Source of the DNA: Treponemataceae bacterium
Lineage (GTDB): Bacteria > Spirochaetota > Spirochaetia > Treponematales > Rectinemataceae
Assembly: GCA_963667725.2 (NCBI GenBank)
Contig: CAXXHO010000003.1
Span: forward strand, 288,001-352,000
Direction: 5' to 3'
Length of the DNA: 64,000 bases
Shown here: in pieces, positions 1 to 64,000 of the stretch
Layout of the letters: every line of letters starts with the position of its first letter
How positions within the stretch are numbered: position 1 is the first letter of the stretch
The notes under the pieces: model-generated
What the model was told of the DNA's origin: nothing
The model's input: the letters and a program-made list of their open reading frames with translations, nothing else
Databases searched by the model: none
Made by a program: the position numbers and the translations under genes

Positions 1-2
1 CC

Positions 3-149
3 TATGGGGATTTCAAGGATTACTGCGTGACGGGAGCCTGGGGCGAGGTTAGAGATACCGTCTCCGCCGAAAAGGGAAAGAAGTGGCTAGCGAAGGCACT
101 CTACGCCTCGGCCGATTTCATACGCGAATGGCGCAATAGCGGCAGCTGA
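3..149 (+). CDS. 3' end of a probable creatininase-family protein (partial)
   Basis: Open frame from the window edge: YGDFKDYCVTGAWGEVRDTVSAEKGKKWL...GS*. The G.WG...SAEKG pattern is typical of the creatininase C-terminus. Confidence 0.5.
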   Translation, partial: YGDFKDYCVTGAWGEVRDTVSAEKGKKWLAKALYASADFIREWRNSGS

Positions 150-247
150 TTTCCGCCTGGAAAGAATAGGCGGCAAGCTGAAAGCTGGGCGCGGAGCGCT
201 CGGTACGGGGGGCTTGGTACGGACCGTTTGGCGCGGAGCATTTTTAA

Positions 248-283
248 AAAAAGGGCTGGCCACGATCGTGGCCAGCCCTTTTT
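248..283. terminator. Bidirectional intrinsic terminator
   Basis: Perfect 36-bp palindrome AAAAAGGGCTGGCCACGATCGTGGCCAGCCCTTTTT between convergent genes. Confidence 0.9.
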
Positions 284-313
284 CTATACTGCTTTTTTTC
301 TCGAAAATTCGCT

Positions 314-1498
314 TTATTTAATCGCCATGTATTTGGAAGGGATCGCTACCTGGTTCATGCCCATGGCGCCTTTGCCGAAGGCGTAGCTGTCCTGGTAGAC
401 GAGAAGGAAATTGCGCATGCGAACCTGGGTGGACGCGTCCTTGTAGGCCGTGCTGTTCCAGTCGACGCCGGGGGAGAATTGCGCGAGGGAGCTCATGACA
501 TCGGCGTTGTTGCCCAGTCTGGCTTTTTTCTCGACCGTTCTCTTCGCGAACTCGCCGAGACCGGCCACGATGCAGTAGCCCGAGGGATAGGGCCAGGTGA
601 CGAGGCGGCCGCTGGCGCCCTTGGCCGCGACGGTCTGTTCGATCTTGGCGAGAATGGCTTTCCAGTTGCCCTTTTCCTTGCTCAGGTCGACGCCGAAGGC
701 TCCCGCGTAACCCTGGAGAGGGGAGTCGGTCTGGACATAGAGGCCGCCGAGTTCGGCGATGCGCTTGAGGAGAGGTTCGACGTGGGCGTTGTTGGTGCTG
801 AAGAAGGCGGTGTTTTTGCCGTATTTGTCGAGCCACATCGGGACTTTTTCCAGTATGAACTGCTGGGCGCCGGGTACGCCCACTTCGCTGGTCGGATCGG
901 GAGCGGTCTCGAAGGCGAACTTGAGTCCGAGATCCTTGCAGGCCTGTTCCATTATCATGCGCCGGCGTCCGAGGAGCTCGTAGCTCATGTGGCGAGGGAA
1001 GGAAATGTGCACATAGGTGTCGGCACCCAGCTTCTTGGCCACCAGGGGCATGATGTAGCCCATGGAAAGCGTGTCCGAATTGATGCAGAGATCGGATACC
1101 GCCGCGATGACGGCGGGGTCTTCCTGCGGCTCCCCGGCGAAGCAGAGGATGTCGGGGCGTTTCTGCTTGACTCTGCGGAAGGCTTCGGCGGTGCCGGGCA
1201 CCGCTTCCACGACGACGATAGCTTTCATGAGGGGATCGTCGCTGAGACCTACGATCTGCGATATGACCGTTTCCATCTCCGAGCTGAAATTGTCCGGATA
1301 GGTGACATGCTGGATCATTCCGCCTTTCTGCGCGCTTCCATAAAGGCTTATCAGCGCCTCGGCTCCCCTTATCACGTCTTCTCCCTGGGAAACCGTGCCG
1401 GTCACGATGCCAACGTGAAAGTTTCCCGCGGCGAAAAGGGGCACGAGGGCGGCGCCGAAGGCCATGAAAGTCAGCAGCGCAAACTTCAGTTTTCTCAT
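314..1498 (-). CDS. DUF3798-family exported protein (periplasmic binding protein-like)
   Basis: Signal peptide; motifs HVGIVTGTVSQGED, TYPDNF, HISFPRHMSY, APDP.S.VGV.GAQQFILE. Confidence 0.85.
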   Translation of the reverse strand: MRKLKFALLTFMAFGAALVPLFAAGNFHVGIVTGTVSQGEDVIRGAEALISLYGSAQKGGMIQHVTYPDNFSSEMETVISQIVGLSDDPLMKAIVVVEAVPGTAEAFRRVKQKRPDILCFAGEPQEDPAVIAAVSDLCINSDTLSMGYIMPLVAKKLGADTYVHISFPRHMSYELLGRRRMIMEQACKDLGLKFAFETAPDPTSEVGVPGAQQFILEKVPMWLDKYGKNTAFFSTNNAHVEPLLKRIAELGGLYVQTDSPLQGYAGAFGVDLSKEKGNWKAILAKIEQTVAAKGASGRLVTWPYPSGYCIVAGLGEFAKRTVEKKARLGNNADVMSSLAQFSPGVDWNSTAYKDASTQVRMRNFLLVYQDSYAFGKGAMGMNQVAIPSKYMAIK

Positions 1499-1581
1499 AC
1501 AGCGAACCTCCTGAATTCTAGCTAGATTTTATCCAGTATAGATCAATAAACACCGATACGCGAGCCTAATAATCTTCGCTA

Positions 1582-1610
1582 TTGACGAATAGGCAAAGCA
1601 TACTTACACT
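1582..1610 (+). promoter_or_regulatory. Putative sigma70 promoter
   Basis: TTGACG-17bp-TACACT upstream of 1634. Confidence 0.5.
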
Positions 1611-1633
1611 TCTCCCGCTCGGCCTAGGGGAGA

Positions 1634-2476
1634 ATGAACGTGAAATACGCGGTGTGCAATGAGCTGTTCGGCGAAATGGCTTTGGGAAAAGTGGCGGCGA
1701 CGCTTCGCGACGCCGGCTACCGAGGCATAGAGTTCGCTCCCTATACCGTATTCGGTGACTTTTCGCCCCTCGCGATCCGCAACGCCGTGACAGGCATCGC
1801 CGGAGCGCTGGCGGGGGAGGGGCTTCAGTTCGTGGGATTTCACTGGCTCATGGTCGGACCTGAGCCATTGCACCTCACCACCACCGACGAAAGCCTCCGC
1901 CAACGCTCCCTGGACCATCTTCGGCGGCTCCTGGACGCGGCCGGCGAACTGGGAGGCGGCGTGCTCATCCTGGGTTCCCCAAAACAGCGATCCACGGTGG
2001 CGGGCTCCGATAGGGCGACTGCCATCAGAAAACTCTCCGAAGGCCTCGCCCTGCTCGGCGATCACGCTCTGTCCTGTAAATCCCGCATCCTCATGGAGGC
2101 GCTCGACTCAAGCCAGACCGATGTCGTGAACAGCCTGGCCGATGCTCACGCGCTCGTGGAAGAGATAGGCTCGCCCGGAATAGGAGAGATGTTCGATTTT
2201 CACAACGTCGGCGACGAGACCGAGCCTTGGGACAGGCTGCTGCGAAAATACCGGAACGCTATCGCCCACATCCACATCAACGAGATGGACGGCAGGGCGC
2301 CGGGGACCGGAACCTCGGATTACGGCCCTGCATTTGACGTCCTCCGCGAGACCCGCTATAGGGATTGGATTAGCATGGAAATATTCGAGAAACCGGCCGA
2401 TCCCGGAGAGACAGTGAGGCAGGCCCTGCGTTTCCTGTCCCGGTACGATGACGAACTCCCGCTCTCTCCCGAGTGA
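1634..2476 (+). CDS. Sugar phosphate isomerase/epimerase (ketose 3-epimerase-like TIM barrel)
   Basis: GIEFAP, GSPKQR, metal ligands E...D.HN...HIH.NE, PGTG..DY, S.E.F. Confidence 0.85.
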   Translation: MNVKYAVCNELFGEMALGKVAATLRDAGYRGIEFAPYTVFGDFSPLAIRNAVTGIAGALAGEGLQFVGFHWLMVGPEPLHLTTTDESLRQRSLDHLRRLLDAAGELGGGVLILGSPKQRSTVAGSDRATAIRKLSEGLALLGDHALSCKSRILMEALDSSQTDVVNSLADAHALVEEIGSPGIGEMFDFHNVGDETEPWDRLLRKYRNAIAHIHINEMDGRAPGTGTSDYGPAFDVLRETRYRDWISMEIFEKPADPGETVRQALRFLSRYDDELPLSPE

Positions 2477-2675
2477 ACCTGGTCGCGGGCGCTGTTTTCA
2501 ATGCCGGGCTTCTGCCTGCTGATTCTGAATTTGTCATTTTCCTTTACAAAAGACTTGACAGCGCCGCGATCATGTTTGATTAATGAGGTAACGCTCCAGG
2601 TGTCAGAAGCGTGCCGTAAAACGACTCAATGCTTCGCGACGGACGAGATAAGCGGAGTGGAATCAAGGAGTGACC

Positions 2676-3719
2676 ATGAATTTCGGAATAGTAGGCACAG
2701 GACTCATCGCCGAGTTTCACGCAAAAGCTTTGGCTGAAATCCCCGAAGCCAGACTTGTGGCATGCATCGATGTCCTTCCCGAGAGGGCGGCCTCCTTCGC
2801 GGCCAGGTTCGGCTGCGCCGCGTATTCGGACATGGCGAGTTTTCTGCGCCATCCTAAACTGGATATCGTGAATGTCTGCACTCCCTCCGGCCTGCATCTC
2901 GACGCGGCGCTCCCCGCCGCCGCCGCCGGAAAGCACCTCATCGTGGAAAAGCCCCTGGAGGTGAGTTCCGAGCGTTGCGGCAGGATGATAGAAGCCTGCG
3001 ACAAGGCTGGGGTGACGCTTTCCGGAATCTTTCCTTCCCGGTTCCATGACTCCTCCCGTACCATAAAATCGGCCCTCGGGGAAGGCCGGTTCGGCAGGCT
3101 TACCATGGGCAACGCGTACGTGAAGTGGTGGCGCGAGCAGAGCTACTACGACAAGGGCGGCTGGAAGGGCAAAAAGGCCCTGGACGGCGGCGGCGCCCTC
3201 ATGAACCAATCCATCCATGCCATCGACCTTCTGCGCTGGTTCATGGGGCCGATAGAGGAAGTGAACGCGTTCACCGGCGCGGCCGGCCATTCAGGCATAG
3301 ACGTGGAGGACAACGCAATCGCCGCCGTGCGTTTCGCGAACGGCGCCCTCGGCGCGATTCAGGGTTCCACCTCGGTGTGGCCCGGTTTCCTCAAGCGGCT
3401 TGAAGTCTCGGGCATGGACGGAAGCATCGTCATGGAAGAAGAAAACATCCCCTTCTGGAAGTTCCGTGCCGAGACGGGCAAGGATGATGAAATCCGCGCG
3501 CGTTTCGCCGGCGCCACGAGCACGGGCGGCGGCGCCTCCGATCCTGCCGCCATAGGCTACCATGGCCACAAGCTGCAGTTTTTGGATGTGATCGGCGCCA
3601 TAGAAAAGGGAAGGGAACCTTCCATAGATGGAAGAGAAGCCGCAAAAGCCGTGTCGATAATCGAAGCGATATACGAGAGCGCTGAAACCGGCAAATCGGT
3701 AAATGTAGTCGAGCAGTGA
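2676..3719 (+). CDS. Gfo/Idh/MocA family oxidoreductase
   Basis: GIVGTGLI Rossmann motif, CTPSGLH, EKP, GGGALMNQSIH.ID. AAGGAG RBS before ATG 2676. Confidence 0.92.
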   Translation: MNFGIVGTGLIAEFHAKALAEIPEARLVACIDVLPERAASFAARFGCAAYSDMASFLRHPKLDIVNVCTPSGLHLDAALPAAAAGKHLIVEKPLEVSSERCGRMIEACDKAGVTLSGIFPSRFHDSSRTIKSALGEGRFGRLTMGNAYVKWWREQSYYDKGGWKGKKALDGGGALMNQSIHAIDLLRWFMGPIEEVNAFTGAAGHSGIDVEDNAIAAVRFANGALGAIQGSTSVWPGFLKRLEVSGMDGSIVMEEENIPFWKFRAETGKDDEIRARFAGATSTGGGASDPAAIGYHGHKLQFLDVIGAIEKGREPSIDGREAAKAVSIIEAIYESAETGKSVNVVEQ

Positions 3720-4672
3720 GCGATCGCAAAGTTAGGGAAATGTACCTGAGCGGCTTCGCCGACGAGGCCGCCGACGATATCGCCGGTCAGATCGAGGCGA
3801 CGAAGGCCTTAGGCTGGTCGCATATCGAAATCCGCGCCGTGGACAAGGTGAATCTCCACGATCTGGACGAAGCTTCCTTCGAGCGCTGCGCCGAAGCCCT
3901 GGAGCAAGCCGATATCTATGTCAGCTGCCTGGGCTCGACGATAGCCAACTGGGGGAGGAAGGTGGACGAGGATTTCGCCGCCGCGCTTCGCACCGTGGAC
4001 AGGGCTGTTTCGAGGATGAAAAGACTGGGCGTGGGCCAGATTCGCCTGATGAGCTACGCTATCATGTTCGATAGCTCGGGGCGTGCCTTGCCGGATCAGA
4101 AGGAAGCCGAACGCTTCGCCCAGCTACGCGAGATATGCGCCCGTTTTCTCGACGCCGGCATCACTCCCGTCCACGAAAACTGCCTCAATTACGGAGGCAT
4201 GAGCTGGGAGCATACGCTCCGCCTGTTGAAGGAAGTGCCGGGGCTCAAACTGGTGTACGATACGGGAAATCCAGGCCTTACCCCCGATTTCCGCAAACCC
4301 TATCCCTATCCGAACCAGGACGGCTGGGAAGCCTGGGAACACCTGAAGCCTTATGTAGTCTATATGCATATCAAGGACGGAAAGCGTGACCGGATCACGG
4401 GCGAGGAAAGTTATTTCTTCCCCGGCGAAGGCGACTGTCAGGTTGAAAGAGTCCTGGCTGATCTTCTTTCCATGGGCTACGAAGGCGGGCTTTCCATAGA
4501 ACCCCATATGGCCGTCGTTTTCCACAACGACAAGATCAGGTCGAGCGACAAGGCTAGATTCGACAACTATGTCGAGTACGGGCGCAGGACGGAATCGCTT
4601 CTCCGGCGCCTCGGCTGCGAAGTCGGCTCAGGGCGCATCCTCTATGGCGCCCACTCCAATCCAGGTTTATAG
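3716..4672 (+). CDS. Sugar phosphate isomerase/epimerase family protein
   Basis: LSGFADEA, HEN, YDTGN, HIKD, PGEGD, SIEPH. Confidence 0.85.
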   Translation: MSDRKVREMYLSGFADEAADDIAGQIEATKALGWSHIEIRAVDKVNLHDLDEASFERCAEALEQADIYVSCLGSTIANWGRKVDEDFAAALRTVDRAVSRMKRLGVGQIRLMSYAIMFDSSGRALPDQKEAERFAQLREICARFLDAGITPVHENCLNYGGMSWEHTLRLLKEVPGLKLVYDTGNPGLTPDFRKPYPYPNQDGWEAWEHLKPYVVYMHIKDGKRDRITGEESYFFPGEGDCQVERVLADLLSMGYEGGLSIEPHMAVVFHNDKIRSSDKARFDNYVEYGRRTESLLRRLGCEVGSGRILYGAHSNPGL

Positions 4673-4707
4673 TAGGGTAAATACCTACGCTACTGGAGTG
4701 ACGCAGC

Positions 4708-6087
4708 ATGGATCATAAAAAACTGAGTGTTGGCACGAAACTCGGATTCGGCGCCGCCGATCTCGGCGGGAACCTCTTCTTCACGGCCATGGGATTCTGG
4801 ACTTTGAATTACCTCACGGACTCAGTGGGACTCTCGGCCGCGGCGGCCGGTGCCGCTGTCATGGTAGGAAAGCTCTGGGATGCCGTCACTGACCCGATGA
4901 TGGGCTTCATTTCCGATCGCACTCGCTCGAGATGGGGCCGGCGCCGGCCTTACCTCCTCTTCGGCGCGGTCCCGCTCGCGCTGACTATGTGGTATTTTTT
5001 CACGAATCCCCATATCGGAAGCCAGACCTGGCTGACCATCTGGGCGGCTCTCGCTCTCTGCGCGCTCAACACGGCATATACCATCGTCAATATACCCTAC
5101 TCATCGCTCACTCCCGAACTCACTAAGGATTACCATGAGCGTACATCGCTCAACGGCTACCGCTTCGGGTTCGCGGTGGTAGGCACGATCCTCGGCGCCG
5201 GCGCCGTCCTTCCTCTCGTGGGCCTCTTCGGTTCCGACAGATCGGCGGGTTTTTCCTTCATGGGAGGAGTCCTTGGTCTCCTCATGGCGGTAAGCACCCT
5301 CGTCACATTTTTCTCGGTACATGAGCCGGATCACAGCCAGGAACCCATACCCGCGGAAAAATTCCTGCCTACCTTCCTCGCCGTATTCCGGAACAAGCCG
5401 TACGTGATACTCCTCCTCACCTACGCGCTCAATCTGACGGCGCTCAACTTCGTGCAGGGAATCCTCGTGTATTATTTCAAATACATCTACAGAAACGAAG
5501 CCATGACGACGCTCGCCATGGTTATGCTGCTCCTGACGGCCATGGTCTGCATCCCGATCTCGGTAAAAGTCTCCTCCCATATAGGCAAGAAGCGAACCTA
5601 CCAGATTTGCTTTGCCATAATCGCCTCAGCCTGCACTATAATTTACCTTCTTGGCCATAAACTCGGGCCAAACTTCTTTCTGGTCATGATGATTTATGCC
5701 GGTGTGGGCATCGGTTTCGGTTACGTGGCTCCCTGGGCCATGGTCCCCGACGCCATCGAGTTCGACGCGGTCCGCACGGGCAACCGCAAGGAAGGGGCTT
5801 TCTACGGAATGTGGACCTTCACCTCCAAGGTGGGCACTTCTCTCGCCATCGCGCTCACGGGCCTTATTCTGGGATCTGCTGGCTACGTCGCCAACGTGGC
5901 GGAACAAAGCCCATCAGCGCTCGGCGCCATAAGGCTCATAATTGGTCCCATTCCCACGGCCATTTTCCTGGCCGCCATCTTCCTTATCGAGCGATATCCG
6001 ATAGATGAGAAGACCTATGTGAAGTTCATGGCTGAAAATGCCGCTTTGCATAAGGCCGATCCGTCAAAAGACGGCTCCGAACCTTGA
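4708..6087 (+). CDS. MFS glycoside-pentoside-hexuronide:cation symporter
   Basis: WDAVTDP.MG..SDRTRSRWGRRRPY motif; about 12 TM segments. Confidence 0.92.
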   Translation: MDHKKLSVGTKLGFGAADLGGNLFFTAMGFWTLNYLTDSVGLSAAAAGAAVMVGKLWDAVTDPMMGFISDRTRSRWGRRRPYLLFGAVPLALTMWYFFTNPHIGSQTWLTIWAALALCALNTAYTIVNIPYSSLTPELTKDYHERTSLNGYRFGFAVVGTILGAGAVLPLVGLFGSDRSAGFSFMGGVLGLLMAVSTLVTFFSVHEPDHSQEPIPAEKFLPTFLAVFRNKPYVILLLTYALNLTALNFVQGILVYYFKYIYRNEAMTTLAMVMLLLTAMVCIPISVKVSSHIGKKRTYQICFAIIASACTIIYLLGHKLGPNFFLVMMIYAGVGIGFGYVAPWAMVPDAIEFDAVRTGNRKEGAFYGMWTFTSKVGTSLAIALTGLILGSAGYVANVAEQSPSALGAIRLIIGPIPTAIFLAAIFLIERYPIDEKTYVKFMAENAALHKADPSKDGSEP

Positions 6088-6102
6088 CGGGAGGGAAAGG
6101 CG

Positions 6103-6666
6103 ATGATTTTCCCCAACTGTTGGCAAGAAGTGGATTCGAAGAAGATCGCCGATTGTCATATTTTTACCCTCTCTGAGAGCGACCGGGAAACCTGCGACCG
6201 CAAGAAGCGGGGCGCCTTCTATTTACTGAATGCCCCCGATTGGGCGGGCGTCATCCCCGTCGTGGATACGCCCGAGGGACGAAGTTTCGTGATGATCCGG
6301 CAGTTCCGTCACGGTACCGGCAGGGTTTCCGTGGAATTTCCCGGCGGAGCGATCGACCCCGGCGAGGATCCGGGCAGGGCGGTGGCAAGGGAACTCCTGG
6401 AGGAGACTGGCTACCGCGCTGAAATGATCCTCCCCCTCGGCGATCTTTCCCCTAATCCAGCCTTCATGACCAATACATTCCACGCCTTCATCGCCGAAGG
6501 CTGTTATCTCGAGCGCGATCAGATCCTGGACGAAAATGAGGAAATCGAAGTCCTCCTCGTTCCCGAACGCGATGCCATAGACATGATCGGCGCGGAAGAT
6601 TACGGTCACGCGCTTATGACCGCGACTCTTTTTTTCTATATGAGGTATAGAGGATACTCCGAATAG
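6103..6666 (+). CDS. NUDIX hydrolase (ADP-ribose pyrophosphatase-like)
   Basis: RQFRH, Nudix box GGAIDPGEDPGRAVARELLEETGY, NPAF. Confidence 0.9.
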   Translation: MIFPNCWQEVDSKKIADCHIFTLSESDRETCDRKKRGAFYLLNAPDWAGVIPVVDTPEGRSFVMIRQFRHGTGRVSVEFPGGAIDPGEDPGRAVARELLEETGYRAEMILPLGDLSPNPAFMTNTFHAFIAEGCYLERDQILDENEEIEVLLVPERDAIDMIGAEDYGHALMTATLFFYMRYRGYSE

Positions 6667-6688
6667 GAACAGACAGACATAAAATACC

Positions 6689-6717
6689 TTGCGGTCTCCT
6701 GAAGGCGATGCTATAAT
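6689..6717 (+). promoter_or_regulatory. Putative sigma70 promoter of the 2-oxoacid oxidoreductase operon
   Basis: TTGCGG-17bp-TATAAT with extended -10 (TGc). Confidence 0.6.
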
Positions 6718-6817
6718 TTCTGAAATGGGGTTGCGCGGGCCGAAACGGTCTTATGCCAATACCTCAATCACTCCTGTCTACGATAGAAACTCAAATCGTC
6801 TCATAAGGGCGGAAAAA

Positions 6818-7423
6818 ATGCAGGAAATCAGATTTCACGGGAGAGGCGGGCAGGGTACAGTGCTCGCTTCCATTGCGCTGGCGAAAGCCTTTTTCCAGGC
6901 GGGCTTCTGGGTGCAGACCTTTCCCGTCTTTGGCTCGGAAAGAAGGGGAGCCCCTGTCGAGGCCTATCTCCGCCTCGATTCCTCCAAGATTTACGTCCGC
7001 AGCAACGTATACGAACCGGATCATGTCGTCGTACAGGATTTGCGGCTTCTCCAGCTTGTCGACGTGACGAAAGGCCTGAAAAAAGGGGGATGGATCCTCC
7101 TCAATTCACCCGGACTGCCCGATGGTCTGGAACGGTTCGAAGGCTTCCGGCTGGCTTGCGTCGATGCTTCTCGCATCGCGCTGGAACATGGTTTGGGCGC
7201 GAAGACCCAGCCCATCACGAATACATCGATGATGGGCGCCTTTGCCAAGCTGTTCGGCACGCCTCCTCTCGAGGCGGTGGCGACGGCGATAGAGCATGAA
7301 ATGCCCGTGAAGATCGTCGAAAACAAGGCCGCGGCCAGGGCCGCCTACGATGAGGTCAGGAAATTCGGCCTTATCGATGCAGCATTCCTGAAATCGGCGG
7401 CGCCAGCGGAGGCGGCGGTATGA
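6818..7423 (+). CDS. porC: 2-oxoacid:acceptor oxidoreductase gamma subunit
   Basis: MQEIRFHGRGGQG, FGSERRGAPV. Start set to ATG 6818 because the longer ORF overlaps the promoter. Confidence 0.9.
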   Translation: MQEIRFHGRGGQGTVLASIALAKAFFQAGFWVQTFPVFGSERRGAPVEAYLRLDSSKIYVRSNVYEPDHVVVQDLRLLQLVDVTKGLKKGGWILLNSPGLPDGLERFEGFRLACVDASRIALEHGLGAKTQPITNTSMMGAFAKLFGTPPLEAVATAIEHEMPVKIVENKAAARAAYDEVRKFGLIDAAFLKSAAPAEAAV

Positions 7424-9201
7424 CAAACGAAAGGTTTGATGCCATGCACATATCTCTCTTGATTCCTAAATCCAGCAGCTACACCACGACGAACAAGACA
7501 GGTTCATGGAGTTTCATGCGACCGCGCTATCAGGAAAAGACGGCACCCTGCTCGGCTCGCTGCCCCTGCGGACAGGATATCCCCCGCATAGAAATGCTGG
7601 TTTCGCGCGGAGGTCTGGAGGCAGCGTGGCGAACGATACTCGCCGAAAACCCTCTGCCGGGAACCTGCGGCCGCGTCTGCTTCCATCCCTGCGAAGAAGC
7701 ATGCAACCGCGGGGAATTTGACGCGCCTGTATCGATCAACGCGCTCGAGCGCTTCCTCGACGACGCGGCGCGCGACCAATCGTTTTCTGAAGACAATTCG
7801 AAAGCCCCTCCAAAGGGAAAGCGCGTCGCCATCGTCGGATCGGGGCCGGCCAGTTTGTCCGCCGCCTATTTTCTCGCGCGGCTGGGATACGAATGCGAGA
7901 TATTCGAAGCCGGCGAGGCGCCTGGCGGCGTGCTGCGCGGCGGCATTCCCTCATACAGGCTGCCGAACGCTACCCTGGACTGCGAAATACGGAGAATCGA
8001 AGGCTTGGGAGTCACAATCCATTATTCGGCGCCGGTCAGTCCCGAATTCATCGCGTCGGCCCGATCGTGCTTTGATGCCGTATTCCTGGGCTGCGGTCAT
8101 GGAAAACCGACGGCCCTCGGCATTCCCGGCGAGGAACTGGCGCTCGACGGCCTGGAATTCCTCAATAAAAGCAAGAATGGATCATTGAGCGCCTCCATCG
8201 GATCAGCCCTTGTGATCGGCGGCGGAAACAGCGCCATTGACGTGGCGCGCTCCCTCCTTCGCTCGGGGACCTCGGCGACGATCGTTTACAGAAGGCGTCG
8301 GGATGATATGCCGGCTTTCAGCCACGAAATAGCCCGCGCCGTAGAAGAAGGCGTAAAGATCGTGGAGTTGAGCGCTCCCGCCGCGATCACGCGCAAAGGC
8401 AAAATCCTCGAGCTGACGGTGCGGAAAATGCGTCCGACGGAAATTGGCACCGATGGCAGGATGCGCGTCGTGCCCATCGAAGGGCAAACCGAAATTCTCG
8501 CGGCCGACGCCATATATTCAGCCGTCGGCGCTTCGGCCGCGGAAGCCTGGATGCTGCCGCCCCAGAATCCTGAAGTCCTTCATTTGAGCCACAGCGCGGC
8601 TTTGTGGAATTGCCCGGCCGGCATTCCCCTCCTGTATGGCGGCGACCCCGTCAACGAGGAGGAAAGCGTGGCCGACGCCATCGCTTCCGGCAAACAAGCG
8701 GCCATCGCCCTGGACGTTTTTTTCACGAAGGGGCAGGCATCGGTGGAAGCCGAGATTATCCGCTGCAAAGTAGGAGACGGTACCTCTCTTTCCATGGAGA
8801 TATATCTCGGCGGAGCGAGGCAGAGCCGCGCGAATAAAGTTGTGCGATTTGAAGATCTGAACGACGATTATTTTGTCCTATCTGAAAGGCAGCGAGGGGC
8901 CTCGGTTCCGGCCGAAGTTTCCGTCAGGTCGTTCGCCGAAATTGAGTCTTGCCTGGATGAGGCCGGCGCGGCGAAACAGGCCGAACGCTGCTTCAACTGC
9001 GGCATCTGCAACGACTGCGATAATTGCCGGACTTATTGCCCAGAGGTCGCGGTATTCGCGGCGCGCGCGGCACGGGGCGGAAACTGGACAGAAGATGCCG
9101 GCGTGGATCGCGAAGTGAACGTCGACTACTGCAAGGGCTGCGGCGTATGCGTCACTGAATGCCCGCGCTGCGCGATGGTCATCGAGGAGCAGCAATCATG
9201 A
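7420..9201 (+). CDS. PorD(delta)-like ferredoxin fused with a GltD-like FAD/NAD(P) oxidoreductase
   Basis: N-terminal TGSW...RP; GltD Fe-S motifs PC...CP and GRVC..PCE..C; GSGPA; GGGNSA; YRRRR; C-terminal 2x[4Fe-4S] with DYCKGCGVCVTECP. Confidence 0.85.
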   Translation: MTNERFDAMHISLLIPKSSSYTTTNKTGSWSFMRPRYQEKTAPCSARCPCGQDIPRIEMLVSRGGLEAAWRTILAENPLPGTCGRVCFHPCEEACNRGEFDAPVSINALERFLDDAARDQSFSEDNSKAPPKGKRVAIVGSGPASLSAAYFLARLGYECEIFEAGEAPGGVLRGGIPSYRLPNATLDCEIRRIEGLGVTIHYSAPVSPEFIASARSCFDAVFLGCGHGKPTALGIPGEELALDGLEFLNKSKNGSLSASIGSALVIGGGNSAIDVARSLLRSGTSATIVYRRRRDDMPAFSHEIARAVEEGVKIVELSAPAAITRKGKILELTVRKMRPTEIGTDGRMRVVPIEGQTEILAADAIYSAVGASAAEAWMLPPQNPEVLHLSHSAALWNCPAGIPLLYGGDPVNEEESVADAIASGKQAAIALDVFFTKGQASVEAEIIRCKVGDGTSLSMEIYLGGARQSRANKVVRFEDLNDDYFVLSERQRGASVPAEVSVRSFAEIESCLDEAGAAKQAERCFNCGICNDCDNCRTYCPEVAVFAARAARGGNWTEDAGVDREVNVDYCKGCGVCVTECPRCAMVIEEQQS

Positions 9202-10370
9202 GAGAAGTACTCGAAGGCAGCCAGGCCGTCGCCGAAGCCGCGCGGCTGGCCAGAGTCAAGGTCGTTTCCGCCTATCCCATTACACCGCAGACGCATATCG
9301 TCGAAGAGTTGGCGAAATTCTGTTCGGACGGAAGCCTCGACGGCAAGTTCATATGCGTGGAAAGCGAGCATTCCGCCATGGCCTCGGTGATTGGCGCGCA
9401 ATCGGGCGGCGTCAGATCATTTACGGCCAGCTCCTCCCACGGCCTCGCCCTCATGCACGAAATGCTGCACTGGGCTTCAGCCGCCCGCCTCCCCATTGTC
9501 ATGGCTGAAGTGAATCGAGCCCTCGGTCCGGGATGGAACCTCTGGGTGGATCAGACGGACAGCCTCGCGCAGCGCGACACAGGCTGGATACAGCTCTACT
9601 GCGCCGACGGCCAGGAAGCCTTCGATACGACCATCCTCGCGTACAGGTTGGCCGAAATCGTGAATCTTCCCGTCATGGTGGTGCTCGATGCCTTTTTCCT
9701 CTCGCATACCTACGAGCCCGTCGATGTTCCCACCCAGGCGGAAGTGGACAAGTACCTTCCGCCCTACGAGCCGAAATTCCTCATGGACACGAAGGATGCC
9801 TACACCTTGAATACGGTGGCTCCGCCCAACGTATATATGGAAATGCGGCGGAGCATCCAGATGGCGATGGAAGCGGCGCCCGAGGTCTACGAAAAGATAG
9901 AAGACGAGTTCTATGAGCAGTTCGGGCGCCGCTACGGTCTCGCGGAGGAATATCGCTGCGAGGACGCGGACACTGTCCTGGTCATGGCGGGCACGGCAGC
10001 GAGCACGGCACGCGTCGCCATAGACAACCTGCGCGAAAAAGGCGAGAAGGTCGGACTCCTGCGCATCAGGATGTTCCGCCCATTCCCCGTTAATGCCTTG
10101 AGAAAAAGTCTGGAGAAAGCGAAAAAAGTCGCCGTTCTCGACCGGAACTGTTCCTTCGGCGCCGGCGGCATCTTCGCCCAGGAACTGAAGGCCGCGCTTT
10201 ACGGCTCCGGCCCCAATCCCCCAAAACTCTATAGTTATATAACAGGATTGGGAGGACGTGATGTCACGGTCGATACGATAGGAACCATGTATGCCATGAC
10301 CCGCGACCGAGAAGAGCCCGCTTCCGAAAGCCTCTGGCTCGGACTGAACGAGGAGATGCTGAAATCATGA
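9198..10370 (+). CDS. porA: 2-oxoacid:acceptor oxidoreductase alpha subunit
   Basis: AYPITPQT, ESEHSA, NRAL, GLGGRD; ATGA overlap with the upstream stop. Confidence 0.92.
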   Translation: MREVLEGSQAVAEAARLARVKVVSAYPITPQTHIVEELAKFCSDGSLDGKFICVESEHSAMASVIGAQSGGVRSFTASSSHGLALMHEMLHWASAARLPIVMAEVNRALGPGWNLWVDQTDSLAQRDTGWIQLYCADGQEAFDTTILAYRLAEIVNLPVMVVLDAFFLSHTYEPVDVPTQAEVDKYLPPYEPKFLMDTKDAYTLNTVAPPNVYMEMRRSIQMAMEAAPEVYEKIEDEFYEQFGRRYGLAEEYRCEDADTVLVMAGTAASTARVAIDNLREKGEKVGLLRIRMFRPFPVNALRKSLEKAKKVAVLDRNCSFGAGGIFAQELKAALYGSGPNPPKLYSYITGLGGRDVTVDTIGTMYAMTRDREEPASESLWLGLNEEMLKS

Positions 10371-11251
10371 AAAACGACCTTTATTCCGGCATTGAATACA
10401 TGAACTCCGGCCATGTGGGCTGTCCGGGCTGCGGCGGCACCATTGCCATGAAGTTGGCTCTGCGCGCCTTGGGCGAAAAGACTGTCCTGGTAATTCCGGC
10501 TTCGTGCTGGGCTATCATGAGCGGTAATTATCCTCAGTCTTCCCTTAAGGTTCCGGTCTTCAACACCGGTTTCGCGACGACGGCGGCGGCGGCTTCCGGC
10601 CTCCGCGCTGCCCTCGACCTCCGCGGCGATACGGAAACCACCGTGGTGGGCTGGGCGGGCGACGGCGGTACCTTCGACATCGGCTTCCAGGCTCTGAGCG
10701 CCGCCGCCGAGCGGGGCGAGGACTTCATCTACGTCTGCTACGACAACGAAGCTTATATGAATACGGGCGTCCAGCGAAGCTCTTCCACTCCCTGGGGCGC
10801 CAGAACCATGACCACGCCCGGAACGAACTGGAAACGCACCGAGAAGAAAAATATCGTGGAGATAATGGCAGCGCACCGGATACCCTACGCAGCGACGGCA
10901 AGCATAGCCTATCCGGAGGATCTCGAGCGGAAGATCAAGAAAGCGATGTCGATACGAAATGGACTGCGCTTCATCCATATCTTCTCCTCATGCCCGACGG
11001 GCTGGGGGATGGCGCCGGGAAATTCCGTCAAAGTGGCGCGCATGGCCGTCCAGTCCAGGGCATTTCCCCTCTACGAAGTTGAGGATGGACTGAAGTACAC
11101 GATCAACGAAGCGGGCGAAAAGCCGGTGAAGGATTATCTGCGTTCGCAGAGCCGATTCCGCCACCTCTCGGACGAGGATATCGGCGTCATCCAAGAGCGC
11201 CTGGACATCGAATATAGACGCCTAGTGCGCCGAACCCTGGCGGAGAATTAA
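10367..11251 (+). CDS. porB: 2-oxoacid:acceptor oxidoreductase beta subunit (TPP-binding)
   Basis: GCPGCG, GDGG...YDNEAYMNTG, CPTGW. Confidence 0.92.
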   Translation: MKNDLYSGIEYMNSGHVGCPGCGGTIAMKLALRALGEKTVLVIPASCWAIMSGNYPQSSLKVPVFNTGFATTAAAASGLRAALDLRGDTETTVVGWAGDGGTFDIGFQALSAAAERGEDFIYVCYDNEAYMNTGVQRSSSTPWGARTMTTPGTNWKRTEKKNIVEIMAAHRIPYAATASIAYPEDLERKIKKAMSIRNGLRFIHIFSSCPTGWGMAPGNSVKVARMAVQSRAFPLYEVEDGLKYTINEAGEKPVKDYLRSQSRFRHLSDEDIGVIQERLDIEYRRLVRRTLAEN

Positions 11252-11293
11252 TTCTGCCCTTGCCGGGCGGCAGCCCTTAATACTCGGAGAGTC

Positions 11294-12175
11294 ATGCGAA
11301 TCACCCCTTATCTGCTCGATGGGCTTTCCCCGCTCGACCATATGTCCATCGAGAATGTACTCCTCGAAACCTGGGAAAAGCCCGAAGGCTTGCTGCTCTT
11401 CTACATAAGCGGTCCGTCGGTCATCATAGGGCGCAACCAGAATCCCTGGCGCGAGGCAGCTCCGGGCACCGGCCTTCCGTTATACAGGCGCGCCTCCGGG
11501 GGAGGCGCCGTATATCACGACGAGGGCAACCTCAACTGGGCGCTGATCGTGCCTCGCCTCCTGCATTCCCAGGACGCGGAGCTGGCCATGGTGGCCACCG
11601 CGCTTTCCGCCCGGGGATTCGACGCGGTGCCGGGACCGCGCGGCGGCCTCTACTGCGGCCCCGCCTCGCCTCACCAGAACAAAAAACTGTCCGGCACGGC
11701 CAGGCGCTTCGGTACCCGGAACGTACTCCATCACGGGACGCTCCTCGTCCATGCCGACATGGCCGGACTCCACGCAAGCCTCGGCGGCATCCAGACATTC
11801 GATGACCGATCCCTGCCTTCGGTACCCGCCGAGCCGCTCAACCTGTCTGCCCTGGACCCATCGGTTCAGATGGAACCCATCATCGAAGCGCTCTCCAGAC
11901 AAATCGCCGGTCTTCCCCCGCGACATCTTCCCGCAGGCTTCGCCGACCCTTCGCGCATGGAAAAGGAGACAAGGACGCTTGCGTCGGACGAGTGGATTTA
12001 TCATGCCACGGCGCCGTTTTCCGTCCTCCTGAAGGGTGGTGAAAACGGGGCGTCCGTCCGCATTGAAAAAGGCCTCGTAGTGGCGATATCTGGATGCGTC
12101 GACGCCTCCTGCCTCGGCCGGCCTTTTTCATATTCCCTCCTCGAGGCAATGGTCGAGCAATGTAGCGTGGGGTAA
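11294..12175 (+). CDS. lplA: Lipoate-protein ligase A family protein
   Basis: IGRNQNPW.E, RRASGGGAVYHD.GNLN, KKLSG, HHGTLL. Confidence 0.85.
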   Translation: MRITPYLLDGLSPLDHMSIENVLLETWEKPEGLLLFYISGPSVIIGRNQNPWREAAPGTGLPLYRRASGGGAVYHDEGNLNWALIVPRLLHSQDAELAMVATALSARGFDAVPGPRGGLYCGPASPHQNKKLSGTARRFGTRNVLHHGTLLVHADMAGLHASLGGIQTFDDRSLPSVPAEPLNLSALDPSVQMEPIIEALSRQIAGLPPRHLPAGFADPSRMEKETRTLASDEWIYHATAPFSVLLKGGENGASVRIEKGLVVAISGCVDASCLGRPFSYSLLEAMVEQCSVG

Positions 12176-12234
12176 AGAATTCGCGGCTTTATCAATGGAT
12201 CTATCGCTAAAGCCCATTTGTATCGATTATTTTC

Positions 12235-12263
12235 TTGACATGCGTGCGATGCTAACCTATAAT
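12235..12263 (+). promoter_or_regulatory. Perfect-consensus sigma70 promoter
   Basis: TTGACA-17bp-TATAAT. Confidence 0.85.
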
Positions 12264-12325
12264 TATCACTCATATCTATATAAAAAGCGCAATTTTTGCC
12301 TCCGCATAGATTTCGCAATCAAGAA

Positions 12326-13246
12326 ATGAGCGAGAGAAGATATTTGAGTACAAAAAGTGTAGGTTTCTATAAAAAGCTCATTCTCATCACAGTTGCCGCG
12401 GTTTTAATTCTGCCCATCATAGCATGCGTGATTCTAGGCATTCAGAACATAGAGATGAGAAACAAGATAAAAGCGACGACATCTCCCCCCGATGACATAG
12501 TGACCGTTGGCGCCACCCAGCTCGAACCCGCTGGAATCGCGCGCGATAAGCCGGTTCTCAGCTATCAAATCCTCTATCCAGATTTTAACACGAATTTTTA
12601 CGGCTTCAAAGAAGACCTGGTCAGCGATAAAACCGTTTTTCTCACCTTCGACGACGGGCCTTCCACCGGAACGGACGAGCTTCTCGAAGTGCTTAGAAAA
12701 CATGGAGTCAAGGGTACTTTTTTCGTAAACGGAAAATCGAACCGGGTACTTACCGACAGATTGAAGCATATTGCCAACGAAGGGCACGCGATAGGGATGC
12801 ACAGTTATTCGCATCGGTACAATGTCATCTACGAAAACATGGAAAATTTCCTCGACGATTTCTACCGCAATTTTCTGTACATCAAGGCAGAGACAGGCAA
12901 AGCGCCGGAAATTCTCAGGTTTCCGGGCGGAAGCATCAACATTTTCAACATCTCTACCTATCAATCCGTCGTCGCCGAGGTTTTAAGACGGGGATTTATA
13001 TACTATGATTGGAATGTGAGCGCCGGCGACGCGATAGGGGGAGCCACAACCCAGAGCATTATCGACAACGTGATCAATGGAGTGCGCCTTTGCTGGGGAC
13101 CGGCTATCGTGCTTATGCATGACAACGGAAAACCGGCATTGATCAATGCGCTGAGTACCATCATTGAAACGCTGGCGAACGAGGGGTATGAATTCAGGAT
13201 TCTCGATAATTCTATCAAACCCCCGATGTTCATTTATCCGGATTGA
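12326..13246 (+). CDS. Membrane-anchored polysaccharide (peptidoglycan GlcNAc) deacetylase, CE4/NodB
   Basis: N-terminal TM helix; TFDDGP, HSYSH, RFPGG, DW, LMHD motifs. Confidence 0.9.
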   Translation: MSERRYLSTKSVGFYKKLILITVAAVLILPIIACVILGIQNIEMRNKIKATTSPPDDIVTVGATQLEPAGIARDKPVLSYQILYPDFNTNFYGFKEDLVSDKTVFLTFDDGPSTGTDELLEVLRKHGVKGTFFVNGKSNRVLTDRLKHIANEGHAIGMHSYSHRYNVIYENMENFLDDFYRNFLYIKAETGKAPEILRFPGGSINIFNISTYQSVVAEVLRRGFIYYDWNVSAGDAIGGATTQSIIDNVINGVRLCWGPAIVLMHDNGKPALINALSTIIETLANEGYEFRILDNSIKPPMFIYPD

Positions 13247-13276
13247 TGAGCGTATCCTTACGCAGGGAGAGAAACG

Positions 13277-13912
13277 ATGAAAATGCAGGGTAATTTTTTA
13301 AAAGCCGTTGACGAGCTGATGAACGGGAAATTTTCGGGGATCAAGCCTGAGGCGAAGGAATTTAGCAGTCCGGAAGGACCTGGAACCGACCTCGAACCTG
13401 GGCTGGCCGCATCCGCGGATTATGATTTTAGCGAAAAAGCGCAACCCGAATTCACGGCGAGTCCCAGGGCTTCAGTGAGGCGTATCGACGGCGGGAGCGT
13501 CGAGGCCGTCATCACCGGCGATATGATGATTAAAGGGAATATCAATTCCACGGCCAATATTTCGATTTCCGGTACGATCCTTGGCGATGTGAGTAGCGAA
13601 GGCGACGTCATCGTGAAGGGCAAGGTAGAAGGCAATATTACCGTCCATTCCCTATCGGTCGAGGGCGGGAGTATCTCGGGAGATATTGTATCTTCCGGGG
13701 TGGTCACCATCGCCGACGGCTCATCCATCGACGGCAACATCAAGGCCGAACGGATCGAAGTGAACGGCCGGATTATCGGCAACCTGGACTCCGCCACGAA
13801 AATTATCCTCCACCCAAAATCGGTGATAGAAGGCAATATAACGGCTCTGGAACTTTCCATGACCGAAGGCGCCGAACTCAAAGGCGCCATGAACGTCCAT
13901 AAAAAGTCCTGA
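13277..13912 (+). CDS. Bactofilin (polymer-forming cytoskeletal protein)
   Basis: Beta-helix repeats (I.G.I.G.V) over about 130 aa after a disordered N-terminus. Confidence 0.85.
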   Translation: MKMQGNFLKAVDELMNGKFSGIKPEAKEFSSPEGPGTDLEPGLAASADYDFSEKAQPEFTASPRASVRRIDGGSVEAVITGDMMIKGNINSTANISISGTILGDVSSEGDVIVKGKVEGNITVHSLSVEGGSISGDIVSSGVVTIADGSSIDGNIKAERIEVNGRIIGNLDSATKIILHPKSVIEGNITALELSMTEGAELKGAMNVHKKS

Positions 13913-13925
13913 AGAGATTCTAGTC

Positions 13926-14714
13926 ATGGAAATAGGCCGCTATGAACGCCCGAAAACCATGGATGAAGCGTATTCCCTGATTGTCAAAGAACGGGGATTG
14001 CCCATCGCGGGCGGCGCGTGGACCCACCTGACCATGAAAAAGACGGCCCTGGCCGTCGATCTGTCGGGACTGGAGCTGCGTTACATCCGCGATGCCGGCG
14101 ATGCGATGGAAATTGGGGCGATGACGACGGCGCGCGATCTGGAGACTTCTTCGCTTCTCGAAGCGGCGTTCGGGAAAGTTTTTAACGAGGCGACCAGTCA
14201 TCTCGTGGGCGTACAACTCCGCAATGTCATTACGGCCGGGGGCAGCGTTGCGGGAAAATTCGGTTTTTCCGATCTCGTCACGGTCCTGATGGCGATGAAC
14301 GCATCGCTCCGCTTTTACGGCGGAGCTATGGTGGATATATCCCGATTCCTCGCGGCACCCAAGGAAGGTCCCTTTTTCCTTGAAAAGATCGTCGTGAAAA
14401 AGGGCGCGAAGGCGGCCTTCCAAAGTCTGCGCGTCACGAAAAATGATTTCGCCGTGCTGAATGCCGGCGCCGTTTTTGCCGATGGCGGCTGGCGAATCGC
14501 CGTGGGGGCGCGGCCCGCGGCCTCCCGGCTCAGCCTCTCGGCGGCCGACGCTCTCGGGCGGGAAGGGGCCCCTACCATGGAGGCCGCGGGCCGCGCCGGC
14601 GATGCCGCGGCGGCGGAGCTCTCCTTTGGCGACGATACGCGGGGCAGCGCCGAATACAGGCGCGCCGTCTGCGCCGTTCTCGTGAAACGGGCCGTCATGG
14701 AGGCCTCCCGATGA
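13926..14714 (+). CDS. Xanthine dehydrogenase family FAD-binding subunit
   Basis: AGG, IGAM, GVQLRN..T.GGS, FSD, D.RGSAEYR. Confidence 0.88.
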   Translation: MEIGRYERPKTMDEAYSLIVKERGLPIAGGAWTHLTMKKTALAVDLSGLELRYIRDAGDAMEIGAMTTARDLETSSLLEAAFGKVFNEATSHLVGVQLRNVITAGGSVAGKFGFSDLVTVLMAMNASLRFYGGAMVDISRFLAAPKEGPFFLEKIVVKKGAKAAFQSLRVTKNDFAVLNAGAVFADGGWRIAVGARPAASRLSLSAADALGREGAPTMEAAGRAGDAAAAELSFGDDTRGSAEYRRAVCAVLVKRAVMEASR

Positions 14715-15166
14715 TCATCAACATGAAGGTGAACGGCAAATCCATCGGCGTGGAATGCGATCCCGGCGATCCCCTGGTCGATGTCCTGCGCGCAGCCGGC
14801 TATACCGAAGTCAAGAAAGGCTGCGGTACGGGTAACTGCGGCCTCTGCACGGTTCTCCTCGATGGCATCCCCGTTCCCTCCTGTTCCGTCTTCGCGGGCC
14901 GCGCGGCCGACCGCGCCATAACGACGATTCGCGGCGTGGAAAAGGAAGCGACCGAACTCGCGAAATTCATCACCGCCGAAGGCGCGGAACAATGCGGTTT
15001 CTGTTCTCCCGGCTTCGCCCTCATGGTGCTGGCTATGCGGAAAGAATTGTCTTCCCCCACCGATGCCGAGATACGGCATTATCTGGCGGGCAACCTCTGC
15101 CGCTGTTCCGGCTACGAAGGCCATCTCCGCGCCGTTAGGAAGTTTCTGGAGGCCGGCCGTGAGTAA
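14711..15166 (+). CDS. Xanthine dehydrogenase family 2Fe-2S subunit
   Basis: GCGTGNCGLCTV, QCGFCSPG, GNLCRCSGY. Confidence 0.92.
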   Translation: MIINMKVNGKSIGVECDPGDPLVDVLRAAGYTEVKKGCGTGNCGLCTVLLDGIPVPSCSVFAGRAADRAITTIRGVEKEATELAKFITAEGAEQCGFCSPGFALMVLAMRKELSSPTDAEIRHYLAGNLCRCSGYEGHLRAVRKFLEAGRE

Positions 15167-17489
15167 GAATTTTTTCTCCGTCGGGCATAGCCTCCCCAAG
15201 ATCGACGGCCTAGGTCTCGTTACGGGCCGGCCGGCCTATACGGATGACCTCGCTCCCAGGGACGCGCTCGTCGTCAAAATCCTGCGAAGCCCGCACGCTT
15301 TCGCCAGAATCATCTCCATCGACGCGTCGAAGGCGCTCGCGTTGCCCGGCGTCGCTTGCGTCCTGACGTGGAAGGATGTCGGGCGCGTGTCCTATACCCG
15401 CGCCGGCCAGGGACATCCCGAGCCCAGTCCGCACGACAAATTCATACTGGATGAATATGTGCGCTATGTCGGGGATGAAGTCGCCATCGTCGCGGCCGAG
15501 GACGACGCGACGGCCGAGCGGGCGCTATCGCTCATCGTTACGGAGTACGAGATTCTCGAACCTGTTCTGGATTTCGAGAACGCGGCCGACAATCCCATCG
15601 TCATCCATCCCGAACCAGAAATACACGAAATGTTCCCCATCGGTTTTAAGCCTAAGCGCAATATCGCGGCCGCCTACGACATGAAAATAGGCGATGTCGA
15701 AAGGGAACTCGCCAAGAGCGATACCGTGCTGCAGAAGGCATTTTACACGCAGGCTCAATCCCATGTCGCCATGGAGCCTCATGTCGCCTACAGCTATCTC
15801 GATATCCACGGCAGGCTGAATATCTGCACGAGCACGCAGAATCCCTTCCATACGCGGCGCATTCTCGGCCAGGCGCTTTCGATGCCCCTCTCCCGGATCA
15901 GGGTGATGAAGCCGAGGATCGGCGGAGGTTTCGGCGGAAAGCAGCATATCCACGTCGAGCCCTTCGTCGCTCTCGTCACCCTGCGGACCGGCCGCGCGGC
16001 GCGCCTCGCCTTAAGCCGCAGGGAAGTGTTCGAAGCCACCTTCTGCCGGCATCAGATGCGTATCAGCATTCGTATCGGCGCCGACAAGGATGGTTCGCTC
16101 AACGTTATCGACATGAACGTGCTCTCCAACACCGGCGCGTACGGGGAACACGCGCTGACCGTCTTCATGGTGGGGGGCTCCAAGACCTTGCCGCTCTACA
16201 ACAAGACGAAAGCCGTGCACTACGGCGGAAAGGTCGTGTACACCAACAAGGTTTCCTCGGGCGCTTTCCGCGGTTACGGCGCCATCCAGGGGAATTTCGC
16301 CCTGGAGTCGATGATGGACGAACTGGCGCATGCGCTGCGTCTGGACCCGGTGGCCCTGCGCGAGAAGAATATGATCCGCGAAGGCCAGACGAGCGAGGTT
16401 TTCCGGATCATGGGCGAGGGGAGCGAAGGCATCGAGATGACGGTCGAGTCCTGCAAGCTCGATTACTGCGTCGCGCGAGGCAAGGAACTGATCGGATGGG
16501 AGCCTGGCAATTTGGCGCGGGAAGTGGCGCCGGGCAGGATCAGGGCCAAAGGCATGGCCATCGCGATGCAGGGATCGGGCATTCCTCTCGTCGATATGGG
16601 ATCGGCGACGCTCGAACTCCAGGACGGGGCTTGCTTCAAGCTGCGAATGGGCGCCACCGACCTGGGAACGGGCAGCGATACGATTCTCGCCCAGATAGCC
16701 GCTGAGGCGCTCGGTGTTCCAGTTTCCTCCATCGTCGTGTACGCGTCGGATACGGATCATACTCCTTTCGACGTAGGCGCCTACGCTTCGAGCACTACCT
16801 ATGTGTCGGGCAACGCTGTCCTCGCCGCGGCCAGGAAAATGAAGACTGTCCTGGAGGAAGCGGTGGCGGAACGTTATGCGATAAATAAAGACGAAGTGGT
16901 CTTCGACGGCGTCAATTTTCTTAGGAAAGACGGGAGCGCCCTTGTCGGTCTGGCTGAATTCAGTTTCGACACGCTCTACCACAACGGCGAGCTCATGAAA
17001 ACCCTGACTGCGACGGCTTCCTTCACCGGGGAAAAGTCGCCGCCGCCTTATATGGCCGGTTTTTCCGAAATTGAAGTGGATCTCGAGACCGGGAAAGTGG
17101 ATCTTCTGAAGTATGTCGCGGTAGTCGATTGCGGCACGACGATAAATCCCAATCTCGCTCGCATCCAGATGGAGGGCGGACTGCTCCAGGGCATCGGCAT
17201 GGCCTTGTTCGAGAATGTCAAATACAGCGGGAAGGGAAAGCTTCTCACTAACAGCCTCATGACCTATACGGTGCCTTCGCGTGAGGATGTCGGGGAGATT
17301 GTCGTGGAGTTCGCGGACAGCTACGAGCCTTCGGGACCTTTCGGCGCCAAGTCCGTGGCGGAAATCGGCATAGACACGCCGCCGGCTGCCATCGCCAACG
17401 CTATCCGGAACGCCACCGGTCTGCGCCTGGTCGAAACGCCTTTCACTCCGGAACGCGTGCTTATGGCGCTGAAGGCCGCGGCTAAATAG
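15159..17489 (+). CDS. Xanthine dehydrogenase family molybdopterin-binding subunit (XdhD-like)
   Basis: IGGGFGGKQ, AFRGYG, DLGTG, S.TT..SG, GPFGAKSVAE; GTG start overlapping the 2Fe-2S gene. Confidence 0.9.
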   Translation: MSKNFFSVGHSLPKIDGLGLVTGRPAYTDDLAPRDALVVKILRSPHAFARIISIDASKALALPGVACVLTWKDVGRVSYTRAGQGHPEPSPHDKFILDEYVRYVGDEVAIVAAEDDATAERALSLIVTEYEILEPVLDFENAADNPIVIHPEPEIHEMFPIGFKPKRNIAAAYDMKIGDVERELAKSDTVLQKAFYTQAQSHVAMEPHVAYSYLDIHGRLNICTSTQNPFHTRRILGQALSMPLSRIRVMKPRIGGGFGGKQHIHVEPFVALVTLRTGRAARLALSRREVFEATFCRHQMRISIRIGADKDGSLNVIDMNVLSNTGAYGEHALTVFMVGGSKTLPLYNKTKAVHYGGKVVYTNKVSSGAFRGYGAIQGNFALESMMDELAHALRLDPVALREKNMIREGQTSEVFRIMGEGSEGIEMTVESCKLDYCVARGKELIGWEPGNLAREVAPGRIRAKGMAIAMQGSGIPLVDMGSATLELQDGACFKLRMGATDLGTGSDTILAQIAAEALGVPVSSIVVYASDTDHTPFDVGAYASSTTYVSGNAVLAAARKMKTVLEEAVAERYAINKDEVVFDGVNFLRKDGSALVGLAEFSFDTLYHNGELMKTLTATASFTGEKSPPPYMAGFSEIEVDLETGKVDLLKYVAVVDCGTTINPNLARIQMEGGLLQGIGMALFENVKYSGKGKLLTNSLMTYTVPSREDVGEIVVEFADSYEPSGPFGAKSVAEIGIDTPPAAIANAIRNATGLRLVETPFTPERVLMALKAAAK

Positions 17490-20400
17490 CGACAACAGAT
17501 GGATCGAGGGCGGTGATCCCTGGGAGCGATAGCCGCTCCAGATATTCAAGAAAGGCGCGGGGACCCGAGGAAATATGGAGATTGTGGAAGTCTGGGGTAT
17601 CCGACTGCTTTTCTTCTTCGCTGCATACGATCGTCAGCGCGCCGCGTCGAATGGCTCTATGCAAGTCGGTCTTCTCGGCGGAAATTTTTCCAGGATTCCT
17701 GTTTTCCGAGCCAGGTATCAATTCTTCTAGTAAAGCCTGTCCTGACCATAGAATGGTCTTTGCCCCATCGAGCTTTCGAGCCAGCAATTCCTGTCCTGCC
17801 TCGCTATCCAGTTTCCCTTCCGTCGCCATGATCAGCTTGTCGGTGTAAGAGACTTTAAACGCGTCCATCATCGCCTGGGCAGCCTGCGGCGCGAAACGGG
17901 TTGCCTGTCCCCCACGATCCGCGTCCGAGCCTTCCGGGGCGATGATCGCCAGGGAATCCACCCTCGGCAGCAGGGCCGCCATGACACCGAATTGGGCCCT
18001 CGTTTCCCTGCCGGCGAAAACGGCGATGAAGGGTCTCGGCGGATTCTCCAGGAGGGTCTCTAAGATCGCCAGCTCCTTGGCCACCATTGGACCAGCGAGG
18101 CGGTGATCGACGAATTTTGGGACGCCCGTGATGCTCGCGTGACGCCGATGGCAGACGTTGAACGCGTCGTTGACATACCATCCATCGGAGAGAGCGGCGA
18201 GAGAGCGCGAAAAAGCCTCGTCATTGTCCCGCTCGCCCGTGGCGAAACGGAGATTCTCCAGAAGGTTTACGGTGCCAGGAACAATGTCTTTTTTCGTGAT
18301 GAGGAGGCCTGAAGCGGCCACGCTCGTCTTGTGAAACACAAGCTGTCTGCCAAGTTGCTGTCCAAGCGCCTTCGCGATGGGCCCGAGGCTGAAATCGCGG
18401 GAAATCTCTTCCCTGGTGAGGCGCGCGTCGAGTCCGGCGCCCGGATCGCCTAGATGGGAACAGACGATGGGTGTCCCTCCCTTGGCGAGGATCGATTCCA
18501 GCGTCGGGGCGATTTGCCGTATGCGCTGCATGCTGCTTGCCTTCCCTCGGAGGATCTCCACATTCGCGTCCACCCGCACAAGGACGAATCCTCCATTGAA
18601 GGAAACCACTTCGCCGAGAGAAGCCCTGTGGAGATTCGTCTCGCGATGGAGGCGGGTCAGCTCGGAATCGATAAGGCTCCTGACGACGAGGGCTGTCTCG
18701 GCCGCCGTCGGGCAGCGCCCGACGGCGGCGCTCACCGTGGCGAGCGGAAGGAAAAACTCGGAAATTGGAGCGATGCCCCGATATACCGCTCCGGTGTTTC
18801 CGTCGGCCGTCACGCGTTCCCCCTCGCGCAGTACGGCATCACCGGCGGCGTGGAAGATCACCAGGCCTTTTTCATAATCGATTTCCACGTCGTCGCAGCC
18901 TACGATACATGGCTTGTTCATGGACATCGCGGTAATGGCAGCGTGCGACGTCCTCCCCGGGTAGACGGTCACGATGGCGTGAGCGCCGTTCATCACGTCG
19001 AAATCCGTGGGTTTCGTGTTGTAGGCGATATAGACGACGCTTTCCCTTCTCGCGGTCGCTTCCTTGAGGCGCGCCTCGCTGAGCACGAGGGTTCCCGAAA
19101 CGACGCCGCCGTTGATCGGCACGCCGACGGTAAGCGGCGGATTCCATCGCCTCGAGAGGAAATCGGCGCGAGGCAGGGCGGCGTTCGCGTACGCCATTTC
19201 CAGTCGATCGATTCTCGACCGGTATTCGGTCAAATCGATGACGCCGCGGCCGAGAAAGTCCGTATCGGCGACGAGCTGCGCGAAGGCTCCCAGTCTGGCC
19301 GCCCTGGCCTGAAGAAAATAAAGGGCGCCGTCTTCGACCGTGAATTCCAGGTCCAGATCCTGTCGGTAATGATCGACGAGCAGCTTTTTCGCGCGTTCCA
19401 ATTCTTCGTAGATTACGGGGTCGAGCCTGGAGATGGGTTCCGTGTTGGCGCTTCCCATGACAACTTCCTCGCCCTGGGCCATCCTCTTGAATTCCCCAAA
19501 AAGCTCGTCGTCACCGGTGATGGGGTTTCGCGTAATCAGCACGCCGCTTAAGGATTTTTGGTTCAGGTTCCCGAAAGCCAGCTGCTGTATCGTCACCGCT
19601 GTCTCGGCATTGACGTTGGCCGCCAGCGTCCGTGAATAGGCGTTCACCGCTCTCGATCTTCTCGATCCATAGACGAGCCCGACGCAGCGCAAAAGCTGTT
19701 CCTCCGGATCGATGAGGAAACGTTGGCCGAGCGCCGCGGCCAGGCGCGCCTCCATTGCCTCAACCGTGCTTTCCTCTTCTTTTCCTGCCTGGCCGGAGCC
19801 CGAGTCGCCGCCCAAGCCCGCATCGCCGTCCAAGCCCGCATCGCCGTCCAAGCCACTATAGCCATCAAGGCCTGACATAAGATTCAGAGCCGACAAGCAG
19901 TTTTCCAGAAAACGGCGATAGAGCGAGGCGGTGAGATGGAGGCCTCTCCTCTTCTCCATATGAGCGCGCACTTCGGGGCTCCATCCAACATTGAGGATGG
20001 TCGCCATGACTCCGGGCATGGAGGTGGGAGCTCCCGAGCGGACCGATACGAGCAGGGGGTGCTCAGGATCGCCGAGTTTCCGTCCGCTCTGTTTCTCGAG
20101 TTCCTTCACCTCTTCGCGGATGGCGGCGGTGAGTTTTCCCTTGAGCGCTCCGTCAGTATCCCAGCCGGCAAAGAAAGGATAGCCGAGCACGAAGGCCGGA
20201 GGGACATGAAGTCCCAATCGCGCCATATCGATGATGCTGTTGCCTTTGCCGCCCAACGAGGCCCTGATCCTCTCGTCCGTTTCCTTCCATGTCGCGGCGA
20301 TGAAGGATTTCTGATCCAGGTCGAGGCCTTCTTTGCCCGGGCTCAGGTCGGCATACAGCTGCCTGTCGTCTGTCTGGCGTTCCAGCTCCCTGTCCACAGC

Positions 20401-21720
20401 CGCTGCCACTTTTTCGGTGAATTCGCTCAATACGTGTATCTGGGTGCGGCGGATGAAGTTGTTGAAGAAGCGGGTCTTTATGGGGGAAAGCTTGGATGTG
20501 GGAACCTCGTACTCTTCCAGGATTCTGTTCAGAACGCCGCTCATCGTGTCTATGATGTCAGACTGCAGATAGCGTTGCAGTTCGTTGCATATGGATCCCA
20601 GGCAGCGTTTCGCCTTGATGAAATCGTATACGGACGATTCGCGAAGTTCGTCGATTTCCGCCTGATGGGTTTCGACATCGCCTATCGCGAGCCCCTTTAT
20701 GCTGGAGATATTGAGCAGTTCGCGCATCACCGCCAGCGTGTCCCTGAGGTTGCGGGGAGTGACCTCCGCGAAGTGGTTGTTTGTCAGATCGTTCGCGAGC
20801 AGGAAGACGAGCCTGCCCAGCGACAGGTCCAGAAGCAGAAAATCGTAGAGGCTTATCCGCGATTCGTGGAATGATTCCTTGAGGTAATGCTTGAAGCTCG
20901 CCAGGCGCTTCAGGAGATCGAGTTCGAGATAGGGCTTGGCCAGGTTGTCCGGCGTGAGCATTTCGAGAAAACCCTTCACTTCGGCCTTGAGGAAGCATCG
21001 TTCGAAAAGCCCCAGGTTCTGCTCGAGCTGTCGCTTAACGGACGCGAGATTTCCCTTCTCGTAATCCCATAGGTAATTCAATCGTTCCAGAAGATCTTCG
21101 GCGAGTTCGATGAAACGGTTCCCCTCGTTTTCGGCGGAAAAGAACCGCGGCAAAGCCACGTAACCCGCCTTTACCATCGGTTCGGCATTTCCCTGCTTCG
21201 CCAACTGAAGGTAAGGCAGCAGAAAGCAATGAATGATCCTAGGCGACAGGCGCCGGTGGACTTCTTTACGCAGGTCCCCCGCGAAACCCAGCAGAGGATC
21301 GTCCTCTCGGCGCTCCTCTTCGAATGCTTCGGCCGTCGCTCGGATCTGTTCTATCATTTCCTCGGCGTCCTGGCGCAGCGGCAGTTTCTTGAGCACTTCG
21401 CGGGCATAATAGATGAAGCTCGCCGACGGCTGGCGTACCGCCGCGAGCATTTCCCTCGCTTCCCGTTCTATGTCGGCGTAAAGGGTTTCGATATCGCCTT
21501 TCTTCTGCCTCATGTCGGGAACGCATTCATCCTGTCCCAGGAGGCGGAGATTGATAAGGAGTTCTATTAGAAGCTTGATCCGCTCCGTTTCGCCGGAGAC
21601 TGAGCGGACAAGACGCAGGTGGGAAATTATGCTTTCCCATGTGTTGAGTCGCAGAGCGTCGCCCCCTGCTTTCACTATGGAGGAAGGGCTTGCCCTTGTC
21701 AACAATTGGTGTGTAAGCAA
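17482..21720 (-). CDS. Multidomain protein: unknown N-terminal domain + PPDK ATP-grasp + phospho-His swivel + phosphoglycerate-kinase-like domain
   Basis: LGGKG, LLVSVRSGA..SMPG.M.TILN.G, DLEFTVE.G.LYFLQ.R, GRTSHAA; then VLVRVDANV, SHLG, LLENLRF, YVNDAF...HR.HAS, P.RPF. True start uncertain. Confidence 0.85.
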   Translation of the reverse strand: MLTHQLLTRASPSSIVKAGGDALRLNTWESIISHLRLVRSVSGETERIKLLIELLINLRLLGQDECVPDMRQKKGDIETLYADIEREAREMLAAVRQPSASFIYYAREVLKKLPLRQDAEEMIEQIRATAEAFEEERREDDPLLGFAGDLRKEVHRRLSPRIIHCFLLPYLQLAKQGNAEPMVKAGYVALPRFFSAENEGNRFIELAEDLLERLNYLWDYEKGNLASVKRQLEQNLGLFERCFLKAEVKGFLEMLTPDNLAKPYLELDLLKRLASFKHYLKESFHESRISLYDFLLLDLSLGRLVFLLANDLTNNHFAEVTPRNLRDTLAVMRELLNISSIKGLAIGDVETHQAEIDELRESSVYDFIKAKRCLGSICNELQRYLQSDIIDTMSGVLNRILEEYEVPTSKLSPIKTRFFNNFIRRTQIHVLSEFTEKVAAAVDRELERQTDDRQLYADLSPGKEGLDLDQKSFIAATWKETDERIRASLGGKGNSIIDMARLGLHVPPAFVLGYPFFAGWDTDGALKGKLTAAIREEVKELEKQSGRKLGDPEHPLLVSVRSGAPTSMPGVMATILNVGWSPEVRAHMEKRRGLHLTASLYRRFLENCLSALNLMSGLDGYSGLDGDAGLDGDAGLGGDSGSGQAGKEEESTVEAMEARLAAALGQRFLIDPEEQLLRCVGLVYGSRRSRAVNAYSRTLAANVNAETAVTIQQLAFGNLNQKSLSGVLITRNPITGDDELFGEFKRMAQGEEVVMGSANTEPISRLDPVIYEELERAKKLLVDHYRQDLDLEFTVEDGALYFLQARAARLGAFAQLVADTDFLGRGVIDLTEYRSRIDRLEMAYANAALPRADFLSRRWNPPLTVGVPINGGVVSGTLVLSEARLKEATARRESVVYIAYNTKPTDFDVMNGAHAIVTVYPGRTSHAAITAMSMNKPCIVGCDDVEIDYEKGLVIFHAAGDAVLREGERVTADGNTGAVYRGIAPISEFFLPLATVSAAVGRCPTAAETALVVRSLIDSELTRLHRETNLHRASLGEVVSFNGGFVLVRVDANVEILRGKASSMQRIRQIAPTLESILAKGGTPIVCSHLGDPGAGLDARLTREEISRDFSLGPIAKALGQQLGRQLVFHKTSVAASGLLITKKDIVPGTVNLLENLRFATGERDNDEAFSRSLAALSDGWYVNDAFNVCHRRHASITGVPKFVDHRLAGPMVAKELAILETLLENPPRPFIAVFAGRETRAQFGVMAALLPRVDSLAIIAPEGSDADRGGQATRFAPQAAQAMMDAFKVSYTDKLIMATEGKLDSEAGQELLARKLDGAKTILWSGQALLEELIPGSENRNPGKISAEKTDLHRAIRRGALTIVCSEEEKQSDTPDFHNLHISSGPRAFLEYLERLSLPGITALDPSVVAI
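19801..19872 (-). repeat. 18-bp in-frame tandem repeat (GLDGYS-GLDGDA-GLDGDA-GLGGDS)
   Basis: CCAAGCCCGCATCGCCGT occurs twice exactly, with degenerate flanking units. Confidence 0.85.
21674..21702 (-). promoter_or_regulatory. Putative sigma70 promoter of the PPDK-PGK fusion
   Basis: Minus strand TTGACA-17bp-CATAGT. Confidence 0.55.
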
Positions 21721-21818
21721 AGCCAGGAGGGTAAATCAAGGATTCAGTTAAGCCCTTCGAGAGAGAATTTCCTGCGATGCTTACGGCACAGTTTTTGCCG
21801 CCGACGCTTTCCTTGCCT

Positions 21819-22637
21819 TTATTTTTGCGGAGCCATCCATTCCAGGACTGTCCTCACCATTTCAGGGGCGAATTCATTGAAGGGGAAAATATGGCTCGCA
21901 CCCTGGATGATATGCGTTTCGAAGGATGCCGCATGGGGCGCGGCCCGGCGAATGTATTCCGCCACGTTGGTTGGGATCGTCTGGTCGCATTCGCCCAGAA
22001 TCAGCAATGTATGAGACTTCAGCTTCTTTAGATTCCTGCGACAGAGTCTATTCAGTCGCATCAACTCTGCGGCCGGCGCTACCATCACATCGGCCCAATA
22101 ATCAGGCTGCAAAGCCATTCTCGCCGGACTCTGCATATCAAAAGCTGAGAGGGGGCGGTTCTGGGGAATGACGGGTTTGAATCGCGCGATCAAGGGAGTC
22201 AAACCTATATACCTGATGGAAAGCTTGAAAGCCGGCGCTAACAGGATCAGTTTCTGTACGTCGAAACTGATCGCGACGGAAGAAGCCAAGAGCCCACCCA
22301 TGGAATGTCCCGCCACATGAACGACCTCGTATTCCGCGCGCAGCTCGAGATAGGCATCATAAGCCTTGCGTGTCCAATCCTCAGCCCTCGTCTGCAGAAA
22401 ATCTCGCCTGCAGGTGCCGTGTCCGGGATACCGCGGCGCGCGGACCGCGTACCCCGCGGACGCCAGGCCTTGAGCCAAGGGTTCGAGTTCGCCAGGAATG
22501 CCGCCGAAACCATGAAGCAGCAGCACAGCCTCACGCGCTCCATCCGGATCGATCCTGATCGGCAATGCCTCTTGCACGGGAAGTCTTATTTTTCTTGTCT
22601 CGGAATCGGTCTGAAGCAGCTCGTTAAGGCGTGACAT
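21819..22637 (-). CDS. Alpha/beta hydrolase (carboxylesterase/monoacylglycerol lipase-like)
   Basis: LLHGFGG, PGHG, GHSMGG nucleophile elbow, C-terminal D and H. Confidence 0.9.
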   Translation of the reverse strand: MSRLNELLQTDSETRKIRLPVQEALPIRIDPDGAREAVLLLHGFGGIPGELEPLAQGLASAGYAVRAPRYPGHGTCRRDFLQTRAEDWTRKAYDAYLELRAEYEVVHVAGHSMGGLLASSVAISFDVQKLILLAPAFKLSIRYIGLTPLIARFKPVIPQNRPLSAFDMQSPARMALQPDYWADVMVAPAAELMRLNRLCRRNLKKLKSHTLLILGECDQTIPTNVAEYIRRAAPHAASFETHIIQGASHIFPFNEFAPEMVRTVLEWMAPQK

Positions 22638-22706
22638 GGACCCATGCTAGCGCAGGATGAAGTTCAGAGCAAGCAAGGGCTCGGCGACGGGTCGCCCGGC
22701 TCGTCT

Positions 22707-23624
22707 CTATTGAACCACCTGGCAGATCGCTTCTATATATTCTTTGGCGATCGGCGACAAAGGTCGGCTCTTATTGACGATATAGCCAATCTCCAGTTTT
22801 AACTGTTTGTCGCTTAAGGTCAAAGCCCTGACATTCGTATAATACTGCGTGCTGGAATAAGCGTGCCTGTTATGCGTGCCGACCGTATAGGCATCCGTCG
22901 TCGCGATCAGCTCGTTGAGCGTCGCGCGGTCCTTGACGGTAATCCGCTTTTTGTTCTCCGCCATACCGAGATCCTCCCATTCGGGAGCCATGCTGTAGTT
23001 CGCGTCTCGGTACATTACAAAAGGATACTCGCCGAGCTGTTCCGTACTCACCTTGGTCTGTCCGTCCCTGCAGAGCGGGTGGTCTTTGCCCATTATGACG
23101 GCCACGCTCTCCGTCGCGAGCTGATGATATTCGATGCCGTTATTGCCCAGCATATGGATGATGAGGCGTTTTTGCAGCGCGGAAAGGATGATCAGGCCGA
23201 TTTCCGATTCCTGCGAACGCACCGAATCCACTACTTCCTGGAAAGCGCCTTCAAAAAAGGAGAATTGGAAATTATCGCCTTTCCACTTCTGGCATATATT
23301 GATGAATACGGTATTCGCGAACCTGAGATACTGGCTGGCGATGGATAGCGACAGAGTGGGGCGACCGACGAGGGAATCGCAGAACTCCCCCAGCATTTTG
23401 AACTGCCTGTAGGAAGGCTGCGCGTACGAGAGAAACTCCCTGCCGAAATGGGTCAGCTCGACCCCTTTCCCGGTTCGCTCGAAAATCCGCGAGCCTAGCT
23501 CCGTCTCCAGCTGCTTGAGCGAAAGCGAAAGGTTCGGCTGCGAGACATAGAGTTTCTGCGCCGCTTTGTTTATGGAACCCTCGGCGGCGATGGTCAGGAC
23601 CTGTTCTATCTGAGCCATGCGCAA
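22707..23624 (-). CDS. LysR family transcriptional regulator
   Basis: GSINKAAQKLYVSQPNLSLSLKQLE.ELG..IFER; divergent from the DUF5058 operon. Confidence 0.93.
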   Translation of the reverse strand: MRMAQIEQVLTIAAEGSINKAAQKLYVSQPNLSLSLKQLETELGSRIFERTGKGVELTHFGREFLSYAQPSYRQFKMLGEFCDSLVGRPTLSLSIASQYLRFANTVFINICQKWKGDNFQFSFFEGAFQEVVDSVRSQESEIGLIILSALQKRLIIHMLGNNGIEYHQLATESVAVIMGKDHPLCRDGQTKVSTEQLGEYPFVMYRDANYSMAPEWEDLGMAENKKRITVKDRATLNELIATTDAYTVGTHNRHAYSSTQYYTNVRALTLSDKQLKLEIGYIVNKSRPLSPIAKEYIEAICQVVQ

Positions 23625-23635
23625 GATTGACCTCT

Positions 23636-23705
23636 TATATCAAAAAACATATAGATAGTAATTAAAATTATATATTATTGCGATATATGAATCAAGTGTT
23701 ATACT
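23636..23705. promoter_or_regulatory. Probable LysR box and extended -10
   Basis: TATAT-N8-ATATA dyad at 23636-23653 in an AT-rich divergent intergenic region; TGtTATACT ending at 23705. Confidence 0.5.
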
Positions 23706-23742
23706 TTCCGGGCTGAGTCCAATAGGTGGAAGGAGGAAATAG

Positions 23743-24453
23743 ATGAAGGACTATCTACAGGTAGCCAATAGCCCGTACATGTATATCGGTGTCGTGCTGT
23801 TGCTGGGCATCGTCTGCTGGCAGGCCAGCGTATTCATCAGCAGATCGCTGAAGCGAGCGCAGGCGCTTGGAATCACCAGAGAAAAAATCAATAAGACGGT
23901 GAAAGTGGCCGCTTTGACCAGCCTCGTCCCTAGCCTCGCGATCGTAGTCGCTTTGCTGACGCTTGCTCCGGTCTTGGGGCTCCCTTTTTCCTGGACGAGG
24001 CTGTCCATCATCGGATCGCTTTCCTATGAACTGCTGGCGGCTGATATCGGCGCCAAGGCCGCGGGCGTCACCTTAGGCGGGGCGGGCTATGGTTCAGGCG
24101 CTTTTCTCGCCTCGGTCTGCACGCAGACAATCGGATCCTTCGTGACTTTAGGGCTCACTATCTTCGGATTTAAATGGTACAAGGATCGGCTGAACAGATC
24201 CCTGAAGAAAGCAGGGGACAAAAGCTGGAGCCGCATCCTGATAGCGGCAATCATAGTCTCCATGTATTCCCGGTTCATGGCCGAACCGGTCGCCAGAGGC
24301 GGAGTGGCGCTCGTCACGATGCTGGTCAGCGCGACATCGATGATACTCGTCGGTCTCTTGATCAAGAAATGCAAACTCAAATGGCTCTCCGATTTCGCCA
24401 TTTCTCTCAGCATGATCGTCGGCATGGCGGCCGCGATCGTCTATTCATTCTAA
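23743..24453 (+). CDS. DUF5058 family membrane protein
   Basis: YL.VANS, A..LGI, P..W.RLS.IGS..YEL.AA; multiple TM helices; GGAGG RBS. Confidence 0.8.
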   Translation: MKDYLQVANSPYMYIGVVLLLGIVCWQASVFISRSLKRAQALGITREKINKTVKVAALTSLVPSLAIVVALLTLAPVLGLPFSWTRLSIIGSLSYELLAADIGAKAAGVTLGGAGYGSGAFLASVCTQTIGSFVTLGLTIFGFKWYKDRLNRSLKKAGDKSWSRILIAAIIVSMYSRFMAEPVARGGVALVTMLVSATSMILVGLLIKKCKLKWLSDFAISLSMIVGMAAAIVYSF

Positions 24454-24467
24454 AAGGAGATCCTCGA

Positions 24468-25130
24468 ATGAAAAAAGAATTGACATACGACGAAAACGCC
24501 CATCGTTTTGGAAGGATCAGCCTCATTGTAGGAACGATAGCCACCTGTGTCTTCCCCGCCATACTGATCTTCGGCTTCCATGTCCCCGTCGACATCAGAA
24601 GCATCCTCAGCGGAGCCGGCAACATACTCATACTCATGATACCGGTGTCTCTCAGCGAATTCCTGAGCATTTCGCCGATGATAGGAACCTCGGCGATGTA
24701 TATCATGGTATTGACGGGAAACTTCACTAACCTGAAAATCCCTTCCTCCATCGCGGCGATGGAGGCTGTCGGCCTTGACCCCGCCAACTACACCGATGAA
24801 TCCGATGTGATCTCCACCATAGCGATGGGTGTGTCGACCATCGTCTGCATCGTCGTCATAGCGTTGGGCGCTCTGCTGATCGTACCGCTGTCCGGACCGC
24901 TTTCGAACCCCGTTCTTTCTCCCGCTTTCGAGAACATCGTTCCGGCGCTGTTCGGCGCGCTTGGAATGGGGATGATGTCCAAGAATTTCAAGCTCGCCAT
25001 AGCGCCATTTATCCTCGGCGTCGTCCTGCTCGCTACCGGGGTCATTCCCGGCGCGCTGGTTCTGCCTATCCTGATACTCGTCGGCATCGTCGCGGCCCGC
25101 GTCATGTATAAAAAGAATTGGGTGAAGTAA
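24468..25130 (+). CDS. Uncharacterised membrane protein (usual DUF5058 partner)
   Basis: AAGGAG RBS before ATG 24468; H.FGR, Y...LTGN..NLKIP, PALFGALG; about 6 TM helices. Confidence 0.75.
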   Translation: MKKELTYDENAHRFGRISLIVGTIATCVFPAILIFGFHVPVDIRSILSGAGNILILMIPVSLSEFLSISPMIGTSAMYIMVLTGNFTNLKIPSSIAAMEAVGLDPANYTDESDVISTIAMGVSTIVCIVVIALGALLIVPLSGPLSNPVLSPAFENIVPALFGALGMGMMSKNFKLAIAPFILGVVLLATGVIPGALVLPILILVGIVAARVMYKKNWVK

Positions 25131-25141
25131 AAAGGGAAATC

Positions 25142-26719
25142 ATGCTTGATCTATTGATAAAGAACGCCGCGGTCATCGACGGCACGGGCGCGGACCGCAT
25201 AACGAGAAATGTCGGAGTAAAAGATGGCCGATTCCGCCTCGATGGAATCGGGAACGCGGAAGCGGGGGAAACGATCGACGCCGACGGTCTGGCTCTGGCT
25301 CCAGGATTCATCGACGCCCATGGGCATTCGGACCTCTTCGCGTGGGTCGAACCGCTGTGTTCGGCCAAACTCCGCCAGGGCATCACCACCGAGATCGCCG
25401 GCCAATGCGGCATGTCTCCCGCCCCGGTCAGCGCGGAGTTCCAGCCTGTATATCGCCTGTATTATGAAAGCCAGGGCGCGCCGATCTATCCCGACCATAC
25501 GGAACTCACATCAGTCGCCGCCCTCATGGAAAGGCTGGAATCCCTGAAGCTCGGTATCAATCTGGCTGTATTCGCGGCCCAAGGCACGCTTCGCATCGCG
25601 GCGATGGGCTTGAATCCCGCCAAACCGGATAAAGCCCAAATGGATCGCATGCAAGCGCAGGCTCGGGAGGCGATGCAGGCCGGAGCCTTGGGAATATCCA
25701 GCGGCCTCATGTATCCGCCTGGCTCCTTTTCGGACGAGGACGAACTTGTCGCCCTGTGCGAAGCGGTCGCCCCTTACGGCGGCATCTATACTTCACACAT
25801 ACGCAATCAGGGAAACCAGCTCGCGCGAAGCGTCGAGGAAACGCTCTCCATCGCCCGCAGGGCGGGGATAAGCGCGAATATTTCGCATCATAAGGCCGCG
25901 GGCAAAGCCAACTGGGGGAAAGTGGCGGAGACAATCCGCATGATCCATGAAGAGGGGAACGCGACTCACGACGTATATCCCTACACGGCCAGTTCAACTT
26001 CCCTCTCGGCCACCCTTCCCCCTGCCTGCATGAAGGAAGGAATCGAAAAGCTGATCATTCACCTTGGGGATTCTTCCTATCTGCGGGAGCTTGAGAAAAG
26101 GATATTCCAGCCCTGCGAAGAATGGGACAACGACCTGCTGGAATGCGGTTATGACGGCATCCTCGTCATCGATGCCCCCCTCACCGCCGACGCGCCGGGA
26201 CTCACCATCGCGCAGTACGCGGCGAAACACGCCATGAGGCCCTTCGACGCCTATATCCATCTCCTGCGCGAGAACCGCCTGCATGTCAACGATGTGTGCT
26301 TCTCCATGTCGCAGGGCGATGTGGACACGCTCATCGGCGACCCGCTGTGCATGTTCGGGACGGACTCGCTCTATGTGCCTGGCATGAAGATGACGCATCC
26401 TCGGTCCATCGGCACCTTCCCGCGAATTCTGGGGAGAAGCGTCAGGGAGCAAAAACTCATCACTCTTGAAGAGGCGATCCGCAAGATGACCAGCCTGCCG
26501 GCGAAGCGCTATGGCCTATCGGGGAAAGGCATCATCGCGGAAGGGGCCGACGCTGATATGGTCCTCTTCGATCCGGAAACCGTCATGGATCGCGCCGACT
26601 ATACTTCCCCTCTTGCCGAAAATGTTGGAATCGCTGGAGTGTATGTAGGAGGAACGCTCGCGGTGGATCATGGAACGCCTACCGGAGCGCGCGATGGACA
26701 TGTGCTGAGAAAAGGCTGA
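25142..26719 (+). CDS. N-acyl-D-amino-acid deacylase (D-aminoacylase)
   Basis: PGFIDAHGHSD, QGITTE..GQCG, SHIR, SHHK, DVYPY.A.ST, GTD, HPR..GTFPR. Confidence 0.9.
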   Translation: MLDLLIKNAAVIDGTGADRITRNVGVKDGRFRLDGIGNAEAGETIDADGLALAPGFIDAHGHSDLFAWVEPLCSAKLRQGITTEIAGQCGMSPAPVSAEFQPVYRLYYESQGAPIYPDHTELTSVAALMERLESLKLGINLAVFAAQGTLRIAAMGLNPAKPDKAQMDRMQAQAREAMQAGALGISSGLMYPPGSFSDEDELVALCEAVAPYGGIYTSHIRNQGNQLARSVEETLSIARRAGISANISHHKAAGKANWGKVAETIRMIHEEGNATHDVYPYTASSTSLSATLPPACMKEGIEKLIIHLGDSSYLRELEKRIFQPCEEWDNDLLECGYDGILVIDAPLTADAPGLTIAQYAAKHAMRPFDAYIHLLRENRLHVNDVCFSMSQGDVDTLIGDPLCMFGTDSLYVPGMKMTHPRSIGTFPRILGRSVREQKLITLEEAIRKMTSLPAKRYGLSGKGIIAEGADADMVLFDPETVMDRADYTSPLAENVGIAGVYVGGTLAVDHGTPTGARDGHVLRKG

Positions 26720-26797
26720 ATACCTGTTTCCCGCCCCTCCATTGTGGAATACAATGCGTACTCGCAGTATGTATCGCCATGGAAGAGGTGGGGAGAC

Positions 26798-28285
26798 GTG
26801 CCATTTCACTATGATGTCCTGATAATCGGCGGAGGCGTCGTCGGATGCGCCATCGCCAGGGAGTTGTCGCGCTTTCAGGTAAAGACCGCGGTCGTCGAAA
26901 AAGAACTGGATGTAGGATTCGGAACGAGCTGCCGCAACAGCGGCGTTCTCCATGCCGGCTTCAACTATACCCCGGGAACGCTGCGGGCCTACCTCTGCGT
27001 GAAGGGGAACGCCCTCATGGATGAGCTTTGCCGCGACCTCAAGGTGAAGATCCGACGGATCGGCAAACTGACCGTAGCCCTCGACAAGGATGACGAAGCG
27101 ACGCTCCATCGTCTCAAGGCTCAAGGGGATGCCAATGGGGTTCCTGGCCTCGAGCTCATCGGCGGAGCGAGGATGCGGACGATCCAGCCCGGTGTCGAAG
27201 GCGCACTCGCCCTGTATTCTCCCTCCAGCTCGATACTATTGCCCTACGCCCTCACTATCGGCCTGGCGGAAAACGCTCTCGACAATGGCGCGCATTTCCA
27301 TCTTGGACAGGAGGTTGTCTCCATAGCGCAGTCGGCCGGATCAGGCTGGCGGGTGGGGACAGCTTCCGGCGACAGCTTTACGGCAGAGGTGATCGTCAAC
27401 GCGGCGGGGCTCTATGCCGCGGAGGTCTGCGGCATGGCGGGCATCATGGACTATCATATCTATCCATGCCGGGGCGAATACTATGTCCTGGACAAGCGGC
27501 TCAACGGAACGCTCAACGCGCTCATCTATCCCGCTCCGAAGAAAAACTCCCCCGGACTCGGAATTCATCTCACGCCCACGGTGGACGGCAACATCCTCAT
27601 CGGCCCCAGCGCCCAATACCTGGACGATCCCGCCGATTACGGATGCAGCGCCTGTGTCATGGAAGACCTCCGCCGCGAAGGCCAGAACCTCCTGCCCGAT
27701 ATACGAGTGACCGACTACATCCGCAGCTTTTCGGGCAACCGGGCCAAACGGACGCCTCCATCGGTCGGCGGGAACGCGGACTTCGTGATCGAAGACCGAA
27801 GGGACAAGGAGGGGTTCATCAACCTGTTGGGGATCGAAAGCCCCGGCTTGACCTCTTCGCCCGCCATCGCCCTGATGGTGAGGGAAATGGTGGAAAAGCA
27901 TGTCGTGCTGTGGCCGAATCCTTCCTTCAATCCGCTGCGTCAGGGCAGCGCCCTCTTCTTCTCCGAGCTTCCTTCGGAGGAAAAGGCCGACCTCATCGCG
28001 AAAAACCCCAATTATGGCGAAATCGTCTGCCGCTGCGAGAAAATCACGAAACAGGAAATACTCGACGCGATACATAACCCTCTTGGCGCCCGCACGCTCG
28101 CGAGCATCAAGTATCGCGCCCGCGCGTCGATGGGCCGCTGTCAGGGCGGTTTCTGCATTCCCCGGATCGCCCGGATACTCCGCGACGAGTTTGGCTTCAG
28201 ACCCGAGGATTTCCTGAAAAGCGGTGCAAGCTCTCCGCTCTTTGTGGGGAATGTGCGGCCTGCGGAAGCGGGGGCTCACCGATGA
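26798..28285 (+). CDS. FAD-dependent oxidoreductase (GlpA/LhgO-like) with C-terminal BFD-like [2Fe-2S]
   Basis: GGGVVG, TS.RNSG.LHAG, GI.SPGLT, CRCE...GRCQGGFC; GTG start after GGAG. Confidence 0.85.
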   Translation: MPFHYDVLIIGGGVVGCAIARELSRFQVKTAVVEKELDVGFGTSCRNSGVLHAGFNYTPGTLRAYLCVKGNALMDELCRDLKVKIRRIGKLTVALDKDDEATLHRLKAQGDANGVPGLELIGGARMRTIQPGVEGALALYSPSSSILLPYALTIGLAENALDNGAHFHLGQEVVSIAQSAGSGWRVGTASGDSFTAEVIVNAAGLYAAEVCGMAGIMDYHIYPCRGEYYVLDKRLNGTLNALIYPAPKKNSPGLGIHLTPTVDGNILIGPSAQYLDDPADYGCSACVMEDLRREGQNLLPDIRVTDYIRSFSGNRAKRTPPSVGGNADFVIEDRRDKEGFINLLGIESPGLTSSPAIALMVREMVEKHVVLWPNPSFNPLRQGSALFFSELPSEEKADLIAKNPNYGEIVCRCEKITKQEILDAIHNPLGARTLASIKYRARASMGRCQGGFCIPRIARILRDEFGFRPEDFLKSGASSPLFVGNVRPAEAGAHR

Positions 28286-29544
28286 ACGGAAAAACATCGG
28301 CCATCAGGGCCGAAAGCAGGGAGGTCGTGGTGATAGGCGGTGGCCCTGCGGGCCTCGCCGCGGCGATCGCCGCGAGGGAAGCGGGCTGCCGGGATGTTCT
28401 CCTCATCGAGCGTGACCGTCTCCTCGGCGGGATCCTGAATCAGTGCATCCACGATGGCTTCGGTCTGCTGACCTTCAAGGAAGCCCTCTCGGGCCCGGAA
28501 TACGCGTCCCGCTTCATCGCCAGGTTCGATGAGCTGGGCATCGAGGCGAAACTGGGAACCATCGTCCTTTCGCTTTCATCCGACCGAATCCTCGAAGTGA
28601 GCGCGATGGGCGGTTACGAGCGTATCGAAGCCAAGGCCGTGGTGCTTGCCATGGGCTGCAGGGAACGCGCGAGGGGAGCCATCTCCATCCCGGGAGACAG
28701 GCCGTCGGGGATCATCACCGCCGGTGCGGCCCAGAACCTCATGAACCTCGAAAACATCATGGTGGGAAAAAACATCGCCATTCTGGGTTCGGGCGATATC
28801 GGCCTCATCATGGCGCGGCGCATGACCCTCGAGGGCGCCCATGTCCAAGCGGTCTTCGAGATACTTCCCTATTCGAGCGGCCTTCCCCGGAACATTCAGC
28901 AGTGCCTGAACGACTACGATATCCCTCTTTTCCTGAACACCACGGTGACCGAAATCCGCGGCGCGGGGAGGCTGGAGGGCGTGAAAGTAGCCCAGGTGGG
29001 GCAGGACAGATCGCCCATTCCAGAAACGGAACGCTATGTGCCCTGCGACACGCTGCTGCTTTCGGTAGGACTCATTCCCGAGAACGAACTGACGAGAGAA
29101 GCGGGCATAGTCATGGACGCCGTGACGAGCGGCGCGCGCGTGGATGACGCTTTCATGACAAGCGCGCCTGGAATTTTTGCCTGCGGGAACGCGCTTCATG
29201 TCCACGACCTCGTGGACTGGGTTTCGGTGGAAGCGGCGGAAGCCGGCCGCCGCGCCGCCCTCTTCGCCGCGGGCGAGAAAAACGAATCACAGAGGGGAAT
29301 TCCCGTAAAGCCGGGGGAGGGCGTCCGCTATTCCCTTCCGCAGAGCGTTTCGGGCGAAGAGGATTTCACTCTATCGCTTCGCGTGACGGCGCCTTGGCGG
29401 AACAGGGCCGTAGTCGTCAGAAGCGGCGAGAAAATTGTGGCGCGAAAGATGGCCAGGCGACTTCATCCGGCCGAGATGATGCGGATCGACGTCGAGAAAA
29501 AGAACCTGGTCGGTTGTACAAGTCTGGGGGTGACGCTGGAATGA
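28282..29544 (+). CDS. NAD(P)/FAD-dependent oxidoreductase
   Basis: GGGPAG, GGILNQCIH.GFG, GSGDIGLIMARR, CGN.LHVHDLVD. Confidence 0.88.
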   Translation: MNGKTSAIRAESREVVVIGGGPAGLAAAIAAREAGCRDVLLIERDRLLGGILNQCIHDGFGLLTFKEALSGPEYASRFIARFDELGIEAKLGTIVLSLSSDRILEVSAMGGYERIEAKAVVLAMGCRERARGAISIPGDRPSGIITAGAAQNLMNLENIMVGKNIAILGSGDIGLIMARRMTLEGAHVQAVFEILPYSSGLPRNIQQCLNDYDIPLFLNTTVTEIRGAGRLEGVKVAQVGQDRSPIPETERYVPCDTLLLSVGLIPENELTREAGIVMDAVTSGARVDDAFMTSAPGIFACGNALHVHDLVDWVSVEAAEAGRRAALFAAGEKNESQRGIPVKPGEGVRYSLPQSVSGEEDFTLSLRVTAPWRNRAVVVRSGEKIVARKMARRLHPAEMMRIDVEKKNLVGCTSLGVTLE

Positions 29545-29918
29545 GCGCGAAGGAATTTACCTGCGTAGTGTGTCCCAACGGTTGTTCCATCGTCGTCGAC
29601 ATCGATGACGATGAAACGCCCATCGTGACGGGGATTCAGGGGAACACCTGCAAAAGGGGCGCCGAATGGGCGCGTCAGGAAGTTGAAAATCCGATGCGGA
29701 CCATAGCGTCCAGCGTCTCCGTTCGCGGCGGGGATTTCCCTCTCGCCAGCGTTCGGACGAGTAGGCCCATACCATTGGCGAAAATTCGGCGAGTCATGGA
29801 GGAAATCCAAAAAATCTCCGTGAACGCGCCGGTGGCCATAGGCGATGTCGTCATCGCGCGGCCGGCCGGCTGCGATACGGAAATCGTTGTCACCAGAAAC
29901 GTCAGATCTTCTTCTTAA
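29541..29918 (+). CDS. DUF1667 family Cys-rich protein
   Basis: CVVCPNGC...GNTCKRG..WA..E..NP.R; ATGA overlap. Confidence 0.85.
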   Translation: MSAKEFTCVVCPNGCSIVVDIDDDETPIVTGIQGNTCKRGAEWARQEVENPMRTIASSVSVRGGDFPLASVRTSRPIPLAKIRRVMEEIQKISVNAPVAIGDVVIARPAGCDTEIVVTRNVRSSS

Positions 29919-30882
29919 GGCTTCCACCCTTGATCGCGTCTATCGATACCGAGATGATGAGCACGGAACCGATGACGACCTGTTGCCAGAACGAAGGGAT
30001 GTTGAGCATGACCATGCCATTGTTCAGGGTGCAGAGCACAAGGACGCCGAAAAGGGTGCCCAGGATGGTGCCCCGGCCGCCGGCGAGTCCGGCGCCTCCC
30101 AGGATGACGGCCGACAGGGCCTGCATATTGATCTCGCCGGCGGCCTGCGGCAGGGCTGCGCCAGTCTGAGCCGAAAGCAGAAGGGCCGCGATTCCGGCCA
30201 TAAGACCATGGATCATGTACAGCGTAGCTTTGATCCGATTCACCTTGACGCCCGCGAGGAAGCTGGCCTGAGGATTGCCGCCCACCATGTAGATAGTCCG
30301 TCCGAACACGGTCCGGCGACCGATCACCGAGAAAATGATGTAACAGACAAGCATGATGATCAATGAAAGCGGGATGCTACCGAAGAGCCGATGCCGCCCG
30401 ATATACTGGAATACCGGATCCGACAGGACGTAGGAGCTGCCGTCGTTGAGAAGGTAACAGATGCCGCGCATGATCTGCATGGAGGCGAGGGTGGTTATGA
30501 AGGGATTCAGCTTCAGGACGGTGATGAAGAAGCCGTTGAAAGCCCCGAAGAGAAGGCCCGCGGCAAGCGATATCGGAATGACGGCCGCGATGGGTAGGTG
30601 GTAGTCGACCATCATCTTCCCCGCGATCATGCCAATGACGGCGATTTGGGAGCCCACCGAGAGGTCGATGCAGCCGGACACGTTGATGAAGGTCATGCTG
30701 CAGGCGACCGTGCCCATGATGGCCGCGTAAAGGCCTATGTTCAGCAGGTTTCTGGTCGACAGGAAATGGGGCGACGTCAGGGAGAAGAAGACCATGAGAA
30801 GCGTGAGCGCCCCGATGACCGTTATCATCGACGAAGCGTTGTCGGAGGACAGATATCGCTTGATTCTTTCGGAAAACGTCAT
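29902..30882 (-). CDS. Sugar ABC transporter permease (RbsC-like)
   Basis: IDLSVGS, PFITTL, T.FGR..Y.VGGN..AS..AG, AVILGG..L.GG.G. Confidence 0.92.
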   Translation of the reverse strand: MTFSERIKRYLSSDNASSMITVIGALTLLMVFFSLTSPHFLSTRNLLNIGLYAAIMGTVACSMTFINVSGCIDLSVGSQIAVIGMIAGKMMVDYHLPIAAVIPISLAAGLLFGAFNGFFITVLKLNPFITTLASMQIMRGICYLLNDGSSYVLSDPVFQYIGRHRLFGSIPLSLIIMLVCYIIFSVIGRRTVFGRTIYMVGGNPQASFLAGVKVNRIKATLYMIHGLMAGIAALLLSAQTGAALPQAAGEINMQALSAVILGGAGLAGGRGTILGTLFGVLVLCTLNNGMVMLNIPSFWQQVVIGSVLIISVSIDAIKGGSLKKKI

Positions 30883-30912
30883 TCATTCCCGCCTTATGTT
30901 AAAATGAATTGT

Positions 30913-32430
30913 CTAGCCGCCTATGGCCAGCCGGAGGACTTGTTCCTGGGTTGTCGCCTTCGCGTTCAGGATTCCCATGACCTTGCCTTCGTGCATCACC
31001 ATGATCTCGTCGCTCATGTTGAGGAGCTCCGGCATCTCGGAGGTTATCATGATGACGCACTTTCCGAGCGCGCAGAGATCCTGGAGAAGACGATAAATCT
31101 CCGCCTTGGCGCCGACGTCGATGCCTCTCGTCGGCTCGTTGAGGATGAGAACCGCTGGCTCCAGCTCGAGCCAGCGCGCCAGGACAACCTTCTGCTGATT
31201 GCCTCCCGAAAGGGACTCGGCGGCCGTGTTCCCAGAGGGTGTCTTCACGCTCAGGTTTCTTATCCATTTGGCGGCGATGCTCTCTTCTAGAGCCTTATCG
31301 ATGAACTTCCGCTTATGGAGGGCATAGTACGATATCATGATGTTGCTCTTCACCGAGGCGTTCAGGACAAGACCTTCGATTTTCCTCTCCGCCGGAACAT
31401 AGGCAATGCCCGCCTTCAAGGCTTCCAGGGGATTGGTGATCTTCGTGGCCACACCGTCCACCTTGATCTCGCCTTGGGCGTAGCTCATCTGGCCGAAGAC
31501 CGTCGGCCCTACCTCGAGATGTCCCGATCCCAAAAGACCATATATCCCGAAAATCGTTCCCTTGCGCGCCGTGAAGCTCAAGTCCCGGAAAACGTTATTG
31601 GTGAGGTTCGCGACCTCGAGGGCCACATCGCCCGCGACAGTCTCCCGCTTGGGGTACATGACAGACAGGTTTCTGCCTACCATCATGGAAATGAGCGTTT
31701 CTCTCGTCGCGTCGCTGATATTCACCTGACCGGTCACGATTCCGTCCCTGAGGACGACCACGCGGTCGGCCAGGCGGAACAGTTCGTCCAGTTTGTGGGA
31801 GATGTATATGACGGCCACGCCCATGGACGCCATGCGGTCCACCAGCTCAAAAAGCCGCTCCGTCTCCACGTCGTTGAGCGAACTTGTCGGCTCGTCGAGT
31901 ATCAGGACTTTGACATCCTCGGCCATAACCTTGGCGATTTCGATGAGCTGTTTCTGCGCCACCGTGCAATTGCCGAGCAGCATCTTTGGATCCAGGTCCA
32001 GCCCGATCCTGGCCATGATCTCCTTGGCCTCCCGCTCGAGCCTTCTCTGGTCCACGAAAGGGCCGCGCCTAGGCAGGTTGCTCATGAAAATATTTTCGGC
32101 CACGGAAATGCTCGGGACATAGTTGAGCTCCTGGTGGACCACCCCTATCCCGGCCGATCTGGCGTCCATGGGGATCTCGAAGACGCGGACCTGGCCATCG
32201 AGCTCGAGCTTTCCGGCATCGCATTGATATACCCCGCAAAGTATCTTGATCAACGTCGATTTGCCCGCTCCGTTCTCCCCGAGCAAGGCCACGACCTCTC
32301 CCTTCCTGACGTTGAAATCCACGTTCGTGAGGGCTTTTACCCCCGGGAAAGACTTGCTGACGCCGATCGCCCGGAGAACTATCGCCGCACCTTCAAGGTT
32401 CCTTTTCTGCGCCACAACCGCTCCTGCCAT
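30913..32430 (-). CDS. Sugar ABC transporter ATP-binding protein (RbsA-like)
   Basis: GENGAGKST, LDEPT, LSGGNQQKV; tandem NBDs. Confidence 0.93.
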   Translation of the reverse strand: MAGAVVAQKRNLEGAAIVLRAIGVSKSFPGVKALTNVDFNVRKGEVVALLGENGAGKSTLIKILCGVYQCDAGKLELDGQVRVFEIPMDARSAGIGVVHQELNYVPSISVAENIFMSNLPRRGPFVDQRRLEREAKEIMARIGLDLDPKMLLGNCTVAQKQLIEIAKVMAEDVKVLILDEPTSSLNDVETERLFELVDRMASMGVAVIYISHKLDELFRLADRVVVLRDGIVTGQVNISDATRETLISMMVGRNLSVMYPKRETVAGDVALEVANLTNNVFRDLSFTARKGTIFGIYGLLGSGHLEVGPTVFGQMSYAQGEIKVDGVATKITNPLEALKAGIAYVPAERKIEGLVLNASVKSNIMISYYALHKRKFIDKALEESIAAKWIRNLSVKTPSGNTAAESLSGGNQQKVVLARWLELEPAVLILNEPTRGIDVGAKAEIYRLLQDLCALGKCVIMITSEMPELLNMSDEIMVMHEGKVMGILNAKATTQEQVLRLAIGG

Positions 32431-32464
32431 TCGCTTTTATCTCGATTCCACGCATCTGCGCAGG

Positions 32465-32488
32465 CGCCCCGGCTGTACAGCCGGGGCG
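32465..32488. other. GC-rich palindrome between the SBP and ATPase genes (probable mRNA-stabilising stem-loop)
   Basis: CGCCCCGGCTGTACAGCCGGGGCG is a perfect palindrome without a U-tract. Confidence 0.6.
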
Positions 32489-32541
32489 TTGATACCGTCC
32501 GTCCATCCATCCAAGAGTATAGAATGGACGGCCTATCCTTG

Positions 32542-33528
32542 CTACTTGAGATTATTCCAGGGAAGGTTGTCCAGGGGATAGTACTTCTTGATATTGTCCC
32601 AGCTGACCGGCTCGTGCTGGATGAAATACGTCGCTTCGGTTTTAGCCTTGGCCACCATCTTGTCCAGTATCTGGAATATCCATTCGCCGTAGCGGTTGGG
32701 GAAGAAGCCGATGCTGGCGATCCAGTTGGTCTTGCCTTCCTTGGCGTACAGAGCCTCGACGAACTCCCTGGCGGAATTCTGCGAGACGATGACCACCTCT
32801 TTTGTCCTTCCGGCGATTTCGGCGGCCGAATAGGCGCCGTTGGCGTAGAGGTCGTTCATGGAAGCCACCGCTATGCGCGTGGAGGCGGGGTGCGCCATGA
32901 GGAAATCGGAGAACATCTGCTGCATCCTGGCGACGTCGCCTGAGGTGTCGAGCACGGTAATCTGGTTGGCGTTTACCTGGATGCCCTTGTTGCGCAGGCC
33001 GTCGACGAACTTGTGTACTCGCGGAGCCACGGTCGCGCCGGACATGGCCTGGGCGAGGAGGACGACATTATCCACCTGTCCTTTCCAATTCTTGTTGATC
33101 CAGTCGCCTGCGAATTCTCCGCCGAGCGTGCCGGCGCGGATGTTGTCGGCGCCGAAGTAGATGGCGCCCGGGTGCGGAATGTCGACCGCGATGACAGGAA
33201 TCTTGGCCGCGTTGAATTTCTCCATGATGACAGGGGCGACAGAGCCGTCGACGTTAAATTCGATCATGTAGTCGATCCGCTGGGTGATGAGATCGTCGGC
33301 GTTGCGCACCGCGGTCGCCCCATCCGAAGCGTTGTCCAGGCTGACGATGTCCCAACCGCGCTTCTTGGCTTCGACCTCGATGCCGTTGCGCACCATCTTG
33401 GTGAACGCCGACCTCTCGTTGATGTTCGCGAACCCGATCTTGATTCGCTTGGTCGCCTTGGCCTGGCTGAAGCCCATCGTCCCCAAGGCTAGCATCGCCA
33501 CCGCGAAAACCGCTAATACTTTTCTCAT
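32542..33528 (-). CDS. Sugar ABC transporter substrate-binding protein
   Basis: Signal peptide; IPVIAVD, YFGADN..AG, ND..A.GA; GGAGG RBS. Confidence 0.92.
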   Translation of the reverse strand: MRKVLAVFAVAMLALGTMGFSQAKATKRIKIGFANINERSAFTKMVRNGIEVEAKKRGWDIVSLDNASDGATAVRNADDLITQRIDYMIEFNVDGSVAPVIMEKFNAAKIPVIAVDIPHPGAIYFGADNIRAGTLGGEFAGDWINKNWKGQVDNVVLLAQAMSGATVAPRVHKFVDGLRNKGIQVNANQITVLDTSGDVARMQQMFSDFLMAHPASTRIAVASMNDLYANGAYSAAEIAGRTKEVVIVSQNSAREFVEALYAKEGKTNWIASIGFFPNRYGEWIFQILDKMVAKAKTEATYFIQHEPVSWDNIKKYYPLDNLPWNNLK

Positions 33529-33585
33529 CGTTTCCTCCTTCGAAAGATATGGCGCCCGCTTCCCGCGCGGCAGGCGCCGGAATGC

Positions 33586-35046
33586 CTACTCATTGGATAT
33601 CCGGGCGTAGTCGATTCCGAGCGCCTCGGCCACCTTCACCAGCTCGTCGCCATGGTGCCCGATGCCCAAGGCGAAGTGGTGGGTCGGGCCCTCTGCAGTC
33701 CACCGCTTGAGAAAGGTTTTCAGGTCGGGCTTGAAATAGCCGTGCGTGTTCGTGTTTCCCGTAGGAGGGATCGCCCCTTGGAGAGATTCTCCCTCGGCGA
33801 TGACGAACTTGAGCCCTCCCTCGGCGTTTACGGTGACGCTCAGCATGGTGAGGGGGCCTTCCTTGATCTTGAACTCCACTCCCGCGCCGCTGCCCGGTTT
33901 GCCATGATACTTGCTCAGAGACCTGAGCACCGGCTTGCTGTCGGCGATGTTAAGGTGGTGAGGGCCGTCGTGGCCCACCAGAATGGATCCCGTGTTGAAG
34001 TCCAGAGGGTGGAATTCGGCGAAGCTTCCGCCAATTTCCAGCCTGTCCATGATGAGCATGGCCACGCAGGTTTTCAGGTCGAACTCGCCGCACATCGGGA
34101 AGCCGGCCGCGGTGAGGAGGGAGTTGCCGACGATGAAATTCGTCACCATCGTGCGCAGATCGGAGCCTGCCTCCCCCTCATAATAATAGGCGAGGCCGGT
34201 GAGATCCAGCTCGTCGATGGCCATTTCCAGAGCCACCGCGGCCTTGGACGCCACCATAAGGTCGGTTTCCGCGAGCGTGGAGGTCAATATATCCGAGACT
34301 GGCGCCGGCGTGTCGAAGAAGGAAAGAATCCGTTTCCTCATGGCCGCGAGATCCGCACCGCCCAAACGAGCGTAATGTTTGAACACATCCTCAGGCTCGA
34401 CCTGAACCACATGGCAGCCGAAGGTGCGCGTCATGAGCGTGGGATCCACGTGCATATCGTACATGCATTCGAGGACATGACCCATGAGCCCGATCCGGGC
34501 GCTCTTCAGATCGTGAAGGACATGGGCGATCCTGCACCACGAGCGGATTTCTTCGTCGGCCTCCTCGTCTCCTTCCCTGAGCCCGATGACGAGGGGAGGA
34601 GTCTTCTTCCCCATCCGGACCGCGACGGAGCAGAATTCCGGGACCGAGCAGAAATCGTCGTTGCAGAGCTGCATGAAGGTAGTCCCGCGGGCGTACTCCA
34701 TGGCTTTGAGGGGCTGAAGGACCACGAGGACGATAGGTATGTTCAAGGCCTGAACCAGCGGAGCGAAGGTGGCCGAGGTCGCGTAGGTCACCATATCGAT
34801 GAAGAGCAGGTCGAGATCGGCCTTCCTGATCTCCTCCAGCGCGCGATACGCGGTCCGCGAATCGTCGATCAATCCGAAATCCTTGATTTCCACGGCGCAG
34901 CCTTCCAGCTTGAGCCTAAAAGCCGCCGTTTTCTGAACCATAACCTCGCGCAGTCCCTCAAATTGTTCCCAATATGTATGGTGTCCCACGCCCAGCACAC
35001 CAACGCGGGCGTAGAGCGGGCTTCTTCGTTCGATGATCATTGTCAC
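33586..35046 (-). CDS. L-fucose/L-arabinose isomerase family protein
   Basis: GE.DLK, GGSFAEFH, GHDGPHH, GPTHHFALG.GH. Confidence 0.85.
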   Translation of the reverse strand: MTMIIERRSPLYARVGVLGVGHHTYWEQFEGLREVMVQKTAAFRLKLEGCAVEIKDFGLIDDSRTAYRALEEIRKADLDLLFIDMVTYATSATFAPLVQALNIPIVLVVLQPLKAMEYARGTTFMQLCNDDFCSVPEFCSVAVRMGKKTPPLVIGLREGDEEADEEIRSWCRIAHVLHDLKSARIGLMGHVLECMYDMHVDPTLMTRTFGCHVVQVEPEDVFKHYARLGGADLAAMRKRILSFFDTPAPVSDILTSTLAETDLMVASKAAVALEMAIDELDLTGLAYYYEGEAGSDLRTMVTNFIVGNSLLTAAGFPMCGEFDLKTCVAMLIMDRLEIGGSFAEFHPLDFNTGSILVGHDGPHHLNIADSKPVLRSLSKYHGKPGSGAGVEFKIKEGPLTMLSVTVNAEGGLKFVIAEGESLQGAIPPTGNTNTHGYFKPDLKTFLKRWTAEGPTHHFALGIGHHGDELVKVAEALGIDYARISNE

Positions 35047-35231
35047 TCCTACTCGACTATGACACTGATACTAAGCCCTTGCCGGAAAGGCCGTCAAATG
35101 AAATTCGTCGAGCAAGCTTGCGATTAGGTTGTAATTTAATAATTATAAATATATATAATAAAAAGATATAAAAATAATTTAATAATTAGTATAAAAAAAA
35201 TTAGCATCTAGGTTGCGCGATGGTTTTAATA

Positions 35232-35260
35232 TTGCATTTTGCCGAAAACGCCATTACACT
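35232..35260 (+). promoter_or_regulatory. Putative sigma70 promoter (leaderless transcript)
   Basis: TTGCAT-17bp-TACACT ending 7 nt before ATG 35268. Confidence 0.5.
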
Positions 35261-35267
35261 CGGGACA

Positions 35268-37148
35268 ATGATGTTCAGCCCGAGACAGACAGCCATCCTG
35301 CGCATGGTTCACAAGTGCGGAACTCTCTCTATAGCCAAACTCTCCGAGGCTTTTCCCGTGAGCCGCGAAACCTTGAGGAAGGACCTCGTGTTTCTCGAGT
35401 CCAATGGCTATATAGGCCGAAAGTATGGCCTCGTTGATTTTCTGGACGGAGAACCGGGCAAACAATGGTTGAGCATAGAGCGACGTCTGTCCGCCTCCCA
35501 GCGGAGGGATCGTATCCTGGAGCTGGTTCAGGGTCATAAAAATGTCAGGATATCGGCCCTCGCTGCCAGGCTTAGGGTGTCCGGCATCACCGTGCGTTCG
35601 GATCTCCTGCAATTGGAACGTTTGGGCCTCGTCGTGAGGAAGCACGGTTCCGTATCGCCCCTCGCCGGAGCCGAGGATCGCTCGGAGACCGCCTCATTCA
35701 GTAGCTTCCCGCCCAAGGTGCGCATCCTAGGCGAGCATGCCCTCCTGCGCATCAGCCCGGGCGATACAATCTACCTCGGCGCCGGGGAGATTTCTCGCTA
35801 CATCGCCACTTCCTTGCCTTCCGACGCCAACATCACCGTCGTGTCGGACGACCTCGATATCCTTTCCCTGCTTCGCAGGCGGCGATATGCTTCCCCGATC
35901 CACGTTCTTCCCGGCCGGCTTCGGTTCGACTCGCCGACCATCGTCGTGGAGCACGCGCAAGGCGTATTCGCCAAACTGATCATCGGCAAAGCCTTTCTCA
36001 TGATCTCCTCCTACGCGGACGGGACATACTACATGGAGAGCCAGGAAGCCGTGGCCAACGCGGTCGAGGCGAGCAGGAACGCGGCGGCGCTCTACTTCAT
36101 CCTCGAATCGGTCATGCTGGACAAACGCGGTAATTTCCCCTTTCCCTATCGCGATTTCCGCGAAAAAGTGCAGGAAATTCTCATCGATGACAGCGTGGAT
36201 CAATCGGTGGTCAACTACCTTTTCCCCCGTCGGGATCCCGTTGTCGTCCAAGGCGCCGATTTTTCCTTCAAACGCGGTCGAAGGCAGAAATTCCGGATCG
36301 GCTTCCTGGTCGATCGGGACAGGGGATTCTTCATACAGGAAGTCTACAACAGCGTCCTGGACTCGGTCGCCGAGCACGACAACCTGTCGCTGGAGATCCG
36401 CGAAACGGAGAGAGGCTTCTATTCGACGGTAAGAAACATAGACATGCTGCTGAACCAGCGCCCCGACTTTATAATCAACTTCAGCCTCTGCGCCGAGTCC
36501 CTTTCCTATATCGGGGACAAATGCAAGGTTCGCGGAATCAAACTTATGACCATCGACCTTCAGGACCGTTCATCCGTCTATTTCGGCGCCGACAACGCGC
36601 TGGCCGGAGCCTTGGCGGCGAACCATACGATCCAGCATATCCAGCAGCATTGGAGAGGACGTCTCGACCATATCGTCGCCTTTGCCCGACGCGGCATCGA
36701 TCCCGTCACCAACCTGCGAGTGATGAGCGTGGTCGAGAGAATCCAGGCCGAGATATGCTGTTCCACGCCCGAGCCCGAGGTCATCGAGTGGGACACTCCC
36801 AACGAGGCGCCCAAGGAGGCGCTCCTGAAGTTCCTGCTCGGCGTCCCCAAGAACGACAAGATCCTCTTCATCACCTTCAATCTGCCCCATATCCTGGGAA
36901 GCTACGAGCTTATAACCCAGTACAGGGACGCGCGGGATACGCTCATCGTAGGCCAGAATTTTAACGAGCAGGTCCAGGAACTCATGCGGAAGCCCGATTC
37001 CCCCATTCTCGGCTGCGTATCTTATAGCCCCGAGAATTATGGAGCCCACGTCATCGACATCGCCCTACGCATGTTGAATGAAGAACCCGTCGACCCGGTA
37101 AACTACACGACCCACACATGGATTTCCAAGGAATCAGTGCTCAAGTGA
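35268..37148 (+). CDS. Hybrid regulator: two DeoR HTHs + DeoR sensor + sugar-binding PBP domain
   Basis: VSRETLRKDL..LE and VSGITVRSDL..LE HTHs; GDTIYLGAG sensor; C-terminal YFGADN..AG domain. Confidence 0.85.
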   Translation: MMFSPRQTAILRMVHKCGTLSIAKLSEAFPVSRETLRKDLVFLESNGYIGRKYGLVDFLDGEPGKQWLSIERRLSASQRRDRILELVQGHKNVRISALAARLRVSGITVRSDLLQLERLGLVVRKHGSVSPLAGAEDRSETASFSSFPPKVRILGEHALLRISPGDTIYLGAGEISRYIATSLPSDANITVVSDDLDILSLLRRRRYASPIHVLPGRLRFDSPTIVVEHAQGVFAKLIIGKAFLMISSYADGTYYMESQEAVANAVEASRNAAALYFILESVMLDKRGNFPFPYRDFREKVQEILIDDSVDQSVVNYLFPRRDPVVVQGADFSFKRGRRQKFRIGFLVDRDRGFFIQEVYNSVLDSVAEHDNLSLEIRETERGFYSTVRNIDMLLNQRPDFIINFSLCAESLSYIGDKCKVRGIKLMTIDLQDRSSVYFGADNALAGALAANHTIQHIQQHWRGRLDHIVAFARRGIDPVTNLRVMSVVERIQAEICCSTPEPEVIEWDTPNEAPKEALLKFLLGVPKNDKILFITFNLPHILGSYELITQYRDARDTLIVGQNFNEQVQELMRKPDSPILGCVSYSPENYGAHVIDIALRMLNEEPVDPVNYTTHTWISKESVLK

Positions 37149-37171
37149 ACTAAAAGGTATCGACCTTCTAG

Positions 37172-37456
37172 TCAAAATTTACTATTCAATCGTAATTTAG
37201 ACTTCTTTCCGAAAACTTCTGCAACCTTGCTGATAGTCGATAAGCGGATATCTTCAGTATGGTTTTCCATCCATGAAATTACGTTCTTTTTTGTTTTCAG
37301 CTTTATTTCCAGCTCTTCTTGAGTCATCTCTTCTTTTTTCCTCAGCTCTTTAAGCAGAAGGCCTACCTTGAACTTGTCGCAGCCGGTTTCAAAGCTTTTT
37401 TCGAATTCCGAGTCTTTCTTTTTCCTGTTCTCGATATATACGGAAAGATCACTCAT
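37172..37456 (-). CDS. HigA-like XRE antitoxin
   Basis: MTQEEL...L.TKK..IS..EN...DIRLST; directly downstream of a RelE/Gp49-like toxin remnant. Confidence 0.75.
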   Translation of the reverse strand: MSDLSVYIENRKKKDSEFEKSFETGCDKFKVGLLLKELRKKEEMTQEELEIKLKTKKNVISWMENHTEDIRLSTISKVAEVFGKKSKLRLNSKF

Positions 37457-37703
37457 ATCTTTCTCCTCTTCAAATAGTCGTCCCGATACCTTTCGGCACG
37501 GGAAATATCTTCGGATAGTGTTTTCTGGCTCTTTTTGCCAAAGCCATTTGTCAAAATCACCAGACTACCCGAATCCATAAAGCACAGAATCCTATACCCT
37601 ATCCGGCCAATAGAAATTCTGCATTCCCATATCTCATCGGCCTCGGTTAGTTTCTTGAAATACTGATACGATACCATGTCCAATTCCTCAATGATGTGCA
37701 ATA
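37453..37703 (-). pseudogene. 5'-truncated RelE/HigB (Gp49-like) toxin
   Basis: YFKKL...IWECR....YRILCF....VILTNGF.KKSQKT; the N-terminus is replaced by the IS3 end. Confidence 0.8.
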
Positions 37704-38900
37704 TGCCCCCTACTGACTTCCATGGACATGTGCGCATTGCCAGGGGAGACTGGAAGGATGAATGAGCGAAGGACCTACAGCGACGAATTAAAAGCTGAAG
37801 CAGTGAGGATGATAACTCGAGAGGGGCTAGCCCAGTCCGAGGTCGGGAAGAAACTGGGAATCCCCAAGGGGACAGTCGGGAACTGGCTTTCGAAATTCGA
37901 GAGCGAAGACGAAACAACAATGGCAGGAGCTCCATCCGTGAGGGAGTTGCTAGCCGAAAACTCCAAGCTCCGCAAGGAGCTGGTCAAAGCAAAAATGAAG
38001 GAAGAAATCTTAAAAAAAGCGACCGCATACTTCGTCAAGGAGTCGTTTCCAAGTATGCGGTCATGAACATGATGCAACTCCAGTACCCCATCAAGATTCT
38101 TAGCCGGACGCTCGGTGTGTCCAGGAGTGGATTCTACACCCGAAGGAATCGACCTTTATCGCTGCGAGCCAAGGGCGACGCCGTATTGAAGCCGATGATT
38201 CTGAAGGCCCATAAAGAAGGGCGAAGTACCTATGGGTTCACAAGGATCCAGTAGAAACTGGCTGAGCAGGAAGTCTATGTTGGCCGGGATCATATTCATC
38301 GACTCAGGAAAGAAATGGGCCTCCATTATATTCAGAATAGGAAATTCAAGGCAACGACAAATTCAGCCCATGATCTACCGGTAGCTCCAAATCTCTTTGA
38401 CCAGAAGTTCGAAGTCGATGCTTTACTTGGCCGGCGTCAAGAACTTCGGTTCAATGGAAATCATCGGGTATTCCATGGGTCCTCGCATTACCAAGGAACT
38501 TGTCCAAGGTGCCTTGGAGAAGGCCCTCCGCTACCGACGACCAGAATCGAGGTGTATCCCTCATTCCGACCGTGGGAGTCAGTATTGTGCCCATAGCTAC
38601 CAGGATCTGGTCAGGAAGTCTGGAATGCGCGCTTCGATGTCCCGCAAGGGTAATTGCTATGATAATGCTCCGACAGAAAGCTTCTTGGGAACATTGAAAC
38701 GGGAAATGGTATCTCACAGGAAATTCTGGACAAGACTCGAAGCCTACGCAGCAATTCAGGAGTGGATAGAAATTTTATACAATTGAATACGCAGACTTAC
38801 GAATATTGGAGGAACTCCAACGGCTCGTTGGGCTGGCTACTACTACGTTACAAGAAAATTGGCATAAGGCGACCGTGTCCACGCTTGACAGTAGGGGTCA
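37704..38900 (+). mobile_element. Decayed IS3-family element
   Basis: IRL TGCCCCCTACTGACTTCCATGGACA and IRR (rc) TGACCCCTACTGTCAAGCGTGGACA; orfA 37758-38066 with A7G slippage site; orfB broken by TAG at 38252 and lacking the W..DITY segment; HSDRGSQY and GNCYDNA remain. Confidence 0.88.
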
Positions 38901-38942
38901 CTCCCTGGCATACAGACATTCTGCGACACAAGGACGCTCATC

Positions 38943-40091
38943 ATGATATCAAAGTACCTCGCCGCTAAATTCCTGGGACCTTTGACCGAAAAGCTCAGCT
39001 ACAACATCAACATCATCAACGAGAAGGGCATCATTGTAGCGAGCAGCGACAAGAATCGAATAGACACATTCCATGAAGCGGCATATTTGCTTATTAAGGA
39101 TAAGCAGGATATCGCCAAGATATATTCAAAGGATCAAAGCCTTCTTGGCGTCAAACCGGGCGTCAATCTCCCTATCCATTACAACAAGGATGTGATCGGG
39201 GTTGTCGGCGTGACCGGCGATCCCGACGAGGTCCTGGCTGTCGCTTATGCCATCAAGACCAGCCTCGAAACGATGATCGAGTATGAATACTACAAGGACA
39301 GCATCTTCCTCCGGCAGAGCAAGAAGAACACATTCATTAACTTGCTGCTTTATGAAAAAGCCGATGAGACAAAAACGCTCATGGATATGGCCAAGCGCCT
39401 CAGCTATTCTTCTTCCCTCTATCGAGCTCCGATCATCATTGCGGCTAAGGGCGGTATAACTTCAGAGGATTTTCTTATTTTAATGAAGAAGAGCAAGAGA
39501 CATTCAAGCCAAGATATCTCCAGCATAACGATAGATCGAAATATCCTTGTTTTTAAGACGATTAAAGTCAGGAACAGCGACATGTTCGGGGACTATAGGC
39601 GGCAGGTGGAAGCTTACATCGAAGAGCTTATTACCATCTTGAAAACGGCCTGCGCCTCGGTTTCCTGCATGTCCTACGTGGGGAATTTCGAAAAGAATCT
39701 CGAACAGTACCACCGAACCTACGAGCAGGCGAATTGGTGTCTCGAAAATGTGCCATGTCCGGATGGCGGGGTAGCTTTCTTCATGGATCATGTCGAGACG
39801 TATCTCTTATCAAGGATACCGAGCATAGAGCTCGTCAATATTTTCGCGTGCAGCCAGAAACTCTTGGTAAAATCGGACAAAGATAGCAATCTTCTGTCAA
39901 CCATCAAGGTTGTCTACGATTCGGGGATGAATCTTCAGAAGGCTGCCGCGGTTCTTGGCGTCCACAGGAACACCATATACCAGAGGGTAAAGCGGCTTGA
40001 GGACATGCTTGGACTTAATCCGATCGAGAATGAAGCCGCTATAAAATTCTTATACTATCTCACACGCAGCAATCCCGCTGACGGGAAGTGA
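38943..40091 (+). CDS. CdaR/PucR family regulator (sugar diacid recognition)
   Basis: YNINIINE.G.I.AS.D..RI..FHE.A, KPGVNLPI, GVVGVTG.P; C-terminal HTH AA..L.VHRNT..QR. Confidence 0.9.
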   Translation: MISKYLAAKFLGPLTEKLSYNINIINEKGIIVASSDKNRIDTFHEAAYLLIKDKQDIAKIYSKDQSLLGVKPGVNLPIHYNKDVIGVVGVTGDPDEVLAVAYAIKTSLETMIEYEYYKDSIFLRQSKKNTFINLLLYEKADETKTLMDMAKRLSYSSSLYRAPIIIAAKGGITSEDFLILMKKSKRHSSQDISSITIDRNILVFKTIKVRNSDMFGDYRRQVEAYIEELITILKTACASVSCMSYVGNFEKNLEQYHRTYEQANWCLENVPCPDGGVAFFMDHVETYLLSRIPSIELVNIFACSQKLLVKSDKDSNLLSTIKVVYDSGMNLQKAAAVLGVHRNTIYQRVKRLEDMLGLNPIENEAAIKFLYYLTRSNPADGK

Positions 40092-40139
40092 TGTGCAAAA
40101 TGCACAGATAATTCGTAATCCCCTGTAGAATAACAACAT
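40092..40139. promoter_or_regulatory. Probable CdaR/PucR-type operator
   Basis: Palindrome TGTGCA-AAA-TGCACA followed by a degenerate TGTAGAATAACAACA, between the regulator and the target operon. Confidence 0.55.
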
Positions 40140-40196
40140 TGTGACATGCTGATTTTGCCATGAAAATAAGCACATCAGAGTTGGAGGATATCTATT

Positions 40197-40784
40197 ATGG
40201 TACAGGCACGTAAGAATTTTATGACAAAGCTTCTATTGATCGGCATAGGGCTTTTTGCGGTGTCGAGCTTTTGCTTTGCCGCTCCCCCGAGCGGCCCGGT
40301 TGCCAGATTCGAGGCACCGCTTCTCATAACGACGGCCGGACAGAGCATCGACTACGAGACGGTTAAAGTGCTCGCGAACCGTCTCAAGATTCAGAACGTA
40401 ACCGACAATGCCGCAAAGCCCGAGGACCTGTCGGGCAAAAAGACCCTTATTGTGGTTCCCGCACACAGCAACAAGGGGCTGGGATCCGCAGGCACCAATA
40501 TTGCCGACGAAATGCAGCGCGTTAAGGTCCTGCTTGCGGCCGCGGTAAAAGGGAAAATACCAGTAGTCCTTTACCACCTGGGCGGCGAAGTGCGCCGCAG
40601 CGCCGATTCCGATCCTTTCATCGAACAGGTCATGACTGTCGCCAAGTGCGTGGTTGTCTGGGCCCCCGGCAACAATGATGGATATTTTACCAAGAAGTGC
40701 GCCCAGAAGAATATACCTCTCGTCGTGGTCGACATGCTGTCGGACCTTACCGGGATCATGAAATCCATGTTCCTCGGCAATTAG
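40197..40784 (+). CDS. DUF6305-like exported protein
   Basis: Signal peptide; P.LIT.AGQS.D, S.KGLG.AG, H.GG..RR, GN.DG.FT. Confidence 0.7.
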   Translation: MVQARKNFMTKLLLIGIGLFAVSSFCFAAPPSGPVARFEAPLLITTAGQSIDYETVKVLANRLKIQNVTDNAAKPEDLSGKKTLIVVPAHSNKGLGSAGTNIADEMQRVKVLLAAAVKGKIPVVLYHLGGEVRRSADSDPFIEQVMTVAKCVVVWAPGNNDGYFTKKCAQKNIPLVVVDMLSDLTGIMKSMFLGN

Positions 40785-40885
40785 GCGGGTTCTCTTTCCT
40801 GGGTATCGCCGTCTAAACAGAAACTGGTTTTGTTCGAATAATTATTAGCCTCAATGTATCTGGATCACTATAGAAGGAGTGTCAC

Positions 40886-42181
40886 ATGGATCCCAAGGCC
40901 CTGTTGGCTCTCACCGCCATGGCCCTCGTTTTTGCCGCGCTATATGTGCCGTTCCGGAAGCGCATATCAATCGTTTTCCCCTTGATTGCCTCCTGCGTTG
41001 CCGCAACTTTGGCGGGCGGCTTCGGTGTGCCGTTCCGTTATCTGGTTGAAGGGGAATTCGCCTATTTCTACATAGTAATCGTAATTCTCTCCGCGGTGCT
41101 GTTTCTCCAGCTCATTCGTGACAATGGATGCCTCAAGAGCATTGTGGGAATTCTGGCGAGGAAGTTGAGCAGCCACCCCGTCGCTCTTCTCTTCGTGGGA
41201 GTCGGCCTCCTGTACCTTCCCGGCATGGTTACGGGGCTCGGTGTTCCGGGAGCGCTCGGCGTCGGCGCCATACTGACACCGCTCTTCCTCGCCTTCGGCA
41301 TCCCCGCGGCGGAAGTGGCCGCTCTCGTCACGATGGGCGCAATGCTCGGATCGGTAACAGGGCCGGTCAATATCCCCGCGATGATCATAGCTGGCGGAAT
41401 CAACATGCCCTTCGAAGGATTCGGGCGCATTCTTCCGGCGATCACCATTCCGCTCGGTATCGCAGCAACGATGATCCTCGGACTGAAGCGGGCGAGAAAA
41501 GCCGATCCATCCAAGATCGCGAGCGAATTCGCCGCCAGCCCGACCGATGTACGCGGCGCCAAGGCATTTGCGCCGATTGTCGTCGTCATCGCCCTGATGT
41601 TGGCTGTCCGGGTGTTTCCCAAGGCGATCCCGGATATAGGCACACCGTTCATCTTTGCGATCGGCTCGATCGTTGCGGTGTTTTGCGGCGCAAAAATCAA
41701 TGTCTGGAAATCGATAACGGGAGTTCTGGACGGACCTATTCTCGGCATTGCCGCCCTATTGCTTGTCTCGGGCGTGATCGTAGAGGTGTCGACGTTGACC
41801 GGTATCCGAGGGCTTCTCGTCGTGTCCAGCCTCAGCCTTCCGCCCTCGCTGATCATAATCGGCGCAGGGTTGGCGATTCCCCTCCTGGGAGGCACGCTTA
41901 CAATGCTCGGTTCAGCATCTATTCTCGGTTTGCCCTTCGCGACGGCCCTGCTCGGCGGCAACATGATCGTGGTGGTCGCTTCGCTCTCCGTGCTTTGCGC
42001 GCTGAGCCAGTTTGTACCTCCAACGGCCATCGTGGGGCAGCTGTCTAAAAATCTCGCGGGTCTTGAGCGTTATGGGCCCGTCCTACGGAAGATGGCCATT
42101 CCAACCGGGATTTCAATTGTGTACTGCGTCATCACGCTACTCTGTTCCAAGCAAATTGCACTTTTGCTCGGAATGCGCTGA
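40886..42181 (+). CDS. DctM/IT-superfamily transporter large subunit
   Basis: About 12 TM helices; RYLVEG.F.Y, PGM.TG, PVNIPAMII..G, PPTA. Confidence 0.75.
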   Translation: MDPKALLALTAMALVFAALYVPFRKRISIVFPLIASCVAATLAGGFGVPFRYLVEGEFAYFYIVIVILSAVLFLQLIRDNGCLKSIVGILARKLSSHPVALLFVGVGLLYLPGMVTGLGVPGALGVGAILTPLFLAFGIPAAEVAALVTMGAMLGSVTGPVNIPAMIIAGGINMPFEGFGRILPAITIPLGIAATMILGLKRARKADPSKIASEFAASPTDVRGAKAFAPIVVVIALMLAVRVFPKAIPDIGTPFIFAIGSIVAVFCGAKINVWKSITGVLDGPILGIAALLLVSGVIVEVSTLTGIRGLLVVSSLSLPPSLIIIGAGLAIPLLGGTLTMLGSASILGLPFATALLGGNMIVVVASLSVLCALSQFVPPTAIVGQLSKNLAGLERYGPVLRKMAIPTGISIVYCVITLLCSKQIALLLGMR

Positions 42182-42193
42182 ACGGAGGGAAAC

Positions 42194-42355
42194 ATGTTGG
42201 TACATCAGATCATCACGTGGGTCTACCAGGCGATAATTGGCTTCTCTTGTCTGCTGCTCGTCGTCAAGATCGTAAAGTCCAAGAGTTTTGAGCAGCAGCT
42301 TCTTGCAGGGATTGTGCTTGTTCCTTTTGCCCTCAGGCTGTTTTTGATCAAATAG
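42194..42355 (+). CDS. Small 53-aa two-TM membrane protein (absent from the ORF track)
   Basis: GGAGG RBS; MLVHQIITWVYQAIIGFSCLLLVVKIVKSKSFEQQLLAGIVLVPFALRLFLIK*; fills the operon gap. Confidence 0.75.
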   Translation: MLVHQIITWVYQAIIGFSCLLLVVKIVKSKSFEQQLLAGIVLVPFALRLFLIK

Positions 42356-42364
42356 GAGATAGAT

Positions 42365-43519
42365 ATGCCCGATGAAGAAACTGTCAAACTGAAAACAACG
42401 CATATCGCCTATACGGTGATAACCTTCGCTCTTGTCGCGGCGCTCTGCGCGGTCAGCGGGTACCATTTTTTGGCGTCGCGCGTTCAAGCCAAGCTTTTCC
42501 CGGGGCCCGGCGTTACGAGCATCACCAAACTGAGCGCATACCTTCCCAACTTGAAGAAGACCGCGGGCGACAGCGATGTGTATATTCTGGATAGCGGAAA
42601 GCCGGGCGATACGGTAGTCGTCCTGGGAGGAACTCACTCTGATGAGCCGTCCGGGTACCTGGCAGCCGTGGCTTTAGTGGAAAACGCCGTCGCCACTGCC
42701 GGAAAGCTTATCGTGGTGCCTCAAGCGGATAAGAGCGCTTTTACGCATACAATTGCGCCTGAGGCGTATCCGAGCCGCTTTTATATCAAGACGAAAGAGG
42801 GGGAGCGATGGTTCAGCTTCGGCTCTCGTCTCGCCAACCCCGTCGATCAATGGCCTGATCCCGATATCATGCTCCATTACCCTTCCGGACAGCGGCTTTC
42901 CGGCGATGAAACGCGCAACTTGAACCGCTCGTATCCGGGCCGCCCTGATGGCGTTTTTATCCAGCGCGTGGCGTATGCGATCACGACGCTCATCGCTCAA
43001 GAGAAGGCCGGAGTCACGATCGATCTGCACGAGGCCCCGCTTGAGTATTTCTTTATAAACGCGGTGGCCGCGAGCGACAAGGCGAGGAATATCGCCGTGA
43101 TGGCGCAGCTCAATCTCTCCTTTAGGGATATCGAAATCGGGATTGAGGCATCGCCGCAAAACCTACGCGGGCTTTCGCACCGCGAACTTGCAGGCGCAAC
43201 ACAGACATTGGCTTTCCTCATGGAGACCGCCAATCCTATTCAGGGACGGTTCCGGGGGCGGACAACTCCCGAACTCGTGGTAACCGGCAAAGATGTCTGC
43301 TATGAGACCGCTGCTAAATATAAGCGCCTTTTTGTTCCCTATGACGAAACCGGCAAGCCGTTATCCTTGCGCGTCGCTCGCCACCTCGCCGGAATCGAGG
43401 AACTGTTGAACGCTTTCAACGAGATGAATCCTGACAAGGCAGTTTGGGTGGACGGTATCCCGAGTTACGAAAATGTCATCAGCGAGGGGATCGGCACCTA
43501 CCTACATGCGCCGGAGTGA
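42365..43519 (+). CDS. Succinylglutamate desuccinylase/aspartoacylase (M14-like) protein with N-terminal anchor
   Basis: GGTHSDE, RNLNRSYPG, IDLHE zinc-ligand motifs. Confidence 0.85.
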   Translation: MPDEETVKLKTTHIAYTVITFALVAALCAVSGYHFLASRVQAKLFPGPGVTSITKLSAYLPNLKKTAGDSDVYILDSGKPGDTVVVLGGTHSDEPSGYLAAVALVENAVATAGKLIVVPQADKSAFTHTIAPEAYPSRFYIKTKEGERWFSFGSRLANPVDQWPDPDIMLHYPSGQRLSGDETRNLNRSYPGRPDGVFIQRVAYAITTLIAQEKAGVTIDLHEAPLEYFFINAVAASDKARNIAVMAQLNLSFRDIEIGIEASPQNLRGLSHRELAGATQTLAFLMETANPIQGRFRGRTTPELVVTGKDVCYETAAKYKRLFVPYDETGKPLSLRVARHLAGIEELLNAFNEMNPDKAVWVDGIPSYENVISEGIGTYLHAPE

Positions 43520-43525
43520 GATACT

Positions 43526-43566
43526 TGCCAGTCGGTTGTCCGCGGCAGCCTACTGGCATTTTTATA
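43526..43566 (+). terminator. Intrinsic terminator-like hairpin
   Basis: TGCCAGT...ACTGGCA stem followed by TTTTTAT. Confidence 0.55.
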
Positions 43567-43588
43567 AATCTTTTTTTAAGGAGTAGAT

Positions 43589-45034
43589 ATGAGCGAGGGC
43601 AGGAAGTGGTTTTTTGGATTTATTCTCATTGCGGCTCTGTCGTATTTGCCGGCGTCTAATGTGTTTGCGTGCGATACCTACGTAGCGCTCGGCAATTCCA
43701 CGGCAGATGGAAATGTGCTCTTCGCGAAAAGTTCCAACCGGAATAGCGAGGAGGCCATGCGGTTTACTACCTATCCCAGGGCGCAATACAAACCCGGGAC
43801 GATGCTGAAGTGCAGCTGGATCGAGATTCCTCAAGTCGCCGAAACCTATGCAGTCAAGGGCGGCCAGCCTTGGTGGGGCTTTGGCTTCGAGATGGGCATG
43901 AACGAGTATGGTGTTTGCGCAGGGAACGAAGCGCTCGGGACGAAAATTCCGACTCCTACGAATATGCTGGACAAGTCTCTGACCGGAATGGACCTTCTCA
44001 GGCTGAGCCTTGAACGCGGAAAGACCGCATACGAGGCTATGCACGTCGTGATCTCGCTTATGGAGAAGTATGGACAGTTTGGACGCTGCTCCGCAGATCC
44101 TAAAAGCACATCGACGTACGCCAATTCGTATATCTTCGCCGACTCCAAGGAAGCGTGGGTGCTGGAGACGGGCGGAAGTGAATGGATCGCAAAAAAAGTG
44201 GTCGACGTCTGGACGGTGGATAACGTCTGTACGATCGAGGAAGATTATGACGAGATATCCCCCGGCCTTATCAAAATGGCCATCGAAAAGAAATGGTACG
44301 ATCCGAGAGACCGCTTTAATTGGGCGCGCAACGTCGGTACCGAGAATTTCTCCGAGATCAAGTACCTGAGGATCAGGGACATGCTCAAACAGAAGAAAGG
44401 CAATATTGATGTTCCCTTCATGATGCAGGTCTCGCGCGACAGGCTCGAGGGTACCTTCATGGAAGGCCGCTATATGCCCGAGCACTTCTACAGGCACATC
44501 GATGGCACTACCAATTCCGCGAGTACGGCGGGCGTTATGCTGTGCCACCTGCGTGAGCAGGCTGCTGATCCGGTCAAATATGTCTGGTGGATCAATGAAG
44601 CATCCCCGACGACCTCTATGTTCAGCCCCCACTACTTTGTGTCGGATCCTCCCAAAGAGCTGTCGATCGGCGACGATCAGTATGATCCGGAAGTTCCTTG
44701 GTGGCTCTTTGACACTCTGGATAGGATGTCGCGCAAGAATTACGAAACCTACACGCCCGTGATCAGATCCGTTTGGGCTGTCGAGGAGAAGGGACTTCTC
44801 GTTGATGCCTCAATGATTGAAAAGGAAGTCGCAAGACTGTTCAAAGAGGGAAAGACCGCCGAAATCAAGACCCTGCTGACATCCTTCGAGGCTAAGAACA
44901 TGAAGCATCAAATTGATGTTGCCAAGGCGCTTGCCGCGGCAATTAGAGAGCTGCACAAGGTTCTACCAGGGACTCAGGTGCAGATTCAGGACAGTGAGTC
45001 GAGCGACCTTCGCGCTGGAATCGAACCGTGGTGA
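43589..45034 (+). CDS. Exported C69/secernin-family peptidase (Ntn hydrolase)
   Basis: Signal peptide then CDT, FAK.S.R, WG..MG.NEYGV..GNEA, GMDLLRL.LER, Y.NS...AD..EAWVLET. Confidence 0.88.
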   Translation: MSEGRKWFFGFILIAALSYLPASNVFACDTYVALGNSTADGNVLFAKSSNRNSEEAMRFTTYPRAQYKPGTMLKCSWIEIPQVAETYAVKGGQPWWGFGFEMGMNEYGVCAGNEALGTKIPTPTNMLDKSLTGMDLLRLSLERGKTAYEAMHVVISLMEKYGQFGRCSADPKSTSTYANSYIFADSKEAWVLETGGSEWIAKKVVDVWTVDNVCTIEEDYDEISPGLIKMAIEKKWYDPRDRFNWARNVGTENFSEIKYLRIRDMLKQKKGNIDVPFMMQVSRDRLEGTFMEGRYMPEHFYRHIDGTTNSASTAGVMLCHLREQAADPVKYVWWINEASPTTSMFSPHYFVSDPPKELSIGDDQYDPEVPWWLFDTLDRMSRKNYETYTPVIRSVWAVEEKGLLVDASMIEKEVARLFKEGKTAEIKTLLTSFEAKNMKHQIDVAKALAAAIRELHKVLPGTQVQIQDSESSDLRAGIEPW

Positions 45035-45051
45035 TTTAGTCCATCGCATCA

Positions 45052-45083
45052 GGCAGGGGAGGGTTCTGAAATCTTCCCCTGCC
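45052..45083. terminator. Stem-loop after the C69 peptidase
   Basis: GGCAGGGGAGGGTT-CTGA-AATCTTCCCCTGCC; no clear U-tract. Confidence 0.45.
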
Positions 45084-45222
45084 GTCATGGAGTCGGATGA
45101 CTATCGCGCCCACGCAAGTACCTTAATGAATCCTTGTCCTTTGCAAGCACAAGATATAGGCGGGATTCCGAGACGAGGAAAGATCGTAGCCGCATATATG
45201 CTGTGCAGAAAGGGAATTTACA

Positions 45223-46590
45223 ATGAACCCGCATGAGGACGCAAAAGCAATATTTCGTGCCGCCTTGGATCGCATCGACCCTATGCCGATGATTGAGCGC
45301 GCCTTTTCCCTGGAACGTGGAAATAATGGGGATCGCTTAGTCGTTCGTACCGATGTCGAAGAGACATGCATCGAACTGCCTGAGGGCGGCCGAGTGTTTG
45401 CGACCGGCATGGGGAAAGCCTCCGCAAGAATGGCTTTGGGTCTCGAGAAGGTCTTGGGTGACCGGCTTTCTGGAGGGCTTGTTGCGGTAAAGGAGAATCA
45501 TGTCGAGGCTTTGAGGAAGGTTAGGTTGATCGAGGCAGGCCATCCTATACCGGACTCGCGCTCCGAAAAAGCTGCCAACGCTATTCTCAATCTAGGAGCA
45601 TCCCTGGGGACGGTGCTGACGGATCGGGACCTTGTCATTGTTCTCGTATCAGGGGGGGGGTCGGCCATTCTTTGCGCCCCCGCAGAAGGTTTGTCCTTAA
45701 GCGACAAGAAACGAACGACCGCGCTTCTCTTGTCCTGCGGCGCGACTATCAACGAAATCAACTGCGTGCGCAAGCATCTTTCCGCTGTCAAGGGAGGTTG
45801 CCTGGCTGCGGCGCTGTTCCCTGCAAGGATTCTCGCCCTTGTGCTCTCTGATGTTGTGGGTGATGATCTTGATGTGATCGCTTCCGGACCCACCGTCCCC
45901 GATCCCACCACGTTTGCCGATGCCCTCGAAATCGTACAACGTTATCGGATTGAATCGAAACTTCCTTATTCTATAGCTGAGAGGCTGAGGAAAGGGATAG
46001 CTGGACAGTTGCCTGAAACTCCCAAACCAGGCGATGCTGTTTTTACGCACACACGTATCGTGCTGGTCGGAACGAACAGGTCCGCGTTGGCGGCGGCCAA
46101 GACGGAAGCGGAGCGCCGTGGCTACAATGCTCTTATCCTCTCGTCGAGAATCACCGGCGAGGCGCGAGAGGTCGCGCTTGTTTATCTCGGCATAGGGAAA
46201 GATATCGTTGCCTCGGGTTTCCCGCTGAAACGTCCGGCTTGCATCATCGCCGGCGGTGAGACTACGGTGACGAAGCGCGGGAAAGGCAAGGGCGGACGGA
46301 ACCAAGAGATGGCACTCGCTTTTCTTGCCGCTCTCGGACGAGTTCCCAAATTTGGCGAGGGGCTTGTTTTTTTGTCGGCGGGTACAGACGGTAGCGATGG
46401 CCCGACCGACGCGGCGGGCGCGCAGGTGGATCTCGCGCTCTATCGGAGCGCGCGCGATGCTGGCCTCGATCTTGAAGCATCGTTGGCTGATAACGACTCG
46501 TACAACTTTTTCTCGAAAGCGGGAGGCCTCATTAAGACTGGCCCGACTAACACGAATGTCTGTGATATTCAGATACTTCTTGTAAATTGA
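45223..46590 (+). CDS. Glycerate 2-kinase (class II, GckA/TtuD-MOFRL)
   Basis: GKAS, AGHP.PD, SGGGSA, RKHLS.VKGG, SDVVGD...IASGPT, GGET, GGRNQE, GTDG.DGPT, TGPT.TNV.D. Confidence 0.93.
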   Translation: MNPHEDAKAIFRAALDRIDPMPMIERAFSLERGNNGDRLVVRTDVEETCIELPEGGRVFATGMGKASARMALGLEKVLGDRLSGGLVAVKENHVEALRKVRLIEAGHPIPDSRSEKAANAILNLGASLGTVLTDRDLVIVLVSGGGSAILCAPAEGLSLSDKKRTTALLLSCGATINEINCVRKHLSAVKGGCLAAALFPARILALVLSDVVGDDLDVIASGPTVPDPTTFADALEIVQRYRIESKLPYSIAERLRKGIAGQLPETPKPGDAVFTHTRIVLVGTNRSALAAAKTEAERRGYNALILSSRITGEAREVALVYLGIGKDIVASGFPLKRPACIIAGGETTVTKRGKGKGGRNQEMALAFLAALGRVPKFGEGLVFLSAGTDGSDGPTDAAGAQVDLALYRSARDAGLDLEASLADNDSYNFFSKAGGLIKTGPTNTNVCDIQILLVN

Positions 46591-46973
46591 GGATTGTTGG
46601 CCAAGACTGTTGTGTACATAACGACAACTGGATTTTCTGTCAATATTAACACGTATCTAGTCTAAATCAGGTCTGCTTCTACTATAAATACGCACGTTGT
46701 TGTGGATGAACTAATTACCTGACCGGAAAAACTACTTTTTGTATCATCCAAAACAATTAAGGCTGTTCTGTAATGTCTGACCCGGCATAGAAAAAGATCA
46801 TGAGAAAGCGTTTTGTTCGGTAGATTCTACCACCAAGTGCAAAGATTAGAAGAGTTCATCATAAACCTCCAGTGGCGAGCGACTTGATACATAACTTCAT
46901 AGAGATCAAATCGAATTCAACGTATTTTAATAGGAGAACATCAAATACCTCTTTTGCTAAAATAATTTTTGTA

Positions 46974-47527
46974 TTACCAAATCCAAGTCAAGTTTTCGCC
47001 TAATTTCTCTTTTACATAAGCAAGTGACGGAAACACTATAGAGAACAAATAATTATTATACTCACGACCTTTTTCGTAGATAAAAAATTTCGTAGCATTA
47101 CTACCGTTAAACATTATATCGCGATCTACTGACCATGTAATAATATTTGATAAATACAATCGACTTGTTTTGGTACTGATATTACCATTACTCTCAAATA
47201 TCTCACCATTTGGCAATTTCAATTTTACAACATATGTATCATAATCACTTCCAGACACAATATTTTTTCCATATTCACGAAAAGATAGGCCGATCTCATT
47301 ATCGGATATTAAGACTACTACTAATAATTTTGAGTTCTGAGTTGCAGAGTCAGAGAAAGTACCTTCAACAACGTGAGCTAGATAAGCATGATCTGTTAGA
47401 TCACCAAACTCATCAATAAAATACCTAACTTCGAAATCAGTATCAGATTGGGCAAGAAGCGGATTTAAAGAAAACCCAAGAAAGAAAAAAATTACAGCAC
47501 AGACCAGAACTTTTTTTAAGTTTTCAT
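46974..47527 (-). pseudogene. Exported hypothetical protein with an apparent 1-nt frameshift right after ATG
   Basis: GGAGG RBS + ATG AAA ACT TAA; one extra A gives MKNLKKVLVCAVIFFFLGFSLNPLLA (signal peptide) and an open frame. Confidence 0.55.
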
Positions 47528-47896
47528 ATGATCCTCCTGTATTTGCTAGTATGGAAGCATATACACCTACTGTATACTTTCTTGGCCATTTCAATCGATT
47601 GCCAATAAGTTGAACTGAGCCCGTTTGTATTCCTTGAGTTTTCTAAAACAGCCTGCTAGTTTCTAAAGATTGGATCGGACTCAACACGCTTTAATATGAT
47701 CGAAGCGATCACATTCAGAACATAGAGCACATTCCTACCAGTCCCACCAAGGATAAAATAACTATATCATCATCAAAGATATGGGCGCCAGTCATCGAAA
47801 CGCCATGTTCTTCGATACCTTGATCCTCCGATGAATATAATGAGCCCACCTGTCTAGACAGAAAAGAATCAGGAATAAGGTGGACACCTTCTCCTC

Positions 47897-48733
47897 TCAT
47901 ACAGCTTCTTTGAGTTCCCTTGCCGGGAACTTACTCCAATAAATAGTGTCTGGAGTTTCGTACTCCAGCGATTGATGGAATCGCTCACTGTTATAAAACC
48001 TAAGGTAGCGAGCAAGCCCATCTTTCAGCTCCGTCATAGTTCGGTAATCCTTGAGATAAATGTCCTCGTACTTCAAGGATCTCCAGAACCGTTCTACAAA
48101 GATATTGTCCAGCGCCCTGTTTACGCCATCCATGCTGATTTGTATTCCATGAGATTCCAGCACCGACACAAAGGCGTCAGAAGTAAACTGGCTTCCTTGA
48201 TCTGTGTTAAAAATGCCTGGTACTCCGTAATGGGCAATTGCTTCTTCCAGTGCCGATACACAAAATTGGGCATCCATGGTGTTAGAAACCCGCCAGGACA
48301 GAATCTTCCTGGAATACAGGTCAATTATCGTAACCAGATAGACGTAACCGCCAGAAAGCTTGATATAGGTTATGTCAGACGCCCACACCTGATTCGGTAG
48401 CCAAATATTCATCCCCCTAAGTAAATAGGGGTATTTCTTGGAACCCTTGGACGGTTTGGAAAACTGAAGTCCAGGATAGATCGCCCGTAATCCGGCTTTC
48501 TTCATAATCCTTCGAACTTGCTTTCGTGTAACGTCCAAATAGATCAGTTCCCTTGCTATTCTACGGTAACCGTAGAACGGTTTCTCTTTCAGCACCTCGA
48601 GGATAGCTTCCAGAATAGCCAAATCATGATCTTCCGGAGCTTCCTTAGGCTGGTAGTAGTAAGATGATCGAGCTATCCCGAGGATCGTGCATTGCTGCGC
48701 TATTGAGAGCTCGGGATGATCGGCTTCTACCAT
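47897..48733 (-). CDS. IS3 transposase OrfB (DDE)
   Basis: PNQVWASDITY, NTDQGSQF, DNIFVERFWRSLKYE. Confidence 0.93.
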   Translation of the reverse strand: MVEADHPELSIAQQCTILGIARSSYYYQPKEAPEDHDLAILEAILEVLKEKPFYGYRRIARELIYLDVTRKQVRRIMKKAGLRAIYPGLQFSKPSKGSKKYPYLLRGMNIWLPNQVWASDITYIKLSGGYVYLVTIIDLYSRKILSWRVSNTMDAQFCVSALEEAIAHYGVPGIFNTDQGSQFTSDAFVSVLESHGIQISMDGVNRALDNIFVERFWRSLKYEDIYLKDYRTMTELKDGLARYLRFYNSERFHQSLEYETPDTIYWSKFPARELKEAV

Positions 48734-49029
48734 TTCGGATCGGTCCCGTACAGTTGTTTGTATTTTTTTTTAAGGTAGTCGTTCTCCACTTGGAGCTGTC
48801 CTATCTGTTTGTACAGTTCATCCTTTTGCCTCGTGGCGTCTTCTGTTGTTTTATCCTTCCCTTCTTTCTCAAAGAGCGCCGATGCGTGCTCCGAAAGTTG
48901 CCTTTTCCAGAGCGCGATCATGTTCGGATGGACCGAGTAAGTAATCGCCAGTTCCTGCAGAGTCTTTTCGCCCTTCAGGGCTTCCAAGGCTACTTTGGCC
49001 TTGAATTCTTTGTCGTACCGCTTTCTCAT
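48727..49029 (-). CDS. IS3 transposase OrfA
   Basis: MRKRYDKEFKAKVALEA HTH; LYKQIGQL.VENDYLKKK. Confidence 0.92.
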   Translation of the reverse strand: MRKRYDKEFKAKVALEALKGEKTLQELAITYSVHPNMIALWKRQLSEHASALFEKEGKDKTTEDATRQKDELYKQIGQLQVENDYLKKKYKQLYGTDPKW

Positions 49030-49286
49030 AGCTAACTCTATGCCTCCTTCTTTCCGTTCTGCAAGGAGGAGCGGTCCACTTTATATTGTCTCTATTCCTG
49101 TCCAGTTATCGCGGCTCATTATAGAATGAGACTCCGATTTCAGAGCGAGCCTTAATTTTCTTCTTGTCTAGCTAAAATTGATGGCAATGGCTACAACTGT
49201 GTCAAAGGAGGAGCATTTTTTGAGGCTTTTATCCCTAACTTTTAATAGGTTATCTTATAAATGCTTACAGAACAAACACTTAAATA

Positions 49287-49331
49287 GTGGAGAATAGGGG
49301 ATTCGAACCCCTGACCTATAGATTGCGAATC
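49287..49331 (-). mobile_element. 3' half of tRNA-Ala(CGC): att site of an integrated island extending to the right
   Basis: Reverse complement GA-TTCGCAA-TCTAT-AGGTC-AGGGG-TTCGAAT-CCCCT-ATTCTCC-AC: anticodon loop, T-arm and acceptor 3' strand present; 5' half absent. Confidence 0.85.
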
Positions 49332-49473
49332 AATGTTAGCATCTTCCCTAACTATCCTACAAACTCCCTATAGTCTACCTTATTTGTTGCACTAAAGCAA
49401 GATATGCTAAAGCTGATGCCTAGTATATCCCTATGATTCCATACAGGATCAGGCGTGCATCTTACAGTCCCTC

Positions 49474-49677
49474 TTACATTAAGTCAGTAATATTTACTTT
49501 CAGTGCCTCTGCGATTCTGTATAATGACTCTAAAGTTGGTTCTTTCCGTTTTGATTCAATATAGAAGATTGCACTATGCGACAAACCAGAGTCATTAGCC
49601 AATTTTAGGATTGAAATGCCCTTAGAATTGCGAATGCTTCTAATTCTTTCACAAACAACTTCTATTTCTTTTCGCAT
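49474..49677 (-). CDS. XRE family HTH regulator
   Basis: RIRSIRNSKGISILKLA..SGLS...I..IE.....PTL..L..IA.AL. Confidence 0.88.
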   Translation of the reverse strand: MRKEIEVVCERIRSIRNSKGISILKLANDSGLSHSAIFYIESKRKEPTLESLYRIAEALKVNITDLM

Positions 49678-49687
49678 TTACTGCTTG

Positions 49688-49742
49688 ACTCTTTAAAGAG
49701 AGTAAGCTTATTATTTTGTTAATACGACTCTCTATAGAGAGT
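49688..49742. promoter_or_regulatory. Two 16-bp palindromic operators upstream of the XRE gene
   Basis: ACTCTCTATAGAGAGT (perfect palindrome, 49727-49742) and ACTCTTTAAAGAGAGT (49688-49703). Confidence 0.7.
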
Positions 49743-49856
49743 TATATATATAATGATACCGATTAAGTTTAGATGAAGGTCAAGAATTTTAAGGGATAAT
49801 CGATACTCTAATTGTATTTATTAAAATGATATAGGTACAAATATGGAGATAGTGGA

Positions 49857-51257
49857 ATGAAGAAACCAGGAACGATAATTCTTATAGCATTATTTCTTTC
49901 CTTAGCCATTGCCTGTTCACCGGTGATCAATACTATCGTCACTACTACGACAATCCCGACAACCACTACATCCTCTACAACTACGTCTACAACGACAATA
50001 CCCATCGCCACTACAACAACGACTTCATCTACAACAACAACAACGATTGTACCAAAATATACGGTGAGCTTTGAAACTAATGGTGGATCATTAGTAAACC
50101 CAATTGTGGAAAGCAGAATAACAGAAATTCCAGTATCTGCAAAAAGTGCATATGCTTTGGAAGGATGGTTTTCCAATTCTTCTTTTACATCAGCAAGCAA
50201 GATTAGTTTTCCCTATGTGCCTACATCTAGCATCACCATTTATGCAAAATGGATATCTGCGACTGAAGGGCTACAATTTGAAACCAGTGGTGATGGATAC
50301 AGTGTCTCAAAAGGAACAGCTAACACATCAGGTAGTATAACCATTCCCGAGTTCTGGTTGGGTAAAAGTGTCATTAGTATTGGAATAGAGGGCTTTAGGG
50401 ACAGTGTTGACTTGCTACAGATTAATATTCCCAATAGTGTCAAAACAATTAAAAATGGGGCTTTTAGAAATTGCTTAAGTCTTTCTACTATTACAATTCC
50501 TGATAGTGTTACTACAATAGAATCGGATACATTCTATAATAGTGGTTTGCATAGTATAACCGTCCCTAATGGCATAGTAACAATAACAGCTGTGACATTT
50601 GGTAGCTGTGATAAACTAACTGATGTAGTGTTACCAAGTAGTATAACTTCGATAGAAGATTGTGCTTTTACTTATTGTACTTCGTTGAAGTCCATCAATC
50701 TTCCAGAAGGATTAGCTTCAATCGGTAAGGGGGCTTTCTCGGTTTGCAGCAGCCTAAAGAATATTAATCTACCGAGTAGTCTAAAAAGTCTTGGTGAAAG
50801 CGCATTTTTTTCAACCGGGTTGACTGGTGAATTAATAATTCCAAAGGGTATTGGAATAATTGACATTGGTGCATTTAATATTAGTAGAGGAATTACTAAA
50901 GTAATAATACCAGAAGGAATTACTTCAATCGGTCGTTTTGCATTTAATGGATGTAATATTACTGAACTATCACTACCGAACAGCCTAACCTCCATTGGGA
51001 ACTCTGCATTTTCTGAAAGTTATATAAGTAGCCTTACTATTCCATCAAATGTGAATTTAATAGGAGCGTCTGCTTTTTCTGGATGTTTTGACCTAGCAAT
51101 TGTAAAAGCCGATCCAATAGTTCCACCCTTAACAAATGAAACACTTTTTGATTCATGTATTAAACTTACTACCATCAAAGTGCCGTCAGTGAGTGTTAAT
51201 GCTTACAAGACAAGCGATGGATGGAGTATATACTCAGATAAGGTTATATCTCAATGA
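49857..51257 (+). CDS. BspA-type leucine-rich-repeat surface lipoprotein with Thr-rich stalk and InlB B-repeat-like domain
   Basis: Lipobox LAIAC; poly-Thr; YTVSFETNGGS...GWF...YAKW; repeated IP.SV..I...AF..C..L. Confidence 0.9.
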   Translation: MKKPGTIILIALFLSLAIACSPVINTIVTTTTIPTTTTSSTTTSTTTIPIATTTTTSSTTTTTIVPKYTVSFETNGGSLVNPIVESRITEIPVSAKSAYALEGWFSNSSFTSASKISFPYVPTSSITIYAKWISATEGLQFETSGDGYSVSKGTANTSGSITIPEFWLGKSVISIGIEGFRDSVDLLQINIPNSVKTIKNGAFRNCLSLSTITIPDSVTTIESDTFYNSGLHSITVPNGIVTITAVTFGSCDKLTDVVLPSSITSIEDCAFTYCTSLKSINLPEGLASIGKGAFSVCSSLKNINLPSSLKSLGESAFFSTGLTGELIIPKGIGIIDIGAFNISRGITKVIIPEGITSIGRFAFNGCNITELSLPNSLTSIGNSAFSESYISSLTIPSNVNLIGASAFSGCFDLAIVKADPIVPPLTNETLFDSCIKLTTIKVPSVSVNAYKTSDGWSIYSDKVISQ

Positions 51258-51485
51258 CAGAAATAATTACTGAGCATAAGGAAGATTAAGCAATTTTGGT
51301 AAAAGGTTATTTGTTTAATCAATTTTTTGATTGTAACTATGTTATGACATTTTTGTGAACAGTAGATAAAAAGTTTATCGATATCAAGTAAGAGTTTTAT
51401 TGCTCTGATTATATAACTAATAGTCGTTGTCTATACTAAAGTAATTCTTTATTAAAAAAAAATAGAATAATTTACTTGTTTTTCA

Positions 51486-51513
51486 TTGACATAATCCTAG
51501 ACAGGAGCATAAT
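51486..51513 (+). promoter_or_regulatory. Putative sigma70 promoter
   Basis: TTGACA-16bp-CATAAT upstream of 51581. Confidence 0.45.
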
Positions 51514-51580
51514 TTATTTATTCCAGTAGATTAGCATAAGTATGAACTAACTTGGGCATCTTTATTACAGGAGAAGTAAT

Positions 51581-52660
51581 ATGTTCAAGAGGACTTTCTT
51601 ATGTTTAACTCTTCTAGTGATATCATGGTCCTATGTAATCGCAGATCCTGAAGAAGATAGACTACTAGATAGTCTATACAATACATATGAATCATCATCA
51701 AAAAGCGAAATGGTTAATCGAATAGCTACATTTCTCATGCTTGATGATAATAGTATAAGGAGAATACGAAATGGAGATCATACAGGTATCAGCATACCTG
51801 TACCAGTGGTTGATCAATTAGCTAATGTATTTTTTAGTACTGAAAGTGACTATACAAATTTTCAAGAACTTAGAAGGAAGTATATCAGTACAAGAGATCA
51901 AACAATAATTGAAAATAATATGGAATGGATAGCTAAAAAGACTGTTTCTAAAGATGTATTAGATGCTTGGATAAAGTATAAGGAAATTAAGGCAGCCGCT
52001 AATGGTTTGTCATATGAATTAAAAATAACTAGGGGTTCAAAAACAGCAGTACTTACGATATTTTGGAGACCCATGGATGATTTTGCTCCAGATTCAATAT
52101 TAGTCAGTTCCATTGATCTTTATAATATCAAACTAAACAGTCCTGGTTCATTTAAGATAAATACAAGAATATCTAAAGGAAGTACTTCGGTAATATTAAG
52201 AAGGGATAATGATGAGGATACAATAATACTTATTAAATTTGCAGGAGTTGGAAATGAAATATCGTGTATGACTCAAAGTAGTAGTTGGAATAATGGCATA
52301 ACAAATGGTATAGAAGGGGGTTGGACAATTACCAATACTAGATTTGTACCAAAAAGATTGGCAATTGATTGGGGAGCTGTATTCCAAATAGGCAATTACG
52401 TTCGTTTTCAAAAGTATACAAAGGGTGGTAATAATATATATAAGTCGAATTTGGAACAAAATGTTATGGAGACTTACAGGATCTTAGATAATAGAATTGT
52501 CAAAATATTGGACTTAACTAGCCCAGATGGAGCTCCAGTAATAAGTCGTTCTGAAAATAATGAAGAACTATTAGGGATATATGTAATTAATGGCAATCAT
52601 GCTATTTTATCGCTTTATAATGAATGTATTGTTGAAATGGAAAGGTATGAAGAAGACTAA
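51581..52660 (+). CDS. Exported hypothetical protein
   Basis: 359-aa ORF in AT-rich DNA, AGGAG RBS, signal peptide ending VIA-D; no family recognised. Confidence 0.75.
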   Translation: MFKRTFLCLTLLVISWSYVIADPEEDRLLDSLYNTYESSSKSEMVNRIATFLMLDDNSIRRIRNGDHTGISIPVPVVDQLANVFFSTESDYTNFQELRRKYISTRDQTIIENNMEWIAKKTVSKDVLDAWIKYKEIKAAANGLSYELKITRGSKTAVLTIFWRPMDDFAPDSILVSSIDLYNIKLNSPGSFKINTRISKGSTSVILRRDNDEDTIILIKFAGVGNEISCMTQSSSWNNGITNGIEGGWTITNTRFVPKRLAIDWGAVFQIGNYVRFQKYTKGGNNIYKSNLEQNVMETYRILDNRIVKILDLTSPDGAPVISRSENNEELLGIYVINGNHAILSLYNECIVEMERYEED

Positions 52661-52868
52661 AAAGGAACTTAATTAGGGTTAGTGATTATAGTGATCCTGA
52701 TGTCCTGTGCCTTGGAGATTGGAACGCTGATGGCCGTTCCTACAGTGAGTCAATAGTCTAAATGAAATGATATACCCCATAGAATGTAACTTGTGGATAA
52801 AGCAGTTTATAAAAAGCTTAAGAAAGCTGGCATTTGACTTTAAAAAGTTGAAGATAAATAAAAATCGT

Positions 52869-53345
52869 AATCCACCGGCTAAGCCGGTGAGGCTTAAAAA
52901 GGCTATGCCGTGGAGTGCGAGATAGAATAAGGTACCCCTAAGGTAGCCCCCTGACAAAGGCAACCAAAAGAGTACCAAGTAGATTGGCAAAGCTTAGCCC
53001 ACACCAAGTGGGAGTGTAAGTATCACATAGTAATCGAACCAAAGTACAGAAAGAAAGTGCTCTATGGTAAGATACGAAAAAGGATAGGGGAACTACTACG
53101 AGAATTATGCAAATATAAAGGGATCGAAATACTAGAAGGGTATGCAATGTCCGATCATGTGCATCTGTGTTTGTCGGTACCACCGAAATATAGTATTTCA
53201 ATGGCGATTGGGTATTTGAAATGGAAAAGTGCAATCCGGGATACACCGGGAGGTATTAGGAACCAAAATAGGATTTACATATAAGAACTTCTGGAGTAGA
53301 GGATATTGTGTTAGTACCGTAGGTCTCAATGAAGAGCATCTGAAC
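52869..53345 (+). pseudogene. tnpA: IS200/IS605 TnpA (Y1 HUH) remnant with left-end hairpin
   Basis: Hairpin CACCGGCTAAGCCGGTG; SLAHTKWECKYHIV..PKYRKK, DHVH, frameshift, then FWSRGYCVSTVG; truncated. Confidence 0.85.
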
Positions 53346-53437
53346 TACAGGTGGACTGAATTTCAAATTGACCTATCACTAAATGCCAAATGTGTCTTGA
53401 TATATTAATGATCAATGGACTTAAGGAGAATTAGGAA

Positions 53438-53737
53438 GTGAACAAAGCAATCATGAAAAACTTGAAACGCTCAAGCCTGAAGCTTATCAAAATGGCTAAC
53501 GAGCTATTAACCTTAGCCGAAAATATCGACTCGCTAGTCGCAGCAAAAGAAAGGCAGGTGAATAAAGAAGCTTTAGATAACAAGGACAAGGTTCAGAGGC
53601 CTGTATCAAATAAGAAAACTGTAGCTGTGACTGCCAAGAAGGAGCCTAAGAATCAGACTGTTAAAAAGGAATTGACTTCAGTGTCAATGGAAAAACCAAA
53701 AGCTAAGAGGGGTAGACCTGCTAAGAAAGGAATTTAA
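53438..53737 (+). CDS. Small Lys-rich protein with C-terminal AT-hook-like motif
   Basis: N-terminal coiled-coil-like helix, basic tail ending KAKRGRPAKKG; purine-rich RBS. Confidence 0.6.
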   Translation: MNKAIMKNLKRSSLKLIKMANELLTLAENIDSLVAAKERQVNKEALDNKDKVQRPVSNKKTVAVTAKKEPKNQTVKKELTSVSMEKPKAKRGRPAKKGI

Positions 53738-53775
53738 TCCTTTACAGTATTTTATTATATCTATAAAGAGGTAGT

Positions 53776-54534
53776 ATGCCAGTTAAAAGTAATTCACTTA
53801 CTCATTTTACAGAGGAAATTGATACTCTTAGAAGTATTTTGGAAAATGGCTTTTTACCCTCATACTGTACTGAAGATTTTTCATATATTTTTGAGTCAAC
53901 ACCTCTAATACCTTCTGCACCAAGCATTCCAATGGTCTGCTTTTGTGATATACCAATTCATCTAATTAATGATCATATTGAACGGTATGGAAAGTATGGT
54001 TTAGGTCTCCAAAAATCTTGGGGAATAAAGAAACACTTGAATCCTGTTTCATATATCATTGCTGAATCAAGTTATACTAATAGTCTAATAATGTACGCTC
54101 AATTTTTTATGAAGGCTCTTGATATATTAGTCGGTAGTATTTCTTCAAAAGAAAAAATAGCATATCTAAAAGGGTTTGCATTAATATTATCATATACAAA
54201 GCCTTGTATAATTAAGGTTGATGGTGAAGATTTTGATGCATCACAAGAAAATGAATGGAGGTATATTCCATTCGACTTTACTAGCACACAAATATTCCCA
54301 TTTGATCTTGAAGAACCAATAGCGAAAGCTGCTGGAGAAAAAAGATTTCTAAAAGACTATCCACTACAATTTGAGCCTGATGATATTAAGTACATTTTCG
54401 TAAAAGAAGAATCCGATAGATTGCATGTGGTTAATATGATAAAGGAATTAAAATCAAGCAAGTATACCAATGACCAGCTAGCTATATTAACAAGTAAAAT
54501 ATTATCCTCGGAACAGATTATATATGATATGTAG
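53776..54534 (+). CDS. AbiGi-family abortive-infection protein
   Basis: LTHFT...L.SIL..GF...YC.E, PMVCFCDIP...I..H...YG.YG.GL.K.W, ENEWRY, L.F...DI.YI.V. Confidence 0.75.
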   Translation: MPVKSNSLTHFTEEIDTLRSILENGFLPSYCTEDFSYIFESTPLIPSAPSIPMVCFCDIPIHLINDHIERYGKYGLGLQKSWGIKKHLNPVSYIIAESSYTNSLIMYAQFFMKALDILVGSISSKEKIAYLKGFALILSYTKPCIIKVDGEDFDASQENEWRYIPFDFTSTQIFPFDLEEPIAKAAGEKRFLKDYPLQFEPDDIKYIFVKEESDRLHVVNMIKELKSSKYTNDQLAILTSKILSSEQIIYDM

Positions 54535-54757
54535 TTCTAGAATAGTATGATCAATGTTATGTAATCTGTCCATGGAATCCATCTCTGCCCTTTATCTCCT
54601 TCCCCTATCTAACCCTTCAAAATCCAAGCTCATACCCGTAAGTAAAGACCATCAAGCTGAGAAATCTTTTCAGTGATAGCTGCCTGAAGAGTATCTTTGT
54701 GACCATTAGCCTCGATCTTATTGCTCTGATCATTATTGGCTCTCCTCCCCTTAATAG

Positions 54758-56398
54758 TTATACGTTAACCTTTATATCCTTTTCCCTATTCAGATTTTCC
54801 TTTGGCTGCTCCTTCTCCCTATTCCTCCATTTGTGTTGGTATTCCCTCTCCATCTCATATTGGTCATGCTGCCGCTTTTTAGCTCCAAAGGTTTTTGTGG
54901 CTTCACATATTGCTATCAGTTGATCTCTTGCTACTTCAGCTACAACTTTATAGGTTGTTGACCATTTACCCCGTTTGATCGTGTACCCCGCCTCTACTAT
55001 CCCTACCATCTCAAGTAGCTCAAGTTTTCGTTTAGCACTCTTATAGATCATCTGGTTCCATTGCTTTCCCCATTCGTTGATTGTTCTTTCAGTACCAAGA
55101 GTGAGGGAAGATATGATTATATCTGCATCAAGCCCTAAAGCTCTTGATCTAGAAATGTCACTATTAACCCTGATGCCAGAATTGGAGTGTAGGTTTGACC
55201 ATTCCTCCACGATTCCCCCAGAATAGGTTTGGTCAGGAATACACACCAGATTAGCCACATCATACACTGATGATTTCCAACCATCATACTTATGTACTAG
55301 CTTGATACCTGTCTCTTTAAAGTGATTGAGTACTGATCCATGGGATACCCCACTCTCTTCAGCTATTTGTCTGGTGGATAGACTTAAGCTATGTAGCTTT
55401 GCTGGTCCTGCCATTCTAAGGATGTTGAGGATACCAAGGATGATTTTTCTGAGAGTCCGAGGCATTTCTCTACAATGCTTGTAGTAATAGTAGGAGAGGG
55501 TGAGGTTGGTGTTGAAAGGGGTAGCCTGACTGTGAACCCATGTATAAGCCCTCTGATATTCATCATGAAATCTCTTTTGCCTATCCCCTTCATAGGTGAA
55601 GTACTTCAAATGATCCCTACTACCCCATCTCTCAAAGAGTAATTGAATCTCAGCTTCAGTCAGGTCAAGCCCAACGCCCCGCACCATGAAGGCAAATTCA
55701 GGTTCACTCCTTGAAATATATCCCTGTTTGTCCCCTTCTAGTATCCTTTTATATTTATCCCCGAACCCCCGTATCAGTACTTCAGGGGACTCTAAAGGAA
55801 GCAACTGTTTTGAGGGGGGAATAAGCAAGGTATCAGGTCTTGTGGCATTTTCAAGGTTAGAGAAGAAGGGATCAAGCTGAAGGTCATAGATGGAATCAAC
55901 TTCATAGATTCCTTTGAACCCATCAAGCATTGAGTAGGGGAGTCGTTTGCCTCCTTCTAGGATATAGGAGTCTGGTTCAATGGTGTGACCGGTATATTTG
56001 GCATCCCCAACATTTTCTCCGTTGTACGTAAGCTTGAAAGTCCTATGGAGGTTGGGGTTCTTTAGTCGTACATGGGCATGAATACCCCCATGAGCGGTAG
56101 ATGTTAGGGTAGTCTTCTTACAGATATTATCAAAGCTAGGGGATAGCTCTCTGGCTAATTTAAAGTCCTTGTAGGCTTCAAAGTCCAAGGTAAATAAGTT
56201 GTTGCTTCTTACTCCCGACACCCAAGCAATATTGATAGGATCGGGGATGTCGAAGAGTTTACAGATATCATCGTCTGTCTGAGGTTCAGCGAGATATAGG
56301 TTGTAATCTTTGTTGTTGTACTTCTCGCCTGCTGTAATTGGTACTAATTGAATGCCTGCATCATGGAATTGTAATGCGTTTTGTAATTGTGCTCTCAT
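54758..56398 (-). CDS. Bifunctional DNA primase/polymerase (Prim-Pol) replication protein with C-terminal HTH
   Basis: LVPI..G.K, NIA..SG....L..LDFE, T..GG.H.H, P.S; RSE.EF helical region; LSTRQIAEESGVSH HTH. Confidence 0.7.
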   Translation of the reverse strand: MRAQLQNALQFHDAGIQLVPITAGEKYNNKDYNLYLAEPQTDDDICKLFDIPDPINIAWVSGVRSNNLFTLDFEAYKDFKLARELSPSFDNICKKTTLTSTAHGGIHAHVRLKNPNLHRTFKLTYNGENVGDAKYTGHTIEPDSYILEGGKRLPYSMLDGFKGIYEVDSIYDLQLDPFFSNLENATRPDTLLIPPSKQLLPLESPEVLIRGFGDKYKRILEGDKQGYISRSEPEFAFMVRGVGLDLTEAEIQLLFERWGSRDHLKYFTYEGDRQKRFHDEYQRAYTWVHSQATPFNTNLTLSYYYYKHCREMPRTLRKIILGILNILRMAGPAKLHSLSLSTRQIAEESGVSHGSVLNHFKETGIKLVHKYDGWKSSVYDVANLVCIPDQTYSGGIVEEWSNLHSNSGIRVNSDISRSRALGLDADIIISSLTLGTERTINEWGKQWNQMIYKSAKRKLELLEMVGIVEAGYTIKRGKWSTTYKVVAEVARDQLIAICEATKTFGAKKRQHDQYEMEREYQHKWRNREKEQPKENLNREKDIKVNV

Positions 56399-56843
56399 CT
56401 TTTTGTTTCTTTGGTGCTTTTGTTCTCAATTCGTGGAAAAGACTTTTCTCTTTTTTCTCCTTAAGATTCACTAGATTCGGATACCAAACCTCGTCTGAGC
56501 TAATGAAGGTAGATTTGAGTGGGTACAGTTGGATGGTAGGAAGGCTTACTACTTTCATAGAACTATAGTTAACGGTCTGAAAAGATTAGTGTTGCTTTTG
56601 AGAGGAGAGGAAAGGAGAAGGAGTGGCTTAGTTCAAGAGTGGATGATCAAGGATTAGTGGGAGTGAGTCAAAAAAAGAGAGGAAGGCATTTCTGCTTTTT
56701 CCCCTCCCGCTTGATGAGAGCAATATATATAGTTACATAGTTCAGATATTAGCTTGAAATGGGAATAGTGCGTGAGCAACCTATTAAATAAATTTCGCAT
56801 ATATTTAAGACTTTTAGTTGGTATTACTCAGACATATTAGAAT

Positions 56844-57908
56844 TTATAAGTAGGGACGTGTAACAGTATTTCGCCAGCATTGAGGATCTGGTGCATAGAA
56901 ATCACCGTTTGAGTGTGCGAAGGCTACAGCGGGACACCCCCTACATTCAAAATGGAGAGGGCAATGTACGCATGCTTTGAAATTACTATATTGTCTATAG
57001 TACATTAATGCAGGGGAGGTAAAAATTTCTGCTACTGATTGTTCTGGTAGTTTTCCTATAAAGCTTTCAAATCTTCTGCATGCATAAACGCTGCCGTCTG
57101 GAAGGATTGTTAAGTTGCTTTTCCCAATATGGCACCCAGAAATTATCTGTTTTGCAGGATTATCCTTTATTTTATATTCCCCTTGCTCATATAAAAGCAA
57201 TTTCCATAAATTGTCTTTGTGTGATAACTTGGTTTTATTCCCATGCGAATATAATTCTTTAGATTCTCTTTGAATAGCTAAAAGGACATTCTTATATTGG
57301 ATAGGTGTAAAATCCTCTTTAGCTATTGTACTTAATGAAGGTACATATCGGGCAAATGAAAAAAGGTCTACACCTAGTTCAGAAACGAATCTATATGTTG
57401 GGATTAGGTCTTGTACATTTATTTTGCTCACAGTGAACATGACTATTGAACGTAGGCTAGAGCTAACAAGTTTTTTAATACCATCAACAGTGAAATTAAA
57501 ACTACCTGATCCTCGAATTAAGTCATGAGTATTTTCTAACCCATCAAGGCTCAATTGATAACTCTTTACACCAAGACTTAATAGCTGGTTAATGCAATTC
57601 ATTGTCAGGTAATTTGGATTTCCCATAATATGGCAAGGTATCTCTTTACTATGAAAGTAATTCAATAGTTCCCAGAAATCTTGACGTAGCAGTGGATCAC
57701 CACCAGTTATAAAGAAAACTGGGTAAGCATGCGCCCTCGAACAGAATTCGATGACTGAGTCAACTATCAATATACAATCATTAAGTGAAAGCTCTTTTTC
57801 AAGATCATGAGAGTATCGTAGACTATTAATTGAATAACAATGTTGACATTTTTGTTCGCACTTTGCTGTAATATGCCATTGGATAGCAAACCATGGTAAA
57901 CCATTCAT
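56844..57908 (-). CDS. Radical SAM/SPASM peptide maturase (resembles ACGX-system maturases)
   Basis: QWHIT..CEQKCQHCY, TGGDP, YQLS.DG, FARY.P, KD.LW; SPASM GC...LP.G.VYACRR...C..C.....CRGCPA...DPQCW. Start set to ATG 57908, 7 nt after the peptide stop. Confidence 0.9.
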   Translation of the reverse strand: MNGLPWFAIQWHITAKCEQKCQHCYSINSLRYSHDLEKELSLNDCILIVDSVIEFCSRAHAYPVFFITGGDPLLRQDFWELLNYFHSKEIPCHIMGNPNYLTMNCINQLLSLGVKSYQLSLDGLENTHDLIRGSGSFNFTVDGIKKLVSSSLRSIVMFTVSKINVQDLIPTYRFVSELGVDLFSFARYVPSLSTIAKEDFTPIQYKNVLLAIQRESKELYSHGNKTKLSHKDNLWKLLLYEQGEYKIKDNPAKQIISGCHIGKSNLTILPDGSVYACRRFESFIGKLPEQSVAEIFTSPALMYYRQYSNFKACVHCPLHFECRGCPAVAFAHSNGDFYAPDPQCWRNTVTRPYL

Positions 57909-57915
57909 TAATGCT

Positions 57916-58101
57916 TTAGTCGCCATCTCCACCACATTCACCATCACCATGACAATCAGAACCAATATCACTGCAATCAGTAGATGCAGAATTCGTTGTA
58001 GGGATTACTGATTCTTGTAGTTGCTGACTGGAAACTCTATTCCAATGAGCATATTGCATTTGAATCTTAGCGATCTTCTCATCTAAAGCTAAATCAGACA
58101 T
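57916..58101 (-). CDS. Putative RiPP precursor peptide (61 aa; Cys/Asp/Gly-repeat core)
   Basis: AGAGGAGG RBS; core DCSDIGS-DCHGDG-ECGGDGD; immediately upstream of the rSAM gene. Confidence 0.8.
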   Translation of the reverse strand: MSDLALDEKIAKIQMQYAHWNRVSSQQLQESVIPTTNSASTDCSDIGSDCHGDGECGGDGD

Positions 58102-58551
58102 AATTGGCCTCCTCTAAAGTTTTATACATTGAAGTCTGGATGAATACTTCGCAACAAATAAAATAGTCCAGCTCCCTTTTGTTTGCTAATAGTATACAAC
58201 TAATATTTAAAAATGCAACAACAATTGATACTATCTATTGCTTTTGTAAAAATGGGAAGATGTGTCATAAGGATACAATTTTATTGTGGTACCCTTTCGG
58301 GCATAAAAGTAAAGCAAAAGACTTGCATATTCTTTTAATTTATATTAAGTCCTTTCATGTTTGCAGCGAGAAAGATATTAAAGAAAAATTGGTATCGGCG
58401 ATAAGAAGTCCGTGTAAGTCTAATTTTCCCAAGTAATTCAAGCTTCACATAATATAAGGCAGTGATGATTCTTCAGAGGGTTGGAATCGATGCAATTGCC
58501 TCCATAAATATATGTTCCTTACTTATTAAAATTGAATAATGAGATTGTTCT

Positions 58552-60885
58552 TTATGCCACTTTTGGTATTGCCCCCAACAAGTAGAGATATTGTTGAAAT
58601 CCAGTGAAGGTTTTACCTATATCTTCTCCAAGGTCTGCCACTGCATCAGAAATAGAGTCATTGTACTTCAACCTAAGTAGGGATGTAAGTTTTTCAACCG
58701 CTAGTTCTTCAACTCCGACTGAGATGTAATGGCCTAAGACAAATTCAAGGAATCCCTTCTGTTTGGTAGAGAACCTATCAGACATAATTTTCTTTGCTTC
58801 TGAAGCCCTTTCCTCCCGTGTAAACGTAGGCATTGCATACGCAACAAAGGCGAGCACATCAAAGATATCACTCTTCTCAGCTTCAATAATCTTCTGCATT
58901 TCTTCAAGCTGTGTTTTCCCAAATCCATTCTCTGCAAGTCCTTCAAGCAGTTTTTTTCTTGTGATGGGGGAACTCCACAAATCTCGCAACTCAGCCTCAC
59001 TCTTGAAAAAGTCAGGTAGCTTTCCGAAAAGCACTTCCATGAACTGCTGAGCTGACATTGGAGTACCATCAGGATGCCAGAAAGTAGTACACATCATGTG
59101 CTGTATCGTTCGTTCCTTCCCATCTGCAAGCTTCACTTTTATTTTGGCTGGCCTCTCGACTGGAGGTTCAAGCGGTGGTTTTTGTTTTTTCTCAGGGATA
59201 GGAGTGTGTTCTTGTTTGGGGTCAGGCTCTACTGGTTCTCCATCCCAATCTTCATCATGGAAGTGTAGATGGGCTTTTACAAAGTCATGGATAGTAAAGT
59301 AGTCCTTGTTATCGTGAAGCCTCGTTCCTCTGCCAATTATCTGCTTGAACTCGATCATTGAGTTCACGGGGCGCATCAAGACAATGTTCCGAATGTTTCG
59401 AGCGTCTACTCCAGTTGAGAGTTTTTGAGAAGTTGTAAGGATGGTAGGAATAGTCTTTTCATTGTCTTGGAATTCACGGAGATGGGTATCCCCTATCTCA
59501 CCTTCATCTGAGGTAACTCTATGGCAATAATCAGGGGATGTACTAGTCTTCATCTGGTTTATCAAATCTCTGACTGCAAGGGCATGGGCTTGGGTTGCAC
59601 AGAATACAATTGTCTTTTCAGATTGACTGATCTGATCCATGAAGAGTTTTACCCTGACGGCCTCTCTCTCCCTGATCTCGATTATCTTATTAAACTCAGC
59701 CTCTGTGTACCTACGTCCTGTATCAATCTCTCCTTGGAGCACATCATCATCAGCGGTATAGACGTATTCATCAAGAGAAGTCGTATATTCCTTGACCCTG
59801 AAGGGAGTGAGGAAGCCATCGTTGATACCTTCTTTAAGAGAGTATGTATAGACTGGCTCTCCAAAGTAAGCGTAGGTATCTATGTTTTCAGTTCGCTTCG
59901 GGGTTGCAGTAAGCCCAAGTTGTACAGCAGGGGAGAAGTATTCAAGGATTTCTCGCCATGTGCTCTCATCATTCGCGCCACCTCTATGACACTCATCTAT
60001 AACAATGAAATCAAAAAAGTCTTTGGGGTAGTTTCCAAAGTAGGGGGAGGGTTTTCCATTTACAGGTTGCCCACTCATGAACGTCTGGAAGATTGTAAAG
60101 AAGATGCTACCGTTTGTAGGTACTCTTTGCCTAAGCTTTATTTCTGATGGTTTAATTCTTATCATCGCATCATCAGCAAAAGCGTTAAATGAAGAGAAAT
60201 CATTATAGGCTTGGCTAGCTAAGTTGTTTCTATCCGCTAGGAATAGGATTCGCGGGCGACGTGTTGGCTGTCCACTCAGATTCCACCAAGATTTGAATAA
60301 CTTCCATGCTATTTGAAAAGCGATAGCAGTCTTCCCTGTACCAGTAGCAAGGGTAAGCAGAATGCGTTTTTCGTTTTTTGCAATCTTCTCAAGCACTCTG
60401 TTTACTGCTGTTTCTTGGTAGTAGCGAATATCCCAGGTACCACCTTTGTCAGGGAATGCAGTTTCGGTGAATCTATTACGCCATTCATTTACCTGCTCAA
60501 AAGTTCGATTCCAAAGCTCTTCCGGTGTTGGAAACTTAGGCACATCCTCTTCTTTTCCAGTGAGCATATCAATTGCATAGATGCCCCTACCGTTTGTTGA
60601 ATATGTAAACCTTATAGATAGTTTTGAGGCATAGTTCTTAGCTTGTCCAACTCCTTCAGAGACTTCTTGGCCATACGCTTTTGCTTCAATGGTGGCAAGC
60701 CGAATATTCTTATACACGAGGACATAGTCAGCAGTAAGAGGCTTTCCTCTTCTTCCTTGACTGCCTTCGAGTCTGCCAGGATAGATGGGGTATTCTCGTC
60801 TTATTTGGCTATTCTCAACTGTTCCCCATCCAGATAAAGCGAGGGAAGGATCGATATACTCAGCACGTGTTTCGGCTTCATTCAT
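58552..60885 (-). CDS. hsdR: Type I restriction enzyme R subunit (EcoEI/EcoAI-like)
   Basis: ADY...IEAK nuclease, LATGTGKT, DECH, GLTATP, QIIGRGTR. Confidence 0.93.
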   Translation of the reverse strand: MNEAETRAEYIDPSLALSGWGTVENSQIRREYPIYPGRLEGSQGRRGKPLTADYVLVYKNIRLATIEAKAYGQEVSEGVGQAKNYASKLSIRFTYSTNGRGIYAIDMLTGKEEDVPKFPTPEELWNRTFEQVNEWRNRFTETAFPDKGGTWDIRYYQETAVNRVLEKIAKNEKRILLTLATGTGKTAIAFQIAWKLFKSWWNLSGQPTRRPRILFLADRNNLASQAYNDFSSFNAFADDAMIRIKPSEIKLRQRVPTNGSIFFTIFQTFMSGQPVNGKPSPYFGNYPKDFFDFIVIDECHRGGANDESTWREILEYFSPAVQLGLTATPKRTENIDTYAYFGEPVYTYSLKEGINDGFLTPFRVKEYTTSLDEYVYTADDDVLQGEIDTGRRYTEAEFNKIIEIREREAVRVKLFMDQISQSEKTIVFCATQAHALAVRDLINQMKTSTSPDYCHRVTSDEGEIGDTHLREFQDNEKTIPTILTTSQKLSTGVDARNIRNIVLMRPVNSMIEFKQIIGRGTRLHDNKDYFTIHDFVKAHLHFHDEDWDGEPVEPDPKQEHTPIPEKKQKPPLEPPVERPAKIKVKLADGKERTIQHMMCTTFWHPDGTPMSAQQFMEVLFGKLPDFFKSEAELRDLWSSPITRKKLLEGLAENGFGKTQLEEMQKIIEAEKSDIFDVLAFVAYAMPTFTREERASEAKKIMSDRFSTKQKGFLEFVLGHYISVGVEELAVEKLTSLLRLKYNDSISDAVADLGEDIGKTFTGFQQYLYLLGAIPKVA

Positions 60886-60894
60886 AGGATATCC

Positions 60895-62046
60895 TTATAG
60901 GTTCCCTGTGAAGGCTTCATTCAATATAGATTTCTTGAGAGCTTCGAGTTCAATTATCTTCCGCTTGATAACCGATTCAAGTAATGTAATTTCATCTTTT
61001 AGCATATTCAGTTCATGGACTATTTCCTGTTGCTTTTGTAGTGGTGGTAGATGGATGGGGAAGTTACGAAGATATCCTAATCCTACAAACTTTTGCGTTG
61101 AACCTCTAGCATCATTCATCATCTTAGTAATAACTGCACTAGAAGAAAGGTAATATTGTAAAAACTCACTACTCTGAGAACTAGGTATTTTAAAAAGTGC
61201 AACATTTTTAATTGCAAAATTTGGCTCAACTGCAACCAATGTTGGATTTCCAATCGTTCCGATCATTGCAAAAAGTACATCACCCCTGTCTACAGCACTT
61301 CTTTTATTAATTTGAAGAAAGTCTTCCTCGCTAATTAAGCTAACATCATCAAAACTCAATCCATTCGTTTTTAAATTTTTGGAAGTTATAAGAGGATAGC
61401 CAGTCTTATGGTACTTAGGAGAATCATGTGTTCCATCCCTAACATCATAATATTCTCCGAGAGTTCCATCATTCCAGTCATTGCTTTGTCTTGTAAAAAT
61501 TAAATGTAAATAGCTTTCAAATAAATTATGAGCATTTTTTAGATTCTTCTCTGCATTTGCCTTGGCTATGGCTATTCCCTCAAATGCTTCATCGAGGATT
61601 TTAACAATGCGTTGTTGCTCTGACATCGGAGGGACAAATATCTCAAATCCTAAAAGGGAGTTGACGTTAGCTCTTGGCATCCGAGCACCTGTAGAGGTCG
61701 AACTAATTTTAGCTACTGTCGAGTAAGACATAAGCCAGTATTGTAAAAATGAACGTGTTATATTCGGTTTTGGTTTTAGTGGCATTATTTCTGTTGAGCA
61801 ATGACCATTAAAATCTGGTGCATATACTTTATTTAGATAGGGGCGTAATCTCCCATATAATAGATGTTCGGTTGAAAATGAAAATGTAGAACTCTTTACA
61901 TCCTGAGGTAGTTTGGAACCAATAAACCTTCCTGTATTAGATTCGATATCTTCCAACCCTACATATGGTAATCCTTTGAAAATCTTTTGTATTTTTTCTA
62001 TAATACATACATCTGCGATTTTCATTTTTTCCCATACACTTTTCAC
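60895..62046 (-). CDS. hsdS: Type I R-M specificity subunit
   Basis: Two TRDs, each followed by PP..(E/K)Q..IV..L conserved helices; ends AFTGNL. Confidence 0.92.
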   Translation of the reverse strand: MKSVWEKMKIADVCIIEKIQKIFKGLPYVGLEDIESNTGRFIGSKLPQDVKSSTFSFSTEHLLYGRLRPYLNKVYAPDFNGHCSTEIMPLKPKPNITRSFLQYWLMSYSTVAKISSTSTGARMPRANVNSLLGFEIFVPPMSEQQRIVKILDEAFEGIAIAKANAEKNLKNAHNLFESYLHLIFTRQSNDWNDGTLGEYYDVRDGTHDSPKYHKTGYPLITSKNLKTNGLSFDDVSLISEEDFLQINKRSAVDRGDVLFAMIGTIGNPTLVAVEPNFAIKNVALFKIPSSQSSEFLQYYLSSSAVITKMMNDARGSTQKFVGLGYLRNFPIHLPPLQKQQEIVHELNMLKDEITLLESVIKRKIIELEALKKSILNEAFTGNL

Positions 62047-63545
62047 AACAAACCCCTAATCTTCTCTAATACCCTTGCACTCTCATCGTCCAACCTGACT
62101 ATCTCATCAAGTATATCTTTAGGACTTCGATGAAATACTTCTTCATTTCCATTAGGATTCTTTACAGAAAGATCAAAGGAGATCTTATCCACATCACCAA
62201 TTTTGATACTCCAAGACTTTGGAGAATCTTCAAACTTCTTCGATAGCTTCACAAAGTCTGCAAGGTCTTCATCATTGAGTGGGTTTGTCTTGCCAAGAGT
62301 TCTGCCGGGATCAAGCTGGTAATACCATATCTTCCGGGTAGGTTCTCCCTTTTGAAAGAAGAGAATGACCGTCTTTACTCCAGCCCCTTGGAATGTTCCT
62401 GAAGGGCAATCGAGGATAGCTGTGAGGTTGCAGCTCTCAAGAAGCAGTTTCCGCAGGGAAGTCGAAGCATTGTCGGAGTTGGATAGGAATGTATTCTTAA
62501 TCACAATCCCTGCTCGTCCCCCTGCTTTAAGCATCTTTATAAAGTGCTGAAGGAAAAGAAATGCAGTCTCTCCTGTACGGATAGGGAAGTTCTGTTGGAC
62601 TTCGGGGCGTTCACTCCCCCCAAAAGGAGGATTTGCTAGGCATATATCTACTCTATCTTTCTCCTGTATGTCAGATAGGTTTTCTGTAAGTGTATTCGTG
62701 TGGATGATATTAGGTGCATCAATGCCATGAAGAATCATGTTCATTATAGCGATGACGTATGCGAGAGATTTTTTCTCCTTCCCGATGAAGGTTTTTTCTT
62801 GCAGTATCTTTACATCTTTGGTGGTAAGCTCTTTCGATTCTTTCATGTAGTTGAAAGACTCACAGAGGAATCCGGCTGAACCTACAGCCCCGTCGTATAC
62901 CTTCTCCCCTATCTGAGGCTTTACAACTTGTATCATGGCTCGGATTAACGGACGAGGAGTGTAGTACTCTCCCCCATTCCTTCCTGCATTGCCCATGTTC
63001 TTAATCTTGGCTTCATAGAGATGGGAGAGTTCAAACTTGTCAGATTGAGATCTGAACTTCAACTCATCGATATGGTCGAGGATGTCCCTCAAACTATAAC
63101 CCGACTGGATCTTGTTCTTGATCTCTCCAAAGATTTCACCAATCTTGTACTCGATTGTATTAGACCCTGAAGCTCTGCCCTTGAAGCCGTGAAGGTATGG
63201 AAACAGCTTCTGGTTCACAAAACCTATTAGGTCATCCCCAACCATCGCCTTGTTGTGGTCGAGCTTCCCATCTTTACCCTTTGGAGCTGCCCATGACTCC
63301 CATCGGTAAGGTTTTTCTAGGATATAGGAGTATATGCGGCCTTCTAGTTTAGCTTCAGTAGCTCTATCTTCCTCTAAGCCATCGAGATATTTGAGGAAGA
63401 GTAGCCATGAGGTTTGCTCAGTGTAATCAAGTTCGGTAGTACAACCAGCTTCTTTATGGAGGATGTCATCGATGTTCTTGAAGGCTTGCTCAAAGTTGTT
63501 TACTGGAACTATTTTGTTATCTGAGTTAGCTTTAGTCCTCGCCAT
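62043..63545 (-). CDS. hsdM: Type I R-M N6-adenine methyltransferase
   Basis: GEYYTPR, YDGAVGSAGFL, NPPF. Confidence 0.94.
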   Translation of the reverse strand: MARTKANSDNKIVPVNNFEQAFKNIDDILHKEAGCTTELDYTEQTSWLLFLKYLDGLEEDRATEAKLEGRIYSYILEKPYRWESWAAPKGKDGKLDHNKAMVGDDLIGFVNQKLFPYLHGFKGRASGSNTIEYKIGEIFGEIKNKIQSGYSLRDILDHIDELKFRSQSDKFELSHLYEAKIKNMGNAGRNGGEYYTPRPLIRAMIQVVKPQIGEKVYDGAVGSAGFLCESFNYMKESKELTTKDVKILQEKTFIGKEKKSLAYVIAIMNMILHGIDAPNIIHTNTLTENLSDIQEKDRVDICLANPPFGGSERPEVQQNFPIRTGETAFLFLQHFIKMLKAGGRAGIVIKNTFLSNSDNASTSLRKLLLESCNLTAILDCPSGTFQGAGVKTVILFFQKGEPTRKIWYYQLDPGRTLGKTNPLNDEDLADFVKLSKKFEDSPKSWSIKIGDVDKISFDLSVKNPNGNEEVFHRSPKDILDEIVRLDDESARVLEKIRGLL

Positions 63546-63855
63546 GCTGTAAAGTTCCTTTCTTTTACTTATTTATAAGACAGTATACTCCCATCAATTC
63601 GACTGCGCCAGAAGAAAACTGCTAAACAAACAGATATGAGGTTAGGTTTGTACGTGCAAATTGTTGAGCAATAGACCCTTCACCTTTCACCAAAGAAGAA
63701 TAACTGTAATAATCATATAGAAATAGGATTGGTGAAAGGATAATAGGTTTTTATATGTGAGCTTTTCACTAGACAGTTTTTTCATATACAAGCTCAAATA
63801 AGCTATTATCTTATTAGGTTAGTAATAAATAGATATAAGACCAATAAATACCCGA

Positions 63856-63883
63856 TTGACTTCATAGTAGGTCGAGGTATACT
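63856..63883 (+). promoter_or_regulatory. Putative sigma70 promoter pointing out of the window
   Basis: TTGACT-16bp-TATACT. Confidence 0.4.
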
Positions 63884-64000
63884 GATAATAATTTAGTATC
63901 TAAAACAATAATAGATACGATGAGTGTTTTCATTCTGTTTCGGCGAAGAGAGCCCCGCGTATCTGTTGGGTGCTAAAAAACTTAGTTGCCTATAAGGACA

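What the first reader, a model, noticed from the sequence alone, without database searches (positions are those of the whole stretch)
17482..21720. PPDK ATP-grasp + phospho-His swivel fused to a PGK-like acceptor domain: candidate new dikinase
Seen: one ORF carries the PPDK nucleotide-binding motifs (GGKG, SVRSG, DLEF, LQAR) and the swivel His (GRTSHAA, His codon at 18943-18945). The pyruvate-binding TIM barrel is absent; a phosphoglycerate-kinase fold (about 17482-18600) takes its place. The PGK substrate-side motifs are largely kept (RVDAN, RIR, SHLG, ENLRF, HRRHAS). The PGK ATP-side Gly motifs are eroded (GGAK to AGRE, GPMG.FE to GQALLEE, GGGD to CSEE, STGGGA to SSGPRA). Established: swivel-His dikinases (PPDK, PEP synthase, rifampicin phosphotransferase, glucan water dikinase) vary their acceptor domains. 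Inference: the His shuttles the beta-phosphate of ATP to a glycerate-like acid bound in the PGK domain, giving an AMP-forming (possibly PPi-linked) kinase I do not recognise as described. SHLGRP to SHLGDP suggests the substrate may not be 3-PG. The roughly 470-aa helical N-terminus is unassigned.
Basis: partly seen in the sequence, partly recalled or inferred. Interest (0 to 1): 0.88.

Follow-up and report, generated by a model that had tools for sequence, protein, structure and literature searches.

The report
Dikinase fused to remodelled phosphoglycerate kinase
This is a real, conserved and unstudied bacterial enzyme that joins the ATP-splitting, phosphate-carrying half of pyruvate phosphate dikinase to a phosphoglycerate-binding module and to a helical domain distantly related to plant starch kinases, so it may be an undescribed way of moving phosphate at a central step of sugar metabolism.

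Summary
Confirmed: one ORF holds a PPDK ATP-grasp, a swivel His (18943-18945) and a PGK fold where PPDK's pyruvate barrel would start. 61 same-architecture homologs occur in Spirochaetota, Riflebacteria, Elusimicrobiota and others. The 3-PG site is near-invariant in 108 PGK modules; the ATP lobe is intact in 31, eroded in 69 (this protein), intermediate in 8.

Two corrections. SHLGDP does not indicate a new substrate: this genome's ordinary PGK has it. The N-terminus is a remote homologue of the acceptor-side central domain of glucan water dikinases (hhalign 97%, controls under 4%, but only via PGK-less relatives; no structural match found), keeping the Arg that faces the His.

Helical domain + ATP-grasp + His also occurs without PGK; one large such family lies next to a divergent GAPDH in 27 of 30 informative loci. 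Best reading (0.45): an AMP-forming His-relay kinase interconverting 3-PG and 1,3-bisphosphoglycerate; the site of transfer is unresolved. Main rival: PGK module as sensor. Nothing was assayed. The scan noted this family before on other DNA (e1-3517060, e1-7427861).

The parts
17482..21720 (-). Whole ORF (P0001, 1412 aa from TTG; probably 1397 aa from GTG at 21675)
20356..21642 (-). All-helical domain, residues 27-455; remote homologue of the central domain of glucan/phosphoglucan water dikinases; invariant H155 (21256-21258) and R424 (20449-20451, aligned to StGWD1 R904)
   Evidence: model pLDDT mostly 85-93; no Pfam; hhalign; register; conservation
19150..20310 (-). PPDK-type ATP-grasp domain and first linker, residues 471-857, with K492, R561, R603, E751, D790, E792, Q804, R806
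   Evidence: 1kbl Z 32.3, rmsd 4.1, 499 aligned
18751..19149 (-). Swivel phosphohistidine domain, residues 858-990; H926 at 18943-18945; family-specific basic K903 and R923
   Evidence: 2fm4 Z 17.7
18634..18750 (-). Linker helices, residues 991-1029, in the place of PPDK's linker to the pyruvate barrel
18031..18633 (-). PGK N-lobe, residues 1030-1230, with 3-PG residues D1051, N1053, R1066, H1089, R1158, R1192; D1092 at the Arg65 position, followed by an insertion with conserved R1103
   Evidence: residue roles from PMC7729029 passages
17482..18030 (-). PGK C-lobe, residues 1231-1412: fold kept, nucleotide motifs lost, about 37 residues shorter than in intact relatives; E1239 at the GGxK lysine

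Best explanation
A swivel-His dikinase acting at the 3-phosphoglycerate / 1,3-bisphosphoglycerate step. (1) The ATP-grasp cleaves ATP and phosphorylates H926, releasing AMP and probably PPi (residues and fold shown; chemistry inferred from PPDK). (2) The His domain swings to a second site (inferred from PPDK, GWD, RPH). (3) Phosphate passes to or from 3-PG (inferred). The PGK N-lobe binds 3-PG/1,3-BPG; its own ATP lobe has become dispensable in spirochaetes. Net reaction: 3-PG + ATP + Pi = 1,3-BPG + AMP + PPi, near equilibrium (about +3 to +6 kJ/mol from recalled textbook values). It is an accessory enzyme beside the housekeeping PGK and PPDK.
For: 3-PG residues conserved across 108 non-redundant modules: D1051 and N1053 106/106, H1089 107/108, R1158 107/108, R1192 108/108, R1066 100/108, also in the 69 with an eroded ATP lobe. 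H926 101/102 (one X) and ATP-grasp residues near-invariant. PGK follows PPDK's C-terminal linker position. The PPDK-type subdomain with YxRF is kept, which PMC13553574 says distinguishes PPDK from the water dikinase GWD. A sister family with the same helical domain and no PGK lies next to a divergent GAPDH in 27 of 30 informative loci: 19/19 Spirochaetota, 6/6 Planctomycetota, 2/4 in the Riflebacteria phylum, 0/1 Myxococcota; 3 loci cut by contig ends were left out. PGK and GAPDH share one metabolite, 1,3-BPG (established).
Against: No activity data. A third group (about 1000-1150 aa) has neither a PGK module nor, in the one locus seen, a GAPDH or PGK neighbour. The helical domain's relatives of known function phosphorylate glucan hydroxyls, not carboxylates. 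The His-facing helix of the helical domain is invariant (R424 95/95), which fits an acceptor site there that may bind something else. 31 of 108 members keep a full PGK ATP lobe, which would compete with a His domain for the cleft. Loci from related genomes are not independent counts. The direct link of this family to the GAPDH-linked family is weak (hhalign 10.5%) and runs through the third group (96.9%).
Confidence: 0.45

Rival explanations
1. The acceptor binds at the GWD-like helical domain and is something else (a glucan such as glycogen, or a sugar); the PGK module is a 3-PG/1,3-BPG sensor that switches the dikinase.
For: Homology to the GWD/PWD central domain (97.2%, E 3.9e-11, 384 columns; controls); invariant R424 at StGWD1 R904; the core exists without PGK; keeping a ligand site while losing the ATP site is typical of sensors; a glycogen-synthase-type gene is present in 4 of 5 carrier genomes tested, with a weak partial match in the fifth.
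Against: No carbohydrate-binding module; no glycogen gene among 90 of 121 neighbour types scanned, whereas true bacterial GWD/PWD-like genes lie beside a GT4/GT5-type glycosyltransferase; GWD E900/E901 are N420/N421 here; it does not explain the GAPDH operons of the sister family.
Confidence: 0.25
2. A VadK-like regulatory His kinase: it autophosphorylates and passes phosphate to, or binds, partner enzymes (GAPDH, PGK, its own PGK module), with 3-PG as signal.
For: VadK is a barrel-less PPDK derivative that autophosphorylates and interacts with metabolic enzymes (PMC13400623, abstract and Introduction); NF004531 is the second-best NCBIfam match; a large helical domain could be a protein-binding surface.
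Against: Score 292 is below the cut-off of 456; VadK has only the two domains; 52 conserved charged or His positions in the helical domain and a GWD-type register suggest an enzyme site.
Confidence: 0.15
3. The His phosphorylates the 2-hydroxyl of 3-PG, making 2,3-bisphosphoglycerate.
For: GWD-type domains serve hydroxyl acceptors (PMC13553574); the 3-PG site is intact.
Against: D1051/N1053, which bind the 2-oxygen in PGK (PMC7729029), are unchanged; the GAPDH link points to the 1-position.
Confidence: 0.07
4. A loose fusion in which the PGK module works as an ordinary ADP-forming PGK, independent of the His.
For: 31 of 108 members keep GGSK, GGGD and STGGG motifs.
Against: This protein has lost those motifs and about 37 residues of the lobe; a separate canonical PGK exists in this genome and in 5 of 5 non-spirochaete carriers.
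Confidence: 0.04

Closest known systems
Pyruvate, phosphate dikinase (PPDK, EC 2.7.9.1; TIGR01828; PDB 1KBL)
   Same: ATP-grasp, linkers and swivel His in the same order and fold (Z 32.3 over PPDK residues 2-532); conserved nucleotide-site residues.
   Different: No PEP/pyruvate barrel; PGK module in its place; extra 430-residue helical N-domain; 327 bits against a cut-off of 843. The genome has its own PPDK.
Glucan, water dikinase GWD1 / phosphoglucan, water dikinase PWD (StGWD1; central domain PDB 9HA9, 9QVI; PMC13553574)
   Same: Helical domain of similar size (about 430 against 444 residues, about 20 helices), colinear profile match and shared His-facing Arg.
   Different: Order is helical - ATP-grasp - His - PGK, not CBM - helical - His - ATP-grasp; PPDK-type ATP-grasp and His domain; no CBM; 12-15% identity; no direct sequence or fold hit to 9HA9.
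Phosphoglycerate kinase (EC 2.7.2.3; PF00162; PDB 4DG5)
   Same: Two-lobed fold and 3-PG residues.
   Different: ATP lobe eroded here; the 26 fused modules tested lie on one side of a branch against 34 canonical PGKs (SH-aLRT 100, quick tree).
VadK / Rv1127c (PMC13400623)
   Same: PPDK derivative without the pyruvate barrel.
   Different: VadK has no acceptor domain; this protein has two added domains.
Rifampin phosphotransferase and HpeHI-type small-molecule dikinases (PMC12167813)
   Same: His relay from an ATP-grasp to a non-pyruvate acceptor, AMP-forming.
   Different: Different acceptor domain and order; only ATP-grasp and His domains align.

Membership tests
PPDK | ATP-grasp domain with nucleotide-site Lys, Arg, D-x-E, Q-x-R | tested here: met
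   (residue roles recalled; K22 and R337 mutants named in PDB titles)
PPDK | Swivel domain with T-S-H catalytic His | tested here: met
   H926, 101 of 102 rows
PPDK | C-terminal PEP/pyruvate barrel (PF02896) | tested here: not met
PPDK | TIGR01828 cut-off | tested here: not met
   326.6 against 843.45 bits
PGK | Two-lobed PGK fold | tested here: met
   Z 34.1, rmsd 2.8, 340 aligned
PGK | 3-PG site (D23, N25, H62, R65, R122, R170; pig numbering, PMC7729029) | tested here: met
   five of six kept; R65 is Asp, as in 6 of 31 canonical spirochaete PGKs
PGK | Nucleotide lobe motifs GGxK, GGG, GP.G.FE, GGGD, STGGG | tested here: not met
   lost in this protein and 68 others; intact in 31 of 108
GWD/PWD | Central helical domain, by profile homology | tested here: met
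   97.2% with family plus PGK-less relatives, 90.7% by the tool; this family alone 2.6% and 0.5%; controls at most 3.4%. Remote and transitive.
GWD/PWD | Central helical domain, by structure | tested here: inconclusive
   searched only with a 981-residue model; presence of 9HA9 in the fold library unknown
GWD/PWD | GWD-type His domain (PF22973) placed before the ATP-grasp | tested here: not met
   PF00391 after the ATP-grasp; no PF22973 hit
GWD/PWD | Carbohydrate-binding module | tested here: not met
   no Pfam hit; N-terminus predicted all-helical
GWD/PWD | Glucan phosphorylation | not testable with these tools
   needs assay
VadK (NF004531) | ATP-grasp + His only; family cut-off | tested here: not met
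   292 against 456 bits; two extra domains
Swivel-His dikinases (broad kind) | His phosphorylation from the beta-phosphate of ATP with AMP release | not testable with these tools
   inferred from fold and residues

The most novel reading that the evidence does not exclude
The protein is a 'phosphoglycerate, phosphate dikinase', an undescribed AMP/PPi-linked alternative to PGK, and belongs to a superfamily of thousands of mis-annotated 'PPDK/PEP synthase' genes whose helical domain shares ancestry with the starch-phosphorylating domain of plant GWD/PWD. Run towards 3-PG it would turn PPi into ATP; run the other way it would drive gluconeogenesis; cycling with ordinary PGK it would give net ADP + Pi to AMP + PPi, a candidate PPi source for PPi-dependent glycolysis.
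Probability: 0.33. Interest if true: 0.92.

Novelty: new variant of a known kind. Interest (0 to 1): 0.76.

Why it matters
PGK is treated as the one route between 3-PG and 1,3-BPG. A His-relay, AMP-forming route would change ATP and PPi bookkeeping in anaerobes, where the PPi supply is an open question (PMC8863071, start of abstract seen in the listing). [quoted passage not shown] The GAPDH-linked sister family has at least 3738 sequence clusters named PEP synthase or PPDK although they lack the pyruvate barrel. The protein is predicted soluble from its domain content, and the main predictions are simple coupled assays.

Tried and rejected
SHLGDP as a sign of another substrate: rejected; the canonical SHLGDP PGKs form their own clade apart from the fused modules. 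Assembly artefact: rejected by homologs; one contig of run X3 spans the stretch but may be the source; X5 (another study) covers 30 of 30 bins in pieces, none spanning the whole; X23 laid nothing. No RNA holder listed; X11 is only guessed to be RNA, so nothing is said on expression. Fusion as the genome's only PGK: rejected. Conserved operon for this family: none across phyla; no GAPDH-like gene in L008-L079; 9 of 10 carrier genomes tested have only a canonical-type GAPDH match. Helical domain against Pfam, PDB sequences, ESM Atlas (20; 59 gave only unnamed or PPDK_N clusters under 0.9) and folds (33, 138: generic bundles, Z at most 10.4): nothing clear; 9HA9/9QVI are in the PDB sequence set yet were not hit at E 10. 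hmmsearch of the domain profile on 13 bacterial GWD/PWD-type proteins gave only 10 bits at best. Complex prediction (His domain with helical and PGK domains) was not available, so docking is untested; model coordinates could not be measured. The metagenome scan for PGK-less relatives returned only matches to the PPDK part. PF22973 not found in 151 Spirochaetota genomes. Promoter and terminator scans were at chance level. Literature: searches found no description of this architecture or of a phosphoglycerate dikinase (98 gave one rice proteomics paper, listing only); 52 and 61 were uninformative; no energy values were found in PMC8100219 passages. The supplement of PMC13553574 could not be read and may bear on the structural comparison.
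Full report
Observation. The ORF at 17482-21720 (-) is open for 1412 codons and carries the motifs quoted. Pfam finds PPDK_N, the mobile His domain and PGK, and no PEP-binding barrel; it fails the PPDK and VadK-type cut-offs. His926 is at 18943-18945 and the likelier start is GTG 21675. Two AlphaFold models (residues 27-1007, pLDDT 83.7; 471-1412, pLDDT 83.0) match PPDK residues 2-532 (Z 32.3) and a full PGK (Z 34.1). PGK therefore begins where PPDK's pyruvate barrel would.

Family. 61 of 74 protein hits share the architecture. 72 of 74 genome loci hold it or pieces of it; record titles name Spirochaetota, Riflebacteria, Elusimicrobiota, Wallbacteria and Myxococcota (only the best 80 of 109 stretches were kept). 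It is patchy: 22 of 69 genomes of the host's family; in an even sample of 400 other Spirochaetota there was one weak match, which belongs to a PGK-less relative. Neighbours are not conserved across phyla; Pfam on 90 of 121 neighbour types showed no glycogen or glycolytic operon. The host has a canonical PGK, PPDK and an enzyme I-sized third swivel gene; 5 of 5 non-spirochaete carriers also have a canonical PGK.

PGK module. Of 108 non-redundant modules (two frameshifted rows and short fragments dropped), 31 keep GGxK, GGGD and STGGG, 69 have lost the Gly motifs, 8 are between (the groups were defined by these motifs). The eroded lobe is about 37 residues shorter and mostly has Glu or Asp at the GGxK lysine. 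The 3-PG residues named in PMC7729029 (passages) are kept in all groups, apart from Arg65, which is Asp or Glu in 108 of 108 and is followed by an insertion with Arg1103 (107 of 108). The same SHLGDP plus an insertion is in 6 of 31 ordinary spirochaete PGKs, the host's included, so it is compatible with 3-PG. A quick tree puts 26 fused modules on one side of a branch against 34 canonical PGKs; rooted on the latter, intact lobes branch first and the spirochaete lobes last (careful search unfinished, some long branches).

Helical domain. A profile search of 1.84 billion representatives found full-length proteins of 995-1150 aa with this domain, an ATP-grasp and a His domain but neither PGK nor barrel (hhalign 99.85%). 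A larger family of about 1420 aa has it too (3738 clusters among 8000 candidates). A resemblance to glucan water dikinases, first recalled from memory, was tested with 13 bacterial GWD/PWD-type proteins from 7 of 251 Planctomycetota genomes. They are valid proxies: one hits the StGWD1 central-domain crystals 9HA9/9QVI at E 1.6e-72, and 6 of 6 GWD-type ones reproduce the spacing of StGWD1 E900, E901, R904, R923, W931 and H992 (numbers from PMC13553574, abstract, passages and first part of the Discussion read). This family plus its PGK-less relatives aligns with them at 97.2%, E 3.9e-11, over 384 colinear columns (90.7% with a smaller set). Reversed profiles gave at most 1.3%, 34 unrelated profiles at most 0.6%, an unrelated helical region 3.4%. 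Against this: the family alone gives 2.6% or 0.5%, the 1420-aa family alone under 1%, and no sequence or fold search hit 9HA9. In the alignment the invariant R424 falls on R904, which that paper proposes as a catalytic helper facing the His. I rate the homology as likely, about 0.8.

Link to 1,3-BPG. The 1420-aa family is adjacent to a divergent GAPDH in 19 of 19 Spirochaetota loci (gaps 6-297 bp, same strand), 6 of 6 Planctomycetota, 2 of 4 in the Riflebacteria phylum (convergent) and 0 of 1 Myxococcota; 3 loci were cut short. I fetched 19 of the 23 Spirochaetota hits. That GAPDH keeps the catalytic Cys motif and lacks the Asp after the second strand, a recalled mark of NADP use. Two branches of one dikinase superfamily are thus tied to the two enzymes that share 1,3-BPG. 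The one locus seen of the third branch shows no such tie, and Thermodesulfobacteriota, which many of the named hits come from, were not examined.

Mechanism. Shown: folds, residues, conservation, gene context. Inferred: His phosphorylation with AMP release; PPi as co-product, because the PPDK-type subdomain is kept; 3-PG/1,3-BPG as acceptor or donor (0.45). Open: whether the His docks in the PGK cleft, where conserved acids (1092, 1104, 1163, 1239) could meet the family's basic K903 and R923, or on the R424 helix. Rivals: sensor PGK with another acceptor (0.25), VadK-like regulator (0.15), 2,3-BPG synthesis (0.07), ordinary PGK (0.04). Energy values are recalled, not from a call.

Known or new. 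It works like PPDK, GWD and rifampin phosphotransferase (PMC12167813, passages) but fails membership of each and of PGK. Searches of the open-access library found no description. The scan reported this family (e1-3517060) and barrel-less relatives (e1-7427861, e1-7162737, e1-6603997) before; those notes are not support. I found the GAPDH link and the GWD test result before reading the last three; e1-6603997 found no support for GWD kinship, which my test contradicts. Verdict: new variant of the swivel-His dikinase kind, interest 0.76.

Noticed in passing
L224:6440-13505, L225, L226, L227, L228 (tandem); L229, L230, L231 (single): Bacterial GWD-like and PWD-like genes in tandem in Planctomycetota (7 of 251 genomes); in L224 next to a GT4/GT5-type glycosyltransferase; the PWD-like one has an N-terminal xylose-isomerase-like barrel. 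One search (4 papers, passages of one read) showed no description of them.
   Followed up: partly
L204:6625-12149; L263-L278, L280-L282; L288, L291-L294, L297, L298: About 1420-1500 aa barrel-less dikinase beside a divergent GAPDH with a possible NADP signature; annotated as PEP synthase or PPDK.
   Followed up: partly
L003 (G000:C3:938772-939983): The host's ordinary PGK and five other spirochaete PGKs have Asp at the Arg65 position plus an insertion of about 25 residues.
   Followed up: partly
L112:5329-6571 (-), L113:6458-7646 (-): Stand-alone degenerate PGK-like genes with both sites eroded, upstream of a large membrane-type gene and valyl-tRNA synthetase in two spirochaete genomes.
   Followed up: no
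window 19783-19875: Low-complexity GLDG-repeat loop in the ATP-grasp subdomain, low pLDDT; run X5 shows an 18-base deletion at 19805.
   Followed up: no
window 17482-17489: The gene's 3' end overlaps by 8 bases the convergent xanthine-dehydrogenase-type Mo subunit gene (15063-17489).
   Followed up: no
L005 (G000:C3:1021610-1024850): The host's canonical PPDK has a long Lys/Ala-rich C-terminal tail of about 150 residues.
   Followed up: no
window 46001-64000: GC falls from about 0.57 to 0.34-0.43, suggesting an acquired island.
   Followed up: no
L284:8274-11522: 1082-aa ATP-grasp/His protein of another type after genes that look like a phosphomutase and a ROK kinase in a Myxococcota genome.
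   Followed up: no

Follow-up and report, generated by a model that had tools for sequence, protein, structure and literature searches.

A 61-residue peptide and a radical SAM/SPASM enzyme, encoded side by side in the 64,000-nucleotide stretch of DNA analysed here (the window), appear to form a self-contained two-gene RiPP cassette, and sequence comparisons support their being a genuine precursor-maturase pair. The peptide appears to found a new precursor family (labelled CHGD here) and the enzyme a clade of its own inside a catalogued, chemically unsolved group, the ACGX-like enzymes; the chemistry of the pair is most likely SbtM-like. Both genes are single-copy in the genome. The features of the cassette and its surroundings are collected in Table 1.

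Table 1. Features of the cassette and of the island around it (positions in the window).
Feature	Position	Strand	Basis or remark
tRNA-Ala(CGC), left island end	49287..49360	-	43-bp repeat
AbiGi-family gene, island cargo outside the cassette	53776..54534	+	domain and defence-model match
Primase/polymerase-like gene, island backbone or cargo	54758..56398	-	phrog_19930
RRE-less radical SAM/SPASM maturase of 354 aa	56844..57908	-	domain matches, model, alignment
Precursor gene, 61 aa	57916..58101	-	ORF list; unnamed 'CHGD' family
Core with three Cys	57919..57978	-	C-H-G-D and C-x-G-D-G invariant
Leader motif YAHWN	58039..58053	-	W20 invariant in the peptide alignment
RBS AGGAGG of the precursor gene	58108..58113	-	ends 6 nt 5' of the ATG
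Type I R-M R, S and M genes, island cargo	58552..63545	-	end 450 nt before the peptide

The preliminary description of this DNA reported a peptide gene with a strong ribosome-binding site and a three-Cys core, followed 7 nt downstream by the enzyme gene; the reading frame, the AGGAGG and the gap from the peptide stop to the enzyme ATG were all found as described. The ATG at 57908 is the likeliest start of the enzyme; other in-frame ATGs fall within the peptide gene, and the gene as called in the database (P0001) is 14 aa longer. The cassette stands about 450 nt from its neighbour on each side, and a promoter and terminator scan returned 10 promoter sites versus 8.6 expected and no terminator. 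At CHGD loci, where 38 of 127 ORFs were scanned, genes for proteases, exporters or RREs are not recurrent neighbours of the cassette; the earlier remark had been that neither a protease nor an exporter is adjacent.

The peptide matched no family in Pfam or NCBIfam, and no entry of the ESM Atlas at 0.8 or above. Four database homologs were recovered (E 1e-13 to 1e-6) with cores near-identical to that of the query, and over an 11-codon core nine loci, five of them taken from a pattern search on the same core motif, differed from the query at 49 synonymous and 9 non-synonymous codons. The homologs and the synonymous excess argue that the reading frame is not a chance one. Two of the four database peptides lie on contigs equal in length to those of two close database homologs of the enzyme (46-53% identical), a coincidence suggestive of linkage. 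Altogether 12 homologous peptides carry [YH]W in the leader and CHGDxxCxGDG at the C-terminus. A CHGD-type peptide adjoins the enzyme at eight loci, upstream in six and downstream in two. Four of these loci (L003, L004, L032 and L108) were reached via the enzyme alone; the other four (L168, L176, L177 and L178) were picked by the core pattern, so that motif conservation there is partly built in, and L176 was later re-found via the enzyme alone. The pattern matched 12 times in genomes, seven times beside the enzyme and once in a protein fusion; the other four matches were dropped, as no enzyme lay within the locus.

Ten columns are invariant across the 13 aligned peptides: W20, C43, C50, H51, G52, D53, C56, G58, D59 and G60. 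This conservation bears out part of the pattern first read from the single sequence, in which Asp or Glu preceded every Cys and CxD/CxxD rings were proposed. The query does carry an acidic residue before each Cys, but in the family it precedes the second Cys in 5/13 peptides and the third in 7/13, the preceding residue being D, E, S, Q or G, and not always Gly. An acidic residue two positions past the first Cys is found in five of the 13. Both C-x-G-D units are invariant, with Asp at +3 of each of the last two Cys (D53 and D59) in 13/13 peptides. Comparison of the short ORFs beside homologous enzymes therefore upheld the C-x-G-D units of the suggested (D/E)C..DG motif and not its leading acidic residue. 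Counted over all positions, 37 of the 52 Cys of CHGD peptides have D/E at +2 to +4. The leader motif YAHWN is a probable enzyme-docking motif: [YH]W occurs in 13/13 CHGD peptides versus 0/68 ACGX peptides, and the broader [YFH]W in all 13 CHGD peptides and, among the 32 precursors of the clade that are neither ACGX nor CHGD, in 22. By inspection, the peptide has no hydrophobic signal stretch.

Several variants of this arrangement were observed. At L170:3936-4520, and in P0272 and P0273, a CHGD core is fused C-terminally to a domain of ~130 aa (precomputed Pfam PF27765), which we take to resemble glycine-rich-domain proteins; the L170 assembly has no close enzyme homolog (best E 8.5e-26). At L176:7587-7778 (minus strand), an additional precursor-like ORF separates the CHGD peptide from the enzyme; its leader is the same, its core different. 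At L178:8048-8620 the enzyme gene ends after 190 aa beside an intact CHGD peptide, reflecting either decay or misassembly.

Precursors of the wider clade were sought at the 162 loci that had 300 nt or more of upstream sequence, and a heuristic picked out a small Cys-rich ORF at 130 of them. Including the query and the four database peptides, there were 113 distinct cores, namely 68 ACGX, 13 CHGD and 32 others, the last including three ACGX-like peptides. Acidic residues at +2 to +4 follow 219 of 344 Cys in the ACGX peptides (D at +4 for 167), and 22 of 184 Cys in the other precursors. Because 18 of these 32 have none at all at those positions, the wider clade does not seem to need an acidic acceptor. 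A Cys placed between small residues is a feature common to the other precursors of the clade. TIGR04341 matched neither the query peptide nor six homologs, while an annotated AcgA control scored 52 bits; together with the enzyme score given below, this agrees with the earlier reading of an ACGX-related maturase whose peptide has no ACGX repeats.

Some members of the clade are organised differently. In P0144 an aromatic-W leader and a Cys-rich core are fused to the enzyme C-terminus, an arrangement that is natural or an assembly artefact and that, unless it is the latter, supports the peptide as the enzyme's substrate. P0146, P0163 and ~15 other representatives have C-terminal extensions of ~100-140 aa, which may be a built-in docking module; that of P0146 contains a leader-like RYALW motif. 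Neighbours of ACGX-type loci (e.g. L034, L053, L063 and L137) include an HxlR regulator (46 loci), a PNPOx-ferredoxin fusion (41), a zinc-type dehydrogenase (28) and a macro domain (17), whose recurrence suggests a stress or redox setting for those loci. Of the 165 loci in the wider set, 29 have a gene for a TehB-like methyltransferase nearby, two archaeal CHGD loci among them; the query locus has none. A search mainly of the open literature found no paper on the chemistry of an ACGX-like enzyme.

The enzyme comprises Radical_SAM and SPASM domains, with CxxxCxxC at residues 17, 21 and 24 and seven invariant SPASM Cys (259, 277, 313, 316, 322, 325 and 344). In the predicted structure (pLDDT 88.6) the first barrel strand spans residues 6-14 and therefore leaves no space for an N-terminal RRE, in line with what had been read from the sequence. 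Ranthipeptide systems typically have an RRE, either as part of the enzyme or encoded by a separate PqqD-like gene; no such separate gene was found among the neighbours of the cassette. The profile search suggested earlier gave TIGR04340 (ACGX) as the best NCBIfam match, at 337.6 bits and so under its 400-bit cut-off. SbtM (TIGR04082) scored 182.8 bits versus a cut-off of 350, with profile positions 199-515 only matched, and StsB, PapB and SkfB scored 76, 62 and 51 bits. Nine residues (Q10, W11, G96, Q118, M157, R187, Y205, K231 and R278) do not vary across 18 CHGD-clade, 9 ACGX and 6 SbtM rows and occur in at most one of seven ranthipeptide rows. Since several of them (Q10, W11, Q118, M157 and R187) sit on barrel strands of the model, the residues in common with SbtM would be predicted to line the active site. 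The enzyme is 29-31% identical to SbtM and 16-22% identical to sampled PapB/QhpD/SCIFF-family proteins. About 30 database enzymes are 46-53% identical to it; below them, at 40-47%, comes a large group in which the ACGX label is frequent. Matches to solved structures (SkfB, PqqE, anSME and SuiB) are all distant, with identities no higher than 19%, and favour no one chemistry over another; SkfB is the top but weak match, both by sequence and by Foldseek E-value, and anSME aligns with a TM of 0.74-0.75.

In a 38-protein tree, SbtM clusters with the CHGD and ACGX enzymes at a support of 99/96, CHGD enzymes form their own clade (95/95), and SCIFF, PapB and QhpD enzymes fall on a separate branch (100/100); a quick tree of 92 rows gave the same grouping. 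AU tests, run on 26 rows, rejected three other arrangements: the group joined to the ranthipeptide enzymes (p=0.006), the group placed with heme/MftC enzymes while SbtM stays outside (p=0.004), and a clade made up of CHGD and ACGX enzymes only (p=4e-5). In these trees the SbtM branch is long (1.7-1.9, at ~30% identity), and the PapB family is one row, from the single above-cut-off protein found. The QhpD sequences came from plasmid records, five genomes searched having yielded none, and sactipeptide synthases were compared by profile scores only. SbtM genes above cut-off occur in 70 of 401 genomes. When the SbtM catalytic domain was itself scored, the next-best family was ACGX (158.5 bits) and the one following reached 81, and in a plasmid search with this domain the best E-values belonged to ACGX-type genes. 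Among 45 distant representatives scanned (of 150 listed), ACGX ranked first in all and SbtM second in 44, the single exception being a two-domain fusion. As judged by profile, tree and common residues, SbtM is the nearest characterised enzyme.

The SbtM/SbtA pair is reportedly the thio(seleno)oxazole system of Lewis et al. 2021. SPASM enzymes readily change chemistry, and ~30% identity, the long SbtM branch, the lack of the SbtM N-terminal domain and of SbtA-type substrate features, a residue before Cys that is not always Gly, and Asp residues placed as an acceptor would be (invariant at +3 here, frequent at +4 in ACGX peptides) all count against extending SbtM chemistry to the present pair. 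We nevertheless think it probable, though well short of certain, that the product is a thiooxazole peptide as for SbtM, with the two invariant C-x-G-D Cys as the likeliest targets. The enzyme would engage the precursor without an RRE, probably via the [YH]W leader helix; its auxiliary 4Fe-4S cluster, with only three protein Cys ligands, would hold the thiol of a core Cys, a ligation suggested by the count of seven SPASM Cys and by the model for SbtM. An adenosyl radical would abstract H from the Cys beta-carbon to give a thioaldehyde, the preceding backbone carbonyl would trap it, and a second SAM-dependent oxidation would yield a 5-thiooxazole, with a change of -4 Da per Cys. In the available parts of PMC9204691, SbtM is described as taking H from Cys C-beta via a thioaldehyde intermediate, with a loss of 4 Da, a peak at 304 nm and a product that still reacts with iodoacetamide; the portions available of PMC11002830 and PMC13638132 give a consistent account.

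The preliminary description favoured ranthipeptide-type Cys-Asp thioethers. With the first Cys dropped from that proposal, the sulfur of each remaining Cys would be linked to the beta-carbon of the +3 Asp in two C-x-G-D rings. We regard this as unlikely, although it stays a rival because the two units are invariant. Acidic residues also follow many CHGD and ACGX Cys (37/52 and 219/344), the seven-Cys SPASM arrangement occurs in thioether enzymes too, and PapB forms diverse ring sizes, according to the accessible part of PMC11002830; the PapB Cx3D spacing is, as had been stated, absent from this peptide. The tree and the AU test point the other way, as do barrel residues that are not of ranthipeptide type, a pairwise identity of 22% to the PapB family, and the scarcity of acidic residues after the Cys of the clade's other precursors (22/184). 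The invariant Asp could instead be a metal ligand, and 4 of the 12 homologs came from a pattern requiring these very Asp.

A different Cys-centred reaction, either a sactionine (S to alpha-carbon) or a product stopping at the thioaldehyde level (formylglycine, enethiol or thiooxazoline), would need no acidic acceptor and would fit Gly/Ser-rich cores. The top structural matches include anSME and SkfB, and Cys thioaldehydes have several fates in the portion of PMC13638132 available. The sactipeptide profiles StsB and SkfB, however, score far under SbtM, and the structural matches, being so distant, do not discriminate; we consider such an outcome quite improbable.

If the thiooxazole reading holds, the heterocycles together with the invariant His and Asp could form a metal-binding (copper-type) tail, a proposal that we find plausible without favouring it. 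It rests on the His/Asp/Cys core and on analogy with bufferins rather than on gene context. Bufferins, according to the available text of PMC11626156, contain this thiooxazole too; they likewise undergo alkylation and are tight binders of both Cu(I) and Cu(II). Among the neighbours of 165 loci no copper gene recurs, one cupredoxin being present near L168. As there is neither a protease or exporter nor a visible signal stretch, the product is likely intracellular.

The surroundings had also prompted the idea that the pair acts against phages. The island does carry a type I R-M system, AbiGi and Hachiman HamAB, and R-M, methylase or GIY-YIG genes lie within ~3.5 kb at three of the seven homologous loci inspected (L003, L004 and L032), which is as expected of variable regions. 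With 38 of 127 ORFs scanned, the remaining four loci have no such neighbour among annotated genes. The cassette stands apart from both flanking genes by ~450 nt, the peptide pattern had 0 matches in viral contigs, and redox- or stress-type genes, together with a methyltransferase, predominate among the recurrent neighbours of the wider clade. Against PADLOC models the only overlap was a generic radical SAM one with viperin (45 bits, residues 9-166). With the defence genes being island cargo and homologous cassettes sitting in varied neighbourhoods, a specific anti-phage role found no support, and we judge an anti-phage element, whatever its chemistry, to be very unlikely.

The mobile island itself was confirmed. 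It spans ~27 kb at a GC of 0.36 versus 0.56 for the contig and starts at a tRNA-Ala gene, 43 bp of which recur identically past the window (G000:C3:364344-364386) beside a phage-type integrase. As described, the pair lies between the primase/polymerase-like gene and the type I R-M genes, near the AbiGi gene; the first of these matches phrog_19930 at E 1.3e-7 over residues 7-114 only and lies 445 nt past the enzyme stop. Beyond the window, G000:C3:352272-361718 (L189) encodes Hachiman HamAB, a protein with a weak PDC-M36A match and three proteins without a named family. Positions 47897-49029, 49857-51257 and 53057-53408 hold IS3-like and IS200-like candidates and a BspA-type LRR protein; we take these to include an IS3-like transposase pair just outside the tRNA-Ala and an IS200-like fragment inside the island. 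Since the island is tRNA-bounded and low in GC, and 40 related genomes contained no close homolog of the enzyme (best SbtM-profile E 1e-16 versus 2.5e-53 here), horizontal acquisition is well supported.

Elsewhere the cassette is sparsely distributed. In the host phylum the enzyme profile matched 12 of 380 other genomes, nine of which were inspected and contained no CHGD-type peptide. CHGD-type loci include ones from Patescibacteria, Saccharibacteria, Nanoarchaeota and Woesearchaeota, among others, and four of the genomes measure 0.7-1.4 Mb. The enzyme is rare in those phyla (3/401 and 17/401 genomes at E 1e-50, centre genomes counted). A single-protein locus search of genomes returned only 2 distant loci, and viral contigs contained 5 distant enzyme loci. 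No paper on radical SAM SPASM RiPPs in Patescibacteria was found in a search of mainly open literature.

ACGX-like enzymes are widespread, with SbtM as their sole characterised relative. To our knowledge, and according to reviews, the SbtM product has no known function. The short, single-core, selenium-free cassette thus offers a two-gene test case whose outcome would inform the whole group. More tentatively, the group as a whole, which spans gut anaerobes and tiny-genome bacteria and archaea, could consist of minimal RRE-free thiooxazole synthases, an O2-independent cytoplasmic counterpart of the bufferin Cu-binding peptides, in the present case with an acidic His/Asp core. Given the CHGD core on a larger protein domain noted above, the modification could then occur on proteins as well. 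If so, a 354-residue RRE-free, O2-independent installer of metal-binding heterocycles would be a useful tool for peptide engineering; Cys-Asp rings would instead mean that ranthionine chemistry had arisen independently in a neighbour of SbtM.

Taken together, these comparisons place the pair outside the ACGX, SbtM and ranthipeptide families as each is defined. The ACGX system (TIGR04340 AcgM with TIGR04341 AcgA) is catalogued in silico. Like it, the cassette combines a compact RRE-less rSAM/SPASM enzyme, 37-43% identical and with the same invariant residues, with a short Cys/Gly-rich peptide beside it. Unlike it, the enzyme scores 338 versus 400 bits and belongs to a separate CHGD clade, and the peptide has the [YH]W leader that ACGX peptides lack, neither ACGX repeats nor a TIGR04341 match; with the exclusive CHGD+ACGX clade rejected, membership was set aside. 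PapB (NF047865), QhpD/PeaB and SCIFF CteB/ScfB (TIGR03974) have the rSAM/SPASM fold, seven SPASM Cys and substrates in which Asp follows Cys. The present enzyme differs from them in its 16-22% identity, separate clade, lack of an RRE and of Cx3D spacing in its substrate, and in an Arg after the auxiliary Cys where ranthipeptide synthases have His. Ranthipeptide membership was rejected on the separate 100/100 branch, a PapB profile score of 61.5 bits and the missing RRE. CrpC, a methanogen thioether enzyme, was likewise discarded as belonging to another family, with an RRE, as far as the available part of PMC13692751 describes it. Bufferins and other thiooxazole metallophores are made by MNIO (DUF692) enzymes, which are unrelated to this enzyme; the precursors of these metallophores carry Sec signal peptides and their site of action is the periplasm, in the text available of PMC12452194, and the CHGD peptide has no visible signal stretch.

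SbtM has an N-terminal domain of ~190 aa that this enzyme lacks, and SbtA has a signal-like N-terminus, selenocysteine and S-G-U/C-G-G motifs, none of which occurs in the CHGD precursor, whose core is acidic with an invariant His. Membership in the SbtM/SbtA family was rejected on these grounds and on a score of 183 versus 350 bits. At the SbtM loci L298, L305 and L309, an apparent second, Cys-type S-G-C-G-G precursor-like ORF was seen besides the selenocysteine one. What the CHGD pair and SbtM/SbtA have in common are the nine catalytic-domain residues listed above, as would fit a similar way of working, and a substrate Cys set in a context of small residues.
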